Of a stretch of DNA of 64,000 nt, positions 1 through 64,000 are shown piece by piece. Positions within the stretch are counted from its first letter, which is position 1, and each line of letters starts with the position of its first letter. A program made the translations under genes and the position numbers. The stretch covers positions 1 to 64,000 of the IMG/VR virus record IMGVR_UViG_3300050821_005528; one strand, written 5' to 3'. The notes under the pieces were generated by a model. That model was given only the letters and a program-made list of their open reading frames with translations. It ran no database searches and had not been told where the DNA came from. The stretch comes from a virus.

Positions 1-20
1 AACACGAAGGGAGCGGTTTC

Positions 21-290
21 GTGACGCATGACGAAGCGATTGCCGCCTGCAAATCTGCCGATCCATTATGGCCGGTCGGTCGAATGGAGAGCAGCGAGCA
101 GATGGTTGCGGAATTACGGATCGCTGGTGACCGCATGTTGATCCAATCCGGCGTCATGAAGGATTGGTCGGACCGTTTCTATGCTCTCGCTTTGTCGCTT
201 GAGCAGAGTAAGAAGAAAAAGTACGGCCCCGTGGAGTGGTCTGATGAGACCATGAGGAAGGTCCATGAAATGTGCCGAGAGCAATCCTAG
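21..290 (+). CDS. hypothetical small early protein (89 aa)
   Basis: GTG start shortly after a GGGAGCGG Shine-Dalgarno sequence. First of a packed run of small same-strand ORFs. No recognisable domain. Confidence 0.5.
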   Translation: MTHDEAIAACKSADPLWPVGRMESSEQMVAELRIAGDRMLIQSGVMKDWSDRFYALALSLEQSKKKKYGPVEWSDETMRKVHEMCREQS

Positions 291-303
291 CGAAGGAGCG
301 GTC

Positions 304-504
304 ATGATTGTCCATCGAGACAACGACGCAGGGGACATTCGCGCGAAGCCCGGCTATCCGAAGGCAGGGCAGATAATCTACGTCGAGCCGAGGTGGCATC
401 CGGCAGTCCGTGAGCCGATGTTCCATTGCTCATGTGGTCGCTGGTTCGTCACGCCAGGCGGCATCCAAGAGTGTCTAGTGACCAATCACTGGCCGCGTAT
501 CTGA
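304..504 (+). CDS. hypothetical protein (66 aa)
   Basis: Start moved from 265 to ATG 304, which directly follows AAGGAGCGGTC. The same RBS-start junction recurs at 725 and 989. Contains CSCGRW...C cysteines. Confidence 0.5.
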   Translation: MIVHRDNDAGDIRAKPGYPKAGQIIYVEPRWHPAVREPMFHCSCGRWFVTPGGIQECLVTNHWPRI

Positions 505-514
505 GGGGCGCCCG

Positions 515-715
515 GTGACCGTCTATAGAAGCGAGTGCGGAAAATATCTCTGTCGGGTGTCATCGCGCGGCTGGGGGCATTTCGACGCATGGCTTGCCGA
601 CGGCTCAATCCATTGGCGGAAGCCAGAGCATCCCGGAGACGAGTTTTTCAACTTGCCACACATCAAAAATCCGTGGCTCTCGAATATCGATGAGCCGGAA
701 CCGATCAACATCTAG
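515..715 (+). CDS. hypothetical protein (66 aa)
   Basis: GTG start 11 nt after the previous stop, with same-strand packing. Confidence 0.45.
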   Translation: MTVYRSECGKYLCRVSSRGWGHFDAWLADGSIHWRKPEHPGDEFFNLPHIKNPWLSNIDEPEPINI

Positions 716-724
716 GGAGCGGTC

Positions 725-979
725 ATGACGGAAGAATTTTTGCAGCATAAACTGGCCGAAGTTATGGGTTGGCTTGATCGCGCGTTCACGGCGGGGAAAC
801 TCAAAGGTCTCGCCGTCGTTGCCGTCAATGACGATGGCTGTTTTCGTCAGAGCGTGGTTTTTGCTGGCGGTTCCAAGATCACGCTGATCGGAGCCATTGC
901 AATCATGCAGAACAACGCAACGCGGCTTGTTGCCGATCATCCCGAGAATGATGGCGTCTCGGAATATCACAACACGTAA
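725..979 (+). CDS. hypothetical protein (84 aa)
   Basis: ATG preceded by AGGGAGCGGTC. Confidence 0.55.
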   Translation: MTEEFLQHKLAEVMGWLDRAFTAGKLKGLAVVAVNDDGCFRQSVVFAGGSKITLIGAIAIMQNNATRLVADHPENDGVSEYHNT

Positions 980-988
980 GGAGCGGTC

Positions 989-1111
989 ATGCGGGCAATC
1001 AGAGAAGCGCTATTCGAAGTTGATGACGTTGATATCGGGGATGGTGTCTGGACGCTTGAAGACATCGCCTATCAGGAAATAGGCGATCCGTTTTCAATTT
1101 GGTGGAACTAG
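989..1111 (+). CDS. hypothetical acidic mini-protein (40 aa)
   Basis: ATG preceded by AAGGAGCGGTC. It is below the ORF-track size cutoff and was translated by hand as MRAIREALFEVDDVDIGDGVW... Confidence 0.4.
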   Translation: MRAIREALFEVDDVDIGDGVWTLEDIAYQEIGDPFSIWWN

Positions 1112-1206
1112 CAGGGGAGCCGACGTTGGAAACTCTCAGTGAAGAACTTAGGCGCCTTTGTTTGCAAATATCCGCCCGGTAGCCTTGGCCTTTGGGAAAT
1201 CGTCCG

Positions 1207-1407
1207 CTAACCCGACATCTTCAAGCCGAACTCGCGAGCCTTTTGCATCCGTTCAATCTCTTTGGCCAAGATGTAGGCCGCGACCGCGTTTTCCGTGAAG
1301 CCGAACGTCGTATGGCTCGCGAGATGTATCAACGCGCTGTACAGCGACGCGGGAACCGTGACTTCGAACGTCTCGGTATCCTGTCTTTTTGGCGGACGCC
1401 GCCTCAC
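1207..1407 (-). CDS. ribbon-helix-helix (CopG/Arc-like) DNA-binding protein
   Basis: The segment ETFEVTVPASLYSAL followed by TENAVAAYILAKEIERMQ fits a beta-strand plus two helices of an RHH fold. GTG start overlaps the upstream stop (GTGA). Confidence 0.55.
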   Translation of the reverse strand: MRRRPPKRQDTETFEVTVPASLYSALIHLASHTTFGFTENAVAAYILAKEIERMQKAREFGLKMSG

Positions 1408-1652
1408 GCTATTTTGCCGGAATGGCGTTCATCATTTTCTTCGGATTGAGCCAGAAGCATTTTCGTCGCCATGACAGTGCGGTGCCAATTGAATGAAAAG
1501 TTGCCAGAGGATTGCTTTTCCATCTCCCGCACGCACGCTTCAAGCGACGCCCGATAGTCGGCGATCTGCGCTTCAAGCTGCTTGATGCGATGGGCCGTAT
1601 CGACGGCGGAAGCGAGCTTATGGCCGGCGCTGGTGACGGGATCGTCGGACAT
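1404..1652 (-). CDS. hypothetical coiled-coil protein (82 aa)
   Basis: Start taken at the internal ATG (MSDDPVTS...) preceded by GGGGGAGAG. The longer ORF-track version lacks an RBS. Confidence 0.5.
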   Translation of the reverse strand: MSDDPVTSAGHKLASAVDTAHRIKQLEAQIADYRASLEACVREMEKQSSGNFSFNWHRTVMATKMLLAQSEENDERHSGKIA

Positions 1653-1956
1653 CACTCTCCCCCTATCTGTCTTCGCCGCATCGTCGCGCGATGCAATTCT
1701 ATCTGTGTGAAGCGCTCGACAACCTTGCCGGCGACGGTCTTTCGCCAATTGGATTCGCGGCCCGCAGGGAGCTTGGGGCCGCTCTCATTCTTGATCGCGC
1801 CCGATGTCCCAAGGATCAACCTCGGGAAGCCCGAAATAGCAGCCGTTCGTTTCAACGAAAAGCGCGGCGATCATTCCTTCCCATCCCTCACATAGAGCCC
1901 CTGATAAGCCCCGTGTCGTCGCAAGCGCCGTGATAGATACAAAGGTCCGGTGTCAT
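1653..1956 (-). pseudogene. decayed gene or stack of RBS-led mini-ORFs; coding signal is spread over three frames
   Basis: A strong RBS (GAGGGGAGG) precedes ATG 1956, but the frame stops after 22 codons. A second RBS (GGGAAGGA) precedes ATG 1874, giving 29 aa. A third frame continues to 1652. Confidence 0.3.
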
Positions 1957-1979
1957 GCTTCGCCTCCCCTCAACTTTCC

Positions 1980-2028
1980 GATGATTGCACTTGCCCATCC
2001 ATTGGCTCGGGTCCATGCCTGAATTAAA
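1980..2028 (+). promoter_or_regulatory. bipartite recurrent element, copy 1 (box1 GATGATTGCAC, 27-nt spacer, box2 CCTGAATTAAA)
   Basis: Direct reading. It points toward gene 2126 and lies in the divergent switch region. Confidence 0.6.
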
Positions 2029-2089
2029 TTATGCCTGAATGCGTATCATTCCCCTTATGCCTCCGTCAACAAAATAATCAATCCCCTTA

Positions 2090-2117
2090 TTGACACTGGA
2101 ATAAGTCCAGTTATAGG
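2090..2117 (+). promoter_or_regulatory. sigma70-like promoter TTGACA-N16-TATAGG giving a near-leaderless mRNA for the HTH gene
   Basis: Perfect -35 hexamer. The -10 hexamer ends 8 nt before ATG 2126, and there is no SD between them. Confidence 0.4.
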
Positions 2118-2125
2118 TTGCCTCC

Positions 2126-2365
2126 ATGAACTCGATGGCCCACATCCGCAAAAGCGTCCTAAAGCTTTCGCAGGCTCAGATGGCGGCAATTGCGTGTTGC
2201 ACGCAGGCTCTTGTTTCCTATTGGGAATCCGGCGAACAGTTTCCCAACAAGGAACACATGGGCCGCATTCGGTCATACGCCAAAGCCAGCGGAATCAAAT
2301 GGGACGATTCGTGGTTCTTCGAGGCGCCACCGCAAGAGCCCGCCCCGCAAGCAGAGGCTTCCTGA
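2126..2365 (+). CDS. XRE/Cro-CI-type helix-turn-helix regulator (79 aa)
   Basis: LSQAQMAAIACCTQALVSYWESGEQFP is a typical HTH_3 core. The gene sits just downstream of the repeat-rich intergenic region that separates it from the leftward genes. Confidence 0.75.
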   Translation: MNSMAHIRKSVLKLSQAQMAAIACCTQALVSYWESGEQFPNKEHMGRIRSYAKASGIKWDDSWFFEAPPQEPAPQAEAS

Positions 2366-3492
2366 TGGGCGAGCGGTCCAAAATCGAATGGTGTGATAGC
2401 ACATGGCCCGTCGTTCAAGGCTGCGATCCGGTGTCGCCGGGTTGCACCAATTGCTACGCCGTTCCCCTTGTACATCGCCTTGCGTGGAACACGAACCCAA
2501 AGATATCGGCGCCGATCAAAGGCGTCGTCGAGCATCATAAGGACCGTTTGCGTTTCACCGGCAAGGTGGCGCTTCGCGAAGATCGGATGGATTGGCCGCT
2601 GAAATGGAAAAAAGGCCGCATGATCTTCGTGCCGAGCCATGGTGATCTATTCCACGAAGACGTGCCCGACGCATTCATTGATCGTGTATTCGCCGTGATG
2701 GCGTTGACGTCCCAGCATACTTACCAAGTGCTGACGAAGCGGGCGGAGCGGATGCTCCGCTACATGGAGCATTCCGAGTGCGAGGCCCGATGGATGAATG
2801 CGGTCGCCAATCTCTTCGAAGTCGATCGCACGCTAATGAACAGGTGCTATCCGATCATGAACCGCCGCGAGCCGTGGCTACCGTTGCCCAACGCATGGCT
2901 CGGCGTGTCCGCCGAAGACCAGCAGCGCGCCGACGAACGCATTCCCTTGCTCTTGCAGACTCCGGCGGCGGTGCGGTTCGTGAGCTTGGAGCCGCTGTTG
3001 GGGCCGATTGATCTCAGTGTATGGCCCAGGCGAGATTGGCTTCGGACCACCGGGTATGATGGGGCTGCGACCCAGCCGGGCCTCGACTGGGTGATCGTCG
3101 GTGGCGAATCCGGCCCCGGCCCGCATGCGCGGCCGATGCATCCCGACTGGGCAAGGTCGCTGCGCGATCAATGCGCGGCTGCTGATGTGCCCTACTTCTT
3201 CAAACAATGGGGCGAGTTTTTACCTGTCGGCCAGCACTTGCCCGGATTTGGCAAAATCCATGGCGCAACGGTGGTCAAGCCCGGCCGCATGAAGCTCCAC
3301 TACGGCGGAACGCCGAAGCAAACCCCGCAGCACGCGTTCGCTGAAAATGGCGTCGCGTTCACATCTATAGCCGACGGGCGCCTGACCTTTCGCGTCGGAA
3401 AGCGCGCCGCCGGCCGCTTGCTTGACGGCAGAGAGTGGAACGGGATGCCAGAGGGCAATGTCGTGAAACTAGCCGGAACGCGCGCCGGATAA
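2365..3492 (+). CDS. DUF5131 (phage Gp37/Gp68 family) three-Cys protein
   Basis: N-terminus SKIEWCDSTWPVVQGCDPVSPGCTNCYA is the family hallmark. Start set at ATG 2365, overlapping the previous stop (TGATG). The ORF-track 5' extension was rejected. Confidence 0.85.
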   Translation: MGERSKIEWCDSTWPVVQGCDPVSPGCTNCYAVPLVHRLAWNTNPKISAPIKGVVEHHKDRLRFTGKVALREDRMDWPLKWKKGRMIFVPSHGDLFHEDVPDAFIDRVFAVMALTSQHTYQVLTKRAERMLRYMEHSECEARWMNAVANLFEVDRTLMNRCYPIMNRREPWLPLPNAWLGVSAEDQQRADERIPLLLQTPAAVRFVSLEPLLGPIDLSVWPRRDWLRTTGYDGAATQPGLDWVIVGGESGPGPHARPMHPDWARSLRDQCAAADVPYFFKQWGEFLPVGQHLPGFGKIHGATVVKPGRMKLHYGGTPKQTPQHAFAENGVAFTSIADGRLTFRVGKRAAGRLLDGREWNGMPEGNVVKLAGTRAG

Positions 3493-3533
3493 GCGCATGT
3501 TTCACGGGGAACAATCGCTAAAAGGCGTTTTGA

Positions 3534-4811
3534 ATGAGCGATCTAGACAAAGTGCGCGCCCTCCTCGGTAAGGGTCTGAAAGAAGCCGCCATTGCAACGC
3601 GGCTCGGCGTTACCCGCCATCGGGCGCGAGTACTAGTCGATCAGGCGACGCGGGGACAAGCCATTGCCATCATCCCGCCGGCCGGACTCCCCGTGCTATC
3701 TTTCTACGACACCGCCCGCCAGGCGCTTGCTCAGGCCAAAACTCTCGCCGAAGTCAAAGAGATCGCCGACAAGGCCGATGGCATCCGAGAATTTGCGCGG
3801 CGGGCCAAAGATCGCCAACTCGAAATCGACGCGGCAGAGATGCGGATTCGTGCGGAATATGAATACGGCAAGCGGCTTATTCATGTGAAGGAAACGACCG
3901 GCTTCGCCAAGGGCGGCCAACCGTACCAACAGAAGTTTACCGGTCCCGATCTGGAACCAGTAGAGAAAGCGCCGACTCTCGTGGACCTCGGGGCGGACAA
4001 GAAGCTTTCCGCCAGGGCGCAAAAACTCGGCTCGATTTCGGAACGCGCGATGGAGGCGCGAGTCGCCCATTGGCGCCAGACTGCCGAGCATGGCGCGGAG
4101 CGAGTGACGGCGGACATTCTCAAGCAGCGCCCCGCTCCCTCCCGCTCAATGAACCGCACCGAGCCGGCTGATTCCCTCGATCCGTTCTTCACTCCCCCAT
4201 GGGCCACCCGCGCCCTCATGGAGCGCGTTCTTCCCCAGCTCGGCATGCACCCCAAGAACCATACCGAACGAAGCATATGGGAATCTGCCTGTGGCGAAGG
4301 CCATATGACCGGCGTGCTACAGGAATACTCGGAAATGGTATTCGCCTCGGACATCCACCAATACGGCGAAAACACGGTGCAGGACTTCCTTATCTGCGAC
4401 GCCAAGCCCGGCGCATTCCAGTGGATCATCACCAACCCGCCCTTCCGTGGCGATATGGCCGAGCGCTTCGTTCTAAGAGCGTTGGAACTGGCTTATGAAG
4501 GCGTCGCGATGTTCGTGGCTCTCCAATTTCTCGAAACTGTGGGCCGCTTCGAGCGCCTTTTCAAGGACCGTCCGCCGACGCTGATTTCGTTCTTCGCCGA
4601 ACGGGTGAATTGCTGCAAAGGCCGATGGGACCCGGACGGCTCGACCGATGCCGCCTATGTATGGCTCGTTTGGAAGAAAGATTTGAAGCCGATGGCGCCC
4701 TACTGGATTCCACCCGGACAACGAATCGGGCTAAGCAAACCCGACGACCGCGCCAAATATGCCGCCTGGTCGATGCCCGAAAACAAGATCGCGGGGGAGG
4801 CCGCCGAATGA
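3534..4811 (+). CDS. SAM-dependent DNA N6-adenine methyltransferase (gamma-class motif order) with N-terminal HTH/helical domain
   Basis: Motif I-like SACGEGHMTGVL lies upstream of motif IV IITNPPF. The N-terminal part is helical and charged, as is common in phage MTases. Confidence 0.8.
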   Translation: MSDLDKVRALLGKGLKEAAIATRLGVTRHRARVLVDQATRGQAIAIIPPAGLPVLSFYDTARQALAQAKTLAEVKEIADKADGIREFARRAKDRQLEIDAAEMRIRAEYEYGKRLIHVKETTGFAKGGQPYQQKFTGPDLEPVEKAPTLVDLGADKKLSARAQKLGSISERAMEARVAHWRQTAEHGAERVTADILKQRPAPSRSMNRTEPADSLDPFFTPPWATRALMERVLPQLGMHPKNHTERSIWESACGEGHMTGVLQEYSEMVFASDIHQYGENTVQDFLICDAKPGAFQWIITNPPFRGDMAERFVLRALELAYEGVAMFVALQFLETVGRFERLFKDRPPTLISFFAERVNCCKGRWDPDGSTDAAYVWLVWKKDLKPMAPYWIPPGQRIGLSKPDDRAKYAAWSMPENKIAGEAAE

Positions 4812-5374
4812 CCATACTTTCGCCGCTCGAAAGATTCCGCAAGAACCCTCAGTCCGATTGGTGGAAGGGTGACCCTTCGCGCCTCGATCAGCTAAAAGCC
4901 ATCCTCGCACGTAAACCCATTCCAAACGTAACCGAAATCATGATCGAGATGGGTGCCCCGTCCCGCAATTGCATTATCGGCAAGGCGCGGCGGGAAGGAT
5001 TGCAGCTACGGCCGCCACATCGCACCAACAGGCCGAAGAGAGTGAAAACCAAGCCGAACCGCAAACTCTACGTGCCACGTGCGGCCATCGATCTCCCCGC
5101 CAATTTCATCGCCATCGAAGCCGAAGAACGCCGCGAGAAAGCCCGCGAGACGATGCTCGCGGACATTGCTGAGCGCCAGGCCGCAGACGAAGCCGCGGCG
5201 CAAACGGGCGGCATTCCATTCATGGAGATCGGGAACGGGAAATGCCGCTGGCCGCTGACGGAGGTCAAGCCGCTCGCGGACTTCCGGTTCTGTGGGGCGA
5301 AGTGCGATGGCGTCTACTGCGCCCCTCATACGCGACGGTCGATGAATCGGTTTGTAGCGGAGGCGGCGGAATGA
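4808..5374 (+). CDS. gcrA: GcrA-family cell-cycle regulator homologue
   Basis: SRNCIIGKARREGLQLR resembles the GcrA N-terminal HTH (TRNAVIGKVHRLGL). The C-terminus CRWPL...FRFCGAK...YCAPH matches the GcrA C-terminal domain. ATGA overlap with the MTase. Confidence 0.8.
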   Translation: MTILSPLERFRKNPQSDWWKGDPSRLDQLKAILARKPIPNVTEIMIEMGAPSRNCIIGKARREGLQLRPPHRTNRPKRVKTKPNRKLYVPRAAIDLPANFIAIEAEERREKARETMLADIAERQAADEAAAQTGGIPFMEIGNGKCRWPLTEVKPLADFRFCGAKCDGVYCAPHTRRSMNRFVAEAAE

Positions 5375-5844
5375 AGGCCCTCACCATCTACCAGCCTTGG
5401 GCCTCCCTGATCATGATCGGGGCGAAACCCAACGAATTCCGCCGCTGGGACTATCGCACCCGCGAGCGCGGCCTTGAGGGGCAACGCATCGTCATCCACG
5501 CCAGCGCGCGCCCCATTCGTCTGGCCGAAATAGAAGACATCACAGCCCGCTTGAACGACGGCATTTCTGCGCTGCGCGGCGACATCGCGTTACCGCTGCT
5601 TGAGCGCATCAGGGCGGCGTGCGAGAGCGGCGGCGTGGTGGAGCTCTCTGCCGGACTTGGCACCGCTGTTCTGGGAGAGCCCAAGAAGGTCGATGAGTTG
5701 TTCAACTCCCCGGCCGATTCCGATCGCATCGACCATGATATGTGGGCGTGGCCGCTCACCGACATCCAGCCGTTTGCCGCGCCAGTGCCATGCCGTGGTA
5801 TGCAAGGATTCTGGTCGTGGCCGATGAAGGCAGAGGCGGCGTAA
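5371..5844 (+). CDS. ASCH/PUA-like domain protein
   Basis: N-terminus MKALTIYQPWASLIMIGAKPNEFRRW is typical of the ASCH fold. ATGA overlap. Confidence 0.65.
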   Translation: MKALTIYQPWASLIMIGAKPNEFRRWDYRTRERGLEGQRIVIHASARPIRLAEIEDITARLNDGISALRGDIALPLLERIRAACESGGVVELSAGLGTAVLGEPKKVDELFNSPADSDRIDHDMWAWPLTDIQPFAAPVPCRGMQGFWSWPMKAEAA

Positions 5845-6044
5845 TGATATTTCCGATGCGGCTGATCGTCAACAAGCCGGATTCTCCGACAGTGACGGCC
5901 GTCGCGTCGGATTCCGAAGAACTGGCATTGCGGCGCTGCTGCTATGCGCGGGCTATCAGCTTCACTGATGATGGGACAAGTGCGATTTGCCGGACCTGCG
6001 GGACAATCATGCCGGCTAATTGGTTTGCGAGGGAGCAAAGATGA
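5844..6044 (+). CDS. small Cys-containing protein (66 aa)
   Basis: CC...CRTCG cysteines. TAATG overlap. Confidence 0.45.
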   Translation: MIFPMRLIVNKPDSPTVTAVASDSEELALRRCCYARAISFTDDGTSAICRTCGTIMPANWFAREQR

Positions 6045-6379
6045 GCGACACAGCAACAGCAATCCCCTTCAAACTCGTGCAGGAGCAGGATCACGGCGAA
6101 GGCTGGGAATCGGCCGTTGTCGAGATATTCGGCCACCGCACGCATGCCGGCTTCATCCGCGAGGAAGAGCGATTCGGTGCAAAGATGATCCGCATCGATG
6201 TGCCGACGAATGGCGATATCGATCATCCGGTTTGGGAAACGCATTGGTACGGCGGGGCGTCGATCTTCTCGCTTACGCTGACGGACGCGGCGAGCGTATT
6301 TGCAGCAAACAAAGTCCAGCGGGCGCCAGCTCGGGTATTCCTACCGTCGCCGGATGATTATGAGGACGAAGACCAGTGA
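6041..6379 (+). CDS. hypothetical protein (112 aa)
   Basis: ATGA overlap and good codon bias. No domain recognised. Confidence 0.6.
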   Translation: MSDTATAIPFKLVQEQDHGEGWESAVVEIFGHRTHAGFIREEERFGAKMIRIDVPTNGDIDHPVWETHWYGGASIFSLTLTDAASVFAANKVQRAPARVFLPSPDDYEDEDQ

Positions 6380-6816
6380 CCGCCGACTCCCGCATGAATC
6401 TCAATCTCGCCGACATGCGCCTTGAACTCACGCCATCAAGCGCGCCGCTGGGCTACCTCGCGACGCCCTATACGCGCTATCCTCGCGGCATCTGGCACGC
6501 CTTCGTCGACGCATCAACGCTCGCCGCAAGGCTGCTGGCGGCTGGCGTGAAGGTATATAGCCCGATTGCGCACACGCATCCGCTTGCGATCTTCGGCGCC
6601 CTTGATCCGCTTGACCTCAAGATATGGCTTCCATTCGATGAAGCCATGATGACGGCGGCGCATGTTCTTATCATCGGCCAGCTCGACGGCTGGGACACAT
6701 CGAAGGGCGTCGCGCATGAGATCGAGTTCTTCGAACGGCACGGAAAGCCGATCTTCGATCTTGATCCGGCGAGCTTGGTGATGACGAGGCGACGGCTAAA
6801 TGATGAACGCACATAA
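6376..6816 (+). CDS. DUF1937-like / nucleoside 2-deoxyribosyltransferase-like fold protein
   Basis: GYLATPYTRY...VYSPIAHTH...GWDTSKGVAHEIEFF follows the pattern I associate with DUF1937. GTGA overlap. Confidence 0.55.
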   Translation: MTADSRMNLNLADMRLELTPSSAPLGYLATPYTRYPRGIWHAFVDASTLAARLLAAGVKVYSPIAHTHPLAIFGALDPLDLKIWLPFDEAMMTAAHVLIIGQLDGWDTSKGVAHEIEFFERHGKPIFDLDPASLVMTRRRLNDERT

Positions 6817-6839
6817 CCCCGAACCTCTCCTGAATTGAA
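6802..6839 (+). promoter_or_regulatory. bipartite recurrent element, copy 2 (GATGAACGCAC, 16-nt spacer ATAACCCCGAACCTCT, CCTGAATTGAA)
   Basis: Direct reading. It overlaps the stop of 6376-6816 and ends 9 nt before ATG 6848. It encodes the mini-ORF MNAHNPEPLLN (6803-6838). Confidence 0.65.
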
Positions 6840-6847
6840 TCGAACCC

Positions 6848-7291
6848 ATGCCCCGCCTCCGTCACAAATGGTCCAAGAAAACAAGACCGTCATCCATTCT
6901 CTCAATCCGAACCTGTATCAAGTGCTCTCTTGTCGAACATTCGAATCACGATTGGACTATAGGTCCAAAAGGAACACATTGGATAACTTGGTTCGAAGAA
7001 CGGAATCCAGAAATGAGGCTTATGGTGATGCCGGAATGTATTGAAGAATTAAGGGATGATTCAACTCCCGCCGTACCGGACGTTCGGTCGAACCATCAGC
7101 CCGATATCGAGCCAGACTACGAAAAGGAAATGAAATTGCCGCCCGGCACAACTTGCGCCGATTGCCTTCATTCGAGACGGTGCATCGCGCTTGGATTCTC
7201 TGTCTTGATCTCAACTTCTTGCGATTTCCATCCGAGTCGTTTTCGGTCGAACCATCAGTCCGATCGGGTGCCGGGGGCGAAGGAAGCATGA
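6848..7291 (+). CDS. hypothetical Cys-rich protein (147 aa), lower-GC island
   Basis: CIKCS...CADCLHSRRC...C cysteines. Contains an in-frame 23-nt direct repeat. Confidence 0.5.
   Translation: MPRLRHKWSKKTRPSSILSIRTCIKCSLVEHSNHDWTIGPKGTHWITWFEERNPEMRLMVMPECIEELRDDSTPAVPDVRSNHQPDIEPDYEKEMKLPPGTTCADCLHSRRCIALGFSVLISTSCDFHPSRFRSNHQSDRVPGAKEA
7083..7105 (+). repeat. direct repeat unit 1: TTCGGTCGAACCATCAG(C)CCGAT
   Basis: Matches 7242-7264 in 22 of 23 positions, 159 nt apart and in frame (RSNHQPD / RSNHQSD). Confidence 0.8.
7242..7264 (+). repeat. direct repeat unit 2
   Basis: See unit 1. Confidence 0.8.
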
Positions 7292-7476
7292 GCATTCCGA
7301 TCACAAAAGATGCGGTGCTCTATCTCGCTGGCACACTCCGCAGCATCATTGCGATGGCTGAAAAGGATAAGAGCGACACATCGGCAAGGATCGCCGCACT
7401 TGCGCAAGCGGGATTGGACCTCGCTGAGCACGGGGAGGAAGGGTGCACAAGGATGCGCGGCGGGGTCTGGAGATGA
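7288..7476 (+). CDS. hypothetical protein (62 aa)
   Basis: ATGA overlap. RBS GGCGAAGGAAGC. Confidence 0.5.
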   Translation: MSIPITKDAVLYLAGTLRSIIAMAEKDKSDTSARIAALAQAGLDLAEHGEEGCTRMRGGVWR

Positions 7477-8201
7477 CGTTCCGCATCGAAACTCTTGCCG
7501 AAGGTGTGACGCTCTATCTCGGGGATTGTCGCGAAATATTGCCGACGCTCGGAAAAGTTGATGCCGTGGTGACTGATCCGCCGTATGGGATAGCCGATAA
7601 GCCAATGTTAGACCTTCCTGGACGCGGGGGTCGTGGAAACAACGATTATCATCCGCCGAGCGATTGGGATGCTGAGATCAATCCCGAGTGGCCGCGTTTA
7701 TGCGGGAAGGCCGCTTCATTAGTTGCGTGGTTTGGACATTGGCGTAAACGGGCCGATGTGGAAAATGCTATCGGGCTGCCGATCCGCGCTGAAATAGTGT
7801 GGGCTAAAGACACGCATGTTGGGCCGCCATGCCCAGTTGCGTCGCGCGATGAGCGCATATGGTTATTTTCGATAGCTGGGATTAAGGGTGATACGTTCGA
7901 AACCTCTGTTTGGGATTGTCCGATCATACCAACATGGTCATTTAAGCACCATAAGAATGAAAAGCCGGTTGCACTTATGCAACGGCTAATTCGATTTCTG
8001 GGCAGTGAAATCATCCTCGATCCTTTCATGGGCTCAGGCACCACAGGCGTTGCCGCCGTCAAGCTCGGAAGGAAGTTCATTGGTATCGAAAAAGATCCCA
8101 AGTATTTCGACATCGCCTGCCGCCGCATCTCCGAAGCCTTGAAGCAGCCCGATCTCTTTATCGAAAAGCCCAAGCCCTTGCGGCAGGAGAGTTTGCTGTG
8201 A
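7473..8201 (+). CDS. beta-class (CcrM/HinfI-like motif order) DNA N6-A or N4-C methyltransferase
   Basis: Motif IV VVTDPPYG is N-terminal and motif I ILDPFMGSGTTGVAA is C-terminal. ATGA overlap. Confidence 0.85.
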   Translation: MTFRIETLAEGVTLYLGDCREILPTLGKVDAVVTDPPYGIADKPMLDLPGRGGRGNNDYHPPSDWDAEINPEWPRLCGKAASLVAWFGHWRKRADVENAIGLPIRAEIVWAKDTHVGPPCPVASRDERIWLFSIAGIKGDTFETSVWDCPIIPTWSFKHHKNEKPVALMQRLIRFLGSEIILDPFMGSGTTGVAAVKLGRKFIGIEKDPKYFDIACRRISEALKQPDLFIEKPKPLRQESLL

Positions 8202-8659
8202 AGTACTCCACAAAGAAGATGAGCGATAGACAGTTAGCCGGCAATCGCAAAATCCTCAATATGACGGGTGGTCGCTGCTACTATTGCGCCTTCCCGCTCC
8301 ACTTGGAAAATCCTCGTGATTGGATGATCATAGGCGTCTGCCGAGATTTTGTACGGGAACACAAATTGCCACGGCAGCGGGGTGGCGAGAACCATCACAG
8401 CAATTACGTTCCGTCCTGTTGGAACTGCAATGGGATAAAATCAACATTCACTCTCGACGAATTTCGATTTTTACGGGGGCTTAGGTGCGGCGATCTTTCA
8501 TTCACCTTTCCATTTGAACAACCAAACACCGCCGGCCGCGACTGGCTTATCGTTCATAGCGAAAGTTTCGAAAAGACGTTGATCCTAAAAAACTTTCCAT
8601 TGGCGCGGTCTCGTTATCATTCGCGCGATGGATTTGTGTCATCGCATGGGCGCCGCTAG
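8198..8659 (+). CDS. HNH endonuclease
   Basis: CYYC...EHKLPRQRGGENHHSNYVPSCWNCNGIKS matches an HNH motif with flanking Cys pairs. Lower-GC island. GTGA overlap. Confidence 0.8.
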   Translation: MKYSTKKMSDRQLAGNRKILNMTGGRCYYCAFPLHLENPRDWMIIGVCRDFVREHKLPRQRGGENHHSNYVPSCWNCNGIKSTFTLDEFRFLRGLRCGDLSFTFPFEQPNTAGRDWLIVHSESFEKTLILKNFPLARSRYHSRDGFVSSHGRR

Positions 8660-9684
8660 TGACATCTCGTCCCACCAACATCATCAGGCGCCATCACACG
8701 CGTTTCTTTACGACGCTACCAAATGAAATTTTCAATGACGAGCGTCTGGCGCTGGACGAAATGGCGTTGCTGGGGTGGCTTCTTAGCCGCCCCCATGACT
8801 GGGAGGTAATCCCAGCCCAAATTCGCAAGCGGTTTAAGGTGGGCCGCGACAAGTTCTACCGGCTCATGACGAGCCTTTGTAACGCCGGCTATGTGAAGCG
8901 AGAGAAGGAACGCGCGAAAGACGGGACGATCTCCTGCATCCGCTATGTCGTAACCGATGATCCGGCCATTCCGGTGAGGCGGGTAACGCAGGAAGAAGTC
9001 GATTCCGAGTCCGATAGCGAGTCTGACAATCCCGCGGTGCCGAGTGCGAGTGTGGCGCCCTTACAACAGCCTGAAAAACCGGATACGGCTGATCCGGATA
9101 CGGTTTTTCAGGGGCCAGGACTAAGTAATGATATATACAAAACTCCCCCCTACCCCCCATTGGAACCTATGGCGAATCCGCAAGGCGCCGTCGAAGCAGT
9201 AAGAAAGATTCCAGAATTCAAGGAATTGTTGAGCAAGTGGCCGTCCGGAAGCATTCTCAGCAGCTCGGCAGCGGAGCGCCGATTTCTGCGCCTTGATGCC
9301 GATCGTAAGGCCGCCGCTGTGAACGGCATCGCGGGCTATCTGGCGGGCATGCGGCTTCGTGGTTGGAAGGTCTGTGATCTGCAAACCTATTTGCGTGATC
9401 GCCGATGGGAAAAAGTTGGGGGAAACACCGAGAAGGTGGCTTACCTGACCAAAGGCGGCACGCCTCAGGCGTTTCGGTGGCTTGAATATCGCAAGGGGCT
9501 CGGAGAACCGACCGCCTTCATGGAGGATTGTTGGAAATCGGGTCGCCCCTGGTACGCGCCTTCCGAGTGGCCGCCTCCGGTTCCGAACGATGATCGCAAG
9601 GGAGAGCCCGTGGAACGCCATCCCCCTCCTGAAAATAACCCCGATCTTTCCCCTCTCGCCGACGAACTGGAACGCACCAAATGA
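8659..9684 (+). CDS. winged-HTH replication-initiator-like protein
   Basis: N-terminus FTTLPNEIFNDERLALDEMALLGWLLSRPHDWEV...FYRLMTSLCNAGYV is typical of phage and plasmid initiator wHTH domains. A low-complexity linker is encoded by the ori-like palindrome. Confidence 0.55.
   Translation: MTSRPTNIIRRHHTRFFTTLPNEIFNDERLALDEMALLGWLLSRPHDWEVIPAQIRKRFKVGRDKFYRLMTSLCNAGYVKREKERAKDGTISCIRYVVTDDPAIPVRRVTQEEVDSESDSESDNPAVPSASVAPLQQPEKPDTADPDTVFQGPGLSNDIYKTPPYPPLEPMANPQGAVEAVRKIPEFKELLSKWPSGSILSSSAAERRFLRLDADRKAAAVNGIAGYLAGMRLRGWKVCDLQTYLRDRRWEKVGGNTEKVAYLTKGGTPQAFRWLEYRKGLGEPTAFMEDCWKSGRPWYAPSEWPPPVPNDDRKGEPVERHPPPENNPDLSPLADELERTK
9070..9145. other. candidate replication origin: palindrome with two direct 10-mers, followed by an AT-rich tract
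   Basis: The sequence is CCTGAAAAA-CCGGATACGG-CTGAT-CCGGATACGG-TTTTTCAGG (9070-9112; the outer 12-mers are perfect inverted repeats). It is followed by CTAAGTAATGATATATACAAAACT. It lies inside the linker of the initiator-like gene, a lambda O/ori-like arrangement. Confidence 0.4.
9589..9638 (+). promoter_or_regulatory. bipartite recurrent element, copy 3, degenerate (GATGATCGCAA, 28-nt spacer, CCTGAAAATAA)
   Basis: Direct reading. It lies inside the 3' end of 8659-9684, 69 nt upstream of 9707 and the packaging module. Confidence 0.35.
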
Positions 9685-9706
9685 CCCGCTCTAGGACAAT
9701 GAATCC

Positions 9707-9997
9707 GTGACCAGGAAATACACGCCCGAAGAGGCGGCGCGCGCGAAGGCGCGTGAACGTATCCGTGTTCGCGAATGGCGACGTTCCCGCCGCGCCGAGG
9801 GAAGCCTCAGCCACCCGAGCGCCCATTACGCAAATCATGTCCACGTTCCGCTGGAAGTGGAACGTGACCGTCAAAAGCGGCTCGCCTATTCCGCGCCCGA
9901 TTTGACGGCTGCCGTGATGGGCGACCCGCCGCCTGAGCGTTCGGCGCTCTATCTCCGTCACCTTGTCAGCGTTTGCGGTGGTGATAAATCTGGGTGA
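9707..9997 (+). CDS. hypothetical basic protein (96 aa)
   Basis: GTG start with a weak RBS. Confidence 0.4.
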   Translation: MTRKYTPEEAARAKARERIRVREWRRSRRAEGSLSHPSAHYANHVHVPLEVERDRQKRLAYSAPDLTAAVMGDPPPERSALYLRHLVSVCGGDKSG

Positions 9998-10034
9998 GTC
10001 GCATTGGTGGCTTGAATGAACGAGATGGAATCAA

Positions 10035-10694
10035 ATGGAATCGGTCGCGTTGGTGCCCGTGGATGTCGGATCGGAGCCGCTTGCTGGGAAGCTTGAGCGG
10101 TTTGCGCAGATGCTCGCGCTGCGCCTTCCGCCCGATGCGGCAGCGCGCGAGGCCCAATACCCGGCATCAGGTGAGCCGGTCACATTCGCGGCGAATGCCC
10201 GAAAGCGTGCACGGCTTGCGTCAGTGCGTAGCCGAGTTAAGTGGCTGGCGCGGCAGGAAGAAGAGGTTCTGGCGGTCAAGCGCGAACGGCTGGAAGAGCG
10301 GCTGTGGGCTTGGCACGAGAGCGATATCGGGGCGTTCTATCACATGGTTGATGAGATTGTGTTTGACGCCGATGGCATGCCGATTCTCGGCGCCGATGGT
10401 GAGCCAAAAACCCGCACGGTTGAGCGGTTGAAGCTTTTCAGCGAAATGCCGCCTGAGCAGCGCTTGCTCGTCAAATCGCTGCGTTACACCGAGCGCGGCA
10501 AGCCTAACTTGGAGCTTTACGGCGCCGACGACGCAAACCGCGAACTGCGCAAGCTGAACGGTCTTGATGTCCAGCGCACGGCTGGCGAGGCCAACTTCGA
10601 TCGCATGTCGGACGCCCAGATTTTCCACGAACTGGCGCGGCAGGCAAGCGAGCTGGGGGTGAACGTCACGCTGTCGATTGATGGAGGCGCGTAG
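10035..10694 (+). CDS. terS: terminase small subunit
   Basis: Positioned directly upstream of and overlapping terL. It has a helical N-terminus and a C-terminal part (LKLFSEMPPEQRLLVKSLRYTERGKPNLELYGADDANRELRKLNG) like Terminase_2-type small subunits. Confidence 0.65.
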   Translation: MESVALVPVDVGSEPLAGKLERFAQMLALRLPPDAAAREAQYPASGEPVTFAANARKRARLASVRSRVKWLARQEEEVLAVKRERLEERLWAWHESDIGAFYHMVDEIVFDADGMPILGADGEPKTRTVERLKLFSEMPPEQRLLVKSLRYTERGKPNLELYGADDANRELRKLNGLDVQRTAGEANFDRMSDAQIFHELARQASELGVNVTLSIDGGA

Positions 10695-12444
10695 CGTGCT
10701 TTCGCGCCGCTCCCTCGGGCAATTGCTGGCCGGCGTCGCGGCGCTTGCGATGTCGGGTGAAGCCGCGCCTGCGCGTGAAAAGCTCGAAAGGCTGCGGCGC
10801 ACGGCTGCGGAAGCATTACGCCGCATTGCTCGCGACGAGCAATCGCGTTATGGTTGGTATGATGAGAACGGTGTCCGCCAGGGTGGATTGATCGCCTTCG
10901 TGCGGTATTTCTGGCACGTGCTGGAACCCGAGACGCCGTTTGTCGATGGCTGGCCGCTGTGGGTGATGTGCGAGCACCTTGAGGGCGTCACGCGTGGGGA
11001 AATCACGCATTTGTTGGTCAACGTCCCGCCTGGCTTCATGAAGTCGTTGCTGGTGGATGTGTTCTGGCCGGCGTGGGAGTGGGGGCCGATGGACCTGGCG
11101 CATCTGCGGTATGTGGCGTTTTCGTATTCCGCATCCCTGACGGAACGCGACAACGGCCGCTTTCGCGACCTGATCACCAGCCCGGGATATGTCGCGCTGT
11201 ATAAGGGCGTTCGGCCTCGCAACAAGACCACGCTCAAGGTTCACAATACGCGCACGGGTTGGAAGCTCGCTTCGTCGGTCGGCGGCGTGGGCACCGGCGA
11301 GCGCGGCGACCGCATCATTCTCGATGACCCCCACAACGTGAAGGAAGCCGAATCTGATACCGTGCGCGAGGAAACCGTGCGGTGGTTTCGCGAGTCGCTG
11401 TCGTCGCGCTTCAACAACGAGAACACGGCATTCATCGTCATCATGCAGCGCGTCCACGAAGACGACGTGTCCGGTGTGATTCTCAGTGCGGGCCTCGGCT
11501 ATTGTCACGTTTGCATACCGTGGGAATACGAGTATGGCCGCTGCGTCGATGCGAAAGGCGATCCGGTGCCTAACAGCTTTGGGTGGGTCGATCCACGCCT
11601 CGCGCCGCTCGCGCCAGATGAATGCGAAGGTCTTCCTGCCTGGGAAGCGCGTTTCCCCCCCAAGGTGATCGATATGCTGCGCCACGCCCTCGGGCCTTAC
11701 GCCTGGGCTGGGCAATACCAGCAGGCGCCGAGCCCGCGCGGCGGCGGTATCTTCCAGCGCGATTGGTGGCAGTTATGGGAATCCGATGACGGCAAGTTCC
11801 CGACGCTCGAATATGTGGTCGCATCGCTCGATGGCGCTTTCACCGAGGACGAAGAGAACGATCCGTCAGCCCTGACCGTATGGGGGGTGTTCATCAATGA
11901 CCAGAACCGCCGCCGCGTCATTCTTCTGCATGCGTGGCGCAAGTTCTTGAAGTTCTCCGGGCCGCGAATCGCCATGGAGGGCGGTGAAACGAAGGCCGCC
12001 TATCGTCGGCGTTGCATGCCGGAATGGGGCCTGATCGAGTGGACCGCCGATACGTGTCGCCGCTTCAAGGTCGATCTGCTCCTGATCGAGGGCAAGGCGT
12101 CTGGTATGAGTGCCGCCGATGAATTGCGCGGCCGGTACGGGTTTGAAGGATGGGGCATTCACATCATGCCTGTCAAAGGGGATAAGGTAGCGCGTGCCCT
12201 TGCGGTACAGCCAATATTTTCCCAATTTACGGTCTATGCGCCGGATCGCGACTGGGCCGAAATGGTGATCGACGAGATGGCGGTATTTCCGAAAGGGAAA
12301 TATGATGACCTGACCGACTCGGCCACTCAAGCTATGGGGTATCTGCGTGGCGTGGGGATGGTGCAAAGCGATGAGGAGGCTGCGGCGGCTGAAATCGAGC
12401 CGGCCGTTCACAAGCCGCGCCAGCGGGCGCTTTATCCGGTGTAG
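10681..12444 (+). CDS. terL: terminase large subunit
   Basis: Walker A-like VNVPPGFMKS, Walker B IILDDPHN and coupling motif VIMQRVHEDD. The C-terminal nuclease half has ASLDGAF...DPSAL and DDLTDSATQAM. Confidence 0.9.
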   Translation: MEARSVLSRRSLGQLLAGVAALAMSGEAAPAREKLERLRRTAAEALRRIARDEQSRYGWYDENGVRQGGLIAFVRYFWHVLEPETPFVDGWPLWVMCEHLEGVTRGEITHLLVNVPPGFMKSLLVDVFWPAWEWGPMDLAHLRYVAFSYSASLTERDNGRFRDLITSPGYVALYKGVRPRNKTTLKVHNTRTGWKLASSVGGVGTGERGDRIILDDPHNVKEAESDTVREETVRWFRESLSSRFNNENTAFIVIMQRVHEDDVSGVILSAGLGYCHVCIPWEYEYGRCVDAKGDPVPNSFGWVDPRLAPLAPDECEGLPAWEARFPPKVIDMLRHALGPYAWAGQYQQAPSPRGGGIFQRDWWQLWESDDGKFPTLEYVVASLDGAFTEDEENDPSALTVWGVFINDQNRRRVILLHAWRKFLKFSGPRIAMEGGETKAAYRRRCMPEWGLIEWTADTCRRFKVDLLLIEGKASGMSAADELRGRYGFEGWGIHIMPVKGDKVARALAVQPIFSQFTVYAPDRDWAEMVIDEMAVFPKGKYDDLTDSATQAMGYLRGVGMVQSDEEAAAAEIEPAVHKPRQRALYPV

Positions 12445-12452
12445 GAGAAACC

Positions 12453-12743
12453 ATGACATCACCAACTTTACTCAAGCCGTCAATGCCGTTGACCGACGAT
12501 CAGGCCTATTGCCGCGATCTATTGCGCGAGGCGCTCGCGCTGGCCGATGCCGGCAAGGTCAATTCGTTGTGCATGGTGGTGTGCATGGAGGGCGGTTTTG
12601 CGACCGTGATGGGCGGGCGCCGCGGCGCCGATCTGCATGTGGGCTGCCATGACTTGCAGGCGAAGATTCTTGCAGAATTGACTGGCGGCAATGTGGCGCG
12701 GCCTAAACCGCGCGGGTCGAGCATCATTCAGGTGAAGCCATGA
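12453..12743 (+). CDS. hypothetical protein (96 aa)
   Basis: RBS GTAGGAGAAACC followed by ATG. Confidence 0.6.
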   Translation: MTSPTLLKPSMPLTDDQAYCRDLLREALALADAGKVNSLCMVVCMEGGFATVMGGRRGADLHVGCHDLQAKILAELTGGNVARPKPRGSSIIQVKP

Positions 12744-13033
12744 TCGAGTCGCGTGATATCTGTGAGCGGTTGGAAGAGATCGCGCACTATGCGGATGTAG
12801 ATGTAATCGGAGGTGGCGACACTGCGGAGACAATTCGCGAAGCCATTGCCACCATCAAAGCCTATCGCGCCGTGGTCGGCAGAGCGCAAGGAAATCCGTC
12901 CGATGCCTTCCAAGACATCCGCCGGCAAGCGAAAAGCATTGCGGAAGCGCCCGACGTGCGTGAAATGCGGCCGGTCGATCATAGCGTTTCGCCCCGGTTG
13001 GCAGAGCCTCTATCGCCCGAGCAGAGATCATGA
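12740..13033 (+). CDS. hypothetical protein (97 aa); 3' part conflicts with the next call
   Basis: ATGA overlap with the upstream gene. The last ~130 nt overlap a better-looking alternative frame. Confidence 0.4.
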   Translation: MIESRDICERLEEIAHYADVDVIGGGDTAETIREAIATIKAYRAVVGRAQGNPSDAFQDIRRQAKSIAEAPDVREMRPVDHSVSPRLAEPLSPEQRS

Positions 13034-13106
13034 CCTCTGCCGGCGTTGCTTCAAGGCGGAATGCGACAGGAACCGATTGAATGGCATCGGCGACGGCACA
13101 CGGTAA
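12903..13106 (+). CDS. small zinc-ribbon protein (67 aa)
   Basis: CVKCGRS...(22 aa)...CRRCF gives two CxxC pairs. Third-position GC is visibly higher than in the overlapping frame. Confidence 0.45.
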   Translation: MPSKTSAGKRKALRKRPTCVKCGRSIIAFRPGWQSLYRPSRDHDLCRRCFKAECDRNRLNGIGDGTR

Positions 13107-13112
13107 AAACTA

Positions 13113-15389
13113 ATGGCTGACGCCGCAGCGGCTTCCGATATCGTCGTTCATATCGAGGACGAGGACAATGCCACGCGGGTTGATCCCGCTACCGGCACTA
13201 TCGAAATTGACCAGCCTGACGGCAGCGTGGTCGTGCAACTCGACGCCAAGCGGCAATCGAAGCCTGACGGCGACGAGGGCGATAAGTTCTACGCTAATCT
13301 GGCGATCGATATTCCCGGCATCCGGCTCGGGCAGATCGCGAACGATTTGATTGACGCCATCCAGGCCGACGACCGCTCGCGCGGGCAATATCTGCAAATC
13401 AGGGCGCGCGGTCTCGACTTGTTGGGGCTCAAGCTCGAAGAGCCGAAGTCGAGCGTGGGCGATTCGGGCTCGTCGATCGATGGCATGTCGAGCGTGACAA
13501 ACCCGCTGCTGCTTGAAGCTGTATTGAAGGGCTGGGCCAACGCCCGCGCCGAGCTGCTGCCAGCGGAAGGGCCGGTCAAGATCAGCGACGAAGGCGACGA
13601 GACGGCGGCAGAAGACGAGCAAGCCGAGACGCTGGAAAAGGATTTCAATTACTATCTGACAAAGACAGCGACCGAGTACGTCCCCGACACTTCGCATATG
13701 CTGTTGTGGGGAACATATTTCGGTGGCTCCGGGTTCAAGAAGGTTTATCGCTGCCCGATGCGGCGGCGCCCGGTTTCCGAGTCGATCGATGCCAAAGACC
13801 TGATCGTTTCCGATACCACCAAGGATCTGAAAGCCTGCGGGCGCGTCACGCACGTGATCACCATGCGGCCGTCCGTGATGAAGCGGATGAAGCTGCTCGG
13901 CGCCTACCGCGACGCAACGCTGACGCAGCCCACGCCGCAGCCGAACGTGGTCGATGCTAAGATCGCCGGCATCCAGGGCACGCAGCCGACCCGTGACCGC
14001 CCCGAGGATGAGCCCTTTACGCTTTATGAGACGCAATGCGAAATCGATCTTGAGGAGGGCTTTGATCATCCTTCCATGAGCGGCAGCCAGTTCAAGGACG
14101 CCGGCATTCCGCTTCCGTATCTCGTCACTATCGATAAGGATTCGCGGGAAATCCTGCAATTGCGTCGCGATTGGGAAGAGGGCGACGAGGAGTGCGAGCG
14201 CGATCGCATGTATGTGAAATACCCTTACGTTCCAGGCCCTGGTTTCTACGGAACCGGGATGCTCAACATTCTCGGAAATTGCTCGGCCGCGATGACGGCG
14301 GCATGGCGTGAGGCGCTTGACTGCGGCATGTTCGCGAACTTTCCGGGCGGACTGATCACGAAGCTTGGGTCGCGGCAGAACACCAGCAATTTCCGGCTTG
14401 GACCCGGAGAGTTCGTGCCGGTCGAAACCAACAACCTGCCGATCGACAAGGTGGCCATGCCGCTGCCGTACAAGGATGTAACGAGTGGGCTGCTCAAGCT
14501 GATCGAGTTGATAACCGGGCAAGCAAAGGAATTGGGCGGCTCTGCCGAAATCCCCGCTGGCGAAGGGCTGCAAAACATCCCGGTCGGAACCATGTTGGCG
14601 CAGATCGAGCAGGCCACGAAGGTCATGGCGGCGGCGCACAAGGACATGCACCAAGCGCAGGCCGAAGAAATCGACCTGTTCACCAAACTCTTCCGCCGCC
14701 ATCCGGAGGATTTCTGGCGCAGCAACAAGCGGTGTGCGCCGAATACATGGGACGAGCAGAAATTGCTTGCCGCGCTTGACAATTGCAAGCTGGTGCCGCG
14801 TTCCGATCCCAACACGCCGTCGCACCTGCATCGCATCATGAAGGCGGTCGCATGGGCTAACCTCATCGTAATACCGGCGTTTGCGCCATTTCTCAACGCC
14901 AAGGAAATCCTGCTGCGTATTGTGAGGGCGATGCGCGAGGACCCGGCCGGCGTCGTAGTCGATCCGCCGCCCTCGCAGCCGCAGGGCGATCCGGCCGCGA
15001 TGGCGACCGCTAATGCCAAGGTGTTGGACGCTCAGACCAAGGCGCAAAAGCTTCAGATCGACGCCGCCAAGGTCGGCAACGATGCCCAGATCAAGGCGGG
15101 CGAGCTCGCTGCCGAAACCGGTATCGAGCAGTTGCGTCTCAAGCGCGAGGAGATTATCCATCGGGGCGATGCCGCGCAGCAGGCGCAAGATACCGCTCTC
15201 GATGTGCGCAAGCAGGCGCTGGCCGAAAACCAGCATTCGCTCGAACAGGCGAAGGTTGGACACGAGGCTTCGATGGGAATGCGTGAACATTCGTTGGACC
15301 AGGCACGTCATGGCCTTGACGTTGAGAAAGCGAGGCATGATGTTCGCATGGATTTGACGCCAGAATCGCCCAAACCTCAGAAACCTTGA
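13113..15389 (+). CDS. portal protein with long C-terminal helical (barrel-like) extension
   Basis: 758 aa, immediately downstream of the terminase, with an acidic N-terminus. The last ~130 aa are A/Q/K/E-rich with heptad-like spacing, as in P22-type portal barrels. This is a synteny and size call. Confidence 0.75.
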   Translation: MADAAAASDIVVHIEDEDNATRVDPATGTIEIDQPDGSVVVQLDAKRQSKPDGDEGDKFYANLAIDIPGIRLGQIANDLIDAIQADDRSRGQYLQIRARGLDLLGLKLEEPKSSVGDSGSSIDGMSSVTNPLLLEAVLKGWANARAELLPAEGPVKISDEGDETAAEDEQAETLEKDFNYYLTKTATEYVPDTSHMLLWGTYFGGSGFKKVYRCPMRRRPVSESIDAKDLIVSDTTKDLKACGRVTHVITMRPSVMKRMKLLGAYRDATLTQPTPQPNVVDAKIAGIQGTQPTRDRPEDEPFTLYETQCEIDLEEGFDHPSMSGSQFKDAGIPLPYLVTIDKDSREILQLRRDWEEGDEECERDRMYVKYPYVPGPGFYGTGMLNILGNCSAAMTAAWREALDCGMFANFPGGLITKLGSRQNTSNFRLGPGEFVPVETNNLPIDKVAMPLPYKDVTSGLLKLIELITGQAKELGGSAEIPAGEGLQNIPVGTMLAQIEQATKVMAAAHKDMHQAQAEEIDLFTKLFRRHPEDFWRSNKRCAPNTWDEQKLLAALDNCKLVPRSDPNTPSHLHRIMKAVAWANLIVIPAFAPFLNAKEILLRIVRAMREDPAGVVVDPPPSQPQGDPAAMATANAKVLDAQTKAQKLQIDAAKVGNDAQIKAGELAAETGIEQLRLKREEIIHRGDAAQQAQDTALDVRKQALAENQHSLEQAKVGHEASMGMREHSLDQARHGLDVEKARHDVRMDLTPESPKPQKP

Positions 15390-15403
15390 AAGGCGCGCCC
15401 GCC

Positions 15404-16129
15404 ATGGCCCATCCGCATCAGGAACACCGCGCCCATAAGGTCGAGCAGCGCCGCATTGCCCATATCACCAAGGGTTATGCCGGCGGCGGTTCTGTTCATT
15501 CCGATGCCCCGGCCGACAAGAAGCTGGTGCGCGGCATGGTCAAGCCGGCAGCCCTCAAGATGCACGGCGGCAAGACCAAGCATCGCGCCGACAAGCCGCA
15601 CCGCGCCTCCGGTGGGCGCGTGAAGCACGGCAAGAAGCACGGCACCAACGTCAATGTGATCGTCGCGCCCCAGGGCGGCCATGCTGGCCTTGGTGGCGCC
15701 CCGATGGCTGCGGCTCCTCCCGCCCCGCCTCAAGGCGCTCCCGCGCCAATGCCGCGGCCCATGATGCCGCCTCCGGGGGGCGCGTCTCCTCCGGGGGCGG
15801 CTCCGATGCCGTCTCCCGGAATGATGGGGCCTCGCGCCCGCGGGGGACGCGCCTATGCGGCGGGCGGTCGTGTCAAGAGCGGGCCGGCGTGGGAAGAGGG
15901 CAAGCGCAACGGCACGCAGGTCCAGCACAACGAATCCGGCAAAACGGCGAATCAGAAGGATCAGCCGAGCCAATTGAACCGCGGCAAGGTCGTTACCTTC
16001 ATGACCGGCGGCGCTGTCGAGCATCCCAAGAAAGGCGGCATGGCGCCGAAGCTGGCGGGCGGCGCGGGCGGCGGCGAGGCGCGGTTGCAGAAGCCCGGCA
16101 AGATTATCATCAAGAGCGGCAAGAAGTGA
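15404..16129 (+). CDS. highly basic Gly/Pro/Lys/His-rich low-complexity protein
   Basis: Repeated GG-x-V-K/H...R-A-D-K-P motifs and a poly-Pro/Met centre. Shares a motif with 27964 and 28309. Confidence 0.6.
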   Translation: MAHPHQEHRAHKVEQRRIAHITKGYAGGGSVHSDAPADKKLVRGMVKPAALKMHGGKTKHRADKPHRASGGRVKHGKKHGTNVNVIVAPQGGHAGLGGAPMAAAPPAPPQGAPAPMPRPMMPPPGGASPPGAAPMPSPGMMGPRARGGRAYAAGGRVKSGPAWEEGKRNGTQVQHNESGKTANQKDQPSQLNRGKVVTFMTGGAVEHPKKGGMAPKLAGGAGGGEARLQKPGKIIIKSGKK

Positions 16130-16335
16130 GTGACGCCATCAAATTCTACGCGGCCGAGTCGCCGCATCAACTGCGGACGTTGCGTGCGCGACTGACCAAA
16201 CGGTACGGCGATCTGGTCGATGCGGTCGGCAAAGGCACCGCAACGGATTGGGCGGATTACCGGCATCGGTGCGGCGTCATAGCCGGTTTGGCGGATGCAA
16301 TCGTGATGCTGGATGCGACCAACGAACGGGAGTGA
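16126..16335 (+). CDS. hypothetical protein (69 aa)
   Basis: GTGA overlap. Confidence 0.5.
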   Translation: MSDAIKFYAAESPHQLRTLRARLTKRYGDLVDAVGKGTATDWADYRHRCGVIAGLADAIVMLDATNERE

Positions 16336-16339
16336 CTGA

Positions 16340-16762
16340 ATGCGGGCAAAGTTGCGTGAAGTGGCAGCGGCGGCGCTCAATGATCCGCGCCAGGCGTTGC
16401 TTGATTCCATCGGCGACATCAGCGGGATCGAGGTGTTTCACAACCTCGTGCTGGTCGCGACCTATATCCGGCCGGAGAAGACCGCGGGGGGCATCATTCT
16501 CGCCGATGTGACGCTCAAGGAAGATCGCTTTCAAGGCAAGGTGGGGCTGGTGCTCAAGTGCGGCCCGCTGGCGTTCAAGGACGACAATATCGCGAAGTTC
16601 GGCGGCGTCACCATCAATCCCGGCGAGTGGGTGTGGTATCGCCCGGGCGATGGTCATGAGCTATTCGCGATCGATAAGGGCAAGAGCGAGGGCACCTCCT
16701 GCCGGTTCTTCGAGGATACGCAGATCAAGGGTCGGCTCGCCGATCCGTCGCGGATGTGGTGA
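16340..16762 (+). CDS. GroES/Cpn10-like co-chaperonin
   Basis: LVLVATYIRPEKTAGGIILADVTLKEDRFQGKVGLVLKCGP parallels GroES VIVKR..ETKSAGGIVL....K...GEVLAVG, and the downstream GEWVWY parallels GDIVIF. Confidence 0.7.
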   Translation: MRAKLREVAAAALNDPRQALLDSIGDISGIEVFHNLVLVATYIRPEKTAGGIILADVTLKEDRFQGKVGLVLKCGPLAFKDDNIAKFGGVTINPGEWVWYRPGDGHELFAIDKGKSEGTSCRFFEDTQIKGRLADPSRMW

Positions 16763-16768
16763 AGTCGC

Positions 16769-17740
16769 ATGGCTGACGATGACGACACGATCGTAGTTCA
16801 GATCGAGGACAGCGCTAAGGCTGATGGCGCTGCCGGCGGCGATGAGGCGGTCGAGGCGCTGAAAGCGCAATACGCCGAATTGCAGGCTCGTGATGCCAAG
16901 CGTGACGAAGAGTTGGCGGCGGCCCGACGGCGGGAAGCAGACGCGACGGCCGCTGCCGAGCGCGCCCGCAAGGAAGCGACCGAAGCCAAGACGGAAGCGG
17001 CGGACAGTCAGTCCGATGCGGTATCGACGGGACTACAATCCGCGCAAGCGGAGGCGGATTCCGGGGAAGCCGAATATGCCGCTGCCATGGAGAAGGGCGA
17101 CTTTGCCGCTGCTGCGAAAGCGCAGCGCAAGATCGCCAAGGCGGAAGCGCGAATACTGCGACTGGATGAAGCCAAAACCGATCTCGAAGCCCGCAAGGCT
17201 TCGCCCGACAGGGCCGCGACGCAGACGCGGACGGAGCCGCCGCCCGATGCTTTCGAGGCCCACGTCTCGAAATTCACGGAACCAACGGCGCGCTGGATGC
17301 GCGAGCATCGCGACTGGGTGACGGACCCGAAGAAATCTGTGCTGCTCACGCGCGCGCATAATCATGCGCTCGGTGAGGGGTTGGACCCGGACACGGCGGA
17401 ATATTTTGCGCACGTCGAAACCCGGATCGGGCTTCGCAAGGATGCGAATGTTGCCGGCAACGGCAAGACGCCGCCGCGCCGCGGTGCCGCGCCTCCGGTG
17501 GCGCCCGTCAATGGCGGCGGCGGTGCGGGATCGAGCGGAGCGCGCATGAGCGACAACGAGGTGACCTTGAGCCGGCGCGAAGCGGCTGCGGCGACCGATG
17601 GCACGCATATCTGGAATTACGATGATCCGTCGCCGCAGAAACGGTTCAAGAAAGGCGAGCCGATCGGGGTGCAGGAATTCGCGCGCCGCAAGCGCGAGCT
17701 GACGAAACAAGGGGCCTACGACAAGAGCTTGATGGAATGA
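16769..17740 (+). CDS. scaffolding-like protein
   Basis: Ala/Glu/Arg/Lys-rich coiled-coil N-terminal half. Located between the portal and the capsid genes. Confidence 0.55.
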   Translation: MADDDDTIVVQIEDSAKADGAAGGDEAVEALKAQYAELQARDAKRDEELAAARRREADATAAAERARKEATEAKTEAADSQSDAVSTGLQSAQAEADSGEAEYAAAMEKGDFAAAAKAQRKIAKAEARILRLDEAKTDLEARKASPDRAATQTRTEPPPDAFEAHVSKFTEPTARWMREHRDWVTDPKKSVLLTRAHNHALGEGLDPDTAEYFAHVETRIGLRKDANVAGNGKTPPRRGAAPPVAPVNGGGGAGSSGARMSDNEVTLSRREAAAATDGTHIWNYDDPSPQKRFKKGEPIGVQEFARRKRELTKQGAYDKSLME

Positions 17741-17804
17741 GGCTATGAGTGCGAGGCCGCCCGCGCCTGCGGTGGCTCTATAAGTTCATCACGAAGGAAT
17801 AGCC

Positions 17805-18461
17805 ATGACCACACTCAACATCGATCCCGCCGACGACGTGCAAGCGGCCGGCGTTCCCGCTCGCGGGGTGCCGCGCCGCGGCCCTCGTTCCGGCCTGCGC
17901 GAGCCTGGGCGCGATCCGTCGCGCGGTGAAGCCGTGGTGCGGGGCCGCGATGGCGAAATCCTCACTCGCAAGCGAACTGGCGTCGGCGACATATTCGCGA
18001 TCCCGCCTGAACTGATCGAGCCTGGCTGGGAAATGCAGTGGAACGCCGTTACGGTGGTCGGCGATACCGAAGTGCTGACCGATCAGAACCTCATGATGGC
18101 AGAGAACGGGTGGCGCCCCGTCAATGCGGATCGCGAGGGATTCGCCGGGCGCTTCTCCCCGGTCGGCACCAAGGGTGCGATCATCCGCGGCGGCCAGCGG
18201 CTCGAAGAGCGGCCAAAGGTGCTGTGCGATCAGGCTCGGGCGGAGGATATCCGCAATGCCAAGCGGCTGATCAGCGACCGCAACGAATCCCTGAAACTGT
18301 CGGGCGTCACCAAGGGCACGGCTTTCGAAATGGGCGGCCGTTATCGCGGCACGGGCGGCAACGTGAACATGAATCTTGGGCGTGGCGTCTACGCGGATGA
18401 AGGCGGTAATATGGTCGAGGCGCCGCGGCCGGCCCATCAACTGGCGGAATCCGGTGAATGA
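17805..18461 (+). CDS. hypothetical head-module protein (218 aa)
   Basis: RBS GAAGGAATAGCC. No domain recognised. Confidence 0.6.
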   Translation: MTTLNIDPADDVQAAGVPARGVPRRGPRSGLREPGRDPSRGEAVVRGRDGEILTRKRTGVGDIFAIPPELIEPGWEMQWNAVTVVGDTEVLTDQNLMMAENGWRPVNADREGFAGRFSPVGTKGAIIRGGQRLEERPKVLCDQARAEDIRNAKRLISDRNESLKLSGVTKGTAFEMGGRYRGTGGNVNMNLGRGVYADEGGNMVEAPRPAHQLAESGE

Positions 18462-19402
18462 GGCTCGCGATCACGCTCGCCACCCGCGGCCGGCCGCAAC
18501 AGGTCGTCGATACCATCTCGCGCTCCGTCGCGCTGTGGTCGCTGCCTGATACCCAATTGTGGGTGATGGTGGACGCCGATGATGCCGCGACGATTGCGGC
18601 CGTTCATGAAGCGCAGCCGCTGTGGAACGATGCTGGCCGTCTCGTATTCATCGATGTGCGCGAGCGCGAGGACACCATAGCGGCCAAATGGAACCGGATC
18701 GTCGAATTACGGTCGGAGGCCGATGTGTACCTCGTGGTAGGCGATGACGATCCGTTCGTGACGCCTGGTTATGACGAGCGGATCGTGGAAGCAGCGGCGC
18801 GTTTTCCCGACGGAATCGGAATGGTGTACGGCCACATGGCAAATGCCTCGTTCTCCGGCGTGATCGCGCCGACGCGCGGCTTCGCGCGTGCGCTCGGGCA
18901 TCTGTGCCCGCCGTATTTCCCCTATTGGTTCTGGGATCATTGGACCGACGACATTGCGCGTTTGATCGGGCGGATTTCGTTCGCCGATGTGCGCACGGAT
19001 CAATCGGGCGCCGGCCATACCCAGGAAATGCGCGAGCCCAGCTGGTGGGCGACGTTCTTCGATGCCGCAAAGTGCATGCGGCGGACGCAGGCGAGAAACA
19101 TCATCGATTCCGCCGGATTCATGGAACCGGAATGGCGCAAGGAGTGCCTGCGGGCGCACTATCCACTGATCGAGCATCGCTCGAAGTGGATCAACGACAG
19201 CGTGCGGGCGACCGGCCGCCATCATGACATGCGCTCGGGCCTCTCGCTCGCCGATGCGCGCTATCAGCGCGTCAAGCAATCGGCAATCGCCATGATCCCG
19301 CATCTGCTTGACGATTACGGCATGGACAAGAGCGAAGCGGCGGCGTTCCGCGACGTGTTGATACCGCAGCCGTTCATTCCGGCGCTGGCGAGGCTGGGAT
19401 GA
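18458..19402 (+). CDS. GT-A-fold glycosyltransferase-like protein
   Basis: ITLATRGRP...VMVDADD...LVVGDDDP fits a Rossmann-like GT-A start with DxD motifs. ATGA overlap with the upstream structural gene. Confidence 0.5.
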   Translation: MRLAITLATRGRPQQVVDTISRSVALWSLPDTQLWVMVDADDAATIAAVHEAQPLWNDAGRLVFIDVREREDTIAAKWNRIVELRSEADVYLVVGDDDPFVTPGYDERIVEAAARFPDGIGMVYGHMANASFSGVIAPTRGFARALGHLCPPYFPYWFWDHWTDDIARLIGRISFADVRTDQSGAGHTQEMREPSWWATFFDAAKCMRRTQARNIIDSAGFMEPEWRKECLRAHYPLIEHRSKWINDSVRATGRHHDMRSGLSLADARYQRVKQSAIAMIPHLLDDYGMDKSEAAAFRDVLIPQPFIPALARLG

Positions 19403-20817
19403 CGGCGCTGTTGGAAGCAGACTGGCGCGAGGCAGTTCGGGCGGTTGACATTGCCTACGATGTATTGCCGCAGCGGGTCGTTCTCGCGCACGGCTGCTTC
19501 GATCTGCTCCACCTCGGTCACATCCGTCACCTACGGGAAGCGCGCTCGCTCGGCGATCAGCTTGTGGTCAGCGTCACGGCTGATCCCCACGTCGGCAAGG
19601 GCGTAGGTCGGCCCCATTTCACGGCAGAGCAGCGCGCCGAAGCGTTGCGGGCACTCGATTGCGTCGATAAGGTTGTGATCACGGACGAGCCGAACGCCGT
19701 CGATGTGATCAAACGCTTGCGGCCGGCTGTGTATGTCAAGGGGCCGGATTACAACGGCAGCGACGATCCTGTGCTCGCGCGGGAGGCTTCGGCTGCGCTG
19801 GCCTGCGGCGGCCGCATTCATTTTACGGCCGGTGAGCGTTGGTCGTCGTCGCGCCTGATCAATATGGAAAGGTTCCCTGATGGGGTGCAAGATTATCTTC
19901 AAGCCGCCCGGCAGCACGAGTTTCTCCCTCGAATACTTGAGGCTTTTGAACGTGCCGATTCGCTCAATATCGCCTTCGTCGGCGAAACCATCATCGACGA
20001 ATACCGGTACGTCGAAGCCCTCGGCAAAGCCTCCAAGGAATTCGCCCTCGCAACCGTCGAAACCGGCAAGGAATCCTTCATAGGCGGCGTCGTCGCGGCG
20101 TCGAAGCAGGCGGAATGGAAGAAGGTCACGCTGGTCACGCCGTCCACGTCCATCAAGAAAACCCGCTTCGTCGATCGGGACTTCAACCGCAAGATTTTCG
20201 AGGTGTATGACCGGCGGACGATCGAGGTTCACCCGCTGATTCATGCCGAGTGGGAATGCAGGCTCGCCGGTGAGGTCAATGCGGCTGATGTCGTTGTGGT
20301 GTTCGATTTCGGTCACGGTCTCATTACGCCGCAGCAGCGTAGCGTGATCGAGCGGAACGCCGAGTTTCTGGCAGTGAATGCGCAAACGAATGCCGGAAAT
20401 TATGGGTTCAACCCGATCACGCGGTGGGCGCGTGCCGACTTCGTGTGTCTTGACGAACCGGAAGCGCGGCTTGCGACCCGTATGCGGGAACAGACGTTGC
20501 GCGAGGTGGCGGCGGCCATCCGCAATGGATTCGACGATGTGCCGGAGGTGCTGGTTACGCGCGGTCGGTATGGCTCCTATTGCTTTGGCGACGACGACGG
20601 CGAATGTCCGCCGTTCGTCACAAACGGCATCGATACCATGGGGGCCGGCGATGCCGTGATGGCGGTCGTTGCTCCCCTGCTGGCGGCCGGCCTTGACCTT
20701 GAAGCGGCAGCGTTCGTCGGCAACGTGGTCGGCGCCATCAAGGTTTCGATCGTCGGGCATCGCCGGCATGTCGAGCGCAAGGAGATACTGCAAACCGTCG
20801 AGGCGCTACTGAAATGA
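19399..20817 (+). CDS. bifunctional nucleotidyltransferase (HIGH-motif cytidylyl/adenylyl-transferase) plus PfkB-family sugar kinase; HldE-like activities in reversed domain order
   Basis: The N-terminal domain has AHGCFDLLHLGHIRHL...VSVTAD. The C-terminal domain has the PfkB signature GIDTMGAGDAVMA. ATGA overlap. Confidence 0.8.
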   Translation: MTALLEADWREAVRAVDIAYDVLPQRVVLAHGCFDLLHLGHIRHLREARSLGDQLVVSVTADPHVGKGVGRPHFTAEQRAEALRALDCVDKVVITDEPNAVDVIKRLRPAVYVKGPDYNGSDDPVLAREASAALACGGRIHFTAGERWSSSRLINMERFPDGVQDYLQAARQHEFLPRILEAFERADSLNIAFVGETIIDEYRYVEALGKASKEFALATVETGKESFIGGVVAASKQAEWKKVTLVTPSTSIKKTRFVDRDFNRKIFEVYDRRTIEVHPLIHAEWECRLAGEVNAADVVVVFDFGHGLITPQQRSVIERNAEFLAVNAQTNAGNYGFNPITRWARADFVCLDEPEARLATRMREQTLREVAAAIRNGFDDVPEVLVTRGRYGSYCFGDDDGECPPFVTNGIDTMGAGDAVMAVVAPLLAAGLDLEAAAFVGNVVGAIKVSIVGHRRHVERKEILQTVEALLK

Positions 20818-20853
20818 TCAAATGGCTGCACGCGATCTTGAAGGAGGCGGTCC

Positions 20854-21057
20854 ATGGCTGATATCCTCGCGCCGCTTCATGTGCTGGTGCGGTTCGGCGA
20901 AGCCATTCCGGCGAGCGTGCAGGGTGTGGCGCTGCTGGATTTTGAGCGCAGTATCCGGGCGCAATCCGGGCTTCGTGTCGAGGTGTTCAAAGAGGCCAAG
21001 GGCGATGATTCAAAGCTGCGCAGCGCCATGACGGCGCAACAGAGGGCGAAGCTGTGA
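20854..21057 (+). CDS. hypothetical protein (67 aa)
   Basis: Strong RBS GAAGGAGGCGGTCC followed by ATG. Confidence 0.55.
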   Translation: MADILAPLHVLVRFGEAIPASVQGVALLDFERSIRAQSGLRVEVFKEAKGDDSKLRSAMTAQQRAKL

Positions 21058-22211
21058 CCGCATCTCTTCCTGAACTGACTGATCACATCGTTGGCGCCAA
21101 ACCGGGCGGCTCCGTCCACGATCTCCAATTAGACGGCACCAAGATCGGGTGGTATCGCGAGCGGGTCGAGGCATGGCGTCGCGGCGAGAAGATCGCGCCT
21201 ATAACCATGGATGTAGCGTGGACCCGCAAGTGCCAGGCGGCTTGCAATTTCTGCTACGCGGCGCTTCAAGCGAGCGAAGATACCGTCATCACCAAGAAGC
21301 ACGCATTTGAGTTTCTTGAAGATGCTGCGGCGCTCGGCGTAAAGGGGGTTTCTCTGATCTCGGACGGCGAATCGACGGGCGTGCCGTGGTATGCCGAATC
21401 AATTCAGTACGGAGCCAAGCTAGGTTTGCAGCTCGGCATCAGTTCGAACGGCGTTGCTCTCACGCGCGACGTGCTCGAAGCCATCATGCCGTCGCTGTCT
21501 TATCTGCGCTTCAACTTCTCAGGCGGCGAGCGCAAGCGTTGGGCCGGAATCATGGGCCTGAAGCAAGTGTGGTTCGATCGCGTCATCGCCAACGTGAAGG
21601 CGGCGATGGAGATCAAGCGGCGCGATAACCTCGGCTGTAACGTGAATATGCAGTTCGTGGTAATGCCGCAGGATGGCGACCAGATTTTGCCTTTCGCGCG
21701 ACTGGCAAAGGAAATCCGGCCCGACTATGCCATCATGAAGCATTGCGCCGACTCGGCCGATAAGGCGCTCAACGTCGATTATCGGCGCTATAGCGATCTA
21801 TTCCCATTGTTTGCCGAAGCGGAGGCGATGGGAGATGACACCTTCCGCGTTGCGGTGAAGTGGTCGCGTATTGCGGACGAGGGGCGGCGCGACTATCAGC
21901 GTTGTTACGGGCCGCCCTTCATCCTGCAAATGTCGGGAAATGGTCTGATCGCTCCGTGCGGCCAGAAATTCAACTCCCGCTATGCCAAGTTTCATATCGG
22001 CAACATCACGCGCGATCGGTTTCGGGAAATCTACGACAGCGAGCGCTATTGGGATGTGCTCGGATATCTAGCAAGCGAAGAGTTCGACGCAAGCAGGGAT
22101 TGCGGGGAGAATTGTTTACAAACAAACAGTAATTCGTGGCTCGACAAGTATGTGAAGGGCGCGGTGTCGTTTCATACATCGCCGCCGCCGCCGCACATGG
22201 GTTTTGTGTAA
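21054..22211 (+). CDS. radical SAM enzyme
   Basis: CQAACNFCY is the CX3CX2C cluster. SLISDGEST is a GGE-like SAM-binding motif. C-terminal cysteines (CGQK...DCGENC) suggest an auxiliary cluster. Confidence 0.85.
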   Translation: MTASLPELTDHIVGAKPGGSVHDLQLDGTKIGWYRERVEAWRRGEKIAPITMDVAWTRKCQAACNFCYAALQASEDTVITKKHAFEFLEDAAALGVKGVSLISDGESTGVPWYAESIQYGAKLGLQLGISSNGVALTRDVLEAIMPSLSYLRFNFSGGERKRWAGIMGLKQVWFDRVIANVKAAMEIKRRDNLGCNVNMQFVVMPQDGDQILPFARLAKEIRPDYAIMKHCADSADKALNVDYRRYSDLFPLFAEAEAMGDDTFRVAVKWSRIADEGRRDYQRCYGPPFILQMSGNGLIAPCGQKFNSRYAKFHIGNITRDRFREIYDSERYWDVLGYLASEEFDASRDCGENCLQTNSNSWLDKYVKGAVSFHTSPPPPHMGFV

Positions 22212-23995
22212 TGAAAGTCTCCGAATACGTCGCTGGGTTCCTAGCCGATCTGAGTAAGCGCGGAAGCCCTTACGCGCCTGCGTTGGCGCATCGCACCCGC
22301 GTTTATATGGTGTGCGGCGCCGGCGCGATGCACCTCAATGATTCGATCTGCCATCATCCCGGCATCGACGTGATGGCGTTCCATCATGAGCAAGCCGCGA
22401 CCTTCGCGGCGGAAGCCGACGCCCGTGTGACGAACGATATCGCCGTCGTGCACGTCACTGCGGGTCCCGGCGGCACCAATACGGTGACGGGCCTCGCCTG
22501 CGCCTATGTGGATTCGATCCCGTTACTGGTGATCGCCGGCCAGGTCACGAGCCACACGATGGTCAAGCACACCGGCTGCCGCCAGCTCGGCATGAACGAG
22601 CTGGACATGGTGTCGATCGTGCAGCCGGTCACCAAGTACGCCATCACGGTACTCGAACCGTTTATGATCCGGTATCACCTCGAACGTGCAGTGAGTGCTG
22701 CGATGAGCGGGCGCCGCGGACCTGTGTGGGTGGAAATCCCCCTTGACGTACAGGCGGCCGAAATCGATTCCGAGCGCCTGACTGGCTTCAACGATGCCGA
22801 AGTCGCCGTTATCGGCAACACGACTTACCTTCGCGAGAAAGCCGCCGAAGTCGTCGCGATGCTCGACCGAGCTGAGCGCCCGTTGTTGCTGATCGGCAAT
22901 GGCGTGCGGCTCGCCGGCGCGTGCAGCGAAATGCGCGAGTTGGTCCAGCGCCTCGGCATTCCGGTCGTGTCGTCATGGAACGCGAGCGATATCATTCCGA
23001 CCGATCATGGCTGCTATATCGGCCGCTGCGGGATATTCGGCGACCGGATGAGCAACAGTGCTGTGCAAAACGCCGACTTGATTCTTGCGATCGGGACGCG
23101 GTTGTCGGTGGCGCAGATCGGGCACCATGCGAACCTGTTTGCTCCGAAAGCCAAGAAGATCATCGTTGATATTGATCGCAATGAGAGCGACAAGCCGACG
23201 GTGCGCGCCGATCTCGTGGTGACGGCGGACGCCCGGGATTTCCTGGTGCGGCTGCTCGAACGCGCGGTGCCGCGGTTGGAGGAGTTCTGGTTTGATAAAC
23301 CGTGCCCGGTAGGGCGCTGGGTAGATACGCCGGCCGGCGCTGGCGTTGACGCCTATCGCTTCGTCGAGCTGCTGAACGAGCACCTTGACGACGGTGCGAT
23401 CGTGGTGACGGACGTTGGTTTTAGTTTCATTCCGGCGATGCAGCGCCTTCGCCTGAAGGAAGGCCAGCGGTTGTTTCATTCATCCGGTGTGTCTCCAATG
23501 GGCTGGGGTCTGCCGGCGGCGATCGGTGCCTGCCGGGCGGCGCCTTCGCGGCAGATCATTTGCCTCACTGGCGACGGCGGCTTGATGATGAATCTGCAAG
23601 AATTGCAAACGATCGCGCATCATCGGTTGCCGATATCGATCTTCGTATTTGCAAATGATGGCTACGCGACCATGCGAATTGCGCAGAATAACCATTTTGG
23701 GCGGGAGAGCGTAGCGGGAGTGAAGTCCGGCTTGTCTATCCCGGATTTGGTTGACCTCGCGGAAGGTTTTGGATTGTTTTGCAAGGTGCTCCCGAGCGCA
23801 GAATCCCTATCGTGGTGGGCTGCTTGGGATGTTCTGCCAGAATTTGTCATTCTTGAGATGGCGCCCGGTCAAGTGATCGCCCCTCGCGTCCAGTCCCGCA
23901 CGAGGGACGGCAAGTTCATTCCGACGCCGCTCGACGACATGTGGCCCTATCCAACCGAGTCCGAATCTCTCCACAAGGAACCTGTCCATGGTTAA
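22211..23995 (+). CDS. thiamine-diphosphate-dependent enzyme (acetolactate-synthase/YerE-like)
   Basis: HEQAATFAAEA, TAGPGGTN and the ThDP motif GDGGLMMNLQEL...ANDGY. About 594 aa with three-domain length. TAATG overlap. Confidence 0.85.
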   Translation: MKVSEYVAGFLADLSKRGSPYAPALAHRTRVYMVCGAGAMHLNDSICHHPGIDVMAFHHEQAATFAAEADARVTNDIAVVHVTAGPGGTNTVTGLACAYVDSIPLLVIAGQVTSHTMVKHTGCRQLGMNELDMVSIVQPVTKYAITVLEPFMIRYHLERAVSAAMSGRRGPVWVEIPLDVQAAEIDSERLTGFNDAEVAVIGNTTYLREKAAEVVAMLDRAERPLLLIGNGVRLAGACSEMRELVQRLGIPVVSSWNASDIIPTDHGCYIGRCGIFGDRMSNSAVQNADLILAIGTRLSVAQIGHHANLFAPKAKKIIVDIDRNESDKPTVRADLVVTADARDFLVRLLERAVPRLEEFWFDKPCPVGRWVDTPAGAGVDAYRFVELLNEHLDDGAIVVTDVGFSFIPAMQRLRLKEGQRLFHSSGVSPMGWGLPAAIGACRAAPSRQIICLTGDGGLMMNLQELQTIAHHRLPISIFVFANDGYATMRIAQNNHFGRESVAGVKSGLSIPDLVDLAEGFGLFCKVLPSAESLSWWAAWDVLPEFVILEMAPGQVIAPRVQSRTRDGKFIPTPLDDMWPYPTESESLHKEPVHG

Positions 23996-24893
23996 CAAGG
24001 TTTTTGTTTTTGTTCCTGCGTTCGGTCAGCAAGTGTCCGCCACCACGTTCCTGACGACGCATGCCGTGCAGGCGGCCTTGGCGTCCAAGGGCATCGGCGG
24101 CGGCATTTCGACGCTTTCGTTTCCAGACATCGCCGAGTTGCGAAGCATGGCGACGACGATCTGGTATGACACGCTGCTGGATTCCTCGCACATCCTATTC
24201 GTCGATGCCGATATGGGATTCGCGCCCGATCTCGTCTTCGACATGCTTACCTTCGGCGAGCCCGTGATCGGCGCTATCTATCCTCAGCGCAAGATGCCGC
24301 TGTCGTGGGCGGGCTCCGGGACCGGCGAGAACCAAGCGGAACGTCGTGGTAATTTCATGCGGGTCGAAGGCGTCGGCATGGGGTGCACGCTGATTCATCG
24401 CGATGCCATCCGCATCATGCTCGATAAGTTTCCCGAAATGGTCGATACGCGGCTCGAACTGCATCCGGCGGCCGGGATGCTCCGCGATACCGGCGCAAAG
24501 CGTTTGATTCGCTGCTTCGACAAGATCGACATTCCAGAGCGCGGCCAGGTGTCGGAGGATTTGTCATTCTGCATGCGTTGGAACAAGTGCGGGGGCACCG
24601 TCTGGGCGGCTGTCGGTCATCGGATCAGCCATGTTGGGCCGTTCGACTACTGCGGACGGTATCTCGACATGGTGGAAGCGCAGCAGGCGCAGGCCAACGC
24701 GGCTGCGAAAGCAGAGGCGGCGGCACAGAAAGCGGCGGAAGCAGAGCGTGTTCGGCTCGTCCATGATCAAGAGGCATTGCATACGGCTAGCGAAGCGGCA
24801 AAAGCGGAGCGCGACGTTGCCCAGACGGTAGTGGCCGTTGCCTCGGCGAAGCGCCGTAGCGGGCGCAACGGGCGGCACGCGCGAGCGGTGTAA
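23988..24893 (+). CDS. GT-A-fold glycosyltransferase with Ala-rich coiled-coil tail
   Basis: FVPAFG...ILFVDADMGF (DxD)...GMGCTLIHRD...SEDLSFC. Confidence 0.6.
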   Translation: MVNKVFVFVPAFGQQVSATTFLTTHAVQAALASKGIGGGISTLSFPDIAELRSMATTIWYDTLLDSSHILFVDADMGFAPDLVFDMLTFGEPVIGAIYPQRKMPLSWAGSGTGENQAERRGNFMRVEGVGMGCTLIHRDAIRIMLDKFPEMVDTRLELHPAAGMLRDTGAKRLIRCFDKIDIPERGQVSEDLSFCMRWNKCGGTVWAAVGHRISHVGPFDYCGRYLDMVEAQQAQANAAAKAEAAAQKAAEAERVRLVHDQEALHTASEAAKAERDVAQTVVAVASAKRRSGRNGRHARAV

Positions 24894-24912
24894 GATTTAT
24901 TCACATCGCCCC

Positions 24913-24940
24913 TTGACAGCGTTTTGCGCCCCTCTAATCA
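24913..24940 (+). promoter_or_regulatory. candidate sigma70-like promoter TTGACA-N16-TAATCA ahead of the capsid genes
   Basis: Located in the only sizeable intergenic gap (216 nt) of the head region. Would give a ~170-nt leader. Confidence 0.3.
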
Positions 24941-25109
24941 TGATCAGATATTTCCTCCCGTGAGTCACGAGAGGTCGAGCGAAGAGCGAAGATCAGCGGT
25001 GCCCGCGATCTGACGCTGAATATCCGCAGCGAGCCGTTGCGAATTTCCCCGGACTTCGGACCTTGGCAGAGCCTGCCTGGACGAGCCCCATCGTGGAGCT
25101 TGTTCGCGC

Positions 25110-25724
25110 ATGGCCAATACGCAGGCCCAATTCGGCTTCAGGCACATCGGGTTCTTGTCCGGGGGCGCTCCCGACTACCAGATGTCCACCTATCCGATTC
25201 AATCGACCTATTCGACCTTGATCGGCTTTGGCGATCCGGTCATCCAGAATTCGACGGCCGCCGCGACGGCGCCTTTCATCATCCAGGCAACCGGATCGCT
25301 TGCGACGGCTGGGCCTATCGTCGGCATCTTCGTCGGCTGCGAATACGTGGCCGCGAACGGCGTCACACAGTGGTCGCCGTATTGGGTCGGGTCGGCATCC
25401 ACCACGGCCATCGGCTACGTGATCGACGCCCCGAACGCCAAGTTCCTGGTGGCGTCGCTTCAGACCGCCATCACGTCGGCGAACATCGGGTGGGTGGCGA
25501 ATTTCACCACCGGCGCGCCGGCGACGACCGGCGGCGCTTTCTCCATCGCAACGCTCGACCAATCGACCGCAACGGCGGCCGGCGGCACGTCCGCGAGCGC
25601 GCTGCCGTTCAAGATTGTCGGTCTCTATCCCGGCGTCGGCAACGGCTCCGATCCGACCACCAACTACAACTGGGTCGTCGTCACCTTCAACAATCAAATC
25701 TTCAAGTCGCCGGTCGGCTGGTAA
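25110..25724 (+). CDS. virion structural protein, possible capsid decoration/cement protein
   Basis: 204 aa, Ser/Thr/Ala/Gly-rich and beta-rich, directly upstream of the major capsid gene. Confidence 0.6.
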   Translation: MANTQAQFGFRHIGFLSGGAPDYQMSTYPIQSTYSTLIGFGDPVIQNSTAAATAPFIIQATGSLATAGPIVGIFVGCEYVAANGVTQWSPYWVGSASTTAIGYVIDAPNAKFLVASLQTAITSANIGWVANFTTGAPATTGGAFSIATLDQSTATAAGGTSASALPFKIVGLYPGVGNGSDPTTNYNWVVVTFNNQIFKSPVGW

Positions 25725-25739
25725 GGGGAGACTCACTAA

Positions 25740-26654
25740 ATGCCCGTCGCATTGGCAAATATCCGCTCCGAGTTGATCCCCGGACTGTTTGATGTCCGCG
25801 GCTCATACGACATGATCCCGCGGCAGTGGGATAAGGTGTTCAAGACGCACACCTCGAACATGGCGGTCGAGCGCTCGACGCAGATGGCGTTCGTGGCGCT
25901 GCCGTATCTCAAGGACGAAGGCGCCGCGACGCAGTTCGACAATAACGCGGGCGAGCGCTTCACCTGGGCGTTCGTGCATATCGAGGTAGCGCTCGGCTAT
26001 GCCATCACCCGCAAGGCGATCGACGACAATCTCTACAAAGCCCAGTTCAACCCGACCAATCTCAAGCTTCAGGAAGCCTTCGCGCAATTCAAGGAAATCC
26101 AGGCCGCGAACATCCTGAATCTCGGCACAACCTACAATGCCGCACAGGTCGGCGATGGCGTCGCTTTCTTCTCGACGGCGCACCCATACGACGGCGGCAC
26201 GTGGCCGAATACGTCTTCGACGCCGAAGAGCCTGAACGAGTCGACACTCCTCGCCGACATGACGAACGTGCGCACGCAATTCGTCAACGAGCGCGGCCTT
26301 CGCATTCTCGCTCGCGCCCGGCGACTGATCGTGCCGCCAAACCTCGAAGCCATCGCCATCCGGTTGAGCAAGACCGAGCTGCGGCCCGGCACGGCCGACA
26401 ACGATGTCAACGCCATCCTTACCTTGAGCGGCGGTCTGCCGGAAGGTTTCATCGTTCTCGACTTCCTCACCTCGAACTTCGCGTGGTTCCTCACCACGAA
26501 CATCGAGGGGATGATCCACATGATGCGTATTCCCTACGAATCTGACATGTGGGTCGATAACGTCACTGACAATCTTCTTGTCAAGGCATACGAACGTTAC
26601 TCATTCGGCATCAACGACCCGCGCGCCGCGTGGGGCGAATTCCCGACCTCGTAA
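25740..26654 (+). CDS. major capsid protein (HK97-fold type, inferred)
   Basis: 304 aa with RBS TAAGGGGAG. The position and the sequence pattern (WDKVF...ERSTQ...LKDEGAA...ITRKAIDDN...) resemble phage major head subunits. Confidence 0.7.
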   Translation: MPVALANIRSELIPGLFDVRGSYDMIPRQWDKVFKTHTSNMAVERSTQMAFVALPYLKDEGAATQFDNNAGERFTWAFVHIEVALGYAITRKAIDDNLYKAQFNPTNLKLQEAFAQFKEIQAANILNLGTTYNAAQVGDGVAFFSTAHPYDGGTWPNTSSTPKSLNESTLLADMTNVRTQFVNERGLRILARARRLIVPPNLEAIAIRLSKTELRPGTADNDVNAILTLSGGLPEGFIVLDFLTSNFAWFLTTNIEGMIHMMRIPYESDMWVDNVTDNLLVKAYERYSFGINDPRAAWGEFPTS

Positions 26655-26669
26655 CCGGGAGCACGGCAG

Positions 26670-27950
26670 ATGGCCGATTCCAATTTCCGCGGTCCCGTCA
26701 ATGCGATGGGATCACTTGAGAACGCGAATGCTACGACCTCGCCGGGGTCGCAGGTTCCGATCGATCCGCTCGACGGGCCGTCCTCGTTCTATCAAGGTAT
26801 CTGCTGGCCTGATCCGCGCAGCGTGCCGTTTCCGAAGGATGGCTTCCGGCCTGGGCAGTTGCCTGCGATCCTCTATCTAGGCGACATGTGGACGGTCGAT
26901 GCCATTCCCCAGGCGACCAGTTCCACCACGCTTGCGGCCGCTCAGGCGGTGACGGCCAACGTCGCCATGGCGTTGTCTACCGTTGCGGTGACAAACTTCT
27001 CGTCCGGCGCCGCCTCTGTTGCCTACGGGGTGCCGATCCCGGTCGGGACATCGTTCACGATTGCGCCGATCGCGCTCGACTTCGGGTTCACGACCGGCAC
27101 CACGGTCGCCAATTCGTCGGCGGTCACCGTTCCCGACAGCACGAAGTTCACGGTCGGGCAGTGGGTCATCCTCGGCAACGTCGCGAACGCCGCCGGCACC
27201 GCGAGCCTGATCACGCAGATTCAATCCACCTCCGGGACGACCACGGTCTATGTGGGGTCGAACCTGCCGGCGACCGCGCTCGGGATTCCGATCGGGGCCG
27301 CCAATCTGTTCGGCGGCAATTTCCTGCCGCCCGCGACGCAGTTTGGTCCTTCGGCGGTCAGCGCCATAGCGGCGGCGAATCGCCTCCAGGCGGGCTTCAC
27401 GCGTGTCCTCAATCCCAGCGAAATGCTCGCCCGCAACATCTGGGTGAGCATCGCGACGGCCGCGAATACTGCGGTTGCGGTCCTGGTCAGCGGATGGGAC
27501 GCCTGGTTTACGCCGATGACGGAGTTGATCACGCTCAATGCCACGACGAGCGTTACGTCGTCCTTCGGCAAGAAGGCGTTCAAGTACATCAACTCGCTCG
27601 TTCCGACCACGACGGTGGCGCAGAACGTATATGCCGGCATCGGCGATACTTTCGGGTTCCCGTTCCGCGCCGATGAATGGGTCCAGGTGCAGGTTTACGC
27701 CGGCGGCACCGCCGTCAGCAATTCGGTCGGCATCACCACGGCGCTTCTCAATACGGCCGCGACACAGACGACCGCCGACGTGCGAGGCACCATTCAGGTC
27801 AACGTCAATGGTGCCGGCAGCGCTATCAGCAATGTGATGACGACGAACAACGTCAACCGGCTTGCCATCATACAGAATCCGGGTGTATGGAATCAGATAT
27901 CCTGCACGCCCAACAATCTCGCGCCGATGTTCGGCACCGCTCAGGTCTGA
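26670..27950 (+). CDS. Ser/Thr/Ala-rich virion structural protein (426 aa)
   Basis: Beta-rich composition within the structural operon. Confidence 0.65.
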   Translation: MADSNFRGPVNAMGSLENANATTSPGSQVPIDPLDGPSSFYQGICWPDPRSVPFPKDGFRPGQLPAILYLGDMWTVDAIPQATSSTTLAAAQAVTANVAMALSTVAVTNFSSGAASVAYGVPIPVGTSFTIAPIALDFGFTTGTTVANSSAVTVPDSTKFTVGQWVILGNVANAAGTASLITQIQSTSGTTTVYVGSNLPATALGIPIGAANLFGGNFLPPATQFGPSAVSAIAAANRLQAGFTRVLNPSEMLARNIWVSIATAANTAVAVLVSGWDAWFTPMTELITLNATTSVTSSFGKKAFKYINSLVPTTTVAQNVYAGIGDTFGFPFRADEWVQVQVYAGGTAVSNSVGITTALLNTAATQTTADVRGTIQVNVNGAGSAISNVMTTNNVNRLAIIQNPGVWNQISCTPNNLAPMFGTAQV

Positions 27951-27963
27951 AGGAGACCCCATC

Positions 27964-28302
27964 ATGAAGGGTGGACACAAGTCCCATCACCACGGCAAGA
28001 AGGGCGGCGGTCGCGTCGGGCTCGTCGCGTCGGGCAACCCCGATGTGCTCAAGGAAGCCAAGGGCGAGGAGCCCTACGACAAGGGCGACGAGAAGAAGAA
28101 GGGTGGCGCCGTCAAACGCAAGGATGGCGGCCATGTTCACGGCAAGGCGACGAGGCATCGCATGGACCGGCCGAAGCCGGGGCGCAAGCGCGGCGGGGGC
28201 GTCGGAGCTGATCGCTCGCCGCTCAGCTCGGCGCATGCGAGCCACGGCGGCGGCGGAAAATCGCCGTCGTCCGAGGACAGCTACGGTGGGCATCCCGACT
28301 AG
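27964..28302 (+). CDS. highly basic Gly/Lys/His-rich protein (112 aa)
   Basis: RBS GAAGGAGACC. Starts MKGGHKSHHHGKKGGG and contains DGGHVHGKATRHRMDRPKPGRKRGGG. Confidence 0.6.
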   Translation: MKGGHKSHHHGKKGGGRVGLVASGNPDVLKEAKGEEPYDKGDEKKKGGAVKRKDGGHVHGKATRHRMDRPKPGRKRGGGVGADRSPLSSAHASHGGGGKSPSSEDSYGGHPD

Positions 28303-28308
28303 GCGGCC

Positions 28309-28563
28309 ATGTCGAAACTGACCGCCAAGCGACGTAACGCGCTTCCCGGCAAGGATTTTGCCGGGCCGGGCAGGTCCTTCCCGATCAATGATGCAGCGCA
28401 TGCGAGGAACGCCATCGCGCGGGCCTCGCAGTTTCATCCGGAGTTGAAAGCGGAGATTCGCGCCAAGGTGCATCGCAAGTTTCCTGGCATCAAGCAGCAC
28501 GAAGAAATGCGAATGGACGGCGGCGCCGTGCGCCACAGGGCGGATCGGTCGCGCCGGAAATAA
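28309..28563 (+). CDS. small basic protein with FPINDAAHARNAIAR motif
   Basis: I associate the motif with a phage DUF (DUF6582-like, from memory). The C-terminus is MDGGAVRHRADRSRRK. Confidence 0.55.
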   Translation: MSKLTAKRRNALPGKDFAGPGRSFPINDAAHARNAIARASQFHPELKAEIRAKVHRKFPGIKQHEEMRMDGGAVRHRADRSRRK

Positions 28564-28572
28564 GGAGCCTCC

Positions 28573-29220
28573 GTGTCCCTGCCGATCGTCGTCACCTACA
28601 ATCTCGCGGCTGCGGTCTCGACGAACATCGTCAACGTCGCGCCGATCCAGGGTCCAGGCATTCTGCCGCTCATCACCACGACCGGCGTGAGCCTCGATAC
28701 GCAGCGTCGCCTGCTCGTCACCACGACCGGAAACGAAAGCAGCAACACGTTCACCGTCAAGGGTACGAACCTCGCGGGATTTCCGATCACGGAGGTCATC
28801 ACGGGGCCAAATGCCTCAACGACGCAATCAAACCTCGATTTCAAGACGGTGCTGAGCATCACGGCGCTGGCGACGACGGCGGGAACGACATCGTTCGGCA
28901 CGGACGGCACGGGTTCGACGCCGTGGTATATCATGAACTGGCATGCGACGCCCACGAACATCGCGCTGTCGGGCGTGGTGACGAGTTCCAACACGACCGT
29001 CACATGGGGTGCGCAATATACCTATGATGATCCGAACAATCTGCCGGCCGGTGTTCTATTTCCCAATCCATTTCCGCATCCGGTGCTCAACGGCATTGCC
29101 GGCACCTCGTCGGTCGATGGCACGATCAACGATCCGGTGACGGCGATCAGGTTCATCGTGACGGCGGGGACCGGAACCATTCGCGGGACCATCATACAGG
29201 CGGGGATCGGATCGCCATGA
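28573..29220 (+). CDS. Thr/Ser-rich virion structural protein (215 aa)
   Basis: RBS AAGGAG followed by GTG. Confidence 0.6.
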   Translation: MSLPIVVTYNLAAAVSTNIVNVAPIQGPGILPLITTTGVSLDTQRRLLVTTTGNESSNTFTVKGTNLAGFPITEVITGPNASTTQSNLDFKTVLSITALATTAGTTSFGTDGTGSTPWYIMNWHATPTNIALSGVVTSSNTTVTWGAQYTYDDPNNLPAGVLFPNPFPHPVLNGIAGTSSVDGTINDPVTAIRFIVTAGTGTIRGTIIQAGIGSP

Positions 29221-29609
29221 AATCATTATCGACATTGTTCTGGCTGGTCGCGACGATCATCGTGCTCGGCGGCGGTCCGGCGCTCAATCAGCAGCGGGTC
29301 GCAACTACCGTGTCGGCACCCTCCGGGGCATTGACGCTTGCGAGCGGAGCGACCGCGCAGACGTTGTTCAACGCCAACGAAGTCATCAACGGCTGCGCCA
29401 TCATTAATCCGCTCACGGCGACGGAGCAGGGCATCGGCGCTGCGGAATCCATCACGATCTCGTTCATCACCACGGCGGTGGCGGGCGGCGGGCGGCCGAC
29501 ATCGATCCTCGAAGCCGGTCAGGCGATTGCGTGTCCGCAAGGGCTGACGCAGCCGGTGTCATGGATCGCGACGACCACGAGCCACGCAATCAACGTCGTG
29601 AAATGGTGA
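29217..29609 (+). CDS. protein with N-terminal hydrophobic segment (130 aa)
   Basis: ATGA overlap. Starts MKSLSTLFWLVATIIVLGGG. Confidence 0.55.
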   Translation: MKSLSTLFWLVATIIVLGGGPALNQQRVATTVSAPSGALTLASGATAQTLFNANEVINGCAIINPLTATEQGIGAAESITISFITTAVAGGGRPTSILEAGQAIACPQGLTQPVSWIATTTSHAINVVKW

Positions 29610-29613
29610 GAAG

Positions 29614-30336
29614 TTGTCGAGTGGCACCTACAACTATTCCTTGTCGAATGCAGAGGCGGTATTAGCCGCCTTCGAGCGTGTACAGATTCGCGCGCCGGAA
29701 ATCCGCCAGGAGCACATGCTCACGGCGCGGCGGGAGTTGAATGATCTTTTCGTTGAGCTTAGTAACCGCCAGGTGAACTTGTGGAGTGTGCAACAGCTTT
29801 CCATCAACCTGGTGCAGGGAACGGCAACCTATTCGATCCCGTCGAACGTGGTGATGATCCTCGATGCCTATCGGACACTCAATAACGGCACTACATCGCA
29901 GACCGACAGCTACATCGAGCCCATGAGCCGAACGCAGTGGGCGTCGATCGCCAACAAGTTCACGCAAGGGCCTCCGACGTCCTATTGGTTCGACCGCACC
30001 ATTACGCCGACGGTAACGCCGTGGCCGGTGCCGGATGGCAACGGGCCGTATGTATTGAATTATTTCGCATGCTCGCAATTGCAGGATGCCAGCCTGCCTA
30101 ACGGCGAGACGCCGAATCTGCCATATCGGTGGTTGGGCGTCATGGTGGCGGGGCTCGCCCTGCGGCTGGCGCGAGTTTATCCGCCGGCTGGCGGCGATCC
30201 GATCGCCTTCAAGGCCGATCGCAAGGCGGACTATGACGACGCCTGGAAATGGGCGGCCGAGCAGGATACCGAGAACGTGAATTTCACGATCGCGCCGAAT
30301 ATCTCGGCTTACTACAACAGGGGGCGCGGCTCCTAG
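29614..30336 (+). CDS. virion protein, possible head-tail adaptor
   Basis: TTG start. 240 aa. The function is guessed from position only. Confidence 0.5.
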   Translation: MSSGTYNYSLSNAEAVLAAFERVQIRAPEIRQEHMLTARRELNDLFVELSNRQVNLWSVQQLSINLVQGTATYSIPSNVVMILDAYRTLNNGTTSQTDSYIEPMSRTQWASIANKFTQGPPTSYWFDRTITPTVTPWPVPDGNGPYVLNYFACSQLQDASLPNGETPNLPYRWLGVMVAGLALRLARVYPPAGGDPIAFKADRKADYDDAWKWAAEQDTENVNFTIAPNISAYYNRGRGS

Positions 30337-30693
30337 ATGCGCCCCCATCCGCGATATTCTGAAACCGATTCGAGTGCTCCGCGGGGCTGGGCGACTTGCG
30401 AGCGTTGCGGATTTTTGTGGAACCTCTATCGGTTGCAGTATCAATTTGAATGGCGGGGGACACAGCTTGAGAATACGCGGCACCTTGTCTGCAACATTTG
30501 CCTTGACGTGCCGCAGCGCCAGCTCGGGACTGTGATCCTGCCGCCCGATCCGCTGCCGCTTCTCAATGCGCGTCCGGAAAACTATACGATCGACGAGGAG
30601 ACCTTCCGCGAGTTGATTGGCGGCAAGCAGCGTTACCTGATCGGCGGCGTTGCTCGGGTCGAGTCGAACCTTCAAAGCGGATCGGGTCGGTAA
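30337..30693 (+). CDS. small Cys4 (zinc-binding-like) protein
   Basis: CERCG...CNIC. Confidence 0.55.
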   Translation: MRPHPRYSETDSSAPRGWATCERCGFLWNLYRLQYQFEWRGTQLENTRHLVCNICLDVPQRQLGTVILPPDPLPLLNARPENYTIDEETFRELIGGKQRYLIGGVARVESNLQSGSGR

Positions 30694-32378
30694 TGGCGAC
30701 GCCCGCGCCAGGCACGATTCCGGCTCTCACGCCTTACCAGCCCGGCGCCCTGCCGATCAGCGGGCAAGAGCTTGTCGAGATAGCTTCATCGGGTAATGCG
30801 ACCACTGCGGTCTCTGCCTCGATGCTGATCACCGATGTGGTCGGCAAGACGCCGAGTGCGTTGCCGTTGCATACGCCGCTCGCCAACGATCTGCTGTGCG
30901 GCTACAGCGTTGCGAGCGGGACGCCGTTCTCGTTCAATGTCGGAAGCATCGCGGTCACGGCGGGCAATCTTCCGGCGGGGGGCACGGCCGGCCAGATACT
31001 CGGCAAGAATTCCGCGACGGCCTATGACGCCTCGTGGGATAATCTCAGTTCGTTTGTGACGGCCAGCACGGGGGTCATCATTGCGGGTTCCACAAGCCTC
31101 GTGGTGGGGCTGGCCACGGCCACGCCATTGTCGGTGCTTGGTGTGGCGGGTGCCGCGACGGCGGCGCCTCTTCCGATCGTCGGGACCGGCGCGCAAGTGC
31201 TTCGTGTCAACGAAGCCGGCAATGCGCTGGGGTTCGGGGCGGTTAATCTCGGGTCGGTCGCCGCAGTGATAGGCGTTCTACCGGGCGCGAACTATTCGGC
31301 GGTCAATCTCGCTGCTGCTGGGGCGGGTGGTGTGCAGGGCGTTCTGTCGATCGCCAGCGGTGGCACCAATACTAGCACCCTGACGGCCAATGCCGTGCTG
31401 CTTGGCGCTGGGGCGGCGACATTGCAGTTTGCGACGGTCGGCACGCCTGGGCGGCTCCTGATCGATCAAGGCGCGTCTAATCCGGCGTTTACGGTTGTGA
31501 CAGGCGATGTCACGATTTCCTCGAACGGCACCACGACCATCGGCGCCAATGCGGTCACTTACGCCAAGTTCCAGCAGGTTGCCGGGCTGTCGATCGTCGG
31601 AGTGACGGGAACTGCAACGTCGAACGCCGCTGCGATCACGGCTGGCACATCGCAGGTTCTTTTCGTCAACGCTGGTGGCACGACGCTCGGCTTTGGCAGC
31701 GTCAGCCAGCTTCTCGATAACGTTAACACCACGCAGGGGTCGATCCTTTACCGGAGTGCGTCAAGCTGGGTGGCGCTCGGCGGTGGCACCAATGGGCAGA
31801 TTTTGCAGACCCAGGGCACCGCGGCCAATCCCCAATGGGTCGGCGGCATGGTGCTCCTGAATACGCTGAGTCCAAACGGTGTTGCCTCGACGAGCGACAC
31901 TACGAGCCTGACGGCCGTATACCGGAATTACATGGTTACGTTCGAAAGTGTCAATCCGACTATCAGCGGCGCGACGTTTCAGATGCTGCTGGCGACGACT
32001 GGGACGGCCTTCGTCGCCGGCACTTATATCTCCGTGGTGCAATGCAACGTTTCATCCATCCTCATCACGGATACATCGACCAGTGCTATCCTACTGTCGG
32101 GCCTGCGCGCGACTGCCCAGGTGGGCACCGCAGCGTTCCCGGACTATGGCGTGAACGGGACGATGCGGTTTTTTAATCCTTCGCTGAACGGCACAAAAAA
32201 AATGTTTATCGGAGAGACGACATATATGGCGGTTGGATCGGAATCCACCTCAACCCTGGCTCTCGTGTCGTTTGCGGGGGCCAACGATGGCTTCGCGAAT
32301 CCGGTGACGGGACTTAATTTTGCGTTTTCCACCGGAAACATCGCGACCGGCACCATCAGGGTCTACGGGATTTACTGA
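30693..32378 (+). CDS. tail fibre protein with repetitive Gly/Ala/Thr units
   Basis: Recurrent units GQILGKN..A..DASW, AQVLRVNEAGNALGFG, SQVLFVNAGGTTLGFG and GQILQTQGTAANPQW. Confidence 0.7.
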   Translation: MATPAPGTIPALTPYQPGALPISGQELVEIASSGNATTAVSASMLITDVVGKTPSALPLHTPLANDLLCGYSVASGTPFSFNVGSIAVTAGNLPAGGTAGQILGKNSATAYDASWDNLSSFVTASTGVIIAGSTSLVVGLATATPLSVLGVAGAATAAPLPIVGTGAQVLRVNEAGNALGFGAVNLGSVAAVIGVLPGANYSAVNLAAAGAGGVQGVLSIASGGTNTSTLTANAVLLGAGAATLQFATVGTPGRLLIDQGASNPAFTVVTGDVTISSNGTTTIGANAVTYAKFQQVAGLSIVGVTGTATSNAAAITAGTSQVLFVNAGGTTLGFGSVSQLLDNVNTTQGSILYRSASSWVALGGGTNGQILQTQGTAANPQWVGGMVLLNTLSPNGVASTSDTTSLTAVYRNYMVTFESVNPTISGATFQMLLATTGTAFVAGTYISVVQCNVSSILITDTSTSAILLSGLRATAQVGTAAFPDYGVNGTMRFFNPSLNGTKKMFIGETTYMAVGSESTSTLALVSFAGANDGFANPVTGLNFAFSTGNIATGTIRVYGIY

Positions 32379-33094
32379 TGCCGCTGACCTACGCCACCTA
32401 TCAAGCGTCGATCGCGAACCTGATGCCGGTTCAGGCGAGCGATCCTGGCTTCCTCACCATGTTTCCGAACATGATCGACGATACCGAGCAGAGGCTTTAT
32501 CGCGAGCTCGACTTGCTCAATACCGTCGCGCGGGATTCCTCCTCCACTTTGACCATCAACACCCGCACGTTCAACCTCCCGACATCGATCGGCATCTTCG
32601 TGGTGACGGAGCAGTTCAACGTCATCACGCCGGCCGGCACCACGAACCCGGAGAACGGCTCGCGCAACGGCTTGGTGCCGTGCTCGAAGGAAATGCTCGA
32701 TGCGCTGTGGCCGTCCGTGAACGGTTCGACGGTGCCGCAGTACATGGCGCCGATCACGCAATCGACGTTCATCGTGGGGCCGTGGCCGGATCAGGCTTAC
32801 ACCGTCGAGGTGGTGGGCACGCAGCGTCCCCCCGCGCTCTCGACCACCAATGTCACGTCACTGCTGTCGGTCTACTTCCCCGATCTGTTCATCGCGGCCT
32901 CGATGGTGTTCGCTTCGGGCTATATGAAGAACTTCGGCGCCGCAGTCGATGATCCCAAGATGGGCGTGACCTGGGAGCAGCATTACGGCGCGCTGTTTGC
33001 GTCCGCCAGCACGGAAGAGAACCGCAAGAAATTCGCCATGGCGGGATGGTCGAGCAAGCAGCCGGCGCCGCAGGCGACGCCGCCGCGCATGTGA
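32378..33094 (+). CDS. virion/tail-associated protein (238 aa)
   Basis: TGATG overlap within the structural operon. Confidence 0.6.
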   Translation: MPLTYATYQASIANLMPVQASDPGFLTMFPNMIDDTEQRLYRELDLLNTVARDSSSTLTINTRTFNLPTSIGIFVVTEQFNVITPAGTTNPENGSRNGLVPCSKEMLDALWPSVNGSTVPQYMAPITQSTFIVGPWPDQAYTVEVVGTQRPPALSTTNVTSLLSVYFPDLFIAASMVFASGYMKNFGAAVDDPKMGVTWEQHYGALFASASTEENRKKFAMAGWSSKQPAPQATPPRM

Positions 33095-33101
33095 GGATAA
33101 G

Positions 33102-34067
33102 ATGGCCGAACCCACAACCGTCAATCGCGGTTTTATCATCCCGAATACGGGCGATCTCGTGGGGCAGTGGGGAACTGCCGCCGTCAATCCGAACATGCAA
33201 TCGCTCGATGGTCTATTCGGCGGCGCCGTGACGATCCCGCTGTCGGCCGCGACGACGCTTGCGTTGACCAATTCGACCGGGGCGCCGACCGCAAGTGCGG
33301 GGCCGTTCCAGCAGCAGAACGCCCTGATCAAGTTCTCGGGCACATTGACCGGCAATGCCGTGATCCAGTTCTCGGCGCCGGGGTTCTACATCGTCCATAA
33401 TGCCTGCACGGTCGGGTCGTTCTATGTGCAGCTCGCCCCCTCGGCTGGTACTGGCAACGCCATCGGGGCGCCTCCGGGGAGAAAATGCCATGTGTTCTTC
33501 GATGGCACGAACATGGATTACGTCAACATGCCGGAAGTCGGCGCAGCACTTGACCTGCATGGAGCGACGGCCGTGCCGGCTTGGATGAGTGCATGCACGG
33601 TCGCGCCTTATCTGGTCAAGGATGGCCGCACCTATACGGCGTCGGTGTATCCGGCGCTGAGCGCGCTGCTGGGCTCGACGTTCGGCGGCAACGGGGCGAG
33701 CACGTTCGCGGTCCCGGATGAACGCAGCCGGGCTCGCATCGGTCTCGATACCAATGGGCCTGGAACCTTTGCAAACCGCGTTACGGTAGCTGGCAGCGGC
33801 ATCAATGGCACCACTATGGGGGCGGCGGGTGGCGATCAGTTGCTTCAGCAGCATACCCACACCTACACCGACCCGTCGCACGCACATGGACTGCCGTCCA
33901 GCGGCGGTGGAAGTGCTGGCGGCGGCGGCAACTTTATTGGTGGTACGATCGGGGCGTTTGTATCCAATACCGCTTTGATCGGCATCATTATCAACAATGC
34001 CGGCACGGGCGCCGGTCAGAACATGATGCCCACGATTGTTTCGTTTCTGCCGCTGATCAAGACATAG
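33102..34067 (+). CDS. tail fibre protein with phage tail-collar domain
   Basis: KDGRTYTASVYPALSALLGSTFGGNGASTFAVPDERSRA...GGDQLLQQHTHTYTDPSHAH matches the Collar domain pattern (Y.aLf..iG..yGG.g.ttF.lPD.R.R...H.H). Confidence 0.85.
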   Translation: MAEPTTVNRGFIIPNTGDLVGQWGTAAVNPNMQSLDGLFGGAVTIPLSAATTLALTNSTGAPTASAGPFQQQNALIKFSGTLTGNAVIQFSAPGFYIVHNACTVGSFYVQLAPSAGTGNAIGAPPGRKCHVFFDGTNMDYVNMPEVGAALDLHGATAVPAWMSACTVAPYLVKDGRTYTASVYPALSALLGSTFGGNGASTFAVPDERSRARIGLDTNGPGTFANRVTVAGSGINGTTMGAAGGDQLLQQHTHTYTDPSHAHGLPSSGGGSAGGGGNFIGGTIGAFVSNTALIGIIINNAGTGAGQNMMPTIVSFLPLIKT

Positions 34068-34078
34068 GGGGGGCGGTC

Positions 34079-36142
34079 ATGCCCTATGGCGAAGTCACGC
34101 TCGTCCCGGGCGTCAATGTCGAGCGCACCGCGACGCTTCTCAAGGCAGGCTACAACCAAAGCCAATTGATCCGCTTCAAGGACAGCTTGGGACAGAAGCT
34201 CGGCGGCTGGCAGCGGTACTATCCGAATGCCGTACCAGGCGTGCCGCGCGACCTGCACGCATGGCAGGACTTGAACGGCACCGATCATCTATCGGTTGGC
34301 ACCACGACGCAGCTCGCCGTCATCACCAACAACTCGTATCAGGACATCACGCCGCAGACGTTGACGACCAATCCGGCGCCGAATTTCACGACATCGGCGA
34401 ATTCTCCTGTCGTTACCGTGACCGATCCGAACATTTCGAACGTTACGGTCTATGACTCGGTCCTGTTCAATACGCCGATTGCCGTCGATGGGATCATACT
34501 CTCCGGGCTCTATGCGATCACGGAGATTACCGGGACGCATTCCTACGAAATCACGGCTGCCGACAGTGCGGTGTCAGGCGTCACCTCGCAAGGCGTGGTG
34601 CCGGTATTCACGACCGTAAGCGGTTCGGCCGTGGTCGAGGTGGCGTTGCCGCTGCACGGCCTTTCGACCGGAAGCACGGTCGTCTTGCCGGCCACCACGA
34701 CCGGCAACGGCGTCACGATCCAAGGGGCCTACACGGTGGCGTCCGTGGTCGACGCCAACGATTTCAACATCACGCTGCCGAACCAGGCGAACGCCAGCGG
34801 TTCATTCAGCATGAACGGCGGCAATGCGCAGTTCGTCTATTACATCAATATCGGGCCACCGGCTGTGGGCTCCGGGTACGGCATCGGCGGTTATGGAACG
34901 GGCGGATACGGCACCGGCACAACGTCGTCCGCGCAAACCGGCATGGAAATCACGGCGACCGATTGGACCTCCGACAACTGGGGCGAAATCCTGCTTGCCT
35001 GCCCGGCCGGCGGCGGGGTCTATCAGTTCGATCCGACCGGAGGATTCAAGAACGCGGGCCTCGTGGCGACGGCGCCTCCGTTCAATGGCGGCCTGTTCGT
35101 GTCGGTGTCGCAGCAGATTCTCTTCTGCTGGGCGTCAACGGCGGATCACTCCCTCGATGCCATTCCGGGGCTTGGGATCATTCAGGACCCCTTGCTGCTC
35201 AAGTGGTCGAACGTGGGTGATTTTACCAATTTCGTGCCGTTGACGACGGATCAGGCGGGCGATTTCCGGATCGGGATAGGGTCTAAGATTGTGGCCGGTG
35301 CCGCGGTGCAAAATCAAGACCTGTTCTGGACCGATCTCGACCTGTGGGCCGCGAACTATCAAGGTCAACCGTTCATATTCGGGTTGAATCGCATAGGCGT
35401 CGGGGCGGGAGCGATCTCGTCGCATTCGGTGCAGTCGTTGCGCGGCAACGTCTACTGGATGGGACCAAGCAATTTCTATGCCTATGACGCCAACGGCGTC
35501 CATGTGCTGCCGTGCTCGGTGTGGGACTTCGTGTTTCAGAACATGACGAGCAATGTCGCGTTCCAAAAGAACGTGCGCACGCTCCCGAATACGCCCTTCA
35601 ATGAGGCCGGGTGGGCGTTTCCGTCCGCCGCGAGCGCCAACGGGGAATGCGATTCCTACGTCAAGGTGAATATCCTCGAACCTAATCAGCCGTGGGACTA
35701 TGGGTCGCTTCCGCGTTCGGCCTGGATTGATCAGACCGTGCTCGGCCCTCCGATCGGGGCGACGCCGACGGGCGTCATCTACCAGCACGAAACTGCCCCC
35801 GACGCGGACGGACAGCCGCTCAATGCCTCGTTCACGACGGGGTATTTCTACATCGCGGAGGGCGAGGATTACGCCTTCGTCGATCGCATCATCCCGGATT
35901 TCAAGTGGGGCACCTATGCGGGCGCGCAGGGCGCGCAAGTGCAATTGAGCTTCAATGTGGTCAATTATCCTGGCGATGCCGCGACCGTCTTCGGCCCCTT
36001 CACAGTGACGGCGCAGACGGAGTATGTATCGGTGAGGTTCCGCGGCGCCCTGATGTCGATCACGGTGTCGTCTGACGACGTGGGGAGCTTCTGGCGGCTC
36101 GGCAAGGTGCGGTATCGGTATGCTCCCGCTGGGAGAAGGTGA
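34079..36142 (+). CDS. large tail/baseplate-like structural protein (687 aa)
   Basis: Size, position and beta-rich composition. RBS-start junction GGGCGGTCATG. Confidence 0.65.
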   Translation: MPYGEVTLVPGVNVERTATLLKAGYNQSQLIRFKDSLGQKLGGWQRYYPNAVPGVPRDLHAWQDLNGTDHLSVGTTTQLAVITNNSYQDITPQTLTTNPAPNFTTSANSPVVTVTDPNISNVTVYDSVLFNTPIAVDGIILSGLYAITEITGTHSYEITAADSAVSGVTSQGVVPVFTTVSGSAVVEVALPLHGLSTGSTVVLPATTTGNGVTIQGAYTVASVVDANDFNITLPNQANASGSFSMNGGNAQFVYYINIGPPAVGSGYGIGGYGTGGYGTGTTSSAQTGMEITATDWTSDNWGEILLACPAGGGVYQFDPTGGFKNAGLVATAPPFNGGLFVSVSQQILFCWASTADHSLDAIPGLGIIQDPLLLKWSNVGDFTNFVPLTTDQAGDFRIGIGSKIVAGAAVQNQDLFWTDLDLWAANYQGQPFIFGLNRIGVGAGAISSHSVQSLRGNVYWMGPSNFYAYDANGVHVLPCSVWDFVFQNMTSNVAFQKNVRTLPNTPFNEAGWAFPSAASANGECDSYVKVNILEPNQPWDYGSLPRSAWIDQTVLGPPIGATPTGVIYQHETAPDADGQPLNASFTTGYFYIAEGEDYAFVDRIIPDFKWGTYAGAQGAQVQLSFNVVNYPGDAATVFGPFTVTAQTEYVSVRFRGALMSITVSSDDVGSFWRLGKVRYRYAPAGRR

Positions 36143-36478
36143 ATGGCATCCCTCGACGACGCGGTATCGACTCTCAAAGGGCTGGTGCAAAACCTCTCCC
36201 AGGTCATCACCACCCTGAACAACGTGTTCCCGCGTACGGTCGGGAGTTTCACTATGCCGGCGGCGGCTACCGCCACGGTGACGCAGCCGGCTGTGAAGGC
36301 GAACAGTGACGTGCTGCTACAGGCGACCAACGCCTCGGCGGCGACCTTGATGGGCAGCGCTAAGGCGCTTTACATCTCGACGATCGCAGCGGGGTCGAGC
36401 TTTACGGTGGCGACGGCGAGCGGGGGAAATGCAGCCGGGACCGAAACGTTTGCGTACATCGTGGTCAGTCCGTCGTAG
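36143..36478 (+). CDS. small structural protein (111 aa)
   Basis: TGAATG junction. Confidence 0.55.
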   Translation: MASLDDAVSTLKGLVQNLSQVITTLNNVFPRTVGSFTMPAAATATVTQPAVKANSDVLLQATNASAATLMGSAKALYISTIAAGSSFTVATASGGNAAGTETFAYIVVSPS

Positions 36479-36554
36479 GCTTCTGACGCGGCTGCTGGTC
36501 GAGGTCGAGGGCGTTTATCTGTTGCATGCGGCAAATTGGATCGGAGTGAGGGGA

Positions 36555-36836
36555 ATGGCGGCGAATTTCGAAATCAAGGGCCTGAAAGAGCGCGTCGCCG
36601 CGGCGCGTTCGCAGATTGCCACGTTACGGCTGGCATCGGCGGATTTCGAGACCGAAGCGGCTTCGCTCGCGGCTGACCTGGCGCTCGGAACGGAGCAATT
36701 GAAGGCGCTTCACAGCGATTTCCTGTTCGATGCGCAGACCTTGGGAAACTCGCCCCCGCCATCCGCTGGGCCCGTCAATGGCGGCGCGGTATCGGCGCAA
36801 CCCAGTGAAAACGCGGCGCTCCCGGAGGTGAAGTGA
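36555..36836 (+). CDS. coiled-coil protein (93 aa)
   Basis: Start at ATG 36555 after GGAGTGAGGGGA. Confidence 0.5.
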   Translation: MAANFEIKGLKERVAAARSQIATLRLASADFETEAASLAADLALGTEQLKALHSDFLFDAQTLGNSPPPSAGPVNGGAVSAQPSENAALPEVK

Positions 36837-36837
36837 C

Positions 36838-37500
36838 ATGCCGCTCGCCCATGGAAGCAGCCGGGAGGTTTTCGAGCGTAATGTCTCGGAGATGGTGAGG
36901 GCCGGGCATCCGCGTGACCAGAGTCTCGCCGCGGCCTACCGGATGAAGCGGAAGGGGTACGCCTTCGGCGGCCCTCCCGCGCCGTGGTTCGTCAGAAACG
37001 AAGCCCGTGGCATGGTGCATAGCGGGCCGATATCGAGCATCGTGCCGGGGCGCACGGATCGGCACAACATGGCGGTCGGCGCCGGGTCGTACATCATGCC
37101 GGCCGACGCGGTATCGCACCTCGGGCAGAACAACAGCCGGGCCGGGCAGCATGTGCTCGGCAAGATGTTTTCTTCCTCGCCCTACGGGGCCGGCAGTCCG
37201 ATGGGCATCAAGCACGGCGCCGGCGCTCCGCGGCCGCCTGCGGCGAAAGGCGTGATGGCGCGCGGTGGCAACGCAGACAAGGGCGGCGCACGCGGCGAAG
37301 CGCTCGGGAATCCGGTCGAAATCGTGACGGCGGGCGGCGAATATACGATACCGCCGCATGAGATTTTGAATTGGCTGCAACGTCATGGCTATCCGCGGGA
37401 CATCAAGTTTGGGCACAAGATGCTTGACCAATGGGTGAAGAGCTTGCGCGCCGAGCACATCAAAACGCTCAAGAAATTACCGGGGCCGGCAAAAGCATGA
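36838..37500 (+). CDS. hypothetical virion-module protein (220 aa)
   Basis: Contains a PGRTDRHNM motif similar to those in the basic proteins. Confidence 0.6.
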   Translation: MPLAHGSSREVFERNVSEMVRAGHPRDQSLAAAYRMKRKGYAFGGPPAPWFVRNEARGMVHSGPISSIVPGRTDRHNMAVGAGSYIMPADAVSHLGQNNSRAGQHVLGKMFSSSPYGAGSPMGIKHGAGAPRPPAAKGVMARGGNADKGGARGEALGNPVEIVTAGGEYTIPPHEILNWLQRHGYPRDIKFGHKMLDQWVKSLRAEHIKTLKKLPGPAKA

Positions 37501-37769
37501 CCGACAAGCCAAAGATCGTTGTTACCGATCCGCACCAAATCCCGGTGACGTTCGTCAGTTCGCTCGTCAACCACGGGTACGGCAATGGCGTGGTGAACCT
37601 GTCCTTCGCGACGGCTCGCTATGTGCCGGATGCCGATGGCGCGATCGTGCCCGATCTCGTGCTGTCGGCGTTGCTCCGCATGGACATGGCATGCGCCGTG
37701 CAATTGCGCGACGCTCTGAGCGGCGTCATCGAACAGCATATGAAGCCAGCGAACGGAACCACGCATTGA
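37497..37769 (+). CDS. hypothetical protein (90 aa)
   Basis: ATGA overlap. Confidence 0.55.
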   Translation: MTDKPKIVVTDPHQIPVTFVSSLVNHGYGNGVVNLSFATARYVPDADGAIVPDLVLSALLRMDMACAVQLRDALSGVIEQHMKPANGTTH

Positions 37770-38332
37770 GCGATCTGCCGCAGGTGCGGGTGGCGACGCC
37801 CGCCGACGAAGAAGAGATCATGATCCTCGTGCGCGAATTGCACGGGGAGAATGGCTTGTTTTCCTTGAACGAACAGAAGGTCCGCGAGAACCTGCATAAG
37901 TGCTTCGAGCGCAAGGGCGCAATCGTCGGCGTCATCGGCGAGGCGGGCAAGATCGAGGCTTCGACGTGTCTCCTATTCTCCGAGATGTACTACACGGACG
38001 AATGGCACATCGCTGAACTGTGGAATCACGTCGCGGTGCCTTATCGCAATTCCCGCAACCTGGAAGCGCTGATCGCCTTTGGTAAGAAGTGCTCGAATGT
38101 GATCGGGTTGCCGCTGATCACGGGCGTCATCACCAACAAGCGCGTTGAAGGCAAGGTGCGGCTTTATCGCAAGCTGCTCGGTTATCCGGCCGGTGCGTTC
38201 TTCGTCTATAACGGCAAGTGGAGCGCGAACGTGCAGCCGAGCGTGGAGGATTTCTGGCGGCCGTTCGAAGGGCGGACGGAAGCGCGCAAGCGGTTGCGGC
38301 GCGAGGCGGCTATCAGCGGAAAGGTGACTTAG
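37766..38332 (+). CDS. GNAT-like acetyltransferase-fold protein (start uncertain: TTG 37766 or GTG 37784)
   Basis: VRVATPADEEEIMILVRELHGENG...AIVGVIG...AELWNHVAVPYRNSRNLEALIAFGKK fits the GNAT beta-alpha pattern. This is a weak call made by eye. Confidence 0.45.
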   Translation: MSDLPQVRVATPADEEEIMILVRELHGENGLFSLNEQKVRENLHKCFERKGAIVGVIGEAGKIEASTCLLFSEMYYTDEWHIAELWNHVAVPYRNSRNLEALIAFGKKCSNVIGLPLITGVITNKRVEGKVRLYRKLLGYPAGAFFVYNGKWSANVQPSVEDFWRPFEGRTEARKRLRREAAISGKVT

Positions 38333-41263
38333 GTGTGCAAATCAAACACGAGCACCACCGCCACCACGTCGCCGAATCCGCAGGCGCTCAACGCCTATTC
38401 GAATCTCCTCGGCCAGGCCGGTTCCGTCGCATCGACGCCTTATCAGGCCTATGGTGGCCAGCTCGTCGCGCCCGTCAACCAGCAACAGAATCTCGGCATC
38501 GGGAATATCAATCAGAATGCGGGTTTTGCATCGCCGTTCATCGGGCAGGCTGCGCAATACGCCAATCAGGCGGCGCAACCGGTCACGGGAGCGCAGATCG
38601 CGGGCTTCCAAAGCCCTTACACGCAGCAAGTCGTCAACGCCACGGAAGCGCAGTTCAACAACCAGAATGCGCAGCAGCAAAGCCAGCTGACCGGGAACGC
38701 GGTTGCGGCGGGAGCGATGGGGGGCGATCGTGCCGGCGTCGCTGCGGCGAATCTCGCCGGCCAGCAGCAGACGGCGGAAGCGCCCGTCATCGCGGGGTTG
38801 GAAAATACCGGCTATCAGAACGCCTCTCAGATGGCGCTTGCGGAGCAGCAAAATACGGCGCAAGCGGCCTATTCCCTCGGCAATCTCGGCGTCGCCGGGC
38901 AGAATGCGGCATTGACCGGAGCGAACGCGCAAGTCGGCGCCGGCTCGCTCGAACAGCAGACACAGCAAGCCCAGGATACGGCGGCCTATCAGCAGTTCGA
39001 ACAGCAGTTGGCCTATCCGTTCCAGACGACGCAGTGGTTGGCGGGCATCGATACGGGCGTTGGGTCGCAGATGGGGGGACAGAGCCAGACGACGGCACCC
39101 CCTCCGAATCCATATGCGCAATATGCCGGCCTCGGATTGGCTGGGGCCGGGCTGTTGCTCAAACGCGGTGGCCGGGTGCCAGGGTTCGATCTCGGCGGGG
39201 CGACAGATTTCATCGCTGGAACGCCTTATTCGGGTGTTCAGGGATGGGTGCCGACAAACAACATCACGGCTGGAAAGGGCGCTCCGAACCCGCCGAGTGT
39301 GGCCGGTCAAGCGGTGCAGAATCCGTTGCAACAGGCCAATCAGGCATTGACGCTCGGCAAGGCATTGCAGGGCAAAGGTTTAGGCCTTGGCGATAGCGGA
39401 ATCCTGACGGGTGGCGATGCGCTCGGGCTGACGCCAGATCAATACGCGGCGGCGTCCGATGCCGGGGTCTCCGGGCTATCATCGCCCGATGAAGGTTCCT
39501 ACCGCCGCGGCGGCTTCGTGCGAGGCTATGACAATGGCGGGGATGTGGTGGGCGATGGGGGCGCCTTGATGCCGATCATGGGGCCGGATGGGCTCATGAG
39601 CGGCCTTGGCGGCAGCGACACGCCGCCTCCGTTCACGTTCCGCCGCACGCCTGATTTTGGGGCGGATGAACCGGCGATGTTCGGGGCGCCGTCGTCCGGG
39701 CAAGTCGGCTATGCGGCGCCGAACATGTCGCTTGCGGAAAACTCGTTTGCGCCCTCGCAGCCTTCCGACGCGGGCGCGATCGGGGATTACGACTTCACGG
39801 CCAATCGACCTGCGACCGTGATGGCGGCGGGCGACGACGTTCCGCTGCCGCGCCCGCGGCCCGACGATACGTCCGATATCGGCACACCTGTGGCCTATGC
39901 GCCCGATTCCCGCGATCCTGACCGGCTGGCAGGCTTTGCGCCGGTCCCGGGCACCAACGGGGCTCCCGCGCTTCCGCCTTCCAGCGGGGCTAATTCGCGG
40001 TTCTCTGGGCTCGGAAACCTGTTAAGCTTCTCGCCGGCCGCAAAGCAAGGATTGCTGGCGGCCGGGCTTGGAATGCTGGCGTCGGGCTCGCCTCATTTCG
40101 GGGTGGCTGTTGGGCAAGGGGGCTTGCAGGGGCTCAATGCCTATGCGGGGGAATTGAAACAGGAAAGCGCCGACAAGAAAACGGACGCCACGATCGAGCA
40201 TGCCAGAAAGCAGCTCGAACAGCATGCCAAGGAAACGGCTGATAAGTTGGCGCTGGAAACCAAGAAACTGTCGCAGGCTCAAGAGTTCCATCAAGACACG
40301 GTGAAGCATCAGGATCAACTCGCGGCGGAAGCGCAGCGGCTTCACGATATCCAGATGAAGCGGATTGAGGCGCAGATCGAGCAAGGAAACTACAGCGCGA
40401 CGCCCGGCAGGGGGCAGGATGAAAAAGGCAATCCCGTCGAGGGGTCGTGGCTCCTCAACAAGAAAAGTGGGGAAACCAAGTTTGTGCCTGGGATGGTGCA
40501 GACCCCGAAAGCGACCGCGGCCGGTGAACCGTCGTTTGATAAGAACACGTTGACGAAGATGTCGGATCAATATCTTGCGGGAGACAAGTCGGTTTTGGTT
40601 AATCTCGGTCGCGGCGCGCAAGGCGCAACCGATCTGCGGGCGCTGCGCCAGCGCATCGCCGAGCGGATGGACGAAAAGGGCGTGTCGCCGGAACAGCAGG
40701 CCGTCAAGATGGCGGAATTCGGCGGTCTTGCGGCCGGCGAGCGGGCGCTTGGGACGCGCACTGCGACGATCGAGATGGCGGCAAACGAAGCGCGCAACAT
40801 GATGAAACCCGCGCTTGAAGCCGCGGCGGCCGTACCGCGCTCAAGTTGGGTGCCGGTCAACAAATTGATCGAAGGATGGCAGTCGGGCGTCATCAGTGAT
40901 CCGGCGCAAGCGCGCTTTGCGGCGGCGAATTTCTCGCTCGTCAACACTTATGTGCGCGCCATTGCGCCGACTGGCGTGCCGCCGGAATCCGCCCGCAACC
41001 ACGCCATGCAGATGCTGTCCGGTGCTATGAGCCACGAATCCTATAAGGCCGTGGTCGACCAGATGGACATCGAAATGGATGCGGCGTTGAAATCCCCCGG
41101 CCAGGTGCAGCAGAAATTCCGTGAGATGTACGGCGGCGCGCCTGCGGCGGCGCATAGCGCCGCTCCTGCCGGCAATCAGAACGCCCAAGCCATTCAATGG
41201 GCCAACGCCAATCCGAACGATCCGCGAGCGGCTGAAATCAAGCGGCGCCTTGGGGTGCAGTGA
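38333..41263 (+). CDS. giant virion-associated (internal/ejection-type) protein, 976 aa
   Basis: Gln/Ala/Gly/Asn-rich N-terminal third, a hydrophobic GLGLAGAGLLL segment, a Pro-rich middle and a helical C-terminus. Confidence 0.75.
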   Translation: MCKSNTSTTATTSPNPQALNAYSNLLGQAGSVASTPYQAYGGQLVAPVNQQQNLGIGNINQNAGFASPFIGQAAQYANQAAQPVTGAQIAGFQSPYTQQVVNATEAQFNNQNAQQQSQLTGNAVAAGAMGGDRAGVAAANLAGQQQTAEAPVIAGLENTGYQNASQMALAEQQNTAQAAYSLGNLGVAGQNAALTGANAQVGAGSLEQQTQQAQDTAAYQQFEQQLAYPFQTTQWLAGIDTGVGSQMGGQSQTTAPPPNPYAQYAGLGLAGAGLLLKRGGRVPGFDLGGATDFIAGTPYSGVQGWVPTNNITAGKGAPNPPSVAGQAVQNPLQQANQALTLGKALQGKGLGLGDSGILTGGDALGLTPDQYAAASDAGVSGLSSPDEGSYRRGGFVRGYDNGGDVVGDGGALMPIMGPDGLMSGLGGSDTPPPFTFRRTPDFGADEPAMFGAPSSGQVGYAAPNMSLAENSFAPSQPSDAGAIGDYDFTANRPATVMAAGDDVPLPRPRPDDTSDIGTPVAYAPDSRDPDRLAGFAPVPGTNGAPALPPSSGANSRFSGLGNLLSFSPAAKQGLLAAGLGMLASGSPHFGVAVGQGGLQGLNAYAGELKQESADKKTDATIEHARKQLEQHAKETADKLALETKKLSQAQEFHQDTVKHQDQLAAEAQRLHDIQMKRIEAQIEQGNYSATPGRGQDEKGNPVEGSWLLNKKSGETKFVPGMVQTPKATAAGEPSFDKNTLTKMSDQYLAGDKSVLVNLGRGAQGATDLRALRQRIAERMDEKGVSPEQQAVKMAEFGGLAAGERALGTRTATIEMAANEARNMMKPALEAAAAVPRSSWVPVNKLIEGWQSGVISDPAQARFAAANFSLVNTYVRAIAPTGVPPESARNHAMQMLSGAMSHESYKAVVDQMDIEMDAALKSPGQVQQKFREMYGGAPAAAHSAAPAGNQNAQAIQWANANPNDPRAAEIKRRLGVQ

Positions 41264-44200
41264 TGGCTGACGCCTTCGATCCCGATGCCTTTCTCAGTGG
41301 TCCGGCGGTGCCATCTGGCGGCTTCGATCCCGACGCGTATTTGAAGACCGCTCCCGCCGAATCCTCTGCCGCCGCCTATTATCGCCAGCAGCATGCCGAT
41401 CTGGTTGCCGCTGCCAAGCAGAAAACCGCCATCGGTCCTGATCAATCCGCCAGCATTTTCGGCACGCCGATCGAGAAGCAGGGCAAGGACTACGGCGAAA
41501 ACCTCGATTTATATTATGATGCCGCCGCGAAACGCGTTCATGAGGGCGTCGAAGGATTGCTGCGCAAGCCACAACTCAATCCGAGTCCGGGGCCATTGAG
41601 CGGCCCGTTTGCCGGGCCTTCGGTCGGCTCCAACCTGTTCGATATCGCGGCCGGCGTCGGGCAAGGCATCGTGGCTCCGGTAACGGCGGCGCTCAATCCG
41701 ACCTGGGAGAAATATACCGGAATTCCGGGCGGGGAAGCCGTTGATGCCGTGCTTGGCGGCCGCAGCCTCAAAGGCGTCGCAGCGATGCGCCAGATTGCCG
41801 GGCTTCCGGCCGAAGCGGCGGCGGCTGCGCGTGCGCCAGCGACCGGAAATGCCCTGACATGGACCGGGGCGAATGCGGGTCATAGCCCGCCAGTCGATAT
41901 GGGCGCGCTCGAAGGAGCGCTTGCGCCTGGGGAACTGCCGTCAGGAGGGGCGCCCGCGTTGCTGCCGGAAGCGGGGGCGCCTGCCGCCATCCCGCAAGCC
42001 GCGGAAGCCGCACCCGCTGCAACGCCGCGTCCCGGTCAGAACGACAACGTGCGCCTGCTTGGTCCAACCGTGCCCCATGCGGGCCGCGCCAGCGTTGGGG
42101 CGGCGGCGGCCGATGTCGATCCGCTCGCCGGCTACGCCCCGGAAACCATCGCCAAGGCGCGGGCCTCCCTCGCTGAGAACGGGCTCGACAATCCGCACGT
42201 TCTGGAACAAGTGTTGGACGAAACATCGCAACACCATACGCTCGGCGAATTGGCGCCGGGCCTCGAAACCAAGATGGGCGGCATAGCGGCGGCCGATACC
42301 GGGGAGGCGCGCAATACGATCGTGCAGACGATGCGGGAACGTGCCCGCGAGGCGCCGCAGCGCATGGCGGCGGTGTTTGATCGCGTGTTCGGCGAGCCGC
42401 AGAACCGCGCTGAGCTACAGCGGTCGATCGAGGCAGAACGCGCCAAGACCGCGACGCCGCTATGGCGTACTTTCACCAACACGACGGTTGCCCCGACCCC
42501 TGAAATCCGTTCCCTGCTGCCGCGCCTCGATGCGGCCGGCGCCCTCAAGGCGGCCAACAAGGCGATGCGCGAGGAGGGCTTGCCCGCGCAACAAGGCTTT
42601 GGCCGTATGGTGACGGACGAGGCCGGCGAATGGGCGCAAGAGGTCGAGCACGTTCCGACTGCCGCGGCATTCCAATATGCCAAAGAGCATCTTGATTCCC
42701 TGATCGAAAAGAGTCTCGCCGAGCCCGGCGGCGCCAAAGCGGCGCGGCGCTATACGCTGCTCAAGAACGATCTCGTGAACGCAATCGACAATCATCCTGA
42801 TCCGAATGTGGCTGGTGTCTGGCAGGAAGCCCGTCAGGCGTGGCAGCGTCCAACCGAGTTGATCGAGGCGCAAAAGCTCGGCAGGCGGATGCTGACGAAC
42901 AACATCGATCGCGACGACGTGCTGCACCTGACGGCAGGGTGGTCGCCCGAACGGTTGGAACACCTCGAAATCGGTTTGCGGGGCTACCTGGAAGACCTGG
43001 AAAAGGCGAACCGCAATCCGCGCCGCGTTAGCAATCGGCTGATGGATGCGGTCCTTTCGCCCGGAAATCAGGAAAAAATCCGCAGCGTTCTCCGGGAAGA
43101 TCGCGCCAATGAATTGATCGATTCGATCCGACACGAAGAGGCGATGCACGGGGCGCCTGATCGTGTCTATGGCAATTCTGCCACCTCGTCGCGCCAGACT
43201 GCCAAGGCGGAATTCATGGCGCAGCCTGGGCCGCTCGAAGGCGTGTCGCTTCATGATGTCATGCACCCGAAGACCTCGATGCTCAAGGGCGCGGCGAATT
43301 TCGTATTCAAGAAGCAGGTCGCGAAGCGCGAAGCGGAAGCCGCCAAGCTGCGTGAAGAATTGGCCCGCATGTTTACCACGCAGGGCGCCGAACGCGACGC
43401 GGTAGCGCGGGCGCTGATCGGTGCCGAGTCGCCGCCGGCTGCGGGGTGGTCGCGCCCGCCTGGTGGTCCCTCGATGCCGTCGCCTGGGGTGGCGGCGGTG
43501 CAGCAGCGGCCCGGCGGCGCAACGAGCGTGCCCGGCGGCTGGCGTGCGGTAACGCCCCAACAGATTGCCGCCGGTGCCGTAAAGCCACCAAGGCCAGCGC
43601 CGATTCCGGCGGAAGCCGCCGCCCCGAAGGGGCAATCGCTGCTCGAATTCCTCGCCTCGAAAGGCGGTGTCGAGCCTACGCCCGAAATCATGGGAATCCT
43701 CGGCAAGAACAAGTTTCTTGGCTCCCACGGGTGGATTCTGCGCAAGGGCGGCCTGAGCGAGGATAGAGCCCGCGCGCTGGCTGCGGAATCCGGCTACATT
43801 GCGAATGAAGGCCGCGGCGGGGTCGAGAACCGCGGCGGCGGCACCTCCACGATCCGCGATCTTCACGAAGCGATTAACGACGAGGCGCGGGGTCGCAAGC
43901 GCTACGCCATGGGCGAAGAGCGCATGCAGGAAATGAGCCCAGAGGAGCAACGCTATCGCTTCGAAAACGATGTGATGGAGCATTTCGATCGCGAAGGCGT
44001 CGCCGAACCGGATGGCAAAACCCGCTCGCGTGTGCTAGAATTGGTCGAGAAGGAGGGTATGGACCCTCTCGACGCGCACGAGCGCGCCATCATGGAGGAT
44101 CGGGATGCTGGACAGGACGAGGGGCTTCCCGCCCCTCCACCCGCCGGAAAGAGGGGGAAAGTCTATCCTGACGCCAATGCAGCACCGCAGGGAAGCGCAC

Positions 44201-45003
44201 AAGCTGCGAAAGGTGAAGGGCAACCCAAGGGCGGAATATCTGGCCAAACATCACGAGTCCCTGGCGAGGCTGCTGCAAGAGCGGCAGAACGCGCGCAAGG
44301 CCGCGCCCCCAACGTCGAGGCCCTGAAGCAAGCCTCGGCCGTGCGCCTGGCGGATCGCATGGGCTTAACGCCTGGAATTCAGCATCTCGCCATGATCGGC
44401 AAGACGGATGCCGAAATTGCGGCGATGACCCGCGGTCGGTTGCCTGTCGATACCGTGCGCATGGTGCGGCAGCATCTTGGCATCGGGGCGCCGAGTTCAT
44501 TGATGCGGGCGGATGAGGATATACCGTTTGCGGCGGGTGGCGCCGTCCCGACGCCGGCGCAGAGGGAAGCCGGCAACTATAAGAAGCACCACGGGCGCAT
44601 TCACGGCCTCGAAATCGCTGTCGAAAACATGAAGGGCTCCGAGCGTTCCGGCGTCGGCCGCGACGGCAAGAAGTGGTCCGTCAACATGCCGGCGCACTAT
44701 GGGTACATCAAGCGAACGGAAGGCGCCGACGGCGATCACGTCGATTGCTATATCGGCCCGCATACCAAGTCGCGCAAGGTGTTTGTTGTCGATCAGTACG
44801 ATGCGGATACCCGCAAGTTCGATGAGCACAAGTGCATGCTGGGCTTCGGCACGGCAGCGCAAGCGCGGCAGACGTATCGTCGTGGGTTCTCGGATGGCAA
44901 GGGCGCTCAACGGCTGGGCCATATGCGCGAGATGTCGATCGAGGAATTCAAGGACTGGCTGCGCTATGGCAATACGTCCCGACCGATCAAGGAGGTTGCC
45001 TGA
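41263..45003 (+). CDS. giant multidomain virion-associated protein, 1246 aa
   Basis: The longest ORF in the window. The C-terminal domain is AGNYKKHHGRIHGLEIAVENMKGSERSG...GYIKRTEGADGDHVDCYIG...VVDQ...FDEHKCMLGF. Confidence 0.8.
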   Translation: MADAFDPDAFLSGPAVPSGGFDPDAYLKTAPAESSAAAYYRQQHADLVAAAKQKTAIGPDQSASIFGTPIEKQGKDYGENLDLYYDAAAKRVHEGVEGLLRKPQLNPSPGPLSGPFAGPSVGSNLFDIAAGVGQGIVAPVTAALNPTWEKYTGIPGGEAVDAVLGGRSLKGVAAMRQIAGLPAEAAAAARAPATGNALTWTGANAGHSPPVDMGALEGALAPGELPSGGAPALLPEAGAPAAIPQAAEAAPAATPRPGQNDNVRLLGPTVPHAGRASVGAAAADVDPLAGYAPETIAKARASLAENGLDNPHVLEQVLDETSQHHTLGELAPGLETKMGGIAAADTGEARNTIVQTMRERAREAPQRMAAVFDRVFGEPQNRAELQRSIEAERAKTATPLWRTFTNTTVAPTPEIRSLLPRLDAAGALKAANKAMREEGLPAQQGFGRMVTDEAGEWAQEVEHVPTAAAFQYAKEHLDSLIEKSLAEPGGAKAARRYTLLKNDLVNAIDNHPDPNVAGVWQEARQAWQRPTELIEAQKLGRRMLTNNIDRDDVLHLTAGWSPERLEHLEIGLRGYLEDLEKANRNPRRVSNRLMDAVLSPGNQEKIRSVLREDRANELIDSIRHEEAMHGAPDRVYGNSATSSRQTAKAEFMAQPGPLEGVSLHDVMHPKTSMLKGAANFVFKKQVAKREAEAAKLREELARMFTTQGAERDAVARALIGAESPPAAGWSRPPGGPSMPSPGVAAVQQRPGGATSVPGGWRAVTPQQIAAGAVKPPRPAPIPAEAAAPKGQSLLEFLASKGGVEPTPEIMGILGKNKFLGSHGWILRKGGLSEDRARALAAESGYIANEGRGGVENRGGGTSTIRDLHEAINDEARGRKRYAMGEERMQEMSPEEQRYRFENDVMEHFDREGVAEPDGKTRSRVLELVEKEGMDPLDAHERAIMEDRDAGQDEGLPAPPPAGKRGKVYPDANAAPQGSAQAAKGEGQPKGGISGQTSRVPGEAAARAAERAQGRAPNVEALKQASAVRLADRMGLTPGIQHLAMIGKTDAEIAAMTRGRLPVDTVRMVRQHLGIGAPSSLMRADEDIPFAAGGAVPTPAQREAGNYKKHHGRIHGLEIAVENMKGSERSGVGRDGKKWSVNMPAHYGYIKRTEGADGDHVDCYIGPHTKSRKVFVVDQYDADTRKFDEHKCMLGFGTAAQARQTYRRGFSDGKGAQRLGHMREMSIEEFKDWLRYGNTSRPIKEVA

Positions 45004-45212
45004 TGCCAACGAAAATGCCTGCGTACTATGTAATGAGTACGTTGCTTGCGGGCGGCGATACGAATCGCAGGACGATCTACCGCGGGTCAGATAATGAGCC
45101 AGTATGCGTTTTCAATCAACGAATGAGAGATTGGACGGTCGGTGATGAGCGGCTGTTGAATATCTGCCTCTCGGCTCTTTTGGCGGATGCGGAAAACCAG
45201 AAAGATGACTAA
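45003..45212 (+). CDS. hypothetical protein (69 aa), lower GC
   Basis: TGATG overlap. Confidence 0.5.
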   Translation: MPTKMPAYYVMSTLLAGGDTNRRTIYRGSDNEPVCVFNQRMRDWTVGDERLLNICLSALLADAENQKDD

Positions 45213-45277
45213 TGCAGATTCCCCAGCCATCCGATGAATGGCCTTCCATGACGGCGAAGCCCGTGGAGGCGGCTTGA
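45212..45277 (+). pseudogene. 21-codon remnant (MQIPQPSDEWPSMTAKPVEAA) duplicating part of the N-terminal region of gene 45870
   Basis: TAATG-coupled to the upstream gene. Contains repeat copy 1. Confidence 0.35.
45225..45251 (+). repeat. 27-bp perfect direct repeat, copy 1 (AGCCATCCGATGAATGGCCTTCCATGA)
   Basis: Identical to 45919-45945. Confidence 0.9.
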
Positions 45278-45302
45278 AAGGGCGAAGCTTAACGCATATT
45301 TG
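45274..45302 (+). promoter_or_regulatory. weak candidate promoter TTGAAA-N17-TATTTG for the moron
   Basis: Lies inside the repeat-bounded segment, 24 nt upstream of ATG 45326. Confidence 0.2.
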
Positions 45303-45325
45303 AGGGCAACAACAGGAGAAGCACC

Positions 45326-45868
45326 ATGCAAACCGAAACACTTAGCTCGACTGTACCGCCACCTGCGCTTCCCCCTCCTGATCATCCTCCTTCCGACCCC
45401 GCTGTTGGCGCGTCAGTGTTCCCTTGGAGCGCGGCGCCGAGCGTCGCGGCGAGCGCCCATACTCACACCGAGTCAGCACCCGGTACGGACACAGCCGCCG
45501 CGCCTGCTCCTAGACATGAGTCTGGTACGGTCACGCTGACTTGGACCCTGCCAACAACCCGCGCCGACAATACTGCGCTTCCTGCCGATCAGATCGCTGG
45601 AACCGATATCTACGATTCCGCGTCCGCGACGGCGAGTGTTCCCATTGGAAGCGTGGAAGGCACAGCAAACACGTTCACCACCGCTGTTCTTGCCGTGGGC
45701 GTTCATGATTTCACGGTTATCGTTCGCGATACGAAGGGTCTTTCTTCCGGTGTCTATCAAGATGTACGACGGCAAACTCCGTCGTCGAACGTCGCGACTG
45801 TTACGGTTACGACCACGGTCGCCAACCCGTCGCACGTCACCGATCTCAAGGCTGTGCTGAATCCGTAA
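45326..45868 (+). CDS. FN3/Ig-like domain protein (moron)
   Basis: RBS AACAGGAGAAGCACC. Pro-rich N-terminus, then GTVTLTWTLPTTRADNTALPADQIAGTDIY...FTTAVLAVGVHDFTVIVRD, which is typical of an FN3-like beta-sandwich. Confidence 0.6.
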   Translation: MQTETLSSTVPPPALPPPDHPPSDPAVGASVFPWSAAPSVAASAHTHTESAPGTDTAAAPAPRHESGTVTLTWTLPTTRADNTALPADQIAGTDIYDSASATASVPIGSVEGTANTFTTAVLAVGVHDFTVIVRDTKGLSSGVYQDVRRQTPSSNVATVTVTTTVANPSHVTDLKAVLNP

Positions 45869-45869
45869 A

Positions 45870-46103
45870 ATGCCGGCACACATTCCTCAAGGCGCTCTCG
45901 CCAACGCCATCACGCATGAGCCATCCGATGAATGGCCTTCCATGATAGAAATCGTCGCTTATTGGGGCGACAAGGGAAGGAAGGGCAAGCGGCGATCGAT
46001 CGAGATTCCGGCCGATCAGTTCTTCGGGCGAGGCGAATACGGAGCGCCGATGTCGGGCGATGCGCTTATCTGGATGGTGCAGCGGTTGCGGCGGGAGAGG
46101 TAG
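45870..46103 (+). CDS. hypothetical protein (77 aa)
   Basis: Last rightward gene of the long structural arm. Confidence 0.5.
   Translation: MPAHIPQGALANAITHEPSDEWPSMIEIVAYWGDKGRKGKRRSIEIPADQFFGRGEYGAPMSGDALIWMVQRLRRER
45919..45945 (+). repeat. 27-bp perfect direct repeat, copy 2
   Basis: Lies within CDS 45870-46103 and encodes EPSDEWPSM. Confidence 0.9.
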
Positions 46104-46251
46104 CTTCCTTAGCGGCTTCGATCACGTTGTTAAAATCGAGGCAGGCCACGGTCTTAGTTATGCTGATCTTCTCATGAAGGCGAAGCCGACTGGTGAGTTT
46201 GCGGGAGAGGCGAAGGGCCTCCATCACGGTTTCGAGTTGCTGCTTTGACAT
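46066..46251 (-). CDS. hypothetical protein (61 aa)
   Basis: Start at the internal ATG after GGAGAG. Converges on and overlaps 45870-46103. Confidence 0.4.
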   Translation of the reverse strand: MSKQQLETVMEALRLSRKLTSRLRLHEKISITKTVACLDFNNVIEAAKEATSPAATAAPSR

Positions 46252-46366
46252 CGTGGCTCTCCGTTGGATGAACAATCGGCGTAGCAACCTGCCGCGCCAC
46301 CTCGGCCAACGGGGCGAATGGATTGACTCCGATCAGCGAGATGGCGCGCATGGGGTTGGCTTTCTA

Positions 46367-46819
46367 TTATCCGTGCGCCACTCTGGCAGCGCCGGACGTG
46401 AATGTGTTGCGTTCCTCGAAAGCGTAATCATAGAGTCGCTTTAGCATGTTCGTGGCGTCGGCGAGCGAACGCGGATCAAGCTCCACCTTGCCGGCGGCGA
46501 TGAATTCCTTGAGCAAGGCGCACACGAAAATCTGCTTCTCCTTGTTCACAAAGCTGCTCGCTGCCGGCTTTGCTTCCGCTATCGGGCTTGCTGCCGGTTG
46601 CCTGTTGAATACCTCAACCGCGTTCTTTACGTTCTTCAATGTGCGGTCGCCATAGGGAACCTCAGTGTATTCCACGTCGTAGCTTTTGCCGGGTTCGAAC
46701 AGCTTGGCTTGCTCGGCAAAGACGCCAAGGCGCTGGCCATCGGTGCCGACGATGCTGCCGCGCCTCTTGGCGGGAGTGGGAGGGTCGATCATCTTTATCG
46801 TGATTGTGGTTGTGGGCAT
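46367..46819 (-). CDS. hypothetical protein (150 aa)
   Basis: RBS AGGAGCGAGTACC. Recurrent element copy 4 lies upstream. Confidence 0.65.
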   Translation of the reverse strand: MPTTTITIKMIDPPTPAKRRGSIVGTDGQRLGVFAEQAKLFEPGKSYDVEYTEVPYGDRTLKNVKNAVEVFNRQPAASPIAEAKPAASSFVNKEKQIFVCALLKEFIAAGKVELDPRSLADATNMLKRLYDYAFEERNTFTSGAARVAHG

Positions 46820-46846
46820 GGTACTCGCTCCTGTTACGTAGGTTGA

Positions 46847-46892
46847 TTTAATTCAGGTGAGAATTCCCGGGGTAATGGCGCGTGCGATCATC
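46847..46892 (-). promoter_or_regulatory. bipartite recurrent element, copy 4 (minus strand: GATGATCGCAC, 24-nt spacer, CCTGAATTAAA)
   Basis: Direct reading of the reverse complement. It ends 28 nt upstream of start 46819. Mini-ORF MIARAITPGILT (46891-46853). Confidence 0.65.
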
Positions 46893-46895
46893 GGT

Positions 46896-47075
46896 CTACG
46901 CGGTGACTTTGATCCGCACGAACTGTTCAAGTTGGCCGTCATACAGCGATTGCACTTCCATCTTGCGGAAGTCCTCGCCGTCGATCTCGACCGTGAACGT
47001 AACGTCATCGGACACGCCTTCGAGCGCTTGGCGCAGCTCGCCGATCGTCTCGATGTTGGAATACGTGAAACCCAT
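46896..47075 (-). CDS. hypothetical acidic protein (59 aa)
   Basis: Start at the internal ATG after GAGGAGG. Confidence 0.5.
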   Translation of the reverse strand: MGFTYSNIETIGELRQALEGVSDDVTFTVEIDGEDFRKMEVQSLYDGQLEQFVRIKVTA

Positions 47076-47890
47076 CACAGCCTCCTCTCGTGCGTTGCTT
47101 CGATGCCTGCTGGCAGTTCCCCGAACGCCGTGCGATAAGTCCGTGCCAGCTTGCACAGCATGTCGCTAAGCTCCTTCGGAAGCCGGAAGGGTTCCTGTGG
47201 ATCATCATTGATGCCGATGGCCTCGATCGCGGCTTTCCAGTCGGTCACGATGAGCGTTTCGACATTGCGCAAGGCCAGCGCATTGGCATTGCCGCCGACG
47301 AGGCGGACTTTGGTGTCACGTTCGGCCCTCGCCACAGCGCGGTCGGCTTGCTGAAAGCGGGCGAAGCTCGCATCCGCTGCCGCAGCGGCAGAAGCAAAGT
47401 CCTCGTCGCAGATGCCCTGCGCAGCGTTTGCTGCGGCTTCCCGGGCGGCTTGGTCGGCAGCACGGGCTTTGCGTTCGGCTTCCTCAAGCACGCGCTTGGC
47501 GGCGGCCAGGGCGGCTTGGCGGGCGGCTTCCTCGGCGGTGGCGTAGCGGGTGAGGCGGATACGCAATTCCCGGATGAGGGTGTCCCATAGGCCGGGCTTT
47601 TTGGCCTTCGGGTCGGCGTTGTGCCATTGGTGGTAGTCCGCGTTGATGGCGCGGACTACCTCATTCAGTGGCCGCACCTTGGCGTCGCGCTCGTCCTCGA
47701 TCGATTTTAAGGTGGTGGCGACGCGATCATGGATTTCCTTGGCGGCGCGGCTTTCGGTCTCGTTGGTGATGACGGGATAGTCGGACAGGAACTTGCCCAG
47801 TTCGGCTATGGTGGGCTTGGCGAGCTCGATCAAGCTCGGCGGCGCGTTATTGCCGATGACGGCGCGGGGGTTGGTGGCGAGTTGGTTCAT
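47075..47890 (-). CDS. coiled-coil protein (271 aa), recombination/replication-accessory-like
   Basis: Start at MNQLATN. Long Ala/Arg/Glu helical centre. Function unassigned. Confidence 0.6.
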   Translation of the reverse strand: MNQLATNPRAVIGNNAPPSLIELAKPTIAELGKFLSDYPVITNETESRAAKEIHDRVATTLKSIEDERDAKVRPLNEVVRAINADYHQWHNADPKAKKPGLWDTLIRELRIRLTRYATAEEAARQAALAAAKRVLEEAERKARAADQAAREAAANAAQGICDEDFASAAAAADASFARFQQADRAVARAERDTKVRLVGGNANALALRNVETLIVTDWKAAIEAIGINDDPQEPFRLPKELSDMLCKLARTYRTAFGELPAGIEATHERRL

Positions 47891-47897
47891 GGTGCCC

Positions 47898-48110
47898 TCA
47901 GAATAGCAATTCATCATCGGAAGCCGCGATCTGCGGCAGTGGCGGCCGCTGCGGTATCTCGCAGCAAGCGTCACAAGCGTAAAACTCGATCCCGCAAGTC
48001 CATCCGTGATTGAGCGGCACGTCCCGCGCTTCGCAGCAATCGCATGAGCCGAACGGGCCTTCCGGCTCGTAATCGCGCGGGTCGGTCGTCTTCCATTGGT
48101 CGTAGGTCAT
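47898..48110 (-). CDS. small Cys-rich protein (70 aa)
   Basis: CDCC...C...CDACC cysteines. Confidence 0.5.
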   Translation of the reverse strand: MTYDQWKTTDPRDYEPEGPFGSCDCCEARDVPLNHGWTCGIEFYACDACCEIPQRPPLPQIAASDDELLF

Positions 48111-48122
48111 TGTGTTTGCCTC

Positions 48123-48227
48123 CTAGAACGGCAAGCTTGAATTGGTGAGGATGAGCCACATCAGCAGCACCGCAACGAATGTGGCAATCACGATGAAGTC
48201 GCGAAGCGCGGTAAAGGCTTCGCGCAT
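48123..48227 (-). CDS. 34-aa single-TM peptide
   Basis: Hand translation gives MREAFTALRDFIVIATFVAVLLMWLILTNSSLPF. TGATG overlap with the upstream gene. Confidence 0.3.
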   Translation of the reverse strand: MREAFTALRDFIVIATFVAVLLMWLILTNSSLPF

Positions 48228-48592
48228 CACGCCGCATCGCGTCGGCAATAGCGGGCCTCGGCGGCTTCGTCCTGGACCCAGCATTCGATCCGAACCGAAT
48301 ATTCGTGCATGATGGCGTCCATGATCAGGAGCATGAAATGTTCATCAGTATCGCCATCAAGGTTGACCATCTCGCCCCTGGCGTGCGATCCGAGCTTGCC
48401 GTTGTCCATGGCAACCCAAAGATCGGAGATTTGCCAGGCGCCCCCGTCCACGTCCATATCGACGGAGATTTCCATCTTGCCGTCGATCAAGCCGGTGAAC
48501 ATCGCTTCGCCCCGGGCGTATTTCCACAGGAGGGCGACTTGGAATTCCTTGGTGATGGTGAATGTGCTATTAGTGGTGATAGCCTTGGGCAT
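48227..48592 (-). CDS. hypothetical protein (121 aa)
   Basis: Start at the internal ATG after GGAG. Confidence 0.55.
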   Translation of the reverse strand: MPKAITTNSTFTITKEFQVALLWKYARGEAMFTGLIDGKMEISVDMDVDGGAWQISDLWVAMDNGKLGSHARGEMVNLDGDTDEHFMLLIMDAIMHEYSVRIECWVQDEAAEARYCRRDAA

Positions 48593-48621
48593 GGGTAGAC
48601 TCCATGTTTTGAGGTCTAGGG

Positions 48622-48651
48622 CCTTGGAGGTGGCTGGTCCTGCCTCCAAGG
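48622..48651. terminator. 9-bp perfect-stem hairpin (CCTTGGAGG ... CCTCCAAGG, 12-nt loop)
   Basis: Lies between leftward genes 48725 and 48592. No clear U-tract on the minus strand; there is a T-rich run on the plus strand. Confidence 0.3.
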
Positions 48652-48724
48652 TCTGTCTTCCTTTGGGCTGAGGCCCGATAGGCTCGCCGTAACGAGCCCG
48701 TCGCGCATCAGGTGCTTACGCTGT

Positions 48725-48892
48725 TCAAATGAAGTCGCGTCGGGCGATCGCCTCTGCCCTCTCGACCGATGCCAACCGGTCCCATGCGGTTGCATACGGA
48801 ACGATCACGCATCCCACCACTTGGCTGTCGCGAAGCACCTCGTAGTGTCCGTGTTTTGACAAGCGGTTGCCCAGAAATCTGACTGTGATCAT
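48725..48892 (-). CDS. hypothetical protein (55 aa), divergent partner of the XRE regulator
   Basis: Start ambiguous (48892 or 48940). Confidence 0.4.
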   Translation of the reverse strand: MITVRFLGNRLSKHGHYEVLRDSQVVGCVIVPYATAWDRLASVERAEAIARRDFI

Positions 48893-48910
48893 GTCGCTTG
48901 CTCCGTGCTC

Positions 48911-48939
48911 TTGCGTTGTTCGTGGGATTGAGTTATACA
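48911..48939 (+). promoter_or_regulatory. sigma70-like promoter TTGCGT-N17-TATACA giving a leaderless mRNA for the XRE regulator
   Basis: The -10 hexamer ends 7 nt before ATG 48947, with no SD. Confidence 0.4.
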
Positions 48940-48946
48940 CGGCCGT

Positions 48947-49276
48947 ATGGCCACGTCAAGCACAAAGCTACAAGATCGTACAGATAATTCTTTCGGCGAG
49001 TACGTGAGGGCTGGCCGGGAGAAGTGCGGTTTGAGCCTCAGCGAGGCTGGCGAGCTTGTGAATTGCAGCAAGGCGCACCTGTGGGAAATGGAACGTGGCA
49101 GTTCGCGCAACCCGTCGATCGTGATCCTGGCGAACATCTCGTGCGCCTATGATCTTGATCTTGGGGAGTTGGCGCGGTTGGCGGCCCTAAGTGCCCCCGG
49201 GACAGCGCATCGGCTGGCGGTCGCCAATTGGCGAGATGCGAAGATGAAGCTTCGAACACTGAAAAGCGATCGATGA
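48947..49276 (+). CDS. XRE-family HTH transcriptional regulator (CI/Cro-like)
   Basis: FGEYVRAGREKCGLSLSEAGELVNCSKAHLWEMERG is a canonical HTH_3 sequence. Confidence 0.8.
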   Translation: MATSSTKLQDRTDNSFGEYVRAGREKCGLSLSEAGELVNCSKAHLWEMERGSSRNPSIVILANISCAYDLDLGELARLAALSAPGTAHRLAVANWRDAKMKLRTLKSDR

Positions 49277-49319
49277 TCGCACTTGCCTTTCCCCATGTCC
49301 GTCATTCTCCTGAATTAAA
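49272..49319 (+). promoter_or_regulatory. bipartite recurrent element, copy 5 (GATGATCGCAC, 26-nt spacer, CCTGAATTAAA)
   Basis: Box1 overlaps the regulator's stop codon. It ends 25 nt before ATG 49344. Mini-ORFs are MSVILLN (49295-49318) and a 24-aa ORF (49273-49347) ending in ATGA with 49344. Confidence 0.65.
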
Positions 49320-49343
49320 AGCCTTGGGCGGGAAGAAAGCGAA

Positions 49344-49640
49344 ATGACCGAACGCGAGCAAGCTCTTCTGACCGCCAACAAGTGGCTTGAATTCGACATG
49401 AACGCGCTGACCCAGATGGTCCCGGGCGATCCTGACTGCGATGCATGCGTTTTGGCACGTCAGTTCATTCGAGCCACGGATGCGGTGCTGCCCATTCCCA
49501 GCAAGGTCGATGCCGTCGAGCTCGCCAACGCGATGATGGCAATGGGCATGGTTCCGGCGATCCTTCGCGGCGCTTCTCGTTGGTCGTGGGCAGTGAAACG
49601 CGGCGAAGAATTGGCAAAGCGATTGAATGAGGTCCGCTAG
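49344..49640 (+). CDS. hypothetical protein, paralogue of 63339-63578
   Basis: Shared segment ANKWLE...VPGDPDCDACVLARQFIRA versus ANRWLE...VPGDPDCAGCVLARSYLRA. Confidence 0.6.
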   Translation: MTEREQALLTANKWLEFDMNALTQMVPGDPDCDACVLARQFIRATDAVLPIPSKVDAVELANAMMAMGMVPAILRGASRWSWAVKRGEELAKRLNEVR

Positions 49641-49642
49641 CC

Positions 49643-49864
49643 ATGCCGCCCTATGCCATCAACTGGGAAGCCGAGAACGCCAAGAAAGCAGCTCACATCC
49701 GCGAACTGCTAGGATTGCTGGAACGCTGCCGCACCGTACTCGGCAATATGGCGGCGGAAAACGAGGGCCATGCACGTATATTCCGCCGTTGGCAGATCAG
49801 CGATGAGCCTCTGCGGGCCGACGCAAAAGGATTACTCCCGCTGCTAGATGAGGCGTTGGACTGA
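49643..49864 (+). CDS. hypothetical protein (73 aa)
   Basis: Close packing with neighbours and a helical composition. Confidence 0.5.
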   Translation: MPPYAINWEAENAKKAAHIRELLGLLERCRTVLGNMAAENEGHARIFRRWQISDEPLRADAKGLLPLLDEALD

Positions 49865-50166
49865 TGACCGCCGCCGGCCGCCACATCCGCCCCGTTCCCC
49901 CGGCTTCCGCCGTCATAGATCAGTTCCCGTATCCGGTGCTTGTAATTCACCGGCCAGCCTTTATAGAAGGACATGCGGCACACGCTGCTGGCGGCTATCG
50001 TTCCGACAATCCTTGCATAAGGGGAACGATAGAGCGGCATGAGTGGAGAGCGGGTTGGGACTATGGGGATAGACTTCGAATGCGGTAAGTGCCCTGCGCC
50101 GTTCTCGCTCGCGGCGGGTGCTAACGCTAGGCACTTCGCAAGCCGCCGAGACGGGCCGCGCTTTTG

Positions 50167-50424
50167 CTAGCCGATCACAAACATCAGCCGTCCTTGTCGA
50201 TCCGTAGCAAACGCTCGCCTCGTGTTTCCCTGCGCCATGTATCGTTTCTCGGACTTGTCGTACACCATCGCCCCTGGATACAACCGCTCGAAAGCTGCGA
50301 AGTCGGCGGAAGCCTGCGGCATTGAGATTTCGAACGCGGTCATGAGGTCTAGCCGGCGGATGGAGCCTCCGTGGTGGAGGCGCCATGCAATGAAATCGAG
50401 GCGGCGGTCGCTAGCCCAGGTCAT
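50167..50424 (-). CDS. small HTH-like protein (85 aa)
   Basis: DRRLDFIAWRLHHGGSIRRLDLMTAFEISMPQASADFAAF resembles DeoR/HTH_11-type N-terminal domains. ATGA overlap with the upstream ORF. Confidence 0.5.
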   Translation of the reverse strand: MTWASDRRLDFIAWRLHHGGSIRRLDLMTAFEISMPQASADFAAFERLYPGAMVYDKSEKRYMAQGNTRRAFATDRQGRLMFVIG

Positions 50425-50588
50425 GCTTTGCGCTCCGCAATGATATGTCGGAAACATTCATCGGAAATGGCAGCAAGTTCTCGCTTGAGTTCCTTCACTT
50501 CCTTGGAGTGTTTCCCATGCTTTCGCTCGGCGCGTTCTATCAGAACGGCATAAGCCGCGCTTGCACATTCAAGGTAATGTCCATCCAT
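50421..50588 (-). CDS. hypothetical helical protein (55 aa)
   Basis: Hand-translated. RBS GGGAG. Confidence 0.4.
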   Translation of the reverse strand: MDGHYLECASAAYAVLIERAERKHGKHSKEVKELKRELAAISDECFRHIIAERKA

Positions 50589-50618
50589 TGACGACTCCCG
50601 AAAAATGGAAAGGACGGC

Positions 50619-50891
50619 TTATGCCGTCCGCCCCTTGTTGAGCCACCGATAAGCTTTCCAAGCGAGCGTTGCCGCCTCATCCTTGGTGTCGTGAGTATGG
50701 TTGAACCAAAAGCCTTCATTCGCGCCATCTACCCAACCATCCTCTTGCGAGCACCCGAGGACTTCGCGATAAGTGCCGGTCTTTTCGTTGCGGGCGAAGG
50801 CGCGGAAGCCGACAATGCCGCCTTCGTTCTTGATACCAACCTTGCCGGTGAACCCTTTGAAGTTGATCTCTGCGCCGAGTTGGTAGGTCAT
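50619..50891 (-). CDS. hypothetical protein (90 aa)
   Basis: Start at the internal ATG (MTYQLGAE) after GGAGC. Confidence 0.5.
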   Translation of the reverse strand: MTYQLGAEINFKGFTGKVGIKNEGGIVGFRAFARNEKTGTYREVLGCSQEDGWVDGANEGFWFNHTHDTKDEAATLAWKAYRWLNKGRTA

Positions 50892-51076
50892 TTGCTTGCT
50901 CCGTTCCTGATGTACGGAGATTAGCATATTTCTTTAATGGGTCAAGAAAGCAATCGAACTATCTCAATCACGAAATGTTACAGCCTCTCCCACCCTTGCA
51001 CGGTTGCCCGTTCCGATTCACAATCGCCCGCAACTGATTCGGTCTCGTGAGCGGAAACGGCATCCGTACTGGTAGT

Positions 51077-51124
51077 TTTAATTCAGGAGGACGCACCGCT
51101 TGCTGGCTCTATCCTGCCATCATC
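51077..51124 (-). promoter_or_regulatory. bipartite recurrent element, copy 6 (minus strand: GATGATGGCAG, 26-nt spacer, CCTGAATTAAA)
   Basis: Back-to-back with copy 7. It points to the leftward block (start 50891, 186 nt away). Confidence 0.55.
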
Positions 51125-51148
51125 GTTCTATGATAGGCGAACCCACCC

Positions 51149-51185
51149 GATGATCGCACGTAACCCCAAATCTCTCCTGAATTGG
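51149..51185 (+). promoter_or_regulatory. bipartite recurrent element, copy 7 (GATGATCGCAC, 16-nt spacer GTAACCCCAAATCTCT, CCTGAATTGG)
   Basis: The box1 ATG is the start codon of CDS 51150. Box2 reads TGG where other copies read TGA, so translation continues. Confidence 0.65.
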
Positions 51186-51554
51186 CTCTATCTTCTCGCC
51201 GCCTCCATCCTCATCTTCTATGGGGCAACCCGAGCCTTCGCCTTCGACAACGGCCAATATGGTGATGTCCCCGACAATATCCGTTCATGGTTCAAGGGCG
51301 TTCATTCGCCCAACGGAGTCCCTTGCTGTGATATAGCCGACGGCCACCGCACCACTTGGGAAAAGCATCCCGGCGATGACCGTTACTGGGTTCCGATCGA
51401 AACCGAATGGTTTCCCGTGCCATCCGAAGCCGTCATCCACAACGCCGGCAATCCGACCGGAGAGGCCGTCGTCTGGTACGTCATGAAGGATGCGACGGCG
51501 CCGTTTCCGGGGAAATATCACATCCGGTGCTTTGTGCCCGGAGAGGGAGTTTAA
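51150..51554 (+). CDS. secreted protein (134 aa)
   Basis: Signal-peptide-like LLNWLYLLAASILIFYGATRAFA followed by FDNG. Contains a CC pair. Confidence 0.6.
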   Translation: MIARNPKSLLNWLYLLAASILIFYGATRAFAFDNGQYGDVPDNIRSWFKGVHSPNGVPCCDIADGHRTTWEKHPGDDRYWVPIETEWFPVPSEAVIHNAGNPTGEAVVWYVMKDATAPFPGKYHIRCFVPGEGV

Positions 51555-51556
51555 TT

Positions 51557-52240
51557 ATGCTTCAACCCGTGATGTTCGATTGCAACCACGACAACGCCAT
51601 CGATTGGGACGCGGTAGCGACCTGGGCCTGGGGATGTTCGCTCAAGGTGAACCAGGGACTCGGGATGACCGACCACACCTTCGCGTCGCGCCGCGCCGAG
51701 GCCGAGAAGCGCGGCATCATGGTCGGCGGCTACGACTTCTCGACCGACGATAACGTGGCCGCGAATGTGGCGCGCTATCTAGGCCTCCTCAATCCCGGCC
51801 CGACGACGCAAGCCGATTTGGACTTCGAAGACCTGACGCACCACGCCATGTCGGGCGACCATGCATACGAATGGCTCGATCGCGTCAACCAGAAGATGGG
51901 GCGCGCGGCCACGCTCTACGGCGGCAACCGCATCCGCGAGCACATTCGCTCCCAGGATAAGAAATGGATTGATATGGCGGCCGTCACGCCGCTGTGGCTG
52001 TGTCAGTACAAGGACGTTCAGGTAGACACGCTGGACGAGCTGGACCGGCACATCAGCGTGCCGCCACCGTGGAAGCGCTGGACCTATCTGCAGTACGCGG
52101 CGGACGGCGCTGGTCCCGCTCCGCACAAGATGCCGGGCGTCGAAAACAAGGCGGACCTGAACGTGTACCGGGGCGACCGCGCGACGTTCGCGGCGGGGTG
52201 GCCCGGGGCGTCGCTGCCAGCGCCGGAGGCGGTCGCGTGA
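51557..52240 (+). CDS. GH25-family lysozyme (muramidase) endolysin
   Basis: FDCNHDNAIDWDAV...KVNQGLGMTDHTF...GIMVGGYDF...LWLCQYKD...WTYLQYAADG...ADLNVYRG follows the GH25 pattern (DxS..qg.idw, KateG, GaYhf, WlaqY, WqYs, DlN.f). Confidence 0.8.
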   Translation: MLQPVMFDCNHDNAIDWDAVATWAWGCSLKVNQGLGMTDHTFASRRAEAEKRGIMVGGYDFSTDDNVAANVARYLGLLNPGPTTQADLDFEDLTHHAMSGDHAYEWLDRVNQKMGRAATLYGGNRIREHIRSQDKKWIDMAAVTPLWLCQYKDVQVDTLDELDRHISVPPPWKRWTYLQYAADGAGPAPHKMPGVENKADLNVYRGDRATFAAGWPGASLPAPEAVA

Positions 52241-52245
52241 TGACC

Positions 52246-52264
52246 GCGAGCGACGGGCGCTCGC
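52246..52264 (+). terminator. 7-bp-stem GC hairpin after the lysozyme gene (GCGAGCG acggg CGCTCGC)
   Basis: Direct reading. No U-tract. Confidence 0.2.
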
Positions 52265-52285
52265 ATAGACACTGATGAGGCCGTG

Positions 52286-52558
52286 ATGTTTTTTAGACTG
52301 ATCGGCGCTGCGGCGCTCGCCCTGGCACTCATAGGAACCGCGTGGACGCAGGGTATCCCCGGCGGGGGCGGCCCCGGCATACCAACGGCGAACTTTTGTT
52401 TCTTGTTTTTCAATCCCGGGATTCCGGGATGCCCTGGACCTGGCATGCCAGGCGTTAACCCCAACCCGGGACCGCCGCCGACCAACTGTTCGCCCGTTAA
52501 TGGTCTCGATTACACCAAGGCGTGCGATGTGGTCTACCATATGGGGATTTTTCAATGA
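52286..52558 (+). CDS. small secreted Gly/Pro-rich protein, tandem paralogue A
   Basis: Signal peptide, and C-terminus CSPVNGLDYTKACDVVYHMGIFQ. Confidence 0.55.
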   Translation: MFFRLIGAAALALALIGTAWTQGIPGGGGPGIPTANFCFLFFNPGIPGCPGPGMPGVNPNPGPPPTNCSPVNGLDYTKACDVVYHMGIFQ

Positions 52559-52773
52559 GGGTGCTTTTAGCCGCCATCCTTGTGCTTGCCGCCTCTGAAG
52601 CTTCACCGCAAACAACTTTGCTCGGAAATTGCGGTTCCGATATCACGGGAATACAGTTGAGCACGGGGAACGTCTACTGCGTCGCACCGCCGCCAGGAGC
52701 GTGCTCTCCTGTCGATGGCCTTGACTACACCAAAGCATGCGATATCGTTTATCACACGGGGATTTTTCAATGA
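52555..52773 (+). CDS. small secreted protein, tandem paralogue B
   Basis: MRVLLAAILVLAASEA, and C-terminus CSPVDGLDYTKACDIVYHTGIFQ. ATGA overlap. Confidence 0.55.
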   Translation: MRVLLAAILVLAASEASPQTTLLGNCGSDITGIQLSTGNVYCVAPPPGACSPVDGLDYTKACDIVYHTGIFQ

Positions 52774-53006
52774 GGATAATTCTGCTTGGTACTGCTATGC
52801 TCTTCTCGACGGCTGTTTACTGCGCTGATGTCGTCGTGGTGTTCGATGAACCGTTGCAGCGCGATATGATCGCCGTTCTGAATGCGGCCAAAGCTCAAGG
52901 ACTCGACCTTGCGGCTCCAGTCGGGCGCGTGTGGGAAAAACTCAAAGCCGCACCTGTGCTCAAACCCGATCCGCCGCCGCCCGCTCCATCGGAGAAACCA
53001 CAATGA
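52770..53006 (+). CDS. small secreted protein (78 aa)
   Basis: MRIILLGTAMLFSTAVYCADV. ATGA overlap. Pro-rich C-terminus. Confidence 0.5.
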   Translation: MRIILLGTAMLFSTAVYCADVVVVFDEPLQRDMIAVLNAAKAQGLDLAAPVGRVWEKLKAAPVLKPDPPPPAPSEKPQ

Positions 53007-54253
53007 AGAAACTTATCGCAGGACTTGCGCTCTCGCTGCTGGCAACAGCCGCATTCGCGGGTGCCGGGACCATAACGGTGCTCGACAGTACTGGCGCAAC
53101 CAAAACATACGATGTCATCACGGACGGATCGGGCAATTTCCTGTCCAAGATGGGCATCTGCGATGGAGCGGCGGGGGCCACTTGCGCTTCGGTTGGTACG
53201 GCAGGGTCCCCCTCCACCAACGCTCTCACGGTGCAAGCGGTGACGCTGGGGCACGGCACGGCCGCCAATGCGATGCGGGTGGAGCTGCCCACGGACGGGA
53301 CGGGCGTTGTTACGGCGGCCCAAGCGACCGCTGCCAATCTCAATGCGACGGTGGTCGGCACCGGCACATTCGCCACGCAATCGACTTTGGCGGCCGAAAC
53401 GACAAAGAACATCGGAACTATTCGCGCCACCGGCAACGTTGGCGGCGTCTTCGATGCGATCGTGGCTGGCACCTATCCGGCGAACGCGCTTGCTGTTGGC
53501 GTGCTCAACGGCAGCGCCATCGGCCGGCTGGTAGGCGACGAAACCAACGGCCTGTGGGTCAACATCAAGGCCGGTGCGGGTTCGGGCGGTACGGCGCTTG
53601 CTGACGAGGCCACGTTCACGCAGGGTACAACCAACTTCACCCCGGCCGGTTGCACCTTCAACAATTCGATCACGAACCTGACGAGCGGCCAGGGTGGCGC
53701 ATTCTCCTGCACAGCGGCCCGCTCGTTGCACACGACGGTCGATAACACCAACGCCAACGGCCAAGCCGCGATGGCGAACAGTTCGCCTGTCGTGATCGCG
53801 AGCAATCAATCAAATATTCCTACGAATACGGCTCAAATTAATGGCGTCACACCGTTGATGGGAAATGGCGTTAGCGGTACTGGATCGCAGCGCGTCAACA
53901 TCGCTTCCGATAATACCGCATTTCCAGTCAACGCAACCGGCCCCGTGAACGTAACAGCTACAGCGTGTTCTGGGACGATCACGAGCGGCGGCACCGCACA
54001 GAATGCTTTCACCGCGCAAACGACTTTGCACGGCTTCACGGTCGCCAACATCGACACAACCGAACCGCTATGGATTTCGTTTACTACTACCGCTGCGGCG
54101 AGCGGCACGGATAGCTACCCTCTCCCAGCCGCAACCGCGACAACCTTCGCGGGTTTTGGCTCGTTCACGACGCCGCCTGGGTTAGGACTTAACCACGCAC
54201 TATCCGTCATTGCGGCGACAACCTCACACAAGTATAGCTGTACATGGTGGTGA
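53003..54253 (+). CDS. secreted Thr/Ala/Gly/Asn-rich beta-rich protein (416 aa)
   Basis: Textbook Sec signal MKKLIAGLALSLLATAAFA followed by GAG. ATGA overlap. Confidence 0.7.
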   Translation: MKKLIAGLALSLLATAAFAGAGTITVLDSTGATKTYDVITDGSGNFLSKMGICDGAAGATCASVGTAGSPSTNALTVQAVTLGHGTAANAMRVELPTDGTGVVTAAQATAANLNATVVGTGTFATQSTLAAETTKNIGTIRATGNVGGVFDAIVAGTYPANALAVGVLNGSAIGRLVGDETNGLWVNIKAGAGSGGTALADEATFTQGTTNFTPAGCTFNNSITNLTSGQGGAFSCTAARSLHTTVDNTNANGQAAMANSSPVVIASNQSNIPTNTAQINGVTPLMGNGVSGTGSQRVNIASDNTAFPVNATGPVNVTATACSGTITSGGTAQNAFTAQTTLHGFTVANIDTTEPLWISFTTTAAASGTDSYPLPAATATTFAGFGSFTTPPGLGLNHALSVIAATTSHKYSCTWW

Positions 54254-54257
54254 GAAA

Positions 54258-54752
54258 ATGCCCAAAAATAATAGATGGTTTCCTATTGGAGCGGTGCTGC
54301 TACTTCTTTCTTTCCTGCATCCGCTCTACGCGCAATGGGGTGGGGGCGGCGGTGGAACGGTAAATAACAGTAGCACCGCCGCTAGCACCAATCGCGCGCT
54401 ATGCTCGATCCGCGCCGCCAATTTCAACATTACCACCGATCAGGCCTGCGTCATCCCCGGCACCGTCACCGCCTGGGTTCCGACCTCGATCATAGTCACC
54501 AATTGCTCCGGGAGCTTCACGCTTGCTGCCGGTGGCGTCTATCCGGCTGCCAGTAAGGGCGGCACGGCGCTGGTGGCCGCCGGCCAAGTCTACACGGCGC
54601 TGAGCGGATCAACCGTGGTGCTGGGGCTCACGCTCGCGGCCAACATCGCGACGACGCGGCAGACAGCGGGTACAGTTTACCTGTCGCTGACGACTGGGAC
54701 GGGATCGGCGGCAACCTGCGATTTCTATGTATGGGGAAACGACCTGACATGA
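54258..54752 (+). CDS. secreted protein (164 aa)
   Basis: Signal FPIGAVLLLLSFLHPLYA followed by QW. Gly run. Confidence 0.6.
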   Translation: MPKNNRWFPIGAVLLLLSFLHPLYAQWGGGGGGTVNNSSTAASTNRALCSIRAANFNITTDQACVIPGTVTAWVPTSIIVTNCSGSFTLAAGGVYPAASKGGTALVAAGQVYTALSGSTVVLGLTLAANIATTRQTAGTVYLSLTTGTGSAATCDFYVWGNDLT

Positions 54753-55924
54753 AGCGCTTTCTTATTGCGGTAGCATTGCTATTGATAGCAGGTGAGGCGC
54801 CCGCGCAGTTTAATGGGTGTTCGGCTGGGTTCTGTGCGCCGGTTGTTAGCGGCGGCGGAAGCTGCACCATCAACAGCGTCAGTTTGGGCGGCAATACCTT
54901 CACGGGTGGCGCATCCAGCGGAACGGTTGTCGGAGCCATCACGGTCAGCACAAGCGGTACATGCGGCACCGACACTCTGAGCGTCACAGGCACGAATGCC
55001 AGTGATTTTCAGATTAGCGGGACCAATCTCGAAACCAATGGCGTGGTAGCGGGCGGAAGCTATAGCATTAATATTGTCGCGACAATATCCGGGGCAACGG
55101 GGTCGCCGTTCACGCAGGCGGAAGTAATTTGCGGTGCTGGTAGTCATGCGGCAACCTTTATCGCCCGCACCAGCGGCATGAGCAATACCGAGACGACGGC
55201 CTACTGCAATTTGATCAACGGCCTTGACACCGATAGTACCTACGCTCTGTTCGATGCGCTATATATATTCGCAACAAATACCACAACCACGGCCGATCTC
55301 AACCTCGTCAGCACCAATTTTACGCTCACTTCGCACGGCAGTTGCACATTTACCGCTGATCACGGATATACCGGCGACGGTTCTTCTTGCTATCTTGATA
55401 CCGGGCTTGATCCGCAATCATGTACAGGAGTGACATGTAATTTCGCCAACACAACCGCAATGCATGGCGTTTATGTGCTTACCAATAGCACTTCGACGCC
55501 AGGCGCGCCCGAAATTGACATTGGAGCAGTGAATGACTCCACAGTGTTCAACTATATTCTTCCTATATTTACTGATGGTAAAAGTTACTGCTCAATAAAT
55601 AGCACTTCAAACAACGGGCCTGTCACGGTCGGGAACACTGACGGCTCGTGGATGTGCGTCGGTAATTCGACCAATAGCGTGTTTTATAGAAACGGGTCGT
55701 CTATTGGTTCTGGCACGGCAAGTGCCGGTGCGGTTCCAAACGTCAATTATTACATCTTGGCAAGAAATGATTCCGGCTCCGGTGGTGGGAGTTCTCCTGC
55801 TGAATTTTCGCCTCATCAACTATCCGCAGCGTGGATTGGGCAGATGCCAAATAGCACGCAGGCGGCTAATATCCAATCTCGCATTAATACGTTCATGACT
55901 TCGCAAGGTATCAATACATATTGA
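54749..55924 (+). CDS. secreted Cys-containing protein (391 aa), possible lectin/LamG-like C-terminal half
   Basis: Signal MKRFLIAVALLLIAGEAPA followed by QF. ATGA overlap. Lower-GC 3' half. Confidence 0.65.
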   Translation: MKRFLIAVALLLIAGEAPAQFNGCSAGFCAPVVSGGGSCTINSVSLGGNTFTGGASSGTVVGAITVSTSGTCGTDTLSVTGTNASDFQISGTNLETNGVVAGGSYSINIVATISGATGSPFTQAEVICGAGSHAATFIARTSGMSNTETTAYCNLINGLDTDSTYALFDALYIFATNTTTTADLNLVSTNFTLTSHGSCTFTADHGYTGDGSSCYLDTGLDPQSCTGVTCNFANTTAMHGVYVLTNSTSTPGAPEIDIGAVNDSTVFNYILPIFTDGKSYCSINSTSNNGPVTVGNTDGSWMCVGNSTNSVFYRNGSSIGSGTASAGAVPNVNYYILARNDSGSGGGSSPAEFSPHQLSAAWIGQMPNSTQAANIQSRINTFMTSQGINTY

Positions 55925-55937
55925 CAGGGGGATTCTA

Positions 55938-56468
55938 ATGTTCAACCGTATCCTCATTAGCCTCGGCCTCTCGCTCATGCTGGTTCTGTCGCCTCTCGCG
56001 GCGACACAGAAATGGGTTGCCGGCGCACTCACGGGCTACAGCACGACGGTTTGCGGGGCCGAACTCAATTCCCTCGCGAACGGCGACTCGGTCCTGTGCG
56101 GCACTGCCGTCACGACCAACACCGATCTGTACGGCACCGCGTCGTTCACGTTCGGCTCCGTCACCACGATGGGCGGTTCGCCCTATGTGCAACTCGCGAT
56201 CTATCAACTTAACCAGGACGGCAGCACGTATGGAGATGGCACCTTTGCGTCTGCGGCTGCCGGCAGCCCCGCCGCTCAGTATCTCGTCAACTGCATCATT
56301 CCTGCGCCGGCAAGCGCCACGGCGGCGTTCAAGGGCGAGTGCGGCCCGTTCCCGCTGCCGCCGGGCACGTTCAAGTTCGTGCTCTATGATAACCTAAACA
56401 CCACTGGAAATGCCGCTTCCAGCGGCAACGCCGTCTATCTCAACACATGGAATTTCCAGATCAATTGA
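55938..56468 (+). CDS. secreted protein (176 aa)
   Basis: Signal MFNRILISLGLSLMLVLSPLAA followed by TQ. Confidence 0.6.
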   Translation: MFNRILISLGLSLMLVLSPLAATQKWVAGALTGYSTTVCGAELNSLANGDSVLCGTAVTTNTDLYGTASFTFGSVTTMGGSPYVQLAIYQLNQDGSTYGDGTFASAAAGSPAAQYLVNCIIPAPASATAAFKGECGPFPLPPGTFKFVLYDNLNTTGNAASSGNAVYLNTWNFQIN

Positions 56469-56475
56469 GGTCGTC

Positions 56476-57543
56476 ATGCTCAAATTCCTGACTGTCCTCT
56501 GGGTATTGCTTGCGCCGCTGCCGGCATGGTCGCAGGCCATGTTCGCGCCGTTCATGGCTGCAAGCAGCGCAAGCAACTCGGTCACGGGTGCGATCCCGTC
56601 AGCGCCCGCCGCATTTTATGGGCAAATCAAGCCGACCGGGCCGATCGAGCTTAATCGGCAATCCCCGTTCGCGCCACTGGTCTCGATGTACGACCGCGGC
56701 GACGGCGTTTACATCAATGGTGCTTACGGGAATGCGGCCGACAATGGGCCGACTTTCGCGACCTATAGCGGCGGCGCTTCGACCAGCGCGGGTTTTATTC
56801 AAGGCGTCAACAGCACGCCGCGTGGCACAGCCGGATTGTGGCCTGGGGCGAGCATCACCAATGGGTTCTCCGGCAATGGGCTCGGCGCTTGGATCGTCAC
56901 CGGGGTGGACACCGGAGGCGGCGTTCAGACCGGGCTCGATATCAACGCTGCAAGCAATCTGACGGCGCTCGCGGCCGGGGCCGGATACTCGGTTGCGGTC
57001 CAGGTCTATCGCGTTCCCGGCACCATATCGGCCGATTTCGAATGGTACGGCGGCCGCACTTGGATATCCAACGGGGAGGGGTGGGAACAAGCCAATTCCT
57101 GCGCGGCTCCCGGCGTGATGTGGGGGTTCGTGGAGAACGCCGGTTGTGGCGCTTCGGGAAATTATGTCGTCGGCGCCTATGTTGTCACGGGCACCGTCGC
57201 ATCGCCCACGCAAAAAACACTGGGCTCATTTACGATTGCCCCGAATGCCTATTACGAACTCGGCATTGATTGCGTCAACACCAGCAGCGGCAGCGCTTCC
57301 TGCGAATGGCTTATCAACTCCGCGGTTCAGAGTTGCAGCAGTTGCACCGGCCTGTCGCTGCCGTCCACGACCAATACCGGAGAGACGTGGATAGAGGCCG
57401 GCGCAACGCGGCATGCTAGCGGACTGAGCAATCACACCTGTTACTGCTATGTCTACAAGATCGATTTTTATTCGCGCAAGCTTTCTCTGAGCGAGTGGTC
57501 GTTCCGCTGGAATAACCCGTGGAGCATGTACAAGCCGAAGTGA
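56476..57543 (+). CDS. secreted protein (355 aa), possible concanavalin/LamG-like fold
   Basis: Signal MLKFLTVLWVLLAPLPAWS followed by QA. Confidence 0.65.
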   Translation: MLKFLTVLWVLLAPLPAWSQAMFAPFMAASSASNSVTGAIPSAPAAFYGQIKPTGPIELNRQSPFAPLVSMYDRGDGVYINGAYGNAADNGPTFATYSGGASTSAGFIQGVNSTPRGTAGLWPGASITNGFSGNGLGAWIVTGVDTGGGVQTGLDINAASNLTALAAGAGYSVAVQVYRVPGTISADFEWYGGRTWISNGEGWEQANSCAAPGVMWGFVENAGCGASGNYVVGAYVVTGTVASPTQKTLGSFTIAPNAYYELGIDCVNTSSGSASCEWLINSAVQSCSSCTGLSLPSTTNTGETWIEAGATRHASGLSNHTCYCYVYKIDFYSRKLSLSEWSFRWNNPWSMYKPK

Positions 57544-57586
57544 CGTTCCAAACGCCAGCGTTCCTATCGAGGTAAGGAGTGATATC

Positions 57587-57733
57587 ATGTGGTGGCTCGT
57601 GTGGGGAGGAAGTTTCCTCGTCATCGCGGTTCTGGCGATCGATAGTTACCTGGTCCGGGTGCTGCGGCTCCCGGTACCAAGCGAAAGCACGAAATGGGAG
57701 GCTCTTCGGGGCCTCCCCTCTTCCCGTAAATAA
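57587..57733 (+). CDS. 48-aa single-TM protein (holin/antiholin-like candidate)
   Basis: Strong RBS GGTAAGGAGTGATATC followed by ATG. Starts MWWLVWGGSFLVIAVLAIDSYLV. Confidence 0.45.
   Translation: MWWLVWGGSFLVIAVLAIDSYLVRVLRLPVPSESTKWEALRGLPSSRK
57696..57717 (+). terminator. hairpin GGGAGGC-tcttcggg-GCCTCCC inside the 3' end of the 48-aa ORF
   Basis: Perfect 7-bp GC-rich stem. Followed by a C/T-rich stretch rather than a U-run. Confidence 0.25.
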
Positions 57734-57746
57734 GGCGAGAAAGACC

Positions 57747-58526
57747 ATGACCAACCCCCACGGCGGCTACGGCTGGCGGCGTTCCCTGCCGGATCATCGC
57801 GACGCGCCTTTCACCGCCGCCCTCATGGCGCGGCTCCCCACGACGTTGCCTGCGCACCGAGACGACCGGGGCACCAAGTATATGCCCCCGGTCTACAACC
57901 AGGGCCAGACTTCGAGTTGCACCGGCAACGGCACGGCCGGCGCCTTACAGTACAGGCGCCGCAAGCAGGGCCTCCCTGATTTCATGCCGTCGCGAATGTT
58001 CATCTACTACAACGGCCGCGCCATCGACGGCACCACAAGCTTCGATGGTGGTTCTCAGGTCCGCAACGTCATCAAAGCAGTGGCGACTCAAGGCGCGTGC
58101 GATGAAACCGAGTGGCCGTTTCGGACCGACCAGATCAATATGCGCCCGACCGACAAATGCTATTTCGATGCCAAGACCGACCTCGTGACCGGCTACGCGG
58201 CCGTCCCGCAGAACATCGACGCCATCCGGGCCTGCATCGCAAGCGACACGCCCGTCGTGTTCGGCTTCACGGTATACCCGCAGTTCGAGTCAGACGCGAT
58301 GGCGCGTAGCGGCATGATGGAGATGCCGGGCGACAGCGACGCGCCGCTCGGCGGCCACTGTCCGCTGGCGTGCGGCTATAGCGATAAGAGCAGAGTGGTG
58401 ATCTGCCGGAACAGCTGGGGACCGGACTGGGCGGACGGGGGTTATTTTTATATGCCGTATGATTACATCACCAACCCCGGGCTCGCCGCTGACTTCTGGC
58501 AGATCGACGTGGTGACGGGGCGATGA
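57747..58526 (+). CDS. papain-like cysteine peptidase (family C1)
   Basis: Oxyanion Gln and catalytic Cys in VYNQGQTSSCTGNG. Catalytic His in PLGGHCPLACGY. Asn/Trp in CRNSWGPDWADGGYFYMPY. Confidence 0.85.
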   Translation: MTNPHGGYGWRRSLPDHRDAPFTAALMARLPTTLPAHRDDRGTKYMPPVYNQGQTSSCTGNGTAGALQYRRRKQGLPDFMPSRMFIYYNGRAIDGTTSFDGGSQVRNVIKAVATQGACDETEWPFRTDQINMRPTDKCYFDAKTDLVTGYAAVPQNIDAIRACIASDTPVVFGFTVYPQFESDAMARSGMMEMPGDSDAPLGGHCPLACGYSDKSRVVICRNSWGPDWADGGYFYMPYDYITNPGLAADFWQIDVVTGR

Positions 58527-58738
58527 CCTGCGCCCGCTATCTCAACGGCGGCAAGTGGTGCGACCTCGGACCTCAGCCCGACTTGACTTGGCTCTACCTG
58601 CTGGCCTGCATCGCCATGGTCGTCTGCGGTGGGTGCGACGCAGCCGATGCCGGATGGCGCTGCCATCCCGAGGGACGAAGCAAGGCGTTCCTGGAGTACC
58701 GCAGGGCGTACCATGATCCGGGGCTCAGACTCAGATGA
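58523..58738 (+). CDS. small Cys-rich membrane protein (71 aa)
   Basis: ATGA overlap. Contains LTWLYLLACIAMVVCGGC. Confidence 0.45.
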   Translation: MTCARYLNGGKWCDLGPQPDLTWLYLLACIAMVVCGGCDAADAGWRCHPEGRSKAFLEYRRAYHDPGLRLR

Positions 58739-59265
58739 TCCGCCTACGCTTCGTCACCGGCGACGACTGGATATCCAACGCCATCCGCATCGGCGAGCGC
58801 GACGGATGGTGCACGCATGTCGAAGCCGTGATGCCAGACGGGACACTTCTCGGCGCGCATCTCGATGGCGGCGTGCAGGCGCGGCCGGCGGGTTACGATA
58901 AGGGGAAGGCGACGCGCGAGTTGATCGTGGACCTACATGAGGAGAACTGCTTCGGCGCGTTGTCGGTCGGGACTCCGCAGGATGTCGCCGCGCAGCAATG
59001 CCGCGAGAGCTTCTATGATTTCCTGCGCGCCCAACTCGGCAAACCGTATGATCTCACGGCCCTCGCCGGCGCCGCATTCGATCGCGACTGGCACCGCGCT
59101 GACTCCTGGTTCTGTAGCGAGTTGATTTCCGCCGCGCTTGAGCATTGCGGTTATCTCCATTCGCTCGCCGCCATCGACAGTCATATATCGCCGCGAGACC
59201 TGTTATTGGTGTTAAGTGGACGAATCGCGATTCCCAACATGGCAGGCGTTTCGCTGACGACATAG
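58735..59265 (+). CDS. permuted papain-fold (YiiX/C92- or NlpC/P60-like) hydrolase
   Basis: His precedes Cys: WCTHVEAVMPDG...GVQARP...DSWFCSELISAAL. ATGA overlap. Confidence 0.6.
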   Translation: MIRLRFVTGDDWISNAIRIGERDGWCTHVEAVMPDGTLLGAHLDGGVQARPAGYDKGKATRELIVDLHEENCFGALSVGTPQDVAAQQCRESFYDFLRAQLGKPYDLTALAGAAFDRDWHRADSWFCSELISAALEHCGYLHSLAAIDSHISPRDLLLVLSGRIAIPNMAGVSLTT

Positions 59266-59274
59266 GAGCGCGGA

Positions 59275-59586
59275 ATGGACGAAGGTGAGCAATGGTTAAA
59301 CGATCAGATGCCGGGAATCTACGCCGAAGTTCCCGAGGTGGTGCGAGAAATCTTCGCGCGCATCCCCTATGGACAGGAATTCACGCTAAGTAACGGCCGC
59401 GTCGGTCGTTTCAAAAAATTCATTGAACCTCGTCAAAACGACGGCAAATGGGAGTTCGGATTCGACATTGTATTTGACAAAGGATCGCCAGACCACCTTG
59501 AGTTTTTTGTGAAGCACACAGGAGGCGGCGGATTAGTGGCAGTGCCAACCGTGCCAATCGTAGAATTTTCATCGACCGCGAGCTGA
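59275..59586 (+). CDS. hypothetical protein (103 aa), low-GC; possible cognate inhibitor/immunity
   Basis: The function is a guess from adjacency only. Confidence 0.5.
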   Translation: MDEGEQWLNDQMPGIYAEVPEVVREIFARIPYGQEFTLSNGRVGRFKKFIEPRQNDGKWEFGFDIVFDKGSPDHLEFFVKHTGGGGLVAVPTVPIVEFSSTAS

Positions 59587-59596
59587 GGAACAATCT

Positions 59597-60031
59597 ATGG
59601 CCTTTGATATCTCTCCCTATCTATCGAGTGGACGCAACGTCGTGAGCGCGATTGCCGGAGTTGCCCTCGGCGTCGGGATTACATCGGTCGGCGGCGTCTC
59701 GACCGGCGATCTGGTTGCTGGCTTTGATCATATCTTCAAGGGCCTCAATGAAATCGCGATCGGCGTGGGAATCATCGCCCCGGCCGCAATGAGTGCATGG
59801 GCCTTTGCCAAAGGGCGGCTATCGTCCAAGGTCGCCGACGTGCATGCCGCTGCCCCGCATGAGCTTGTGAGCGCCGTCAACCAGGTGGACCATCCGCAAC
59901 TCGTGGCGGCCGTCGCCCGGGTCTCGCCTGCCACACTCGTCAACGCCGCTGCCGAGCTTCCATCGGTTCAACAGATCATCGCCACCCCGGCGATGGAGAA
60001 AGCAACCGCGAGCCAAAAGGTGGTCTCGTAA
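59597..60031 (+). CDS. two-TM holin-like protein
   Basis: VVSAIAGVALGVGITSVGGV and IAIGVGIIAPAAMSAWAFA, followed by a hydrophilic tail. Confidence 0.5.
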   Translation: MAFDISPYLSSGRNVVSAIAGVALGVGITSVGGVSTGDLVAGFDHIFKGLNEIAIGVGIIAPAAMSAWAFAKGRLSSKVADVHAAAPHELVSAVNQVDHPQLVAAVARVSPATLVNAAAELPSVQQIIATPAMEKATASQKVVS

Positions 60032-60048
60032 GAAAGAAGGAAAACACC

Positions 60049-60501
60049 ATGTCCGGTTCAGGATTGATGGATTTTCTTATCGTCGTCGTTGGACTCTGCA
60101 TTATTGTCGGAATGATTTTTGCCGCGTTGGAGTTCATCTCGCCCGATGTCAGGTTTAAGACAATTGCGCGATATGCTGTCGGAGGCGCCGCGCTCTTGGC
60201 GTTTCTGGTGGCAATCAAGAACGTGCTATTCGGCGGCAGTGGCGCTGGTGTGGCGATTTCCCCCGTTGGCGTGATCGAGTTCGCTATTGGTATCATCGTG
60301 ATACTGGTGGTGCTTTTCATCATCTTTTGGGCGTTGGATTTCTTTGCGCCATCGGCAGGATTCCTTGTTCCGATCAAATATGTCATCGGCGCTATTGCTC
60401 TGATCGCTATCCTGGTGGTGGCGGAACAGGTGCTGTTCGGAGGCGGATTGATGCGGGGCGGCGGCATATCGTTCCTACCGCACCAGCAGCCGACGAGATA
60501 A
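60049..60501 (+). CDS. four-TM membrane protein with internal duplication
   Basis: The two halves align: MDFLIVVVGLCIIVGMIFAALEFISP...IARYAVGGAALLAFLVAIKNVLFGG versus IEFAIGIIVILVVLFIIFWALDFFAP...IKYVIGAIALIAILVVAEQVLFGG. Confidence 0.65.
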   Translation: MSGSGLMDFLIVVVGLCIIVGMIFAALEFISPDVRFKTIARYAVGGAALLAFLVAIKNVLFGGSGAGVAISPVGVIEFAIGIIVILVVLFIIFWALDFFAPSAGFLVPIKYVIGAIALIAILVVAEQVLFGGGLMRGGGISFLPHQQPTR

Positions 60502-60505
60502 CGCC

Positions 60506-60619
60506 ATGGGTCTGATCCTTCTTGTTATCGTTGTTCTCGTCCTGTTCGGCATAGGACACTTTGGTGCAGCGACCGGCCGACCGATGATCGCACATAACCC
60601 CGGCTCTCTCCTGAATTGA
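60506..60619 (+). CDS. 37-aa single-TM peptide ending in the recurrent-element mini-ORF
   Basis: MGLILLVIVVLVLFGIGHFGAATGRPMIAHNPGSLLN. Confidence 0.35.
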   Translation: MGLILLVIVVLVLFGIGHFGAATGRPMIAHNPGSLLN

Positions 60620-60620
60620 A
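60583..60620 (+). promoter_or_regulatory. bipartite recurrent element, copy 8 (GATGATCGCAC, 16-nt spacer ATAACCCCGGCTCTCT, CCTGAATTGAA)
   Basis: Ends 11 nt before ATG 60631. Confidence 0.65.
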
Positions 60621-60630
60621 AGAACTTCTC

Positions 60631-61302
60631 ATGAAACTATTCCCCATCCTCACCGCGCTTCTACTTACCGCCACGGCAGCACAAGCGCAGAATCCGCGAC
60701 CACGCCCCGAAGCCGCGCCACGCTTCGATCATACCGACGAGCCACGCGAGGGCGCGGTGGGCTTGACGCCCCTCATCTGCGATCCGCTCAATCTGCTCCC
60801 TGGCTGCAAGAGCCCCGTCACAGGCCAAACCGTCACGTCCGATGCCAGCAAGGCCATCACCCAGGTATTCACGAGCCTCGCCGCATTCATCGATCAGGGC
60901 GTGGTGGAAGCCGAACAGCTTGCCATGGCGATTCCCGATCTGCCCGATGGCGTGGGCCAACAGTGCTGGATGCAGATGCGCAAGACATCAGCCGTGTTCA
61001 AGGCACATCCGGTGCCGGTCACGCTCCAACTACCGCTCGATCTCCAGGCGATCCGCCTGTTGGTGATGTCGGCCAACGACCTGTGCGCCAGCTCGGCGTG
61101 CACGCAGCTTTTCTCGGATGCCGCCAACCTCGCGACCGCAGCGGCTGGCGCCGGGGGGTTTTCGATCCCAATCCCCAGCCTCGCGAGCGTGTGCAGCAAG
61201 ATTCCGGTGATCCGCTCCACCCCGACCGTGGCCGACCCGACGCTCCCGCCGGTTACGCCGGTGCCCGTCGTGCCGGCGCCTGCACCAACGCCGCCTCCGT
61301 AA
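60631..61302 (+). CDS. secreted protein with Pro-rich C-terminus (223 aa)
   Basis: Start moved to ATG 60631. Signal MKLFPILTALLLTATAAQA followed by QN. Confidence 0.6.
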   Translation: MKLFPILTALLLTATAAQAQNPRPRPEAAPRFDHTDEPREGAVGLTPLICDPLNLLPGCKSPVTGQTVTSDASKAITQVFTSLAAFIDQGVVEAEQLAMAIPDLPDGVGQQCWMQMRKTSAVFKAHPVPVTLQLPLDLQAIRLLVMSANDLCASSACTQLFSDAANLATAAAGAGGFSIPIPSLASVCSKIPVIRSTPTVADPTLPPVTPVPVVPAPAPTPPP

Positions 61303-61880
61303 TGGTCAAGCCTGCGTCCATCGTCGCGGCGCTGTGGCTAGCCCTTGCCAGCGCAGCGCCGGCCCAGGCGCCGCCCCCCGCGGTATCGCCTCCGGTACAG
61401 ACCCAGCCATATATCGCTCCGACGCTGCCTGACCTACCGCGAGGGCTCAGTTCGGGCGACCGCGAGCTGATCCTGCTGCTGGTCGCCGAGCGCGACCGAC
61501 AATACAACCAGCGCTTCCATGCCCAGGAGATCGCGGTCGCCGCCGCCCTGGCCGCTGCCAAGGAAGCCGTCGCCGCCGCGCTCACCGCTGCCAAGGAGGC
61601 CGTGGACAAGGCCGCCGCAGCCAACGACAAGCATTTCGACAGTGTAAACGAATTCCGCAAGACCTTGACCGATCAGACAGCTTCATTCCCGACCCGCAAT
61701 GAGGTAGATATCAAGTTCAAGGCGATCGAGGACAAGATCGGTCTCCTCATCACGCGCGACAACCAACTGGCAGGACGCAGCGAAGGATACTCGTCACTGT
61801 GGAACGGGATCATAGCAATCATCGGCGTCTTGATCGGCGGCGGCATGCTGGCGATGGCCTTTCGACAAAGGGGAAAGTGA
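61302..61880 (+). CDS. envelope protein with N-terminal signal, coiled-coil and C-terminal TM anchor
   Basis: ASIVAALWLALASAAPAQA, then an AAALAAAKEAVAAALTAAKEAV repeat, then IIAIIGVLIGGGMLAMAF. Confidence 0.55.
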   Translation: MVKPASIVAALWLALASAAPAQAPPPAVSPPVQTQPYIAPTLPDLPRGLSSGDRELILLLVAERDRQYNQRFHAQEIAVAAALAAAKEAVAAALTAAKEAVDKAAAANDKHFDSVNEFRKTLTDQTASFPTRNEVDIKFKAIEDKIGLLITRDNQLAGRSEGYSSLWNGIIAIIGVLIGGGMLAMAFRQRGK

Positions 61881-61884
61881 TAAG

Positions 61885-62361
61885 ATGCCCAAAGTCTACG
61901 CCGTAATGATCATGGGCCAGGGTGGCTACCTCACTAGCTACGGCGTGGTCCGCATGGCCGCAGCGGCCCGTCAGCTCGGCATCCAGGCCGACGTATTCAC
62001 CTACGGCTCGACCGACGCCATCGCCGCCGCTGTGGACGCACACCGCACCACGGGCTACCTCATCGCCGGCTTGGGCTATTCGCTGGGCGTCTCGGCGCTG
62101 ACCTATGCGCAGCGCACCCGCATGTTCGATCTGGTGCTCTGCGTGGCCGGCAGCAAGCTTGGGCAGAATTACCCGATCAATCACGCCAAGACCACACGTT
62201 CCGTCCTGTGGCGCGGACCTGGCGTGCTGTCGGGCGCTGGCGGCGATCTTGGATTCGACGTGGTGCACGACGTAGCGGGAGCGCCGCACCTGTGGATGGA
62301 TTTTGCGCCGGAAGTGGCAAGTGGCGTAGAATCTGAGTTGAACGCACTTCTTCGGCGATGA
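61885..62361 (+). CDS. small GxSxG (alpha/beta-hydrolase-like) protein
   Basis: YLIAGLGYSLGVSAL is a nucleophile-elbow-like motif. At 158 aa it is short for a full alpha/beta-hydrolase. Confidence 0.45.
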   Translation: MPKVYAVMIMGQGGYLTSYGVVRMAAAARQLGIQADVFTYGSTDAIAAAVDAHRTTGYLIAGLGYSLGVSALTYAQRTRMFDLVLCVAGSKLGQNYPINHAKTTRSVLWRGPGVLSGAGGDLGFDVVHDVAGAPHLWMDFAPEVASGVESELNALLRR

Positions 62362-62403
62362 TGGCAAGGGAGAACGATATGGCAATCCCTCTCCTGAATT
62401 GAA
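62357..62403 (+). promoter_or_regulatory. bipartite recurrent element, copy 9 (GATGATGGCAA, 25-nt spacer, CCTGAATTGAA)
   Basis: Box1 overlaps the stop of 61885-62361. Mini-ORF MMARENDMAIPLLN (62358-62402). Confidence 0.6.
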
Positions 62404-62462
62404 TAAAGCTTCAAAGCGCGGAGCGGGACCTATTGATCCCGTTGGTTACAACTGAGGAAGCA

Positions 62463-62753
62463 ATGTCGCTGGTTCCGCAGGTCGACTTCGACTTTACCGC
62501 AGGGGATTTGATCAAGATCGTGGTCCTGGTGGTCGGGTGGGTCGTGACCATCGTCAAGATCGACGGGAGGTTGAAGAACGTCGAGAAGGAAATCAAGGAC
62601 GTTACGGCTCTGACCCGCTGGAAGGAGCGCATTGAGGAGCGGATCATCACCCAGCGCCGCGACATCGATGATCTGCGGCGGGGCCGCGGTTTCATCCGCA
62701 ACGGTGGTGTGAACGGAGAATATACCAAGGACGGAAAATTAGACGACCGCTAA
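62463..62753 (+). CDS. N-terminal TM plus coiled-coil protein (96 aa; i-spanin- or holin-like topology)
   Basis: ATG after GAGGAAG. LIKIVVLVVGWVVTIV followed by a charged helix. Confidence 0.5.
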   Translation: MSLVPQVDFDFTAGDLIKIVVLVVGWVVTIVKIDGRLKNVEKEIKDVTALTRWKERIEERIITQRRDIDDLRRGRGFIRNGGVNGEYTKDGKLDDR

Positions 62754-62781
62754 ACAGGCCTCGCCCACGGTCGGGCGCGCC

Positions 62782-63108
62782 CTACGTGTTGAGAGCGCGT
62801 GCGCGTTCCAAGAGTTCCTTAGCGCGGTCGATTGCCGCTCGCGCCAGGCGCAAACAATATTCCCGATCCGTCTCGCTGCCCTCTGACCATTTCCGCTTGA
62901 GATCGGGCGGGTAGTCATCCGTATAGCGCGCGTTGTGGATCGCTTCCGCCATCAGGTATAGATCGGTGCCATCATCCATGCCGGCCTGATGGCATGCCTC
63001 CAAGGCAGCACGAAGGCGTTCAATCTCCCCAACAAATTCTTCACGCGTCGGACTGCTGTGTGCGCTGTGCCGCATGTGAAGCCGGTAGCGCTCGATGATG
63101 TCCGACAT
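62782..63108 (-). CDS. hypothetical protein (108 aa)
   Basis: Converges on 62463-62753. Confidence 0.55.
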   Translation of the reverse strand: MSDIIERYRLHMRHSAHSSPTREEFVGEIERLRAALEACHQAGMDDGTDLYLMAEAIHNARYTDDYPPDLKRKWSEGSETDREYCLRLARAAIDRAKELLERARALNT

Positions 63109-63123
63109 TGCGGGCGTCCGCTG

Positions 63124-63321
63124 TTATCGAAGGTGAAGGAAGGAACCGAGCGTGGCGTCGAGCGCTTTCGTCGGTTCGCGCTTCACATTCAGTTGGTGAT
63201 AGATTCTGATCGTTACGTTGTTCACGATCGCTGCCCGCGTCGCTTCCGAGAGACCCGGAGCGCCAACCTTCAAGGCGTGCTCGAAGGCGCCTCGCACGAC
63301 CTCTAGCTCGTATGTCGTCAT
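63124..63321 (-). CDS. hypothetical protein (65 aa)
   Basis: Start at the internal ATG (MTTYELEV). Confidence 0.45.
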   Translation of the reverse strand: MTTYELEVVRGAFEHALKVGAPGLSEATRAAIVNNVTIRIYHQLNVKREPTKALDATLGSFLHLR

Positions 63322-63338
63322 GATCGGGCCTCTTGTGT

Positions 63339-63578
63339 TCACTGGACAGCTGGCGGCCACTTGTCGGCCAATTCGGCTTGTCGCCGGTTAGGGTCAGGAA
63401 ACGTCACCTGCATCATCTCAGTCATGCGGGCGATTTTGTCGAGCGCCCGAAGATAGGACCGAGCGAGCACACATCCCGCACAATCTGGGTCGCCAGGAAC
63501 GAGATCGACGAATGCGCTAGACCGCCCCTCAAGCCAACGATTGGCTGTCGCCCAAGCTTCTTGCCGTTCTTCGGACAT
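63339..63578 (-). CDS. hypothetical protein, paralogue of 49344-49640
   Basis: Shares the VPGDPDC..CVLAR motif. Confidence 0.6.
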   Translation of the reverse strand: MSEERQEAWATANRWLEGRSSAFVDLVPGDPDCAGCVLARSYLRALDKIARMTEMMQVTFPDPNRRQAELADKWPPAVQ

Positions 63579-63586
63579 TCGGGGCC

Positions 63587-63805
63587 TCAGATGAGAACGT
63601 TAACGTTTTTGTCTTCCGAGGCGAACGCCGCCACCGGATAGTTGACTTTACGGCTGAACAGATGTGGTCGCATGCGCGAGCAATTTCCGTTCTCGTGCAG
63701 CACGTACACATTGACGCGAAGCACCTTGAGGACGCGGTAGTAGCCAGTGCCGTTCTTATCCGTATTGACGAGCGTATCGCCGGGCTTGATGTCATCGATC
63801 TTCAC
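63587..63805 (-). CDS. hypothetical protein (72 aa)
   Basis: GTG start after GGAGG. Confidence 0.5.
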   Translation of the reverse strand: MKIDDIKPGDTLVNTDKNGTGYYRVLKVLRVNVYVLHENGNCSRMRPHLFSRKVNYPVAAFASEDKNVNVLI

Positions 63806-63826
63806 GGCCGGGGCCTCCGGTGTTGA

Positions 63827-64000
63827 CTAGGCGGCTTTGCTGTCGGCGGTCGAAACAAGCGCCTGCTCGATGCCTCGCTGCGCGTTCTCAAGTCGCTGCA
63901 AAAGATTGTTCAGTTCACTGACAGTCGGCTTCGCTTTTGCGCCGTGCATTGCGCGCTGCCGAAGCGTATGGAGGCACTGACTGACCTCGCCATGCGCTCC
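63827..64000 (-). CDS. C-terminal fragment of a leftward gene that runs off the window
   Basis: Open frame to the window edge, ending ...VSTADSKAA followed by a stop. Confidence 0.35.
   Translation of the reverse strand, partial: GAHGEVSQCLHTLRQRAMHGAKAKPTVSELNNLLQRLENAQRGIEQALVSTADSKAA

Follow-up and report, generated by a model that had tools for sequence, protein, structure and literature searches.

Why does a phage carry, between the genes for its head, a set of genes that appear to make and transfer a sugar, and what would receive that sugar? The question is raised by a stretch of 64,000 nucleotides (positions 1 to 64,000 of IMG/VR record IMGVR_UViG_3300050821_005528; hereafter, the window) from an uncultured, podovirus-like phage of ~67 kb with a putative alphaproteobacterial host. 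An earlier note, made from the letters alone, had read six genes here as a nucleotide-sugar and glycosyl-transfer module, and our analysis supports that reading. We consider it quite probable that the genes encode a sugar pathway. The fuller explanation, in which the product is transferred to a phage-specific acceptor, most likely the virion surface, is our best one, at somewhat short of an even chance; the virion as the acceptor, taken by itself, we hold slightly more tentatively still.

Six coupled genes in a head-module slot

All six ORFs can be read from the window sequence on the plus strand, and genes called independently on the source metagenome contigs are the same six. The cassette and its borders are as follows.

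17805..18461, +, conserved head-module gene (218 aa), left border of the slot
18458..19402, +, GT1, soluble GT2-family (GT-A fold) glycosyltransferase
19399..20817, +, fusion of a nucleotidyltransferase (N-terminal) and a PfkB sugar kinase (C-terminal), HldE-like with reversed domain order
20854..21057, +, 67-aa ORF, remnant of a radical SAM partner protein (C-terminal domain)
21054..22211, +, radical SAM enzyme (rSAM) with one auxiliary-cluster (twitch-like) C-terminal domain (Pfam Radical_SAM, SPASM)
22211..23995, +, ThDP-dependent carboligase, acetolactate-synthase (ALS) superfamily, YerE/JanthE-like (TPP_enzyme_N, M, C)
23988..24893, +, GT2, soluble glycosyltransferase of GT-A fold, with a long helix at the C-terminus
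24913..24941, +, sigma-70-like promoter match 5' of the capsid genes (TTGACA-17-AATCAT, 10/12 positions)
25110..25724, +, conserved head-module protein of 204 aa, candidate acceptor at the right border of the slot (PHROG 37556)
25740..26654, +, major capsid protein (Phage_capsid_4 / Mu gpT-like, PHROG 371)

The genes are co-oriented and translationally coupled, as had been proposed: they overlap by ATGA at 18458 and at 19399, by GTGA at 21054, by TAATG at 22211 and by 8 nt at 23988, and a GAAGGAGG ribosome-binding site lies in the 36-nt gap that precedes the 20854 ORF. No terminator-like site was found in the stretch that separates the cassette from the capsid genes. The promoter candidate is the only sigma-70-like match on the plus strand within 15000-28500 (13.5 kb), by consensus match alone.

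The earlier note described the cassette as welded into the head operon. The coupling stands, but "welded" is an overstatement, as most members of the wider phage family have nothing in the slot that separates 17805-18461 from 25110. The 17805 gene, which has neither a Pfam nor a PHROG match, lies 3' of the scaffold-like gene throughout the family; in cassette-free relatives its orthologue is followed directly by that of 25110, which is always directly 5' of the major capsid gene. In relatives, HNH endonucleases and a Ro60-like gene have also landed in the slot. Cassette-bearing relatives, all of which come from metagenomes, share 89-93% identity in the major capsid protein but only 50-80% in the cassette proteins. 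This part of the head module is an insertion hotspot, and therefore position alone tells little about function. In a second viral lineage (L006/L017), the same biosynthetic genes adjoin a tail-fibre-like gene.

A probable sugar pathway of bacterial origin

Every domain call of the earlier note was confirmed by Pfam, HldE domain models, motifs, or AlphaFold models searched with Foldseek. In the fusion protein, Pfam places CTP_transf_like at residues 30-118 and PfkB at 344-453, and the HldE adenylyltransferase and kinase domain models map to the N- and C-terminus, respectively, so the swapped order is real. NCBIfam HldE, rfaE_dom_II and rfaE_dom_I are the top 3 of its 17 matches, all under their cut-offs, and it carries the motifs HLGH, SSSR and DTMGAGD. 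For the N-terminal domain, the best PDB match is 5x9q, named "putative cytidylyltransferase" and taken here to be the heptose-1-phosphate adenylyltransferase HldC, and the kinase-domain matches include the heptose 7-phosphate kinase 4e84. Nearly all complete relatives have a GmhA-like SIS gene beside the gene for the fusion; the best solved matches of this SIS protein are phosphoheptose isomerases, which suggests that the sugar is probably heptose-derived. Neither GmhA nor the GmhB phosphatase nor the methyltransferase of relatives is encoded in the window, so the pathway would depend on host enzymes.

The rSAM scores over the Pfam cut-offs for both Radical_SAM (34.1 bits) and SPASM (23.6 bits). 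Its invariant cysteines are C60, C64 and C67, with exactly four more toward the C-terminus (C284, C302, C350, C354), where residues 281-357 align with the auxiliary-cluster region of BtrN at an E-value of only 0.25. Bacterial homologues from many phyla are 50-56% identical. Its sugar-gene neighbours, the four auxiliary cysteines and the weakly BtrN-like spacing together suggest a sugar rather than a peptide substrate.

The 67-aa ORF is kept in relatives, in most of them directly 5' of the rSAM gene. Its HMM recovers 50 ORFs at E <= 0.01 (49 from bacterial loci, plus L097), nearly all directly 5' of an rSAM gene. In 12 of the 12 bacterial loci with domain positions checked, the match covers the last ~50 residues of a 230-420-aa protein encoded directly 5' of the rSAM gene.

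The 22211 protein has all three TPP domains. Its best solved relative is JanthE (8rph; E 2e-106, 360 bits), followed by 5ahk (240 bits) and E. coli AHAS I (6lpi; 230 bits). The ALS-like ThDP call holds, with the refinement that, among solved structures, the enzyme is nearer to JanthE and PpYerE, which accept ketones, than to acetolactate synthases. YerE-type enzymes make acyl-branched sugars (PMC9306805). Each viral locus with an rSAM gene and full coverage has either an ALS-like enzyme or a split E1α/E1β pair, never both. Among the bacterial loci with full flanks (n = 41), E1α/E1β occurs in 30 and an ALS-like enzyme in 3. In six Pelagibacterales loci and one from Elusimicrobia, the ALS-like gene lies directly 3' of the rSAM gene. 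The two enzyme types swap by non-orthologous replacement, and therefore the ThDP step is core.

These genes belong to a cluster conserved in many bacteria: rSAM, partner protein, fusion, GmhA and ThDP enzyme. The rSAM gene and the fusion co-occur in 34 of the 41 full-flank loci, and two DegT aminotransferases and two SDRs accompany the rSAM gene in 26-29 of them. RefSeq names for the cluster proteins are generic ("radical SAM protein", "PfkB family carbohydrate kinase"). The biosynthetic core is of bacterial origin, and we regard the cassette's biosynthetic genes as a reduced copy of this cluster, not a phage invention. The bacterial pathway, which would make an unusual sugar, is widespread yet uncharacterised; the earlier note knew of no described sugar pathway that pairs an rSAM with a ThDP enzyme, and this holds as far as the literature could be searched.

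Scores of the fusion, rSAM and ThDP enzyme all lie under the curated equivalog cut-offs, and the substrates named here are those that we infer. The fusion protein would phosphorylate a heptose phosphate and then nucleotidylate it. GmhA, encoded by the relatives themselves but expected from the host in the case of this window, would provide the heptose phosphate from sedoheptulose 7-phosphate. The twitch-type rSAM, with the 67-aa partner remnant, would oxidise or otherwise activate one position of the sugar, at which the ThDP enzyme would add a two-carbon (or longer) acyl unit. The predicted product is an NDP-activated higher sugar, either branched or extended in its chain.

Glycosyltransferases and their proposed acceptor

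Both GT-like ORFs proved to be GT-A folds on the evidence of AlphaFold models, Foldseek and invariant DxD aspartates, although a Pfam search matched neither. GT1 (pLDDT 91.1) has as its top PDB matches WrtF, TarP, TarS, PcManGT, RmlT and SpsA; D96 and D97 are fully conserved and D98 almost so, it matches PHROG 14945 "glycosyltransferase" (E 4e-6), and two of its homologues have a precomputed PF00535 match. Its nearest solved structures act on cell-envelope polymers and include a prophage enzyme, TarP, which runs against a virion acceptor. GT2 (pLDDT 82.7) is modelled as a GT-A core plus one helix (222-290), has invariant D73 and D75, and belongs to PHROG 1574. Its PDB matches are STIV A197, LH3, COLGALT1, Mnn9 and the PBCV-1 capsid glycosyltransferase, and in BFVD it matches many GT-A proteins of phages, of which one is a fusion with an FkbM methyltransferase. 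GT-A enzymes that glycosylate proteins and capsids are thus among its structural neighbours. In the cultured relative HTVC027P, the GT2 homologue adjoins another glycosyltransferase in the tail region. Judged by their models, GT1 and GT2 are mutually unrelated GT-A folds, and both are predicted to be soluble, with no membrane-like segment found in either.

Homologues of GT1 or GT2 occur in none of the 79 bacterial loci. In the phage slot, GT2 is accompanied by an FkbM methyltransferase in L188 and L190, where it is the sole cassette gene remaining, and by GT1 in L186 and L187; the full cassette completes the series. This gradation indicates that the glycosyltransferase genes occupied the slot ahead of the pathway. 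The absence from bacterial loci, the early presence in the slot and the predicted solubility all argue for a phage-specific acceptor. In the explanation that we favour, an accessory glycan cassette in a head-module hotspot would coat something of the phage's own, perhaps the virion: GT1 and GT2 would move the sugar onto a phage-specific acceptor, most likely virion surface proteins, at the time of structural-gene expression.

The Ser/Thr-rich capsid and fibre proteins had been put forward as this acceptor, a proposal that found no support. The 25110 protein is indeed rich in Ser/Thr (20%, with 5% charged residues). However, the content of its orthologues is the same in phages with the cassette (19.3%) as in those without (20.3%), so the richness characterises the family as a whole and is no sign of glycosylation.

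Alternative explanations

The strongest competitor, which we still think unlikely, is that GT1 and GT2 place the sugar on host LPS, capsule, EPS or flagellin, with the phage either making an unusual sugar or topping up limiting steps of the host's own pathway. Superinfection would then be blocked, or progeny kept off lysed cells. The biosynthetic core does come from polysaccharide-type loci with GT4 enzymes, aminotransferases and SDRs, only part of the pathway is retained, as is common for auxiliary metabolic genes, and GT1 resembles the wall-polymer glycosyltransferases TarP, TarS and RmlT. Pelagiphage glycosyltransferases have, moreover, been interpreted as host-envelope or metabolic (PMC7029224). 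However, the cassette has no flippase, GtrA/B/C-type membrane protein or membrane segment in its glycosyltransferases; the bacterial clusters lack GT1 and GT2; and the coupling is to head genes, not to a lysogeny or early module, with no integrase found among the ORFs tested.

It is improbable that the sugar goes onto a modified base of the phage's DNA as protection against restriction. There are phage clusters that attach heptose to 5-hydroxymethylcytosine; they use a kinase and a cytidylyltransferase and can adjoin structural genes (bioRxiv 10.1101/2023.12.21.572611). The window also encodes two DNA methyltransferases. However, the scanned ORFs of the window yielded no TET/5mYOX dioxygenase, no dCMP/dUMP hydroxymethylase and no other enzyme for base hydroxymethylation, the heptose-installing DNA glycosyltransferase is a GT-B enzyme (same source) whereas GT1 and GT2 are GT-A, and most of the phage family lacks the cassette.

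Slightly less probable again is that the rSAM, as a SPASM-type maturase, cross-links or oxidises a RiPP-like 67-aa precursor or a capsid protein, the sugar genes serving a separate function: the 67-aa ORF does overlap the rSAM start, its C-terminus is conserved, and SkfB and PqqE, both peptide maturases, are among the closest profile matches of the rSAM, but the bacterial counterpart of the ORF is just the end of a larger protein, another gene separates the ORF from the rSAM gene in L003 and L015, the rSAM has no N-terminal peptide-recognition domain and cysteines for only one auxiliary cluster, and its constant bacterial neighbours are sugar enzymes.

Comparison with known systems

The bacterial cluster shares with the phage the rSAM (50-56% identical), partner protein, reversed fusion, GmhA and either ThDP type. 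Examples include a 318-kb Azospirillum oryzae plasmid, the one bacterial locus annotated in full, and loci from Nisaea, Herbaspirillum, Pelagibacterales, SAR116, Nannocystaceae and Elusimicrobia. The two DegT aminotransferases, two SDRs, GT4 enzymes and occasional NUDIX protein belong to the bacterial version; the phage version has its own GT-A pair and methyltransferases instead.

The ADP-heptose pathway of the Gram-negative LPS core (GmhA, HldE or HldA/HldC, GmhB) is the reference for the fusion, with which it shares a PfkB heptokinase-like domain and a cytidylyltransferase-fold nucleotidyltransferase domain; GmhA-like genes adjoin the fusion in relatives and bacterial clusters. The cassette differs in the reversed domain order, an HldE score of 114.6 versus a 521-bit equivalog cut-off, the absence of GmhB and HldD, and the predicted further processing by rSAM and ThDP enzymes.

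BtrN, a twitch/SPASM dehydrogenase, shares with the phage rSAM a CX3CX2C core and four conserved C-terminal cysteines of alignable spacing, although the similarity is not significant (E 0.25) and BtrN has no dedicated partner protein, unlike the phage-type rSAM. The epimerases HygY and NeoN are likewise twitch/SPASM radical SAM carbohydrate enzymes.

With JanthE and the YerE-type carboligases (yersiniose, erwiniose, caryophyllose), the phage ThDP enzyme has superfamily and three-domain build in common, and its presumed role of forming a C-C bond on an oxidised sugar agrees with the scheme in the literature (PMC9306805). In YerE-type pathways, however, a 4,6-dehydratase acting on a CDP/dTDP-hexose supplies the keto-sugar acceptor; the phage cassette has no dehydratase, and its ThDP enzyme has a constant rSAM partner and is interchangeable with split E1α/E1β.

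For virion glycosylation in mycobacteriophages, PMC12619734 cites Freeman et al. 2023. Mycobacteriophages and chloroviruses, the latter with glycosylated capsids (PBCV-1 A64R), resemble the phage of the window in encoding GT-A enzymes in or near structural genes, and A64R and a protein of mycobacteriophage Ardmore are among the structural neighbours of GT2. Mycobacteriophages have glycosyltransferases but are not known to carry sugar-biosynthesis genes, and hence would use host nucleotide sugars. The virion glycosylation predicted for the phage described here would instead draw on a multi-step pathway of its own, with rSAM and ThDP chemistry.

A six-gene cassette within the head module

The earlier note had described six co-oriented genes lying between ORF 17805 and the capsid genes that begin at 25110. 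All six are present in the window, and independent metagenome contigs encoding an identical radical SAM protein give the same six calls:

18458-19402, + strand, first glycosyltransferase-like ORF (GT1)
19399-20817, + strand, fusion of an N-terminal nucleotidyltransferase and a C-terminal PfkB kinase, 472 aa
20854-21057, + strand, 67-aa ORF
21054-22211, + strand, radical SAM enzyme (rSAM), 385 aa
22211-23995, + strand, ThDP enzyme, 594 aa
23988-24893, + strand, second glycosyltransferase-like ORF (GT2)

The gene overlaps listed in that note (ATGA twice, GTGA, TAATG and 8 nt) can all be read in the sequence. The sole intergenic gap within the cassette, 36 nt ahead of the 67-aa ORF, contains the ribosome-binding site GAAGGAGG. 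Ahead of 25110 is a 216-nt gap with a sigma-70-like match (TTGACA-17-AATCAT, 24913-24941), which has no plus-strand counterpart elsewhere in 13.5 kb; the stretch separating cassette and capsid genes showed no terminator-like site.

The phage and its relatives

The window comprises most of a ~67-kb phage genome. Its structural and lysis genes encode a large terminase, portal, scaffold-like, capsid, virion and ejection proteins and an endolysin, and the remaining content includes a DUF5131 protein, two DNA methyltransferases, a GcrA-like regulator and a replication initiator. Megablast found no match for the region in 50,697 phage records, and no sequenced phage is a close DNA relative. The capsid has protein relatives in the Pelagibacter phages HTVC023P/HTVC027P (38-40%), Roseobacter CRP-901/902 and Caulobacter phages, which, together with GcrA, point to an alphaproteobacterial host. 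The early region pairs the GcrA-like cell-cycle regulator (Pfam GcrA, E 4e-13) with an N6/N4 DNA methylase (4610-5374 and 7443-8201); this pair recalls the GcrA/CcrM circuit, which is alphaproteobacterial, and points to such a host as well.

Several other features of the window were recorded in passing. In the 432-aa DUF5131 protein (2194-3492), residues 62-419 span all 243 profile positions, and a large insertion inside the domain is likely. A papain-family cysteine protease gene lies at 57579-58526 (Peptidase_C1, E 6e-13), and the C-terminal ~150 residues of a 1247-aa protein (41260-45003) match minor head, endolysin and DarB-like domains. The 742-aa ORF on the minus strand at 13110-15338, antisense to the portal gene, is probably a high-GC artefact and no gene.

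Stepwise assembly in an insertion hotspot

In IMG/VR the rSAM gene occurs at no fewer than 12 loci and the capsid gene at more than 600. Where the cassette is present, the gene order is portal, scaffold, 17805, GT1, fusion, a variable stretch, 67-aa ORF, rSAM, a second variable stretch, GT2, 25110 and capsid. Cassette proteins are 50-80% identical among these relatives. Their major capsid protein (25740-26654) is 89-93% identical, versus 40-60% for portal, scaffold, 25110 and 26670, which is unusually uneven conservation inside one module. The wider family, with capsids 60-88% identical, has no cassette: the 25110 orthologue comes immediately after that of 17805. Intermediate states also exist: two loci (L188, L190) carry only GT2 and an FkbM methyltransferase, and two others (L186, L187) carry GT2 and GT1. 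A SAM methyltransferase lies upstream of GT2 in twelve relatives, and the window cassette, which has neither this gene nor the phosphoheptose isomerase GmhA, is the most reduced version. The slot and its neighbours also host HNH endonucleases and, in one relative (L008), a Ro60/TROVE-vWA gene. Given the cassette-free wider family, the intermediate states and the other genes in the slot, the cassette is an accessory insertion in a hotspot, assembled stepwise with the glycosyltransferases first.

The Ro60-like TROVE and vWA protein (L008:14680-15984) is encoded between GT2 and the 25110 orthologue, within the head module. HNH endonuclease genes are dispersed in the cassettes of relatives (L005:12573-13181, L005:2260-2946, L017:2401-3111 and others), the one in L017 sitting between the rSAM and ThDP genes, and this dispersal suggests homing-endonuclease traffic in the hotspot.

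A bacterial cluster behind the phage pathway

A scan with the rSAM alignment, using one genome per species, returned 274 relatives, and 80 loci were fetched. In these loci the rSAM is 50-56% identical, and the genomes include Nisaea, Azospirillum, Herbaspirillum, Pelagibacterales, SAR116, Nannocystaceae, Elusimicrobia and others; one fetched locus (L097) is a 67-kb relative of the window phage binned with a Rhizobiales genome. Full flanks were available for 41 bacterial loci, and there the genes accompanying rSAM encode a partner protein (34/41), the reversed fusion (34/41), a split ThDP enzyme, E1α/E1β (30/41), two DegT aminotransferases (29/41), two SDRs (26-29), GmhA (20/41) and an acetolactate-synthase-like (ALS-like) ThDP enzyme (3/41). 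Pfam confirms these assignments in Azospirillum oryzae, where a NUDIX protein and two GT4 enzymes are also found. As in the window, the ALS-like gene is directly 3' of rSAM in seven loci, six from Pelagibacterales and one from Elusimicrobia. No homologue of GT1 or GT2 was found in the bacterial rSAM loci.

The RefSeq names of the cluster proteins are generic, and we found no published description of a bacterial rSAM/fusion/ThDP cluster in the literature, which likewise offered nothing to connect it with bradyrhizose or any other named higher sugar. As judged from sequence, the phage pathway derives from this unnamed bacterial cluster.

The 67-aa ORF carries a trace of the same origin. At E <= 0.01 its HMM finds 50 ORFs, 49 in bacterial loci plus the one in L097, nearly all directly upstream of rSAM, and in the 12 bacterial loci with domain positions checked it matches the final ~50 residues of a 230-420-aa protein. 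Because the match is to the tail of a larger bacterial protein, the phage ORF is a remnant of the rSAM partner and no stand-alone peptide, and we rejected a RiPP-precursor role for it. A NifU-like identity of the partner reached E 0.097 only and is not claimed.

The biosynthetic enzymes

The fusion had been described as HldE-like with its domains in swapped order. Pfam places CTP_transf_like at residues 30-118 and PfkB at 344-453, with motifs HLGH at 38, SSSR at 149 and DTMGAGD at 412. Of 17 NCBIfam matches, the three best are HldE, rfaE_dom_II (E 5.6e-31) and rfaE_dom_I (E 4.5e-16). Positions 340-468 of the HldE model align with fusion residues 25-154; the transferase part of the model thus matches the N-terminus, and the reversed order is borne out. 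All scores fall far short of the curated cut-offs (for HldE, 114.6 bits versus 521). Solved relatives include the heptose 7-phosphate kinase 4e84 and, as the best PDB match of the N-terminal transferase domain, 5x9q ('putative cytidylyltransferase'), which we take to be the heptose-1-phosphate adenylyltransferase HldC. GmhA-like genes adjoin the fusion in viral relatives and in 20 of the 41 bacterial loci; in ten of the viral relatives a SIS-domain gene, whose product has phosphoheptose isomerases as its best solved matches, lies between the fusion and the 67-aa ORF. In one viral locus (L004:3998-4960), also without GmhA, the product of the fusion gene is just the kinase half, equivalent to residues 176-472 of the window protein.

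The rSAM protein exceeds the Pfam cut-offs for Radical_SAM (34.1 bits versus 29.5) and, just, for SPASM (23.6 versus 21.5), and belongs to a compact family (93 representative clusters at E <= 1e-30 among 1.84 billion). Across 12 phage homologues the CX3CX2C cysteines C60, C64 and C67 are invariant, as are only four C-terminal cysteines (C284, C302, C350 and C354), enough for one auxiliary cluster. A full SPASM domain has seven or eight cysteines and two auxiliary clusters. That set was not found in rSAM, whose C-terminal domain fits a single-cluster, twitch-like type; residues 281-357 align weakly (E 0.25, profile) to the auxiliary-cluster region of BtrN.

The ThDP protein has all three Pfam domains of its class (TPP_enzyme_N, M and C), and the ThDP-binding GDG...N motif is read in translation as GDGGLMMN...NDGY. 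Among solved structures, 8rph, the ketone-accepting carboligase JanthE, is far ahead (360 bits), followed by 5ahk (240), presumably the Pseudomonas protegens YerE homologue, and E. coli acetolactate synthase I, 6lpi (230). Against the AHAS equivalog the protein scores 307.6, with a cut-off of 538. These scores place it nearer, at the sequence level, to the ketone-accepting YerE/JanthE enzymes than to acetolactate synthases. YerE-type enzymes put acyl branches onto keto-sugars (PMC9306805). In phages and bacteria alike, the surrounding sugar genes support, only indirectly, that the window enzyme may use an NDP-keto-sugar acceptor.

Where relatives lack the ALS-like ThDP gene, a split pair of E1α (E1_dh) and E1β (Transket_pyr) stands in for it. 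None of the 22 viral rSAM loci has both forms, and every locus with coverage of the region has one of them.

YerE-like ThDP genes are common in other viral contigs, and we considered whether these represent the same pathway. A related enzyme (31-38% identical) occurs in >130 other IMG/VR contigs; among those fetched (L019-L092), a stand-alone cytidylyltransferase is nearby in about a quarter, an FkbM methyltransferase in about a third and an rSAM gene in none. We rejected that identity on this gene content, and these genes probably mark a separate, widespread phage branched-sugar pathway. Searching isolated phages by tblastn with the ThDP enzyme was uninformative, returning mostly host acetolactate synthases in mislabelled records.

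Two phage-specific glycosyltransferases

Neither GT1 nor GT2 matches Pfam at E <= 0.01 (GT1 reaches only E 0.082 with Glycos_transf_2), and profile searches against PDB sequences gave nothing significant. The AlphaFold models of both are confident. That of GT1 (pLDDT 91.1) has as Foldseek neighbours enzymes of the family named GT2, among them WrtF, TarP, TarS, PcManGT, RmlT and SpsA; in its DxD region D96/D97 are invariant and D98 nearly so. The GT2 model (pLDDT 82.7) combines a GT-A core with a single long C-terminal helix, and its neighbours are STIV A197, the collagen glycosyltransferases LH3 and COLGALT1, Mnn9 and the PBCV-1 capsid glycosyltransferase; it also matches many phage GT-A proteins, one of them an FkbM methyltransferase fusion, and D73/D75 are invariant. 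The models, structural neighbours and invariant aspartates bear out the earlier assignment of both ORFs as predicted GT-A folds with a DxD metal/nucleotide-sugar motif. By hhalign, no relationship is detectable between GT1 and GT2 or between GT1 and HTVC027P gp80. Metagenomes hold ~500 protein clusters of each enzyme. No cassette protein, GT1 and GT2 included, has a membrane-like segment.

Proposed pathway

The evidence supports a core that would be a heptose-based nucleotide-sugar pathway, with the rSAM step and ThDP carboligation as obligatory partners. No dehydratase or SDR that could provide the keto group was found in the phage cassette. From this, together with the single-cluster, BtrN-like C-terminal domain of rSAM and the keto-sugar chemistry of YerE-type enzymes, we infer that rSAM may oxidise a sugar hydroxyl to the carbonyl attacked by the ThDP enzyme. 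In the most far-reaching reading of these data, the twitch-type rSAM would oxidise a hydroxyl of an NDP-heptose, and the ThDP enzyme would then lengthen or branch the sugar by two carbons. Bacteria would aminate the resulting sugar twice; the phage would put the non-aminated sugar on its own capsid through its two phage-only GT-A enzymes. Taken as a whole, from a pared-down bacterial higher-carbon-sugar route to a decorated capsid, this scheme is tentative and rather unlikely to be right in every part.

The acceptor

A phage-specific acceptor, with virion proteins as the simplest case, is a plausible reading, since the two soluble glycosyltransferases are exclusive to the phages, entered the slot before the pathway did and are coupled in translation to head genes. 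Two further observations point the same way: in a second viral lineage (L006/L017) the same biosynthetic genes adjoin a tail-fibre-like gene, and in the HTVC027P tail region a GT2 homologue lies beside another glycosyltransferase. Against a virion acceptor stand the hotspot nature of the slot, the resemblance of GT1 to envelope-polymer enzymes and a Ser/Thr content that is independent of the cassette. The earlier note had proposed the very Ser/Thr/Asn-rich capsid and fibre proteins as acceptors; the 25110 orthologues have 19.3% Ser/Thr with the cassette versus 20.3% without it, and we rejected Ser/Thr richness as a sign of capsid glycosylation. Five proteins within 25110-34067 (25110, 26670, 28573, 29217 and 30693) have 5-8% K+R+D+E and 20-26% Ser+Thr, and for 25110 orthologues, the sole ones compared, this low-charge composition is a trait of the whole family.

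Remodelling of the host envelope is a serious rival, favoured by the likeness of GT1 to envelope-polymer enzymes; the soluble proteins and the position between head genes set the cassette apart from GtrABC-type seroconversion modules. DNA glycosylation fares worse, lacking a detectable base-hydroxymethylating enzyme: no TET/5mYOX or hydroxymethylase was found among the window ORFs scanned, which included part of the small ORFs. That rSAM is a peptide maturase is contradicted by its bacterial gene context.

Discussion

Virus-encoded glycosyltransferases, mycobacteriophage virion glycosylation and giant-virus sugar pathways were already known. The new elements are a heptose/rSAM/ThDP pathway carried by a phage, the origin of that pathway in an unnamed bacterial cluster, and the record of its stepwise assembly and of the exchange of one ThDP enzyme type for the other. 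This ties an abundant uncultured phage family to self-encoded glycan synthesis by radical SAM and ThDP chemistry, and a conserved, unnamed bacterial sugar pathway (present at least in the 80 loci fetched, from many phyla) is exposed and now directly testable. The series from no cassette through one and two glycosyltransferases to the full pathway, together with the swap, is a natural comparative experiment that shows how phages build multi-enzyme pathways out of host parts. Should the capsid reading be true, it would give the first known case of a tailed phage that makes its own exotic virion glycan. A virion acceptor would also extend virion glycosylation from phages of Actinobacteria to those of Gram-negative bacteria, which would bear on adsorption, stability and recognition.

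Comparison with known systems

RiPP maturase systems join a peptide-recognition domain in the enzyme to a short precursor gene, an arrangement not found here, where just ~55 residues lie ahead of the rSAM cluster motif. In DNA glycosyl-hypermodification clusters a base-hydroxymethylating enzyme supplies the acceptor; the scanned ORFs yielded none. GtrABC-type seroconversion modules consist of a membrane flippase and membrane glycosyltransferases and are linked to lysogeny, whereas the cassette has no membrane-like segment and sits between head genes. Phage virion glycosylation attaches a glycan covalently to virion proteins; here the indirect check on Ser/Thr content in 25110 orthologues came out negative. 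HldE shares with the fusion a PfkB domain with the DTxGAGD anion-hole motif and a cytidylyltransferase-fold domain with HxGH and a downstream SxxR-type motif, but its kinase is N-terminal and its transferase C-terminal, the opposite of the fusion. HldE works with the GmhA isomerase and GmhB phosphatase; GmhA-like genes accompany the fusion in relatives and bacterial loci, and the window has neither gene. YerE-type carboligases have the same three-domain AHAS-superfamily build as the window ThDP enzyme.

Follow-up and report, generated by a model that had tools for sequence, protein, structure and literature searches.

A hypervariable cassette of predicted exported proteins inserted into the lysis region of a tailed phage

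The window (the whole 64,000-nt stretch of DNA analyzed here) carries a block of 22 genes, g01–g22, that runs from 51150 to 62753 entirely on the + strand and that we interpret as a tailed phage's late 'envelope' region, built of two nested parts. It is a soil phage whose host is probably in the Rhizobiales. The first-pass annotation had placed all 22 genes at these positions; each has a stop codon and none an internal stop, and an independent gene call on the identical public contig (ENA ERZ27253567, L001) returned the same set. Junctions are tight, with six ATGA overlaps, one TAATG and a largest intergenic gap of 101 nt, in line with the overlaps reported earlier. As also reported, a recurrent regulatory element occurs three times in the block. 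The copy at the block head (51140..51186, +) overlaps the start codon and first 12 codons of g01 and has an inverted 10-mer partner at 51080-51089; the second (60574..60620, +) ends 11 nt upstream of g19, and the third, a short one (62389..62412, +), lies upstream of g22. No RNA fold shared by the copies was found, and an Rfam search gave no match.

Signal peptides were called with our own heuristic, a strict n-h-c/AxA rule, backed by conservation among homologues. All 11 Sec signals listed in the first-pass annotation (at 51150, 52286, 52555, 52770, 53003, 54258, 54749, 55938, 56476, 60631 and 61302) satisfied this rule, and the six listed membrane proteins (57587, 58523, 59597, 60049, 60506 and 62463) each had at least one hydrophobic window (19 residues, Kyte-Doolittle mean ≥1.6). 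An N-terminal signal or membrane segment is therefore present in 17 of the 22 genes, as had been claimed. The heuristic called signal peptides in 12/22 block genes versus 3/67 of the window's other genes (Fisher p = 8e-7), although one of the 12, g21, is probably a false positive. The block is indeed phage-borne and much bigger than a holin-endolysin-spanin cassette. The idea that it forms one system did not survive: comparison with a close relative, L022, and a GC3 mosaic along the block revealed a lysis backbone and an inserted, swappable cassette.

Besides g01 and small membrane proteins, the backbone, which is common to L022, comprises a GH25 endolysin, a C1 peptidase resembling xylellain and a protein weakly similar to YaeF. 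The g01 product (51150..51554, 134 aa) is predicted by the heuristic to be exported or N-terminally anchored. It has homologues in 11 viral contigs, and its family recurs beside lysis genes in other phages; in L027 and L043 a g01-type gene directly precedes a holin-like gene, which in L027 is a Phage_holin_10 with a GH108 downstream. Four interleaved hydrolase folds had been proposed, of which the GH25 at 51557 and the C1 peptidase at 57747 were confirmed and the other two, a permuted-papain amidase at 58735 and a GxSxG protein at 61885, were not. The GH25 muramidase (endolysin) encoded by g02 (51557..52240) has no signal peptide, matches Pfam PF01183 (42.5 bits vs cut-off 27, E=1e-10) and PHROG endolysin families, and is 90% identical to its L022 counterpart. 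The g12 product (57747..58526), which has neither signal peptide nor prodomain, matches Pfam PF00112 (50.8 bits vs cut-off 20.7). It aligns over its whole length (E = 1e-52), keeping the catalytic Cys, His and Asn, to PDB 3OIS, which is deposited as 'Cysteine protease' and is known as xylellain, a C1A cysteine protease of Xylella fastidiosa; unlike xylellain, g12 is carried by a phage, amid lysis-type genes. A C1 peptidase of this type also lies near a PG_binding_1 protein in L024.

For g14 (58735..59265, 176 aa, conserved, phrog_1128), the NCBIfam YaeF match was only sub-threshold (E=0.002, 17 bits vs cut-off 279). H28 and C127 are invariant, with the His before the Cys, and the protein is possibly a permuted papain-fold (YaeF-like) amidase; in L128 a g14-type gene lies shortly downstream of a GH108 endolysin, with one 66-aa gene between. 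The g21 product (61885..62361, 158 aa, 83% identical in L022) does contain the motif, G-Y-S-L-G, but profile-library searches (Pfam, PHROG, NCBIfam) gave no family match.

The remaining backbone genes encode mainly membrane or exported proteins. They include g11 (57587..57733, 48 aa, single-pass), g13 (58523..58738, 71 aa, membrane protein, 6 Cys), the holin candidate g16 (59597..60031, 144 aa, 2 membrane segments, 53% identical to its L022 counterpart) and g17 (60049..60501, 150 aa, 4 membrane segments), which has a weak homologue in L036. The 37-aa membrane ORF g18 (60506..60619) is of uncertain reality because its last 12 codons are the recurrent element, and g15 (59275..59586, 103 aa), soluble and of low GC3, has no counterpart in L022. 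By the heuristic, g19 (60631..61302, 223 aa, 6 Cys, Pro-rich C-terminus, 96% identical in L022) is exported. The g20 product (61302..61880, 192 aa) combines a signal peptide, a helical, Ala-rich repeat region that looks coiled-coil-like by eye and a C-terminal membrane anchor, a spanin-like topology but one without a lipobox. Finally, g22 (62463..62753, 96 aa) pairs a membrane segment at its N-terminus with a highly charged tail and is i-spanin-like or holin-like. The signal-less GH25 endolysin, the several small membrane proteins and the anchored, charged g22 recall a holin-endolysin-spanin cassette; unlike one, the block has no gene for a lipobox-bearing o-spanin or u-spanin, carries extra C1 and YaeF-like peptidases, and is interrupted by eight genes for exported proteins.

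These eight genes, g03–g10 (52286-57543), form a hypervariable cassette of exported, cysteine-paired proteins inserted into the backbone. The cassette starts 45 nt after the endolysin gene, and four of the block's six ATGA overlaps fall within g03–g08, a tight packing that suggests co-expression with the lysis genes. Its small members are exported by the heuristic: g03 (52286..52558, 90 aa, Gly/Pro-rich, 4 Cys) and g04 (52555..52773, 72 aa, 4 Cys, low GC3) are tandem paralogues (D2 repeat), and a g04-like small protein comes first in the L023 cassette; g05 (52770..53006, 78 aa) has a small counterpart immediately before the g06-type gene in L027 and L029. The exported g07 (54258..54752, 164 aa, 4 Cys) travels with g06-type genes, a 75% identical copy adjoining them in L004, L008 and L028. 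Exported g09 (55938..56468, 176 aa, 4 Cys) is always paired with exported g10 (56476..57543, 355 aa, 8 Cys), as in L023 and L024. The g10 family is very rare (5 proteins in 5.8 billion, counting the cluster of the query itself), and 4/4 homologues have a canonical signal peptide.

The two best-characterized members are g06 and g08. The exported, fibre-like g06 product (53003..54253, 416 aa, 6 Cys) carries a conserved beta-hairpin motif in its N-terminal part, then a low-complexity middle rich in T/A/G and lastly a conserved C-terminal domain of 105 aa that ends in CTWW; residues 311-416 were modeled by AF2 with pLDDT >90 and form a jellyroll by Foldseek. Its top PDB neighbours are the Bacillus endospore appendage subunits Ena1B/Ena2A (PDB 7A02, 9I0Y), also cysteine-bearing and themselves fibre subunits, but this weak match (E about 1e-3, TM about 0.45) is generic for jellyrolls, so we treat this modeled similarity as a lead only and not as membership. 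The exported g08 product (54749..55924, 391 aa, 12 Cys; very low GC3, z=-3.9) runs from a signal peptide through a QFNGCxxGFC motif and an Ig/cadherin-like repeat to a ConA-like lectin domain, and its homologues are modular. Its AF2 model (pTM 0.71) matched AbnA domain 4, the trans-sialidase lectin domain and botulinum/tetanus toxin Hc in Foldseek (E 2e-7 to 1e-5). Both modeled folds are of the binding rather than the catalytic kind. An earlier suggestion of 'adhesin-like' proteins is thus in keeping with the g06 and g08 folds; that of a secreted depolymerase is not, as neither a depolymerase nor any other catalytic domain was detected in g03–g10 (Pfam, PHROG). The five large secreted proteins had been called Thr/Ser/Gly/Asn-rich, and S+T+G+N+A does make up 0.50-0.60 of them.

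Export of the large proteins, also proposed earlier, gained support from their relatives. Of the 150 top g06 homologues, 125 have a signal peptide, and cysteines in the mature part are even in number in 157/161 g06-family and 59/63 g08-family proteins, versus 17/40 other window proteins (p about 1e-41). The cassette proteins belong to large families known only from uncultivated phages. The g06 family comprises 2,281 clusters at 50% identity; a motif scan of 185,579 bacterial and archaeal species-representative genomes found 0 members, and among 50,697 deposited phage records there were only 2 weak partial matches, both in uncultured environmental Caudoviricetes. By these searches, the family appears phage-restricted.

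Comparison across phages indicated that the cassette is swapped and moved. L022 keeps g02, g14, g16, g19 and g21 at 53-96% identity, but its 7.5-kb g02–g14 interval holds signal-peptide genes that differ from the window's; this, with the GC3 mosaic, marks the cassette as swappable. L025 and L028 carry the g06 C-terminal domain at 76-88% identity, and their portal and capsid regions have no similarity to the window's. The insertion site also varies: beside lysis genes in the window, L022 and L128, between capsid and adaptor genes in L025 and L028, after the tail fibres in L027 and before terminase in L023. Cassettes thus occur in the late regions of phages with mutually dissimilar virion genes; they are portable and probably independent of the virion.

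What could such a cassette do? With low confidence, we favor the explanation that g03–g10 encode exported proteins that bind glycans and thereby occupy receptors on the host surface around lysis. The backbone contains the exported g01, a GH25 endolysin that is cytoplasmic and would depend on a holin, the C1 peptidase, possibly a YaeF-like amidase, six small membrane proteins as holin/spanin candidates, exported g19 and bitopic g20. The portable, hypervariable cassette just after the endolysin gene would contribute eight products that cross the inner membrane by Sec, are cleaved by signal peptidase I and fold with disulfide bonds in the periplasm as fibre-like and lectin-like binding proteins, not enzymes. 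They may act at the host envelope without involvement of the virion: by binding envelope glycans around the time of lysis, on the infected cell and on its debris, they would occupy or mask receptors on which both this phage and its competitors rely. If so, receptor interference would block superinfection, an effect already among those proposed in the first-pass annotation, and keep new particles from being wasted on dead cells. The export signals, paired cysteines, two folds, hypervariability, portability and phage restriction are observed; the binding target and biological role we infer.

Such interference has parallels in T5 Llp and in Cor of phi80/N15, exported phage lipoproteins that inactivate the phage's own receptor, prevent superinfection and protect progeny from debris. 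Each is a single, small lipoprotein, made early and encoded next to receptor-binding genes. Our cassette likewise encodes predicted envelope-exported proteins, but there are eight, late, up to 416 aa and non-lipidated, with signal-peptidase-I type signals and no lipobox; they have lectin and fibre-like folds, are packed with lysis genes and share no sequence similarity with Llp or Cor. This difference speaks against masking, as does the need for the proteins to cross the outer membrane to reach surface receptors, for which no route is evident.

The main alternative, possible though doubtful, is that g03–g10 are accessory receptor-binding fibres of the virion whose need for disulfide bonds makes them fold in the periplasm, joining cytoplasmically assembled particles only once holin lesions merge the compartments at lysis. 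Strict cysteine pairing would explain the need for export, and the proteins resemble tail fibres in their composition, modular mosaicism with conserved termini, and jellyroll or lectin-like distal domains. In other phages, related cassettes inside morphogenesis modules encode signal-peptide proteins bearing Collar, Peptidase_S74, TIG and pectate-lyase-like domains; all of these but TIG are typically seen in virion fibres and count against masking. So does a g06 relative in this phage's own structural operon (29217..29609, +, 130 aa, hydrophobic N-terminus), which carries a g06-type jellyroll domain (blastp 34%; hhalign probability 84%, E=8e-6) and lies just upstream of an SU10-type adaptor gene (29716-30336, by homology to L024), the slot that a g09–g10 pair occupies in L024. 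Unlike tail fibres, however, the cassette proteins have predicted cleavable signal peptides, strictly paired cysteines and no identified virion-adaptor N-terminus. The same g06 C-terminal domain and N-terminal motifs recur in phages with dissimilar virion modules, with no virion-specific adaptor domain present, and the structural operon lies 6 kb from the cassette. The phage already has signal-less fibres, one with a Collar domain (33102-34067) and a second (34079-36142) that weakly matches an endosialidase beta-barrel, short of the curated cut-off at E=2.4e-4. Moreover, we know of no tailed-phage precedent for periplasm-matured virion fibres, and a literature search found none.

It is unlikely that the exported proteins instead serve lysis by helping, from within the periplasm, to take apart a complex envelope (outer membrane, capsule or exopolysaccharide), replacing the missing canonical spanins. 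In the window and L022 the cassette does lie directly between the endolysin gene and other lysis-type genes, signal-peptide protein genes are also found near the GH108 endolysin in L128, and the block has no o-spanin or u-spanin gene with a lipobox. Against this, g03–g10 have lectin and jellyroll folds with no detected catalytic or membrane-active domain, cassette content is hypervariable between close relatives with a common lysis backbone, and the cassettes of L023, L025 and L028 all lie far away from lysis genes.

Lysogenic conversion, raised by the first-pass annotation, would make these proteins prophage-expressed surface adhesins or exclusion factors that benefit the lysogen; we consider it quite improbable. 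Lambda-type morons (lom, bor) are exported envelope proteins of atypical composition in late operons, each a single gene expressed in lysogens. The cassette shares the predicted export, late insertion and atypical composition; its composition is mosaic, its insertion sites vary, and the block head has a putative promoter-like motif of its own. Upstream lie a BrxR-type winged-helix protein (Pfam) and, judged by inspecting the sequence, an XRE-type HTH, and terminase relatives occur in Rhizobiales genomes, some on large, probably chromosomal (prophage-like) contigs. Unlike morons, the cassette is multigenic and packed tightly with lysis genes, and its g06 family was not found by the motif scan in the same species-representative collection in which terminase relatives occupy 174 loci. 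No integrase was found among the part of the ORFs scanned, with ~3.5 kb of the genome outside the window. The weakest reading, that the hydrophobic N-termini arose by chance or from mis-called starts and the proteins stay cytoplasmic, could appeal to the use of a heuristic in place of SignalP, to a GC3-based gene caller that missed g03–g08 and to the g01 start inside repeated DNA, but is scarcely credible given the identical starts in the independent gene call, the signal peptides retained in protein-level homologues, the extreme evenness of cysteine counts and the enrichment of signal peptides over the rest of the window.

The block at 51150-62753 resolves into 22 plus-strand genes, which we number g01 to g22 in order. 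All 22 genes proposed in the first-pass annotation are intact open reading frames, and the same 22 appear in an independent public gene call on the identical ENA metagenome contig (L001). Their packing is operon-like, with the noted ATGA junctions amounting to six overlaps, plus one TAATG junction and a largest gap of 101 nt, and they form a separate plus-strand cluster with minus-strand genes at either edge. Export signals were scored with a heuristic of our own (not SignalP) for Sec/signal peptidase I substrates, which looks for a positive n-region, a hydrophobic core of 8-16 residues and small residues at -3/-1. In its strict form the rule requires a positive n-region, an uncharged eight-residue core with a Kyte-Doolittle mean of at least 1.9 and an AxA-type site at positions 14-36. 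The strict rule accepted all 11 of the Sec starts identified earlier, and each of the six proteins read as membrane-bound contains hydrophobic 19-residue windows. Besides these 11 of the 22 block genes, g21 passed, probably as a false positive; elsewhere in the window 3 of 67 genes did so, one of them the terminase (Fisher p = 8e-7).

The signals are retained among homologues at 40-60% identity. They were found in 163 of 197 g06-family proteins by the strict rule (125 of 150 by a looser one), in 64 of 83 g08-family proteins by the strict rule and in all four g10 homologues. Of the 161 g06-type proteins with a signal peptide, 157 have an even cysteine count in the mature part (p about 1e-41), as do 59 of the 63 such g08-type proteins (p about 7e-14), against 17 of 40 for the window's other proteins, which served as the control. 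Within the block, g06 has 6 cysteines, g08 12, g10 8, g19 6, and g03, g04, g07 and g09 4 each; g05 has 1. Such even counts are a signature of disulfide-bonded proteins, predicted to fold outside the cytoplasm. Judged from their sequences, the products of g03-g10 (52286-57543; hereafter the cassette) carry genuine, conserved export signals, with translocation and cleavage predicted. In the five large proteins among them (53003-57543), Ser, Thr, Gly, Asn and Ala make up 50-60% of the residues.

Comparison with a close relative, the 52.5-kb IMG/VR contig L022, separated the block into two parts. L022 has counterparts of g02 (90%), g14 (91%), g16 (53%), g19 (96%) and g21 (83%) in the same order. 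Its endolysin-g14 interval spans 7.5 kb and is filled by other signal-peptide genes, of 99, 878, 114, 88, 404, 302 and 444 aa, whose products have no blast similarity to those of g03-g10; by eye, the short GICD motif of g06 is also present in one of these products. The GC3 content of the block is mosaic, with g04, g05, g08, g15 and g18 lying 3.4-3.9 SD under the genome mean, and the genes missing from L022 are exactly g15, g17 and g18. This comparison, together with the mosaic GC3, indicates that g01-g02 and g11-g22 form a conserved backbone into which g03-g10 are set as a replaceable cassette. A gene finder based on GC3 minus GC2 calls antisense ORFs at 52286-55924 and mis-calls g03-g08, because their Thr/Ser/Gly/Ala-rich composition raises GC2; composition-based callers may mis-annotate such genes. 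Our models of g03-g08 rest on the independent public calls and on protein homology.

Save for a C1 peptidase and the absence of a canonical spanin, the lysis backbone is ordinary. Four hydrolase folds had been proposed here, of which the GH25 lysozyme and the C1 peptidase stood, whereas the permuted papain amidase (g14) and the GxSxG protein (g21) could not be verified. The endolysin g02 (51557-52240) matches Pfam PF01183 at 42.5 bits against a cut-off of 27, covering 171 of the 180 profile positions, with no PDB sequence match at E<=0.01; it lacks a signal peptide, and a holin is therefore needed. The C1A peptidase g12 (57747-58526) matches PF00112 at 50.8 bits (cut-off 20.7), and the best relative of known structure is 3OIS, a cysteine protease (E = 1e-52), with which the catalytic Cys, His and Asn and the motifs SSCTGNG, GGHCPL and RNSWG align. 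Its homologues in the phage contig L024 accompany a PG_binding_1 protein. For g14 (58735-59265), the match to the YaeF family NF008552 of NCBIfam reaches 17.3 bits against a cut-off of 279 (E=0.002, over 42 residues only), and there was no Pfam match at E<=5 and no PDB match with a profile. H28 followed by C127 (FCSEL), His before Cys, is invariant in six homologues, and in the 137-kb phage L128 a g14 homologue lies close downstream of an endolysin gene, separated by a single 66-aa gene. The product of g21 (61885-62361) has a G-Y-S-L-G motif and no match in Pfam, PHROG or NCBIfam.

Six genes with membrane segments (g11, g13, g16, g17, g18 and g22) are holin candidates by topology only, and none matches a holin family. 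No credible lipobox ORF occurs in any plus frame of 51000-63200, and thus there is no canonical o-spanin or u-spanin. The g20 product has a signal peptide, a helical repeat region (coiled coil by eye only) and a C-terminal anchor; going by topology alone, g20 and g22, the latter with an N-terminal anchor, would be spanin-like. Homologues of g01 sit before holin and endolysin genes in other phages. Searches with g01, g08, g10, g16, g17 and g19-g22 returned nothing meaningful in Pfam (E<=5) or NCBIfam (E<=0.1).

The largest family in the cassette is that of g06 (53003-54253), with 2,281 clusters at 50% identity (E<=1e-3). Its members have N-terminal parts of widely varying length and a common C-terminal domain of ~105 aa, 70-90% identical and ending in HKFSCTWW. 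AlphaFold is confident (pLDDT >90) for this domain only, which it models as a beta-sandwich jellyroll. In the PDB the domain's neighbours are jellyrolls of a generic kind (Ena spore-appendage subunits, PirA, cupins and CBM6, E about 1e-3), the viral models nearest to it are those of uncharacterised proteins from uncultured phages, and the g06 sequence found nothing useful among PDB chains. Assembly by a chaperone-usher or Ena-like pilus route was considered and discarded on the grounds that both usher and chaperone are absent and that the structural resemblance is weak. A scan of 185,579 species-representative genomes with two motifs of the C-terminal domain gave zero relatives at near-exact match, a stringency that divergent members could escape; the query was this domain alone, the full g06 alignment having no sufficiently conserved block. 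The terminase gave 174 loci in the same collection. Against deposited phage records, tblastn with g06 produced two weak partial matches only, both in uncultured environmental phages. A paralogue of the g06 domain (hhalign E=8e-6) is encoded at 29217-29609 in the window's structural operon. This 130-aa protein has a hydrophobic N-terminus, and its gene lies directly upstream of an SU10-type adaptor homologue (29716-30336), a slot taken in L024 by an exported g09-g10 pair.

The g08 protein (54749-55924) begins, after its signal peptide, with a short QFNGCxxGFC motif that recurs at the same place in the cassette-bearing phage contigs L025, L028 and L029. An Ig/cadherin-like repeat follows in its architecture; bacterial proteins contain tandem copies of it, and the g08 homologue P0263 has it fused to Laminin_G_3. 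The 260-aa C-terminal domain also occurs by itself, in signal-peptide proteins of about 290 aa. Its model (pLDDT >90 over residues 130-391, pTM 0.71) has 91 PDB matches at E<=1e-3, the top-ranked of which are all ConA-like lectin domains, including AbnA domain 4, the trans-sialidase lectin domain and the clostridial neurotoxin Hc (E 2e-7 to 1e-5). As modelled, the domain has a ConA-like lectin/LamG fold. The g08 sequence itself has no Pfam LamG match, and P0263 carries PF13385; a scan of viral contigs gave no confirmed relative of g08. A g08-type repeat was also seen in a bacterial chromosomal gene pair (L030/L031, 9441-10843), encoding a DUF4082 protein and a 280-aa protein on a roughly 500-kb contig with the housekeeping genes for citrate synthase, metK, lnt, ybeY, phoH and miaB as neighbours. 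The g08 repeat is therefore shared with cells, unlike the g06 domain.

For g10 (56476-57543) there are five relatives in 5.8 billion proteins, counting the query's own cluster, and each is preceded by a g09 homologue. We had taken g10 by eye to be LamG-like, as we had g08, for which the guess held; for g10 a profile-profile comparison with the g08 lectin fold gave a probability of 6%, and the assignment is unsupported. The g10 sequence found nothing useful among PDB chains. Genes of the g07 type travel with g06-type genes, and a g05-like small protein immediately precedes the g06-type gene in the phage contigs L027 and L029. No enzyme domain was detected in g03-g10 with Pfam or PHROG. The tandem paralogues g03 and g04 share a 74-nt repeat within 52487-52775, which includes the ATGA junction and codes for the C-terminal sequence C.PV(N/D)GLDYTKACD.VYH.GIFQ.

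Wherever we examined their context, g06-type and g10-type genes had phage genes as neighbours. The runs of signal-peptide genes lie between capsid/decoration and adaptor genes in BPP-1-like podoviruses (L025/L026 and L028), after a Mu-F-like gene in L029, where a TIG protein and a faint pectate-lyase-like match are included, and after the fibre genes in L027, in which the Peptidase_S74 fibre protein itself has a signal peptide. In L023 the run immediately precedes the terminase and a P22-type portal, in L024 it adjoins the SU10-type adaptor, and in L128 it surrounds a GH108 endolysin and the g14 homologue. The portal and capsid regions compared in these phages have no similarity to the window's structural proteins, and their g06 C-terminal domains are 76-88% identical; the cassette is therefore portable between dissimilar virion types. 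The run in L025 also includes a 369-aa polytopic membrane protein with at least six segments (8879-9988) and a 282-aa protein with a twin-arginine-type signal, TRRSLL (12507-13355).

The cassette proteins thus combine conserved export signals, paired cysteines and binding-type folds, and are hypervariable, portable and phage-restricted. We tentatively favour a virion-independent role in the envelope around lysis, in which they would occupy or mask receptors, as the same conserved modules serve phages with dissimilar virion genes and no virion-specific docking domain was identified. The proteins would be exported by Sec and cleaved, would fold oxidatively and would then bind envelope glycans. 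The general understanding is that synthesis and assembly of tailed-phage virion proteins take place in the cytoplasm. The main rival, possible though somewhat doubtful, is that the cassette encodes disulfide-dependent virion fibres that mature in the periplasm and are acquired by the particle at lysis. The fibre-like domain repertoire and the cassettes within morphogenesis modules of other phages speak for such fibres; the modules common to phages with dissimilar virion genes speak against them, as does the window's own cassette, which lies outside the structural operon, 6 kb downstream of the last structural gene, and encodes proteins whose N-termini are signal peptides. An accessory function in lysis is unlikely, given that the cassette encodes no catalytic domain and differs in content between close relatives. 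Lysogenic conversion is also unlikely, and rather more so, the motif scan having found no g06 family member in a genome collection that did yield terminase loci.

Known systems share the cassette's features in part. Llp, Cor, Lom and Bor are single exported phage proteins, and tail fibres are cytoplasmic. The receptor-blocking lipoproteins Llp and Cor are small and have a lipobox, a feature for which the block has no credible ORF. The exported proteins known from phages are each encoded by one small gene, and our literature search found no description of exported phage fibres or of a cassette of this kind, a portable, multi-gene, hypervariable set of exported fibre- or lectin-like proteins. 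We therefore offer as a speculative proposal, one we ourselves regard with some doubt, that soil phages carry widespread, undescribed portable cassettes of Sec-exported, disulfide-bonded fibre/lectin-like proteins that act as periplasm-matured fibres or in receptor interference; the g06 family alone extends to at least 2,000 clusters at 50% identity. In retroviral receptor interference, an exported copy of the receptor-binding protein saturates the receptor, and a virion-independent role, if true, would be its counterpart in bacterial viruses. Periplasmic maturation, if true, would mean that receptor-binding fibres are loaded onto particles only at lysis. Under either reading, host range, superinfection exclusion and viral 'dark matter' proteins would be reinterpreted. 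Counted in thousands, these families are all but absent from cultured phages and bacterial genomes, a pattern that points towards a layer of phage-envelope interaction in soil that has gone unstudied. A signal peptide, an even cysteine count and a conserved C-terminal domain provide a simple search signature for such cassettes.

The recurrent element CTCTCCTGAATTG has exactly four copies, all on the plus strand, at 6825, 51172, 60606 and 62389, the last three being those already noticed in the block; this count was reached in 0 of 100 shuffles. Near copies lie at 49305 (plus) and 46849 (minus), at 6793, 51140 and 60574 the similarity covers about 47 nt, and a 10-mer core is inverted at 51080 (minus), so that an element pair brackets the start of the block. 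Its positions are intergenic or at gene boundaries and confined to non-structural transcription units, with zero copies in the structural region; the element overlaps g01 over that gene's first 12 codons and g18 over its last 12. It is most simply read as a DNA-level regulatory site, probably a promoter or operator of the non-structural units, and would split the block into g01-g18, g19-g21 and g22. A structured or known RNA was discarded, the copies having no common fold and the window no Rfam match. Each plus-strand copy has one frame in which LLN-stop follows an ATG, save at g01, where TGG replaces the TGA and the ORF runs on; a leader peptide from this frame was set aside, since non-synonymous variation favours a DNA-level site.

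The window belongs to a tailed phage of metagenomic origin, with a terminase (10696-12444), portal (13113-15389), Mu-gpT-like capsid protein (25740-26654), Collar-domain fibre (33102-34067) and ejection proteins (38333-45003). The longest public contig with its proteins is 67.5 kb (67,531 bp), and neither the block nor the structural region has a near-identity DNA match among 50,697 deposited phage records. The closest genome-borne terminase relative (59%) is in L048 (CAIZGQ010000073.1, 67,107 bp), from an uncultured Rhizobiales MAG; further relatives, at 50-54%, occur in genomes of Rhizobiales and of Rhizobium lusitanum, some of them on large, probably chromosomal contigs. Given these terminase relationships, the host is probably in the Rhizobiales. 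L048, of which we examined 7.6 kb, is nearly as long as the 67,531-bp contig and is possibly a complete related phage genome.

Other regions of the window gave further observations. The morphogenesis region 18458-24893 holds several large proteins without an assigned family and, at 19399-20817, a match to a heptose kinase/adenylyltransferase family (phrog_7878), which hints at sugar-nucleotide chemistry or virion glycosylation. The 1,247-aa ejection-type protein at 41260-45003 ends in ~150 residues that are 67% identical in the contig L036 and match a domain in several PHROG families, most of them without an assigned function, a few annotated as endolysin, minor head protein or DarB-like antirestriction; by this similarity it could be a virion-borne wall-degrading domain. 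The early region encodes a DUF1937 protein (6376-6816) and an N6/N4 DNA methylase (7443-8201).
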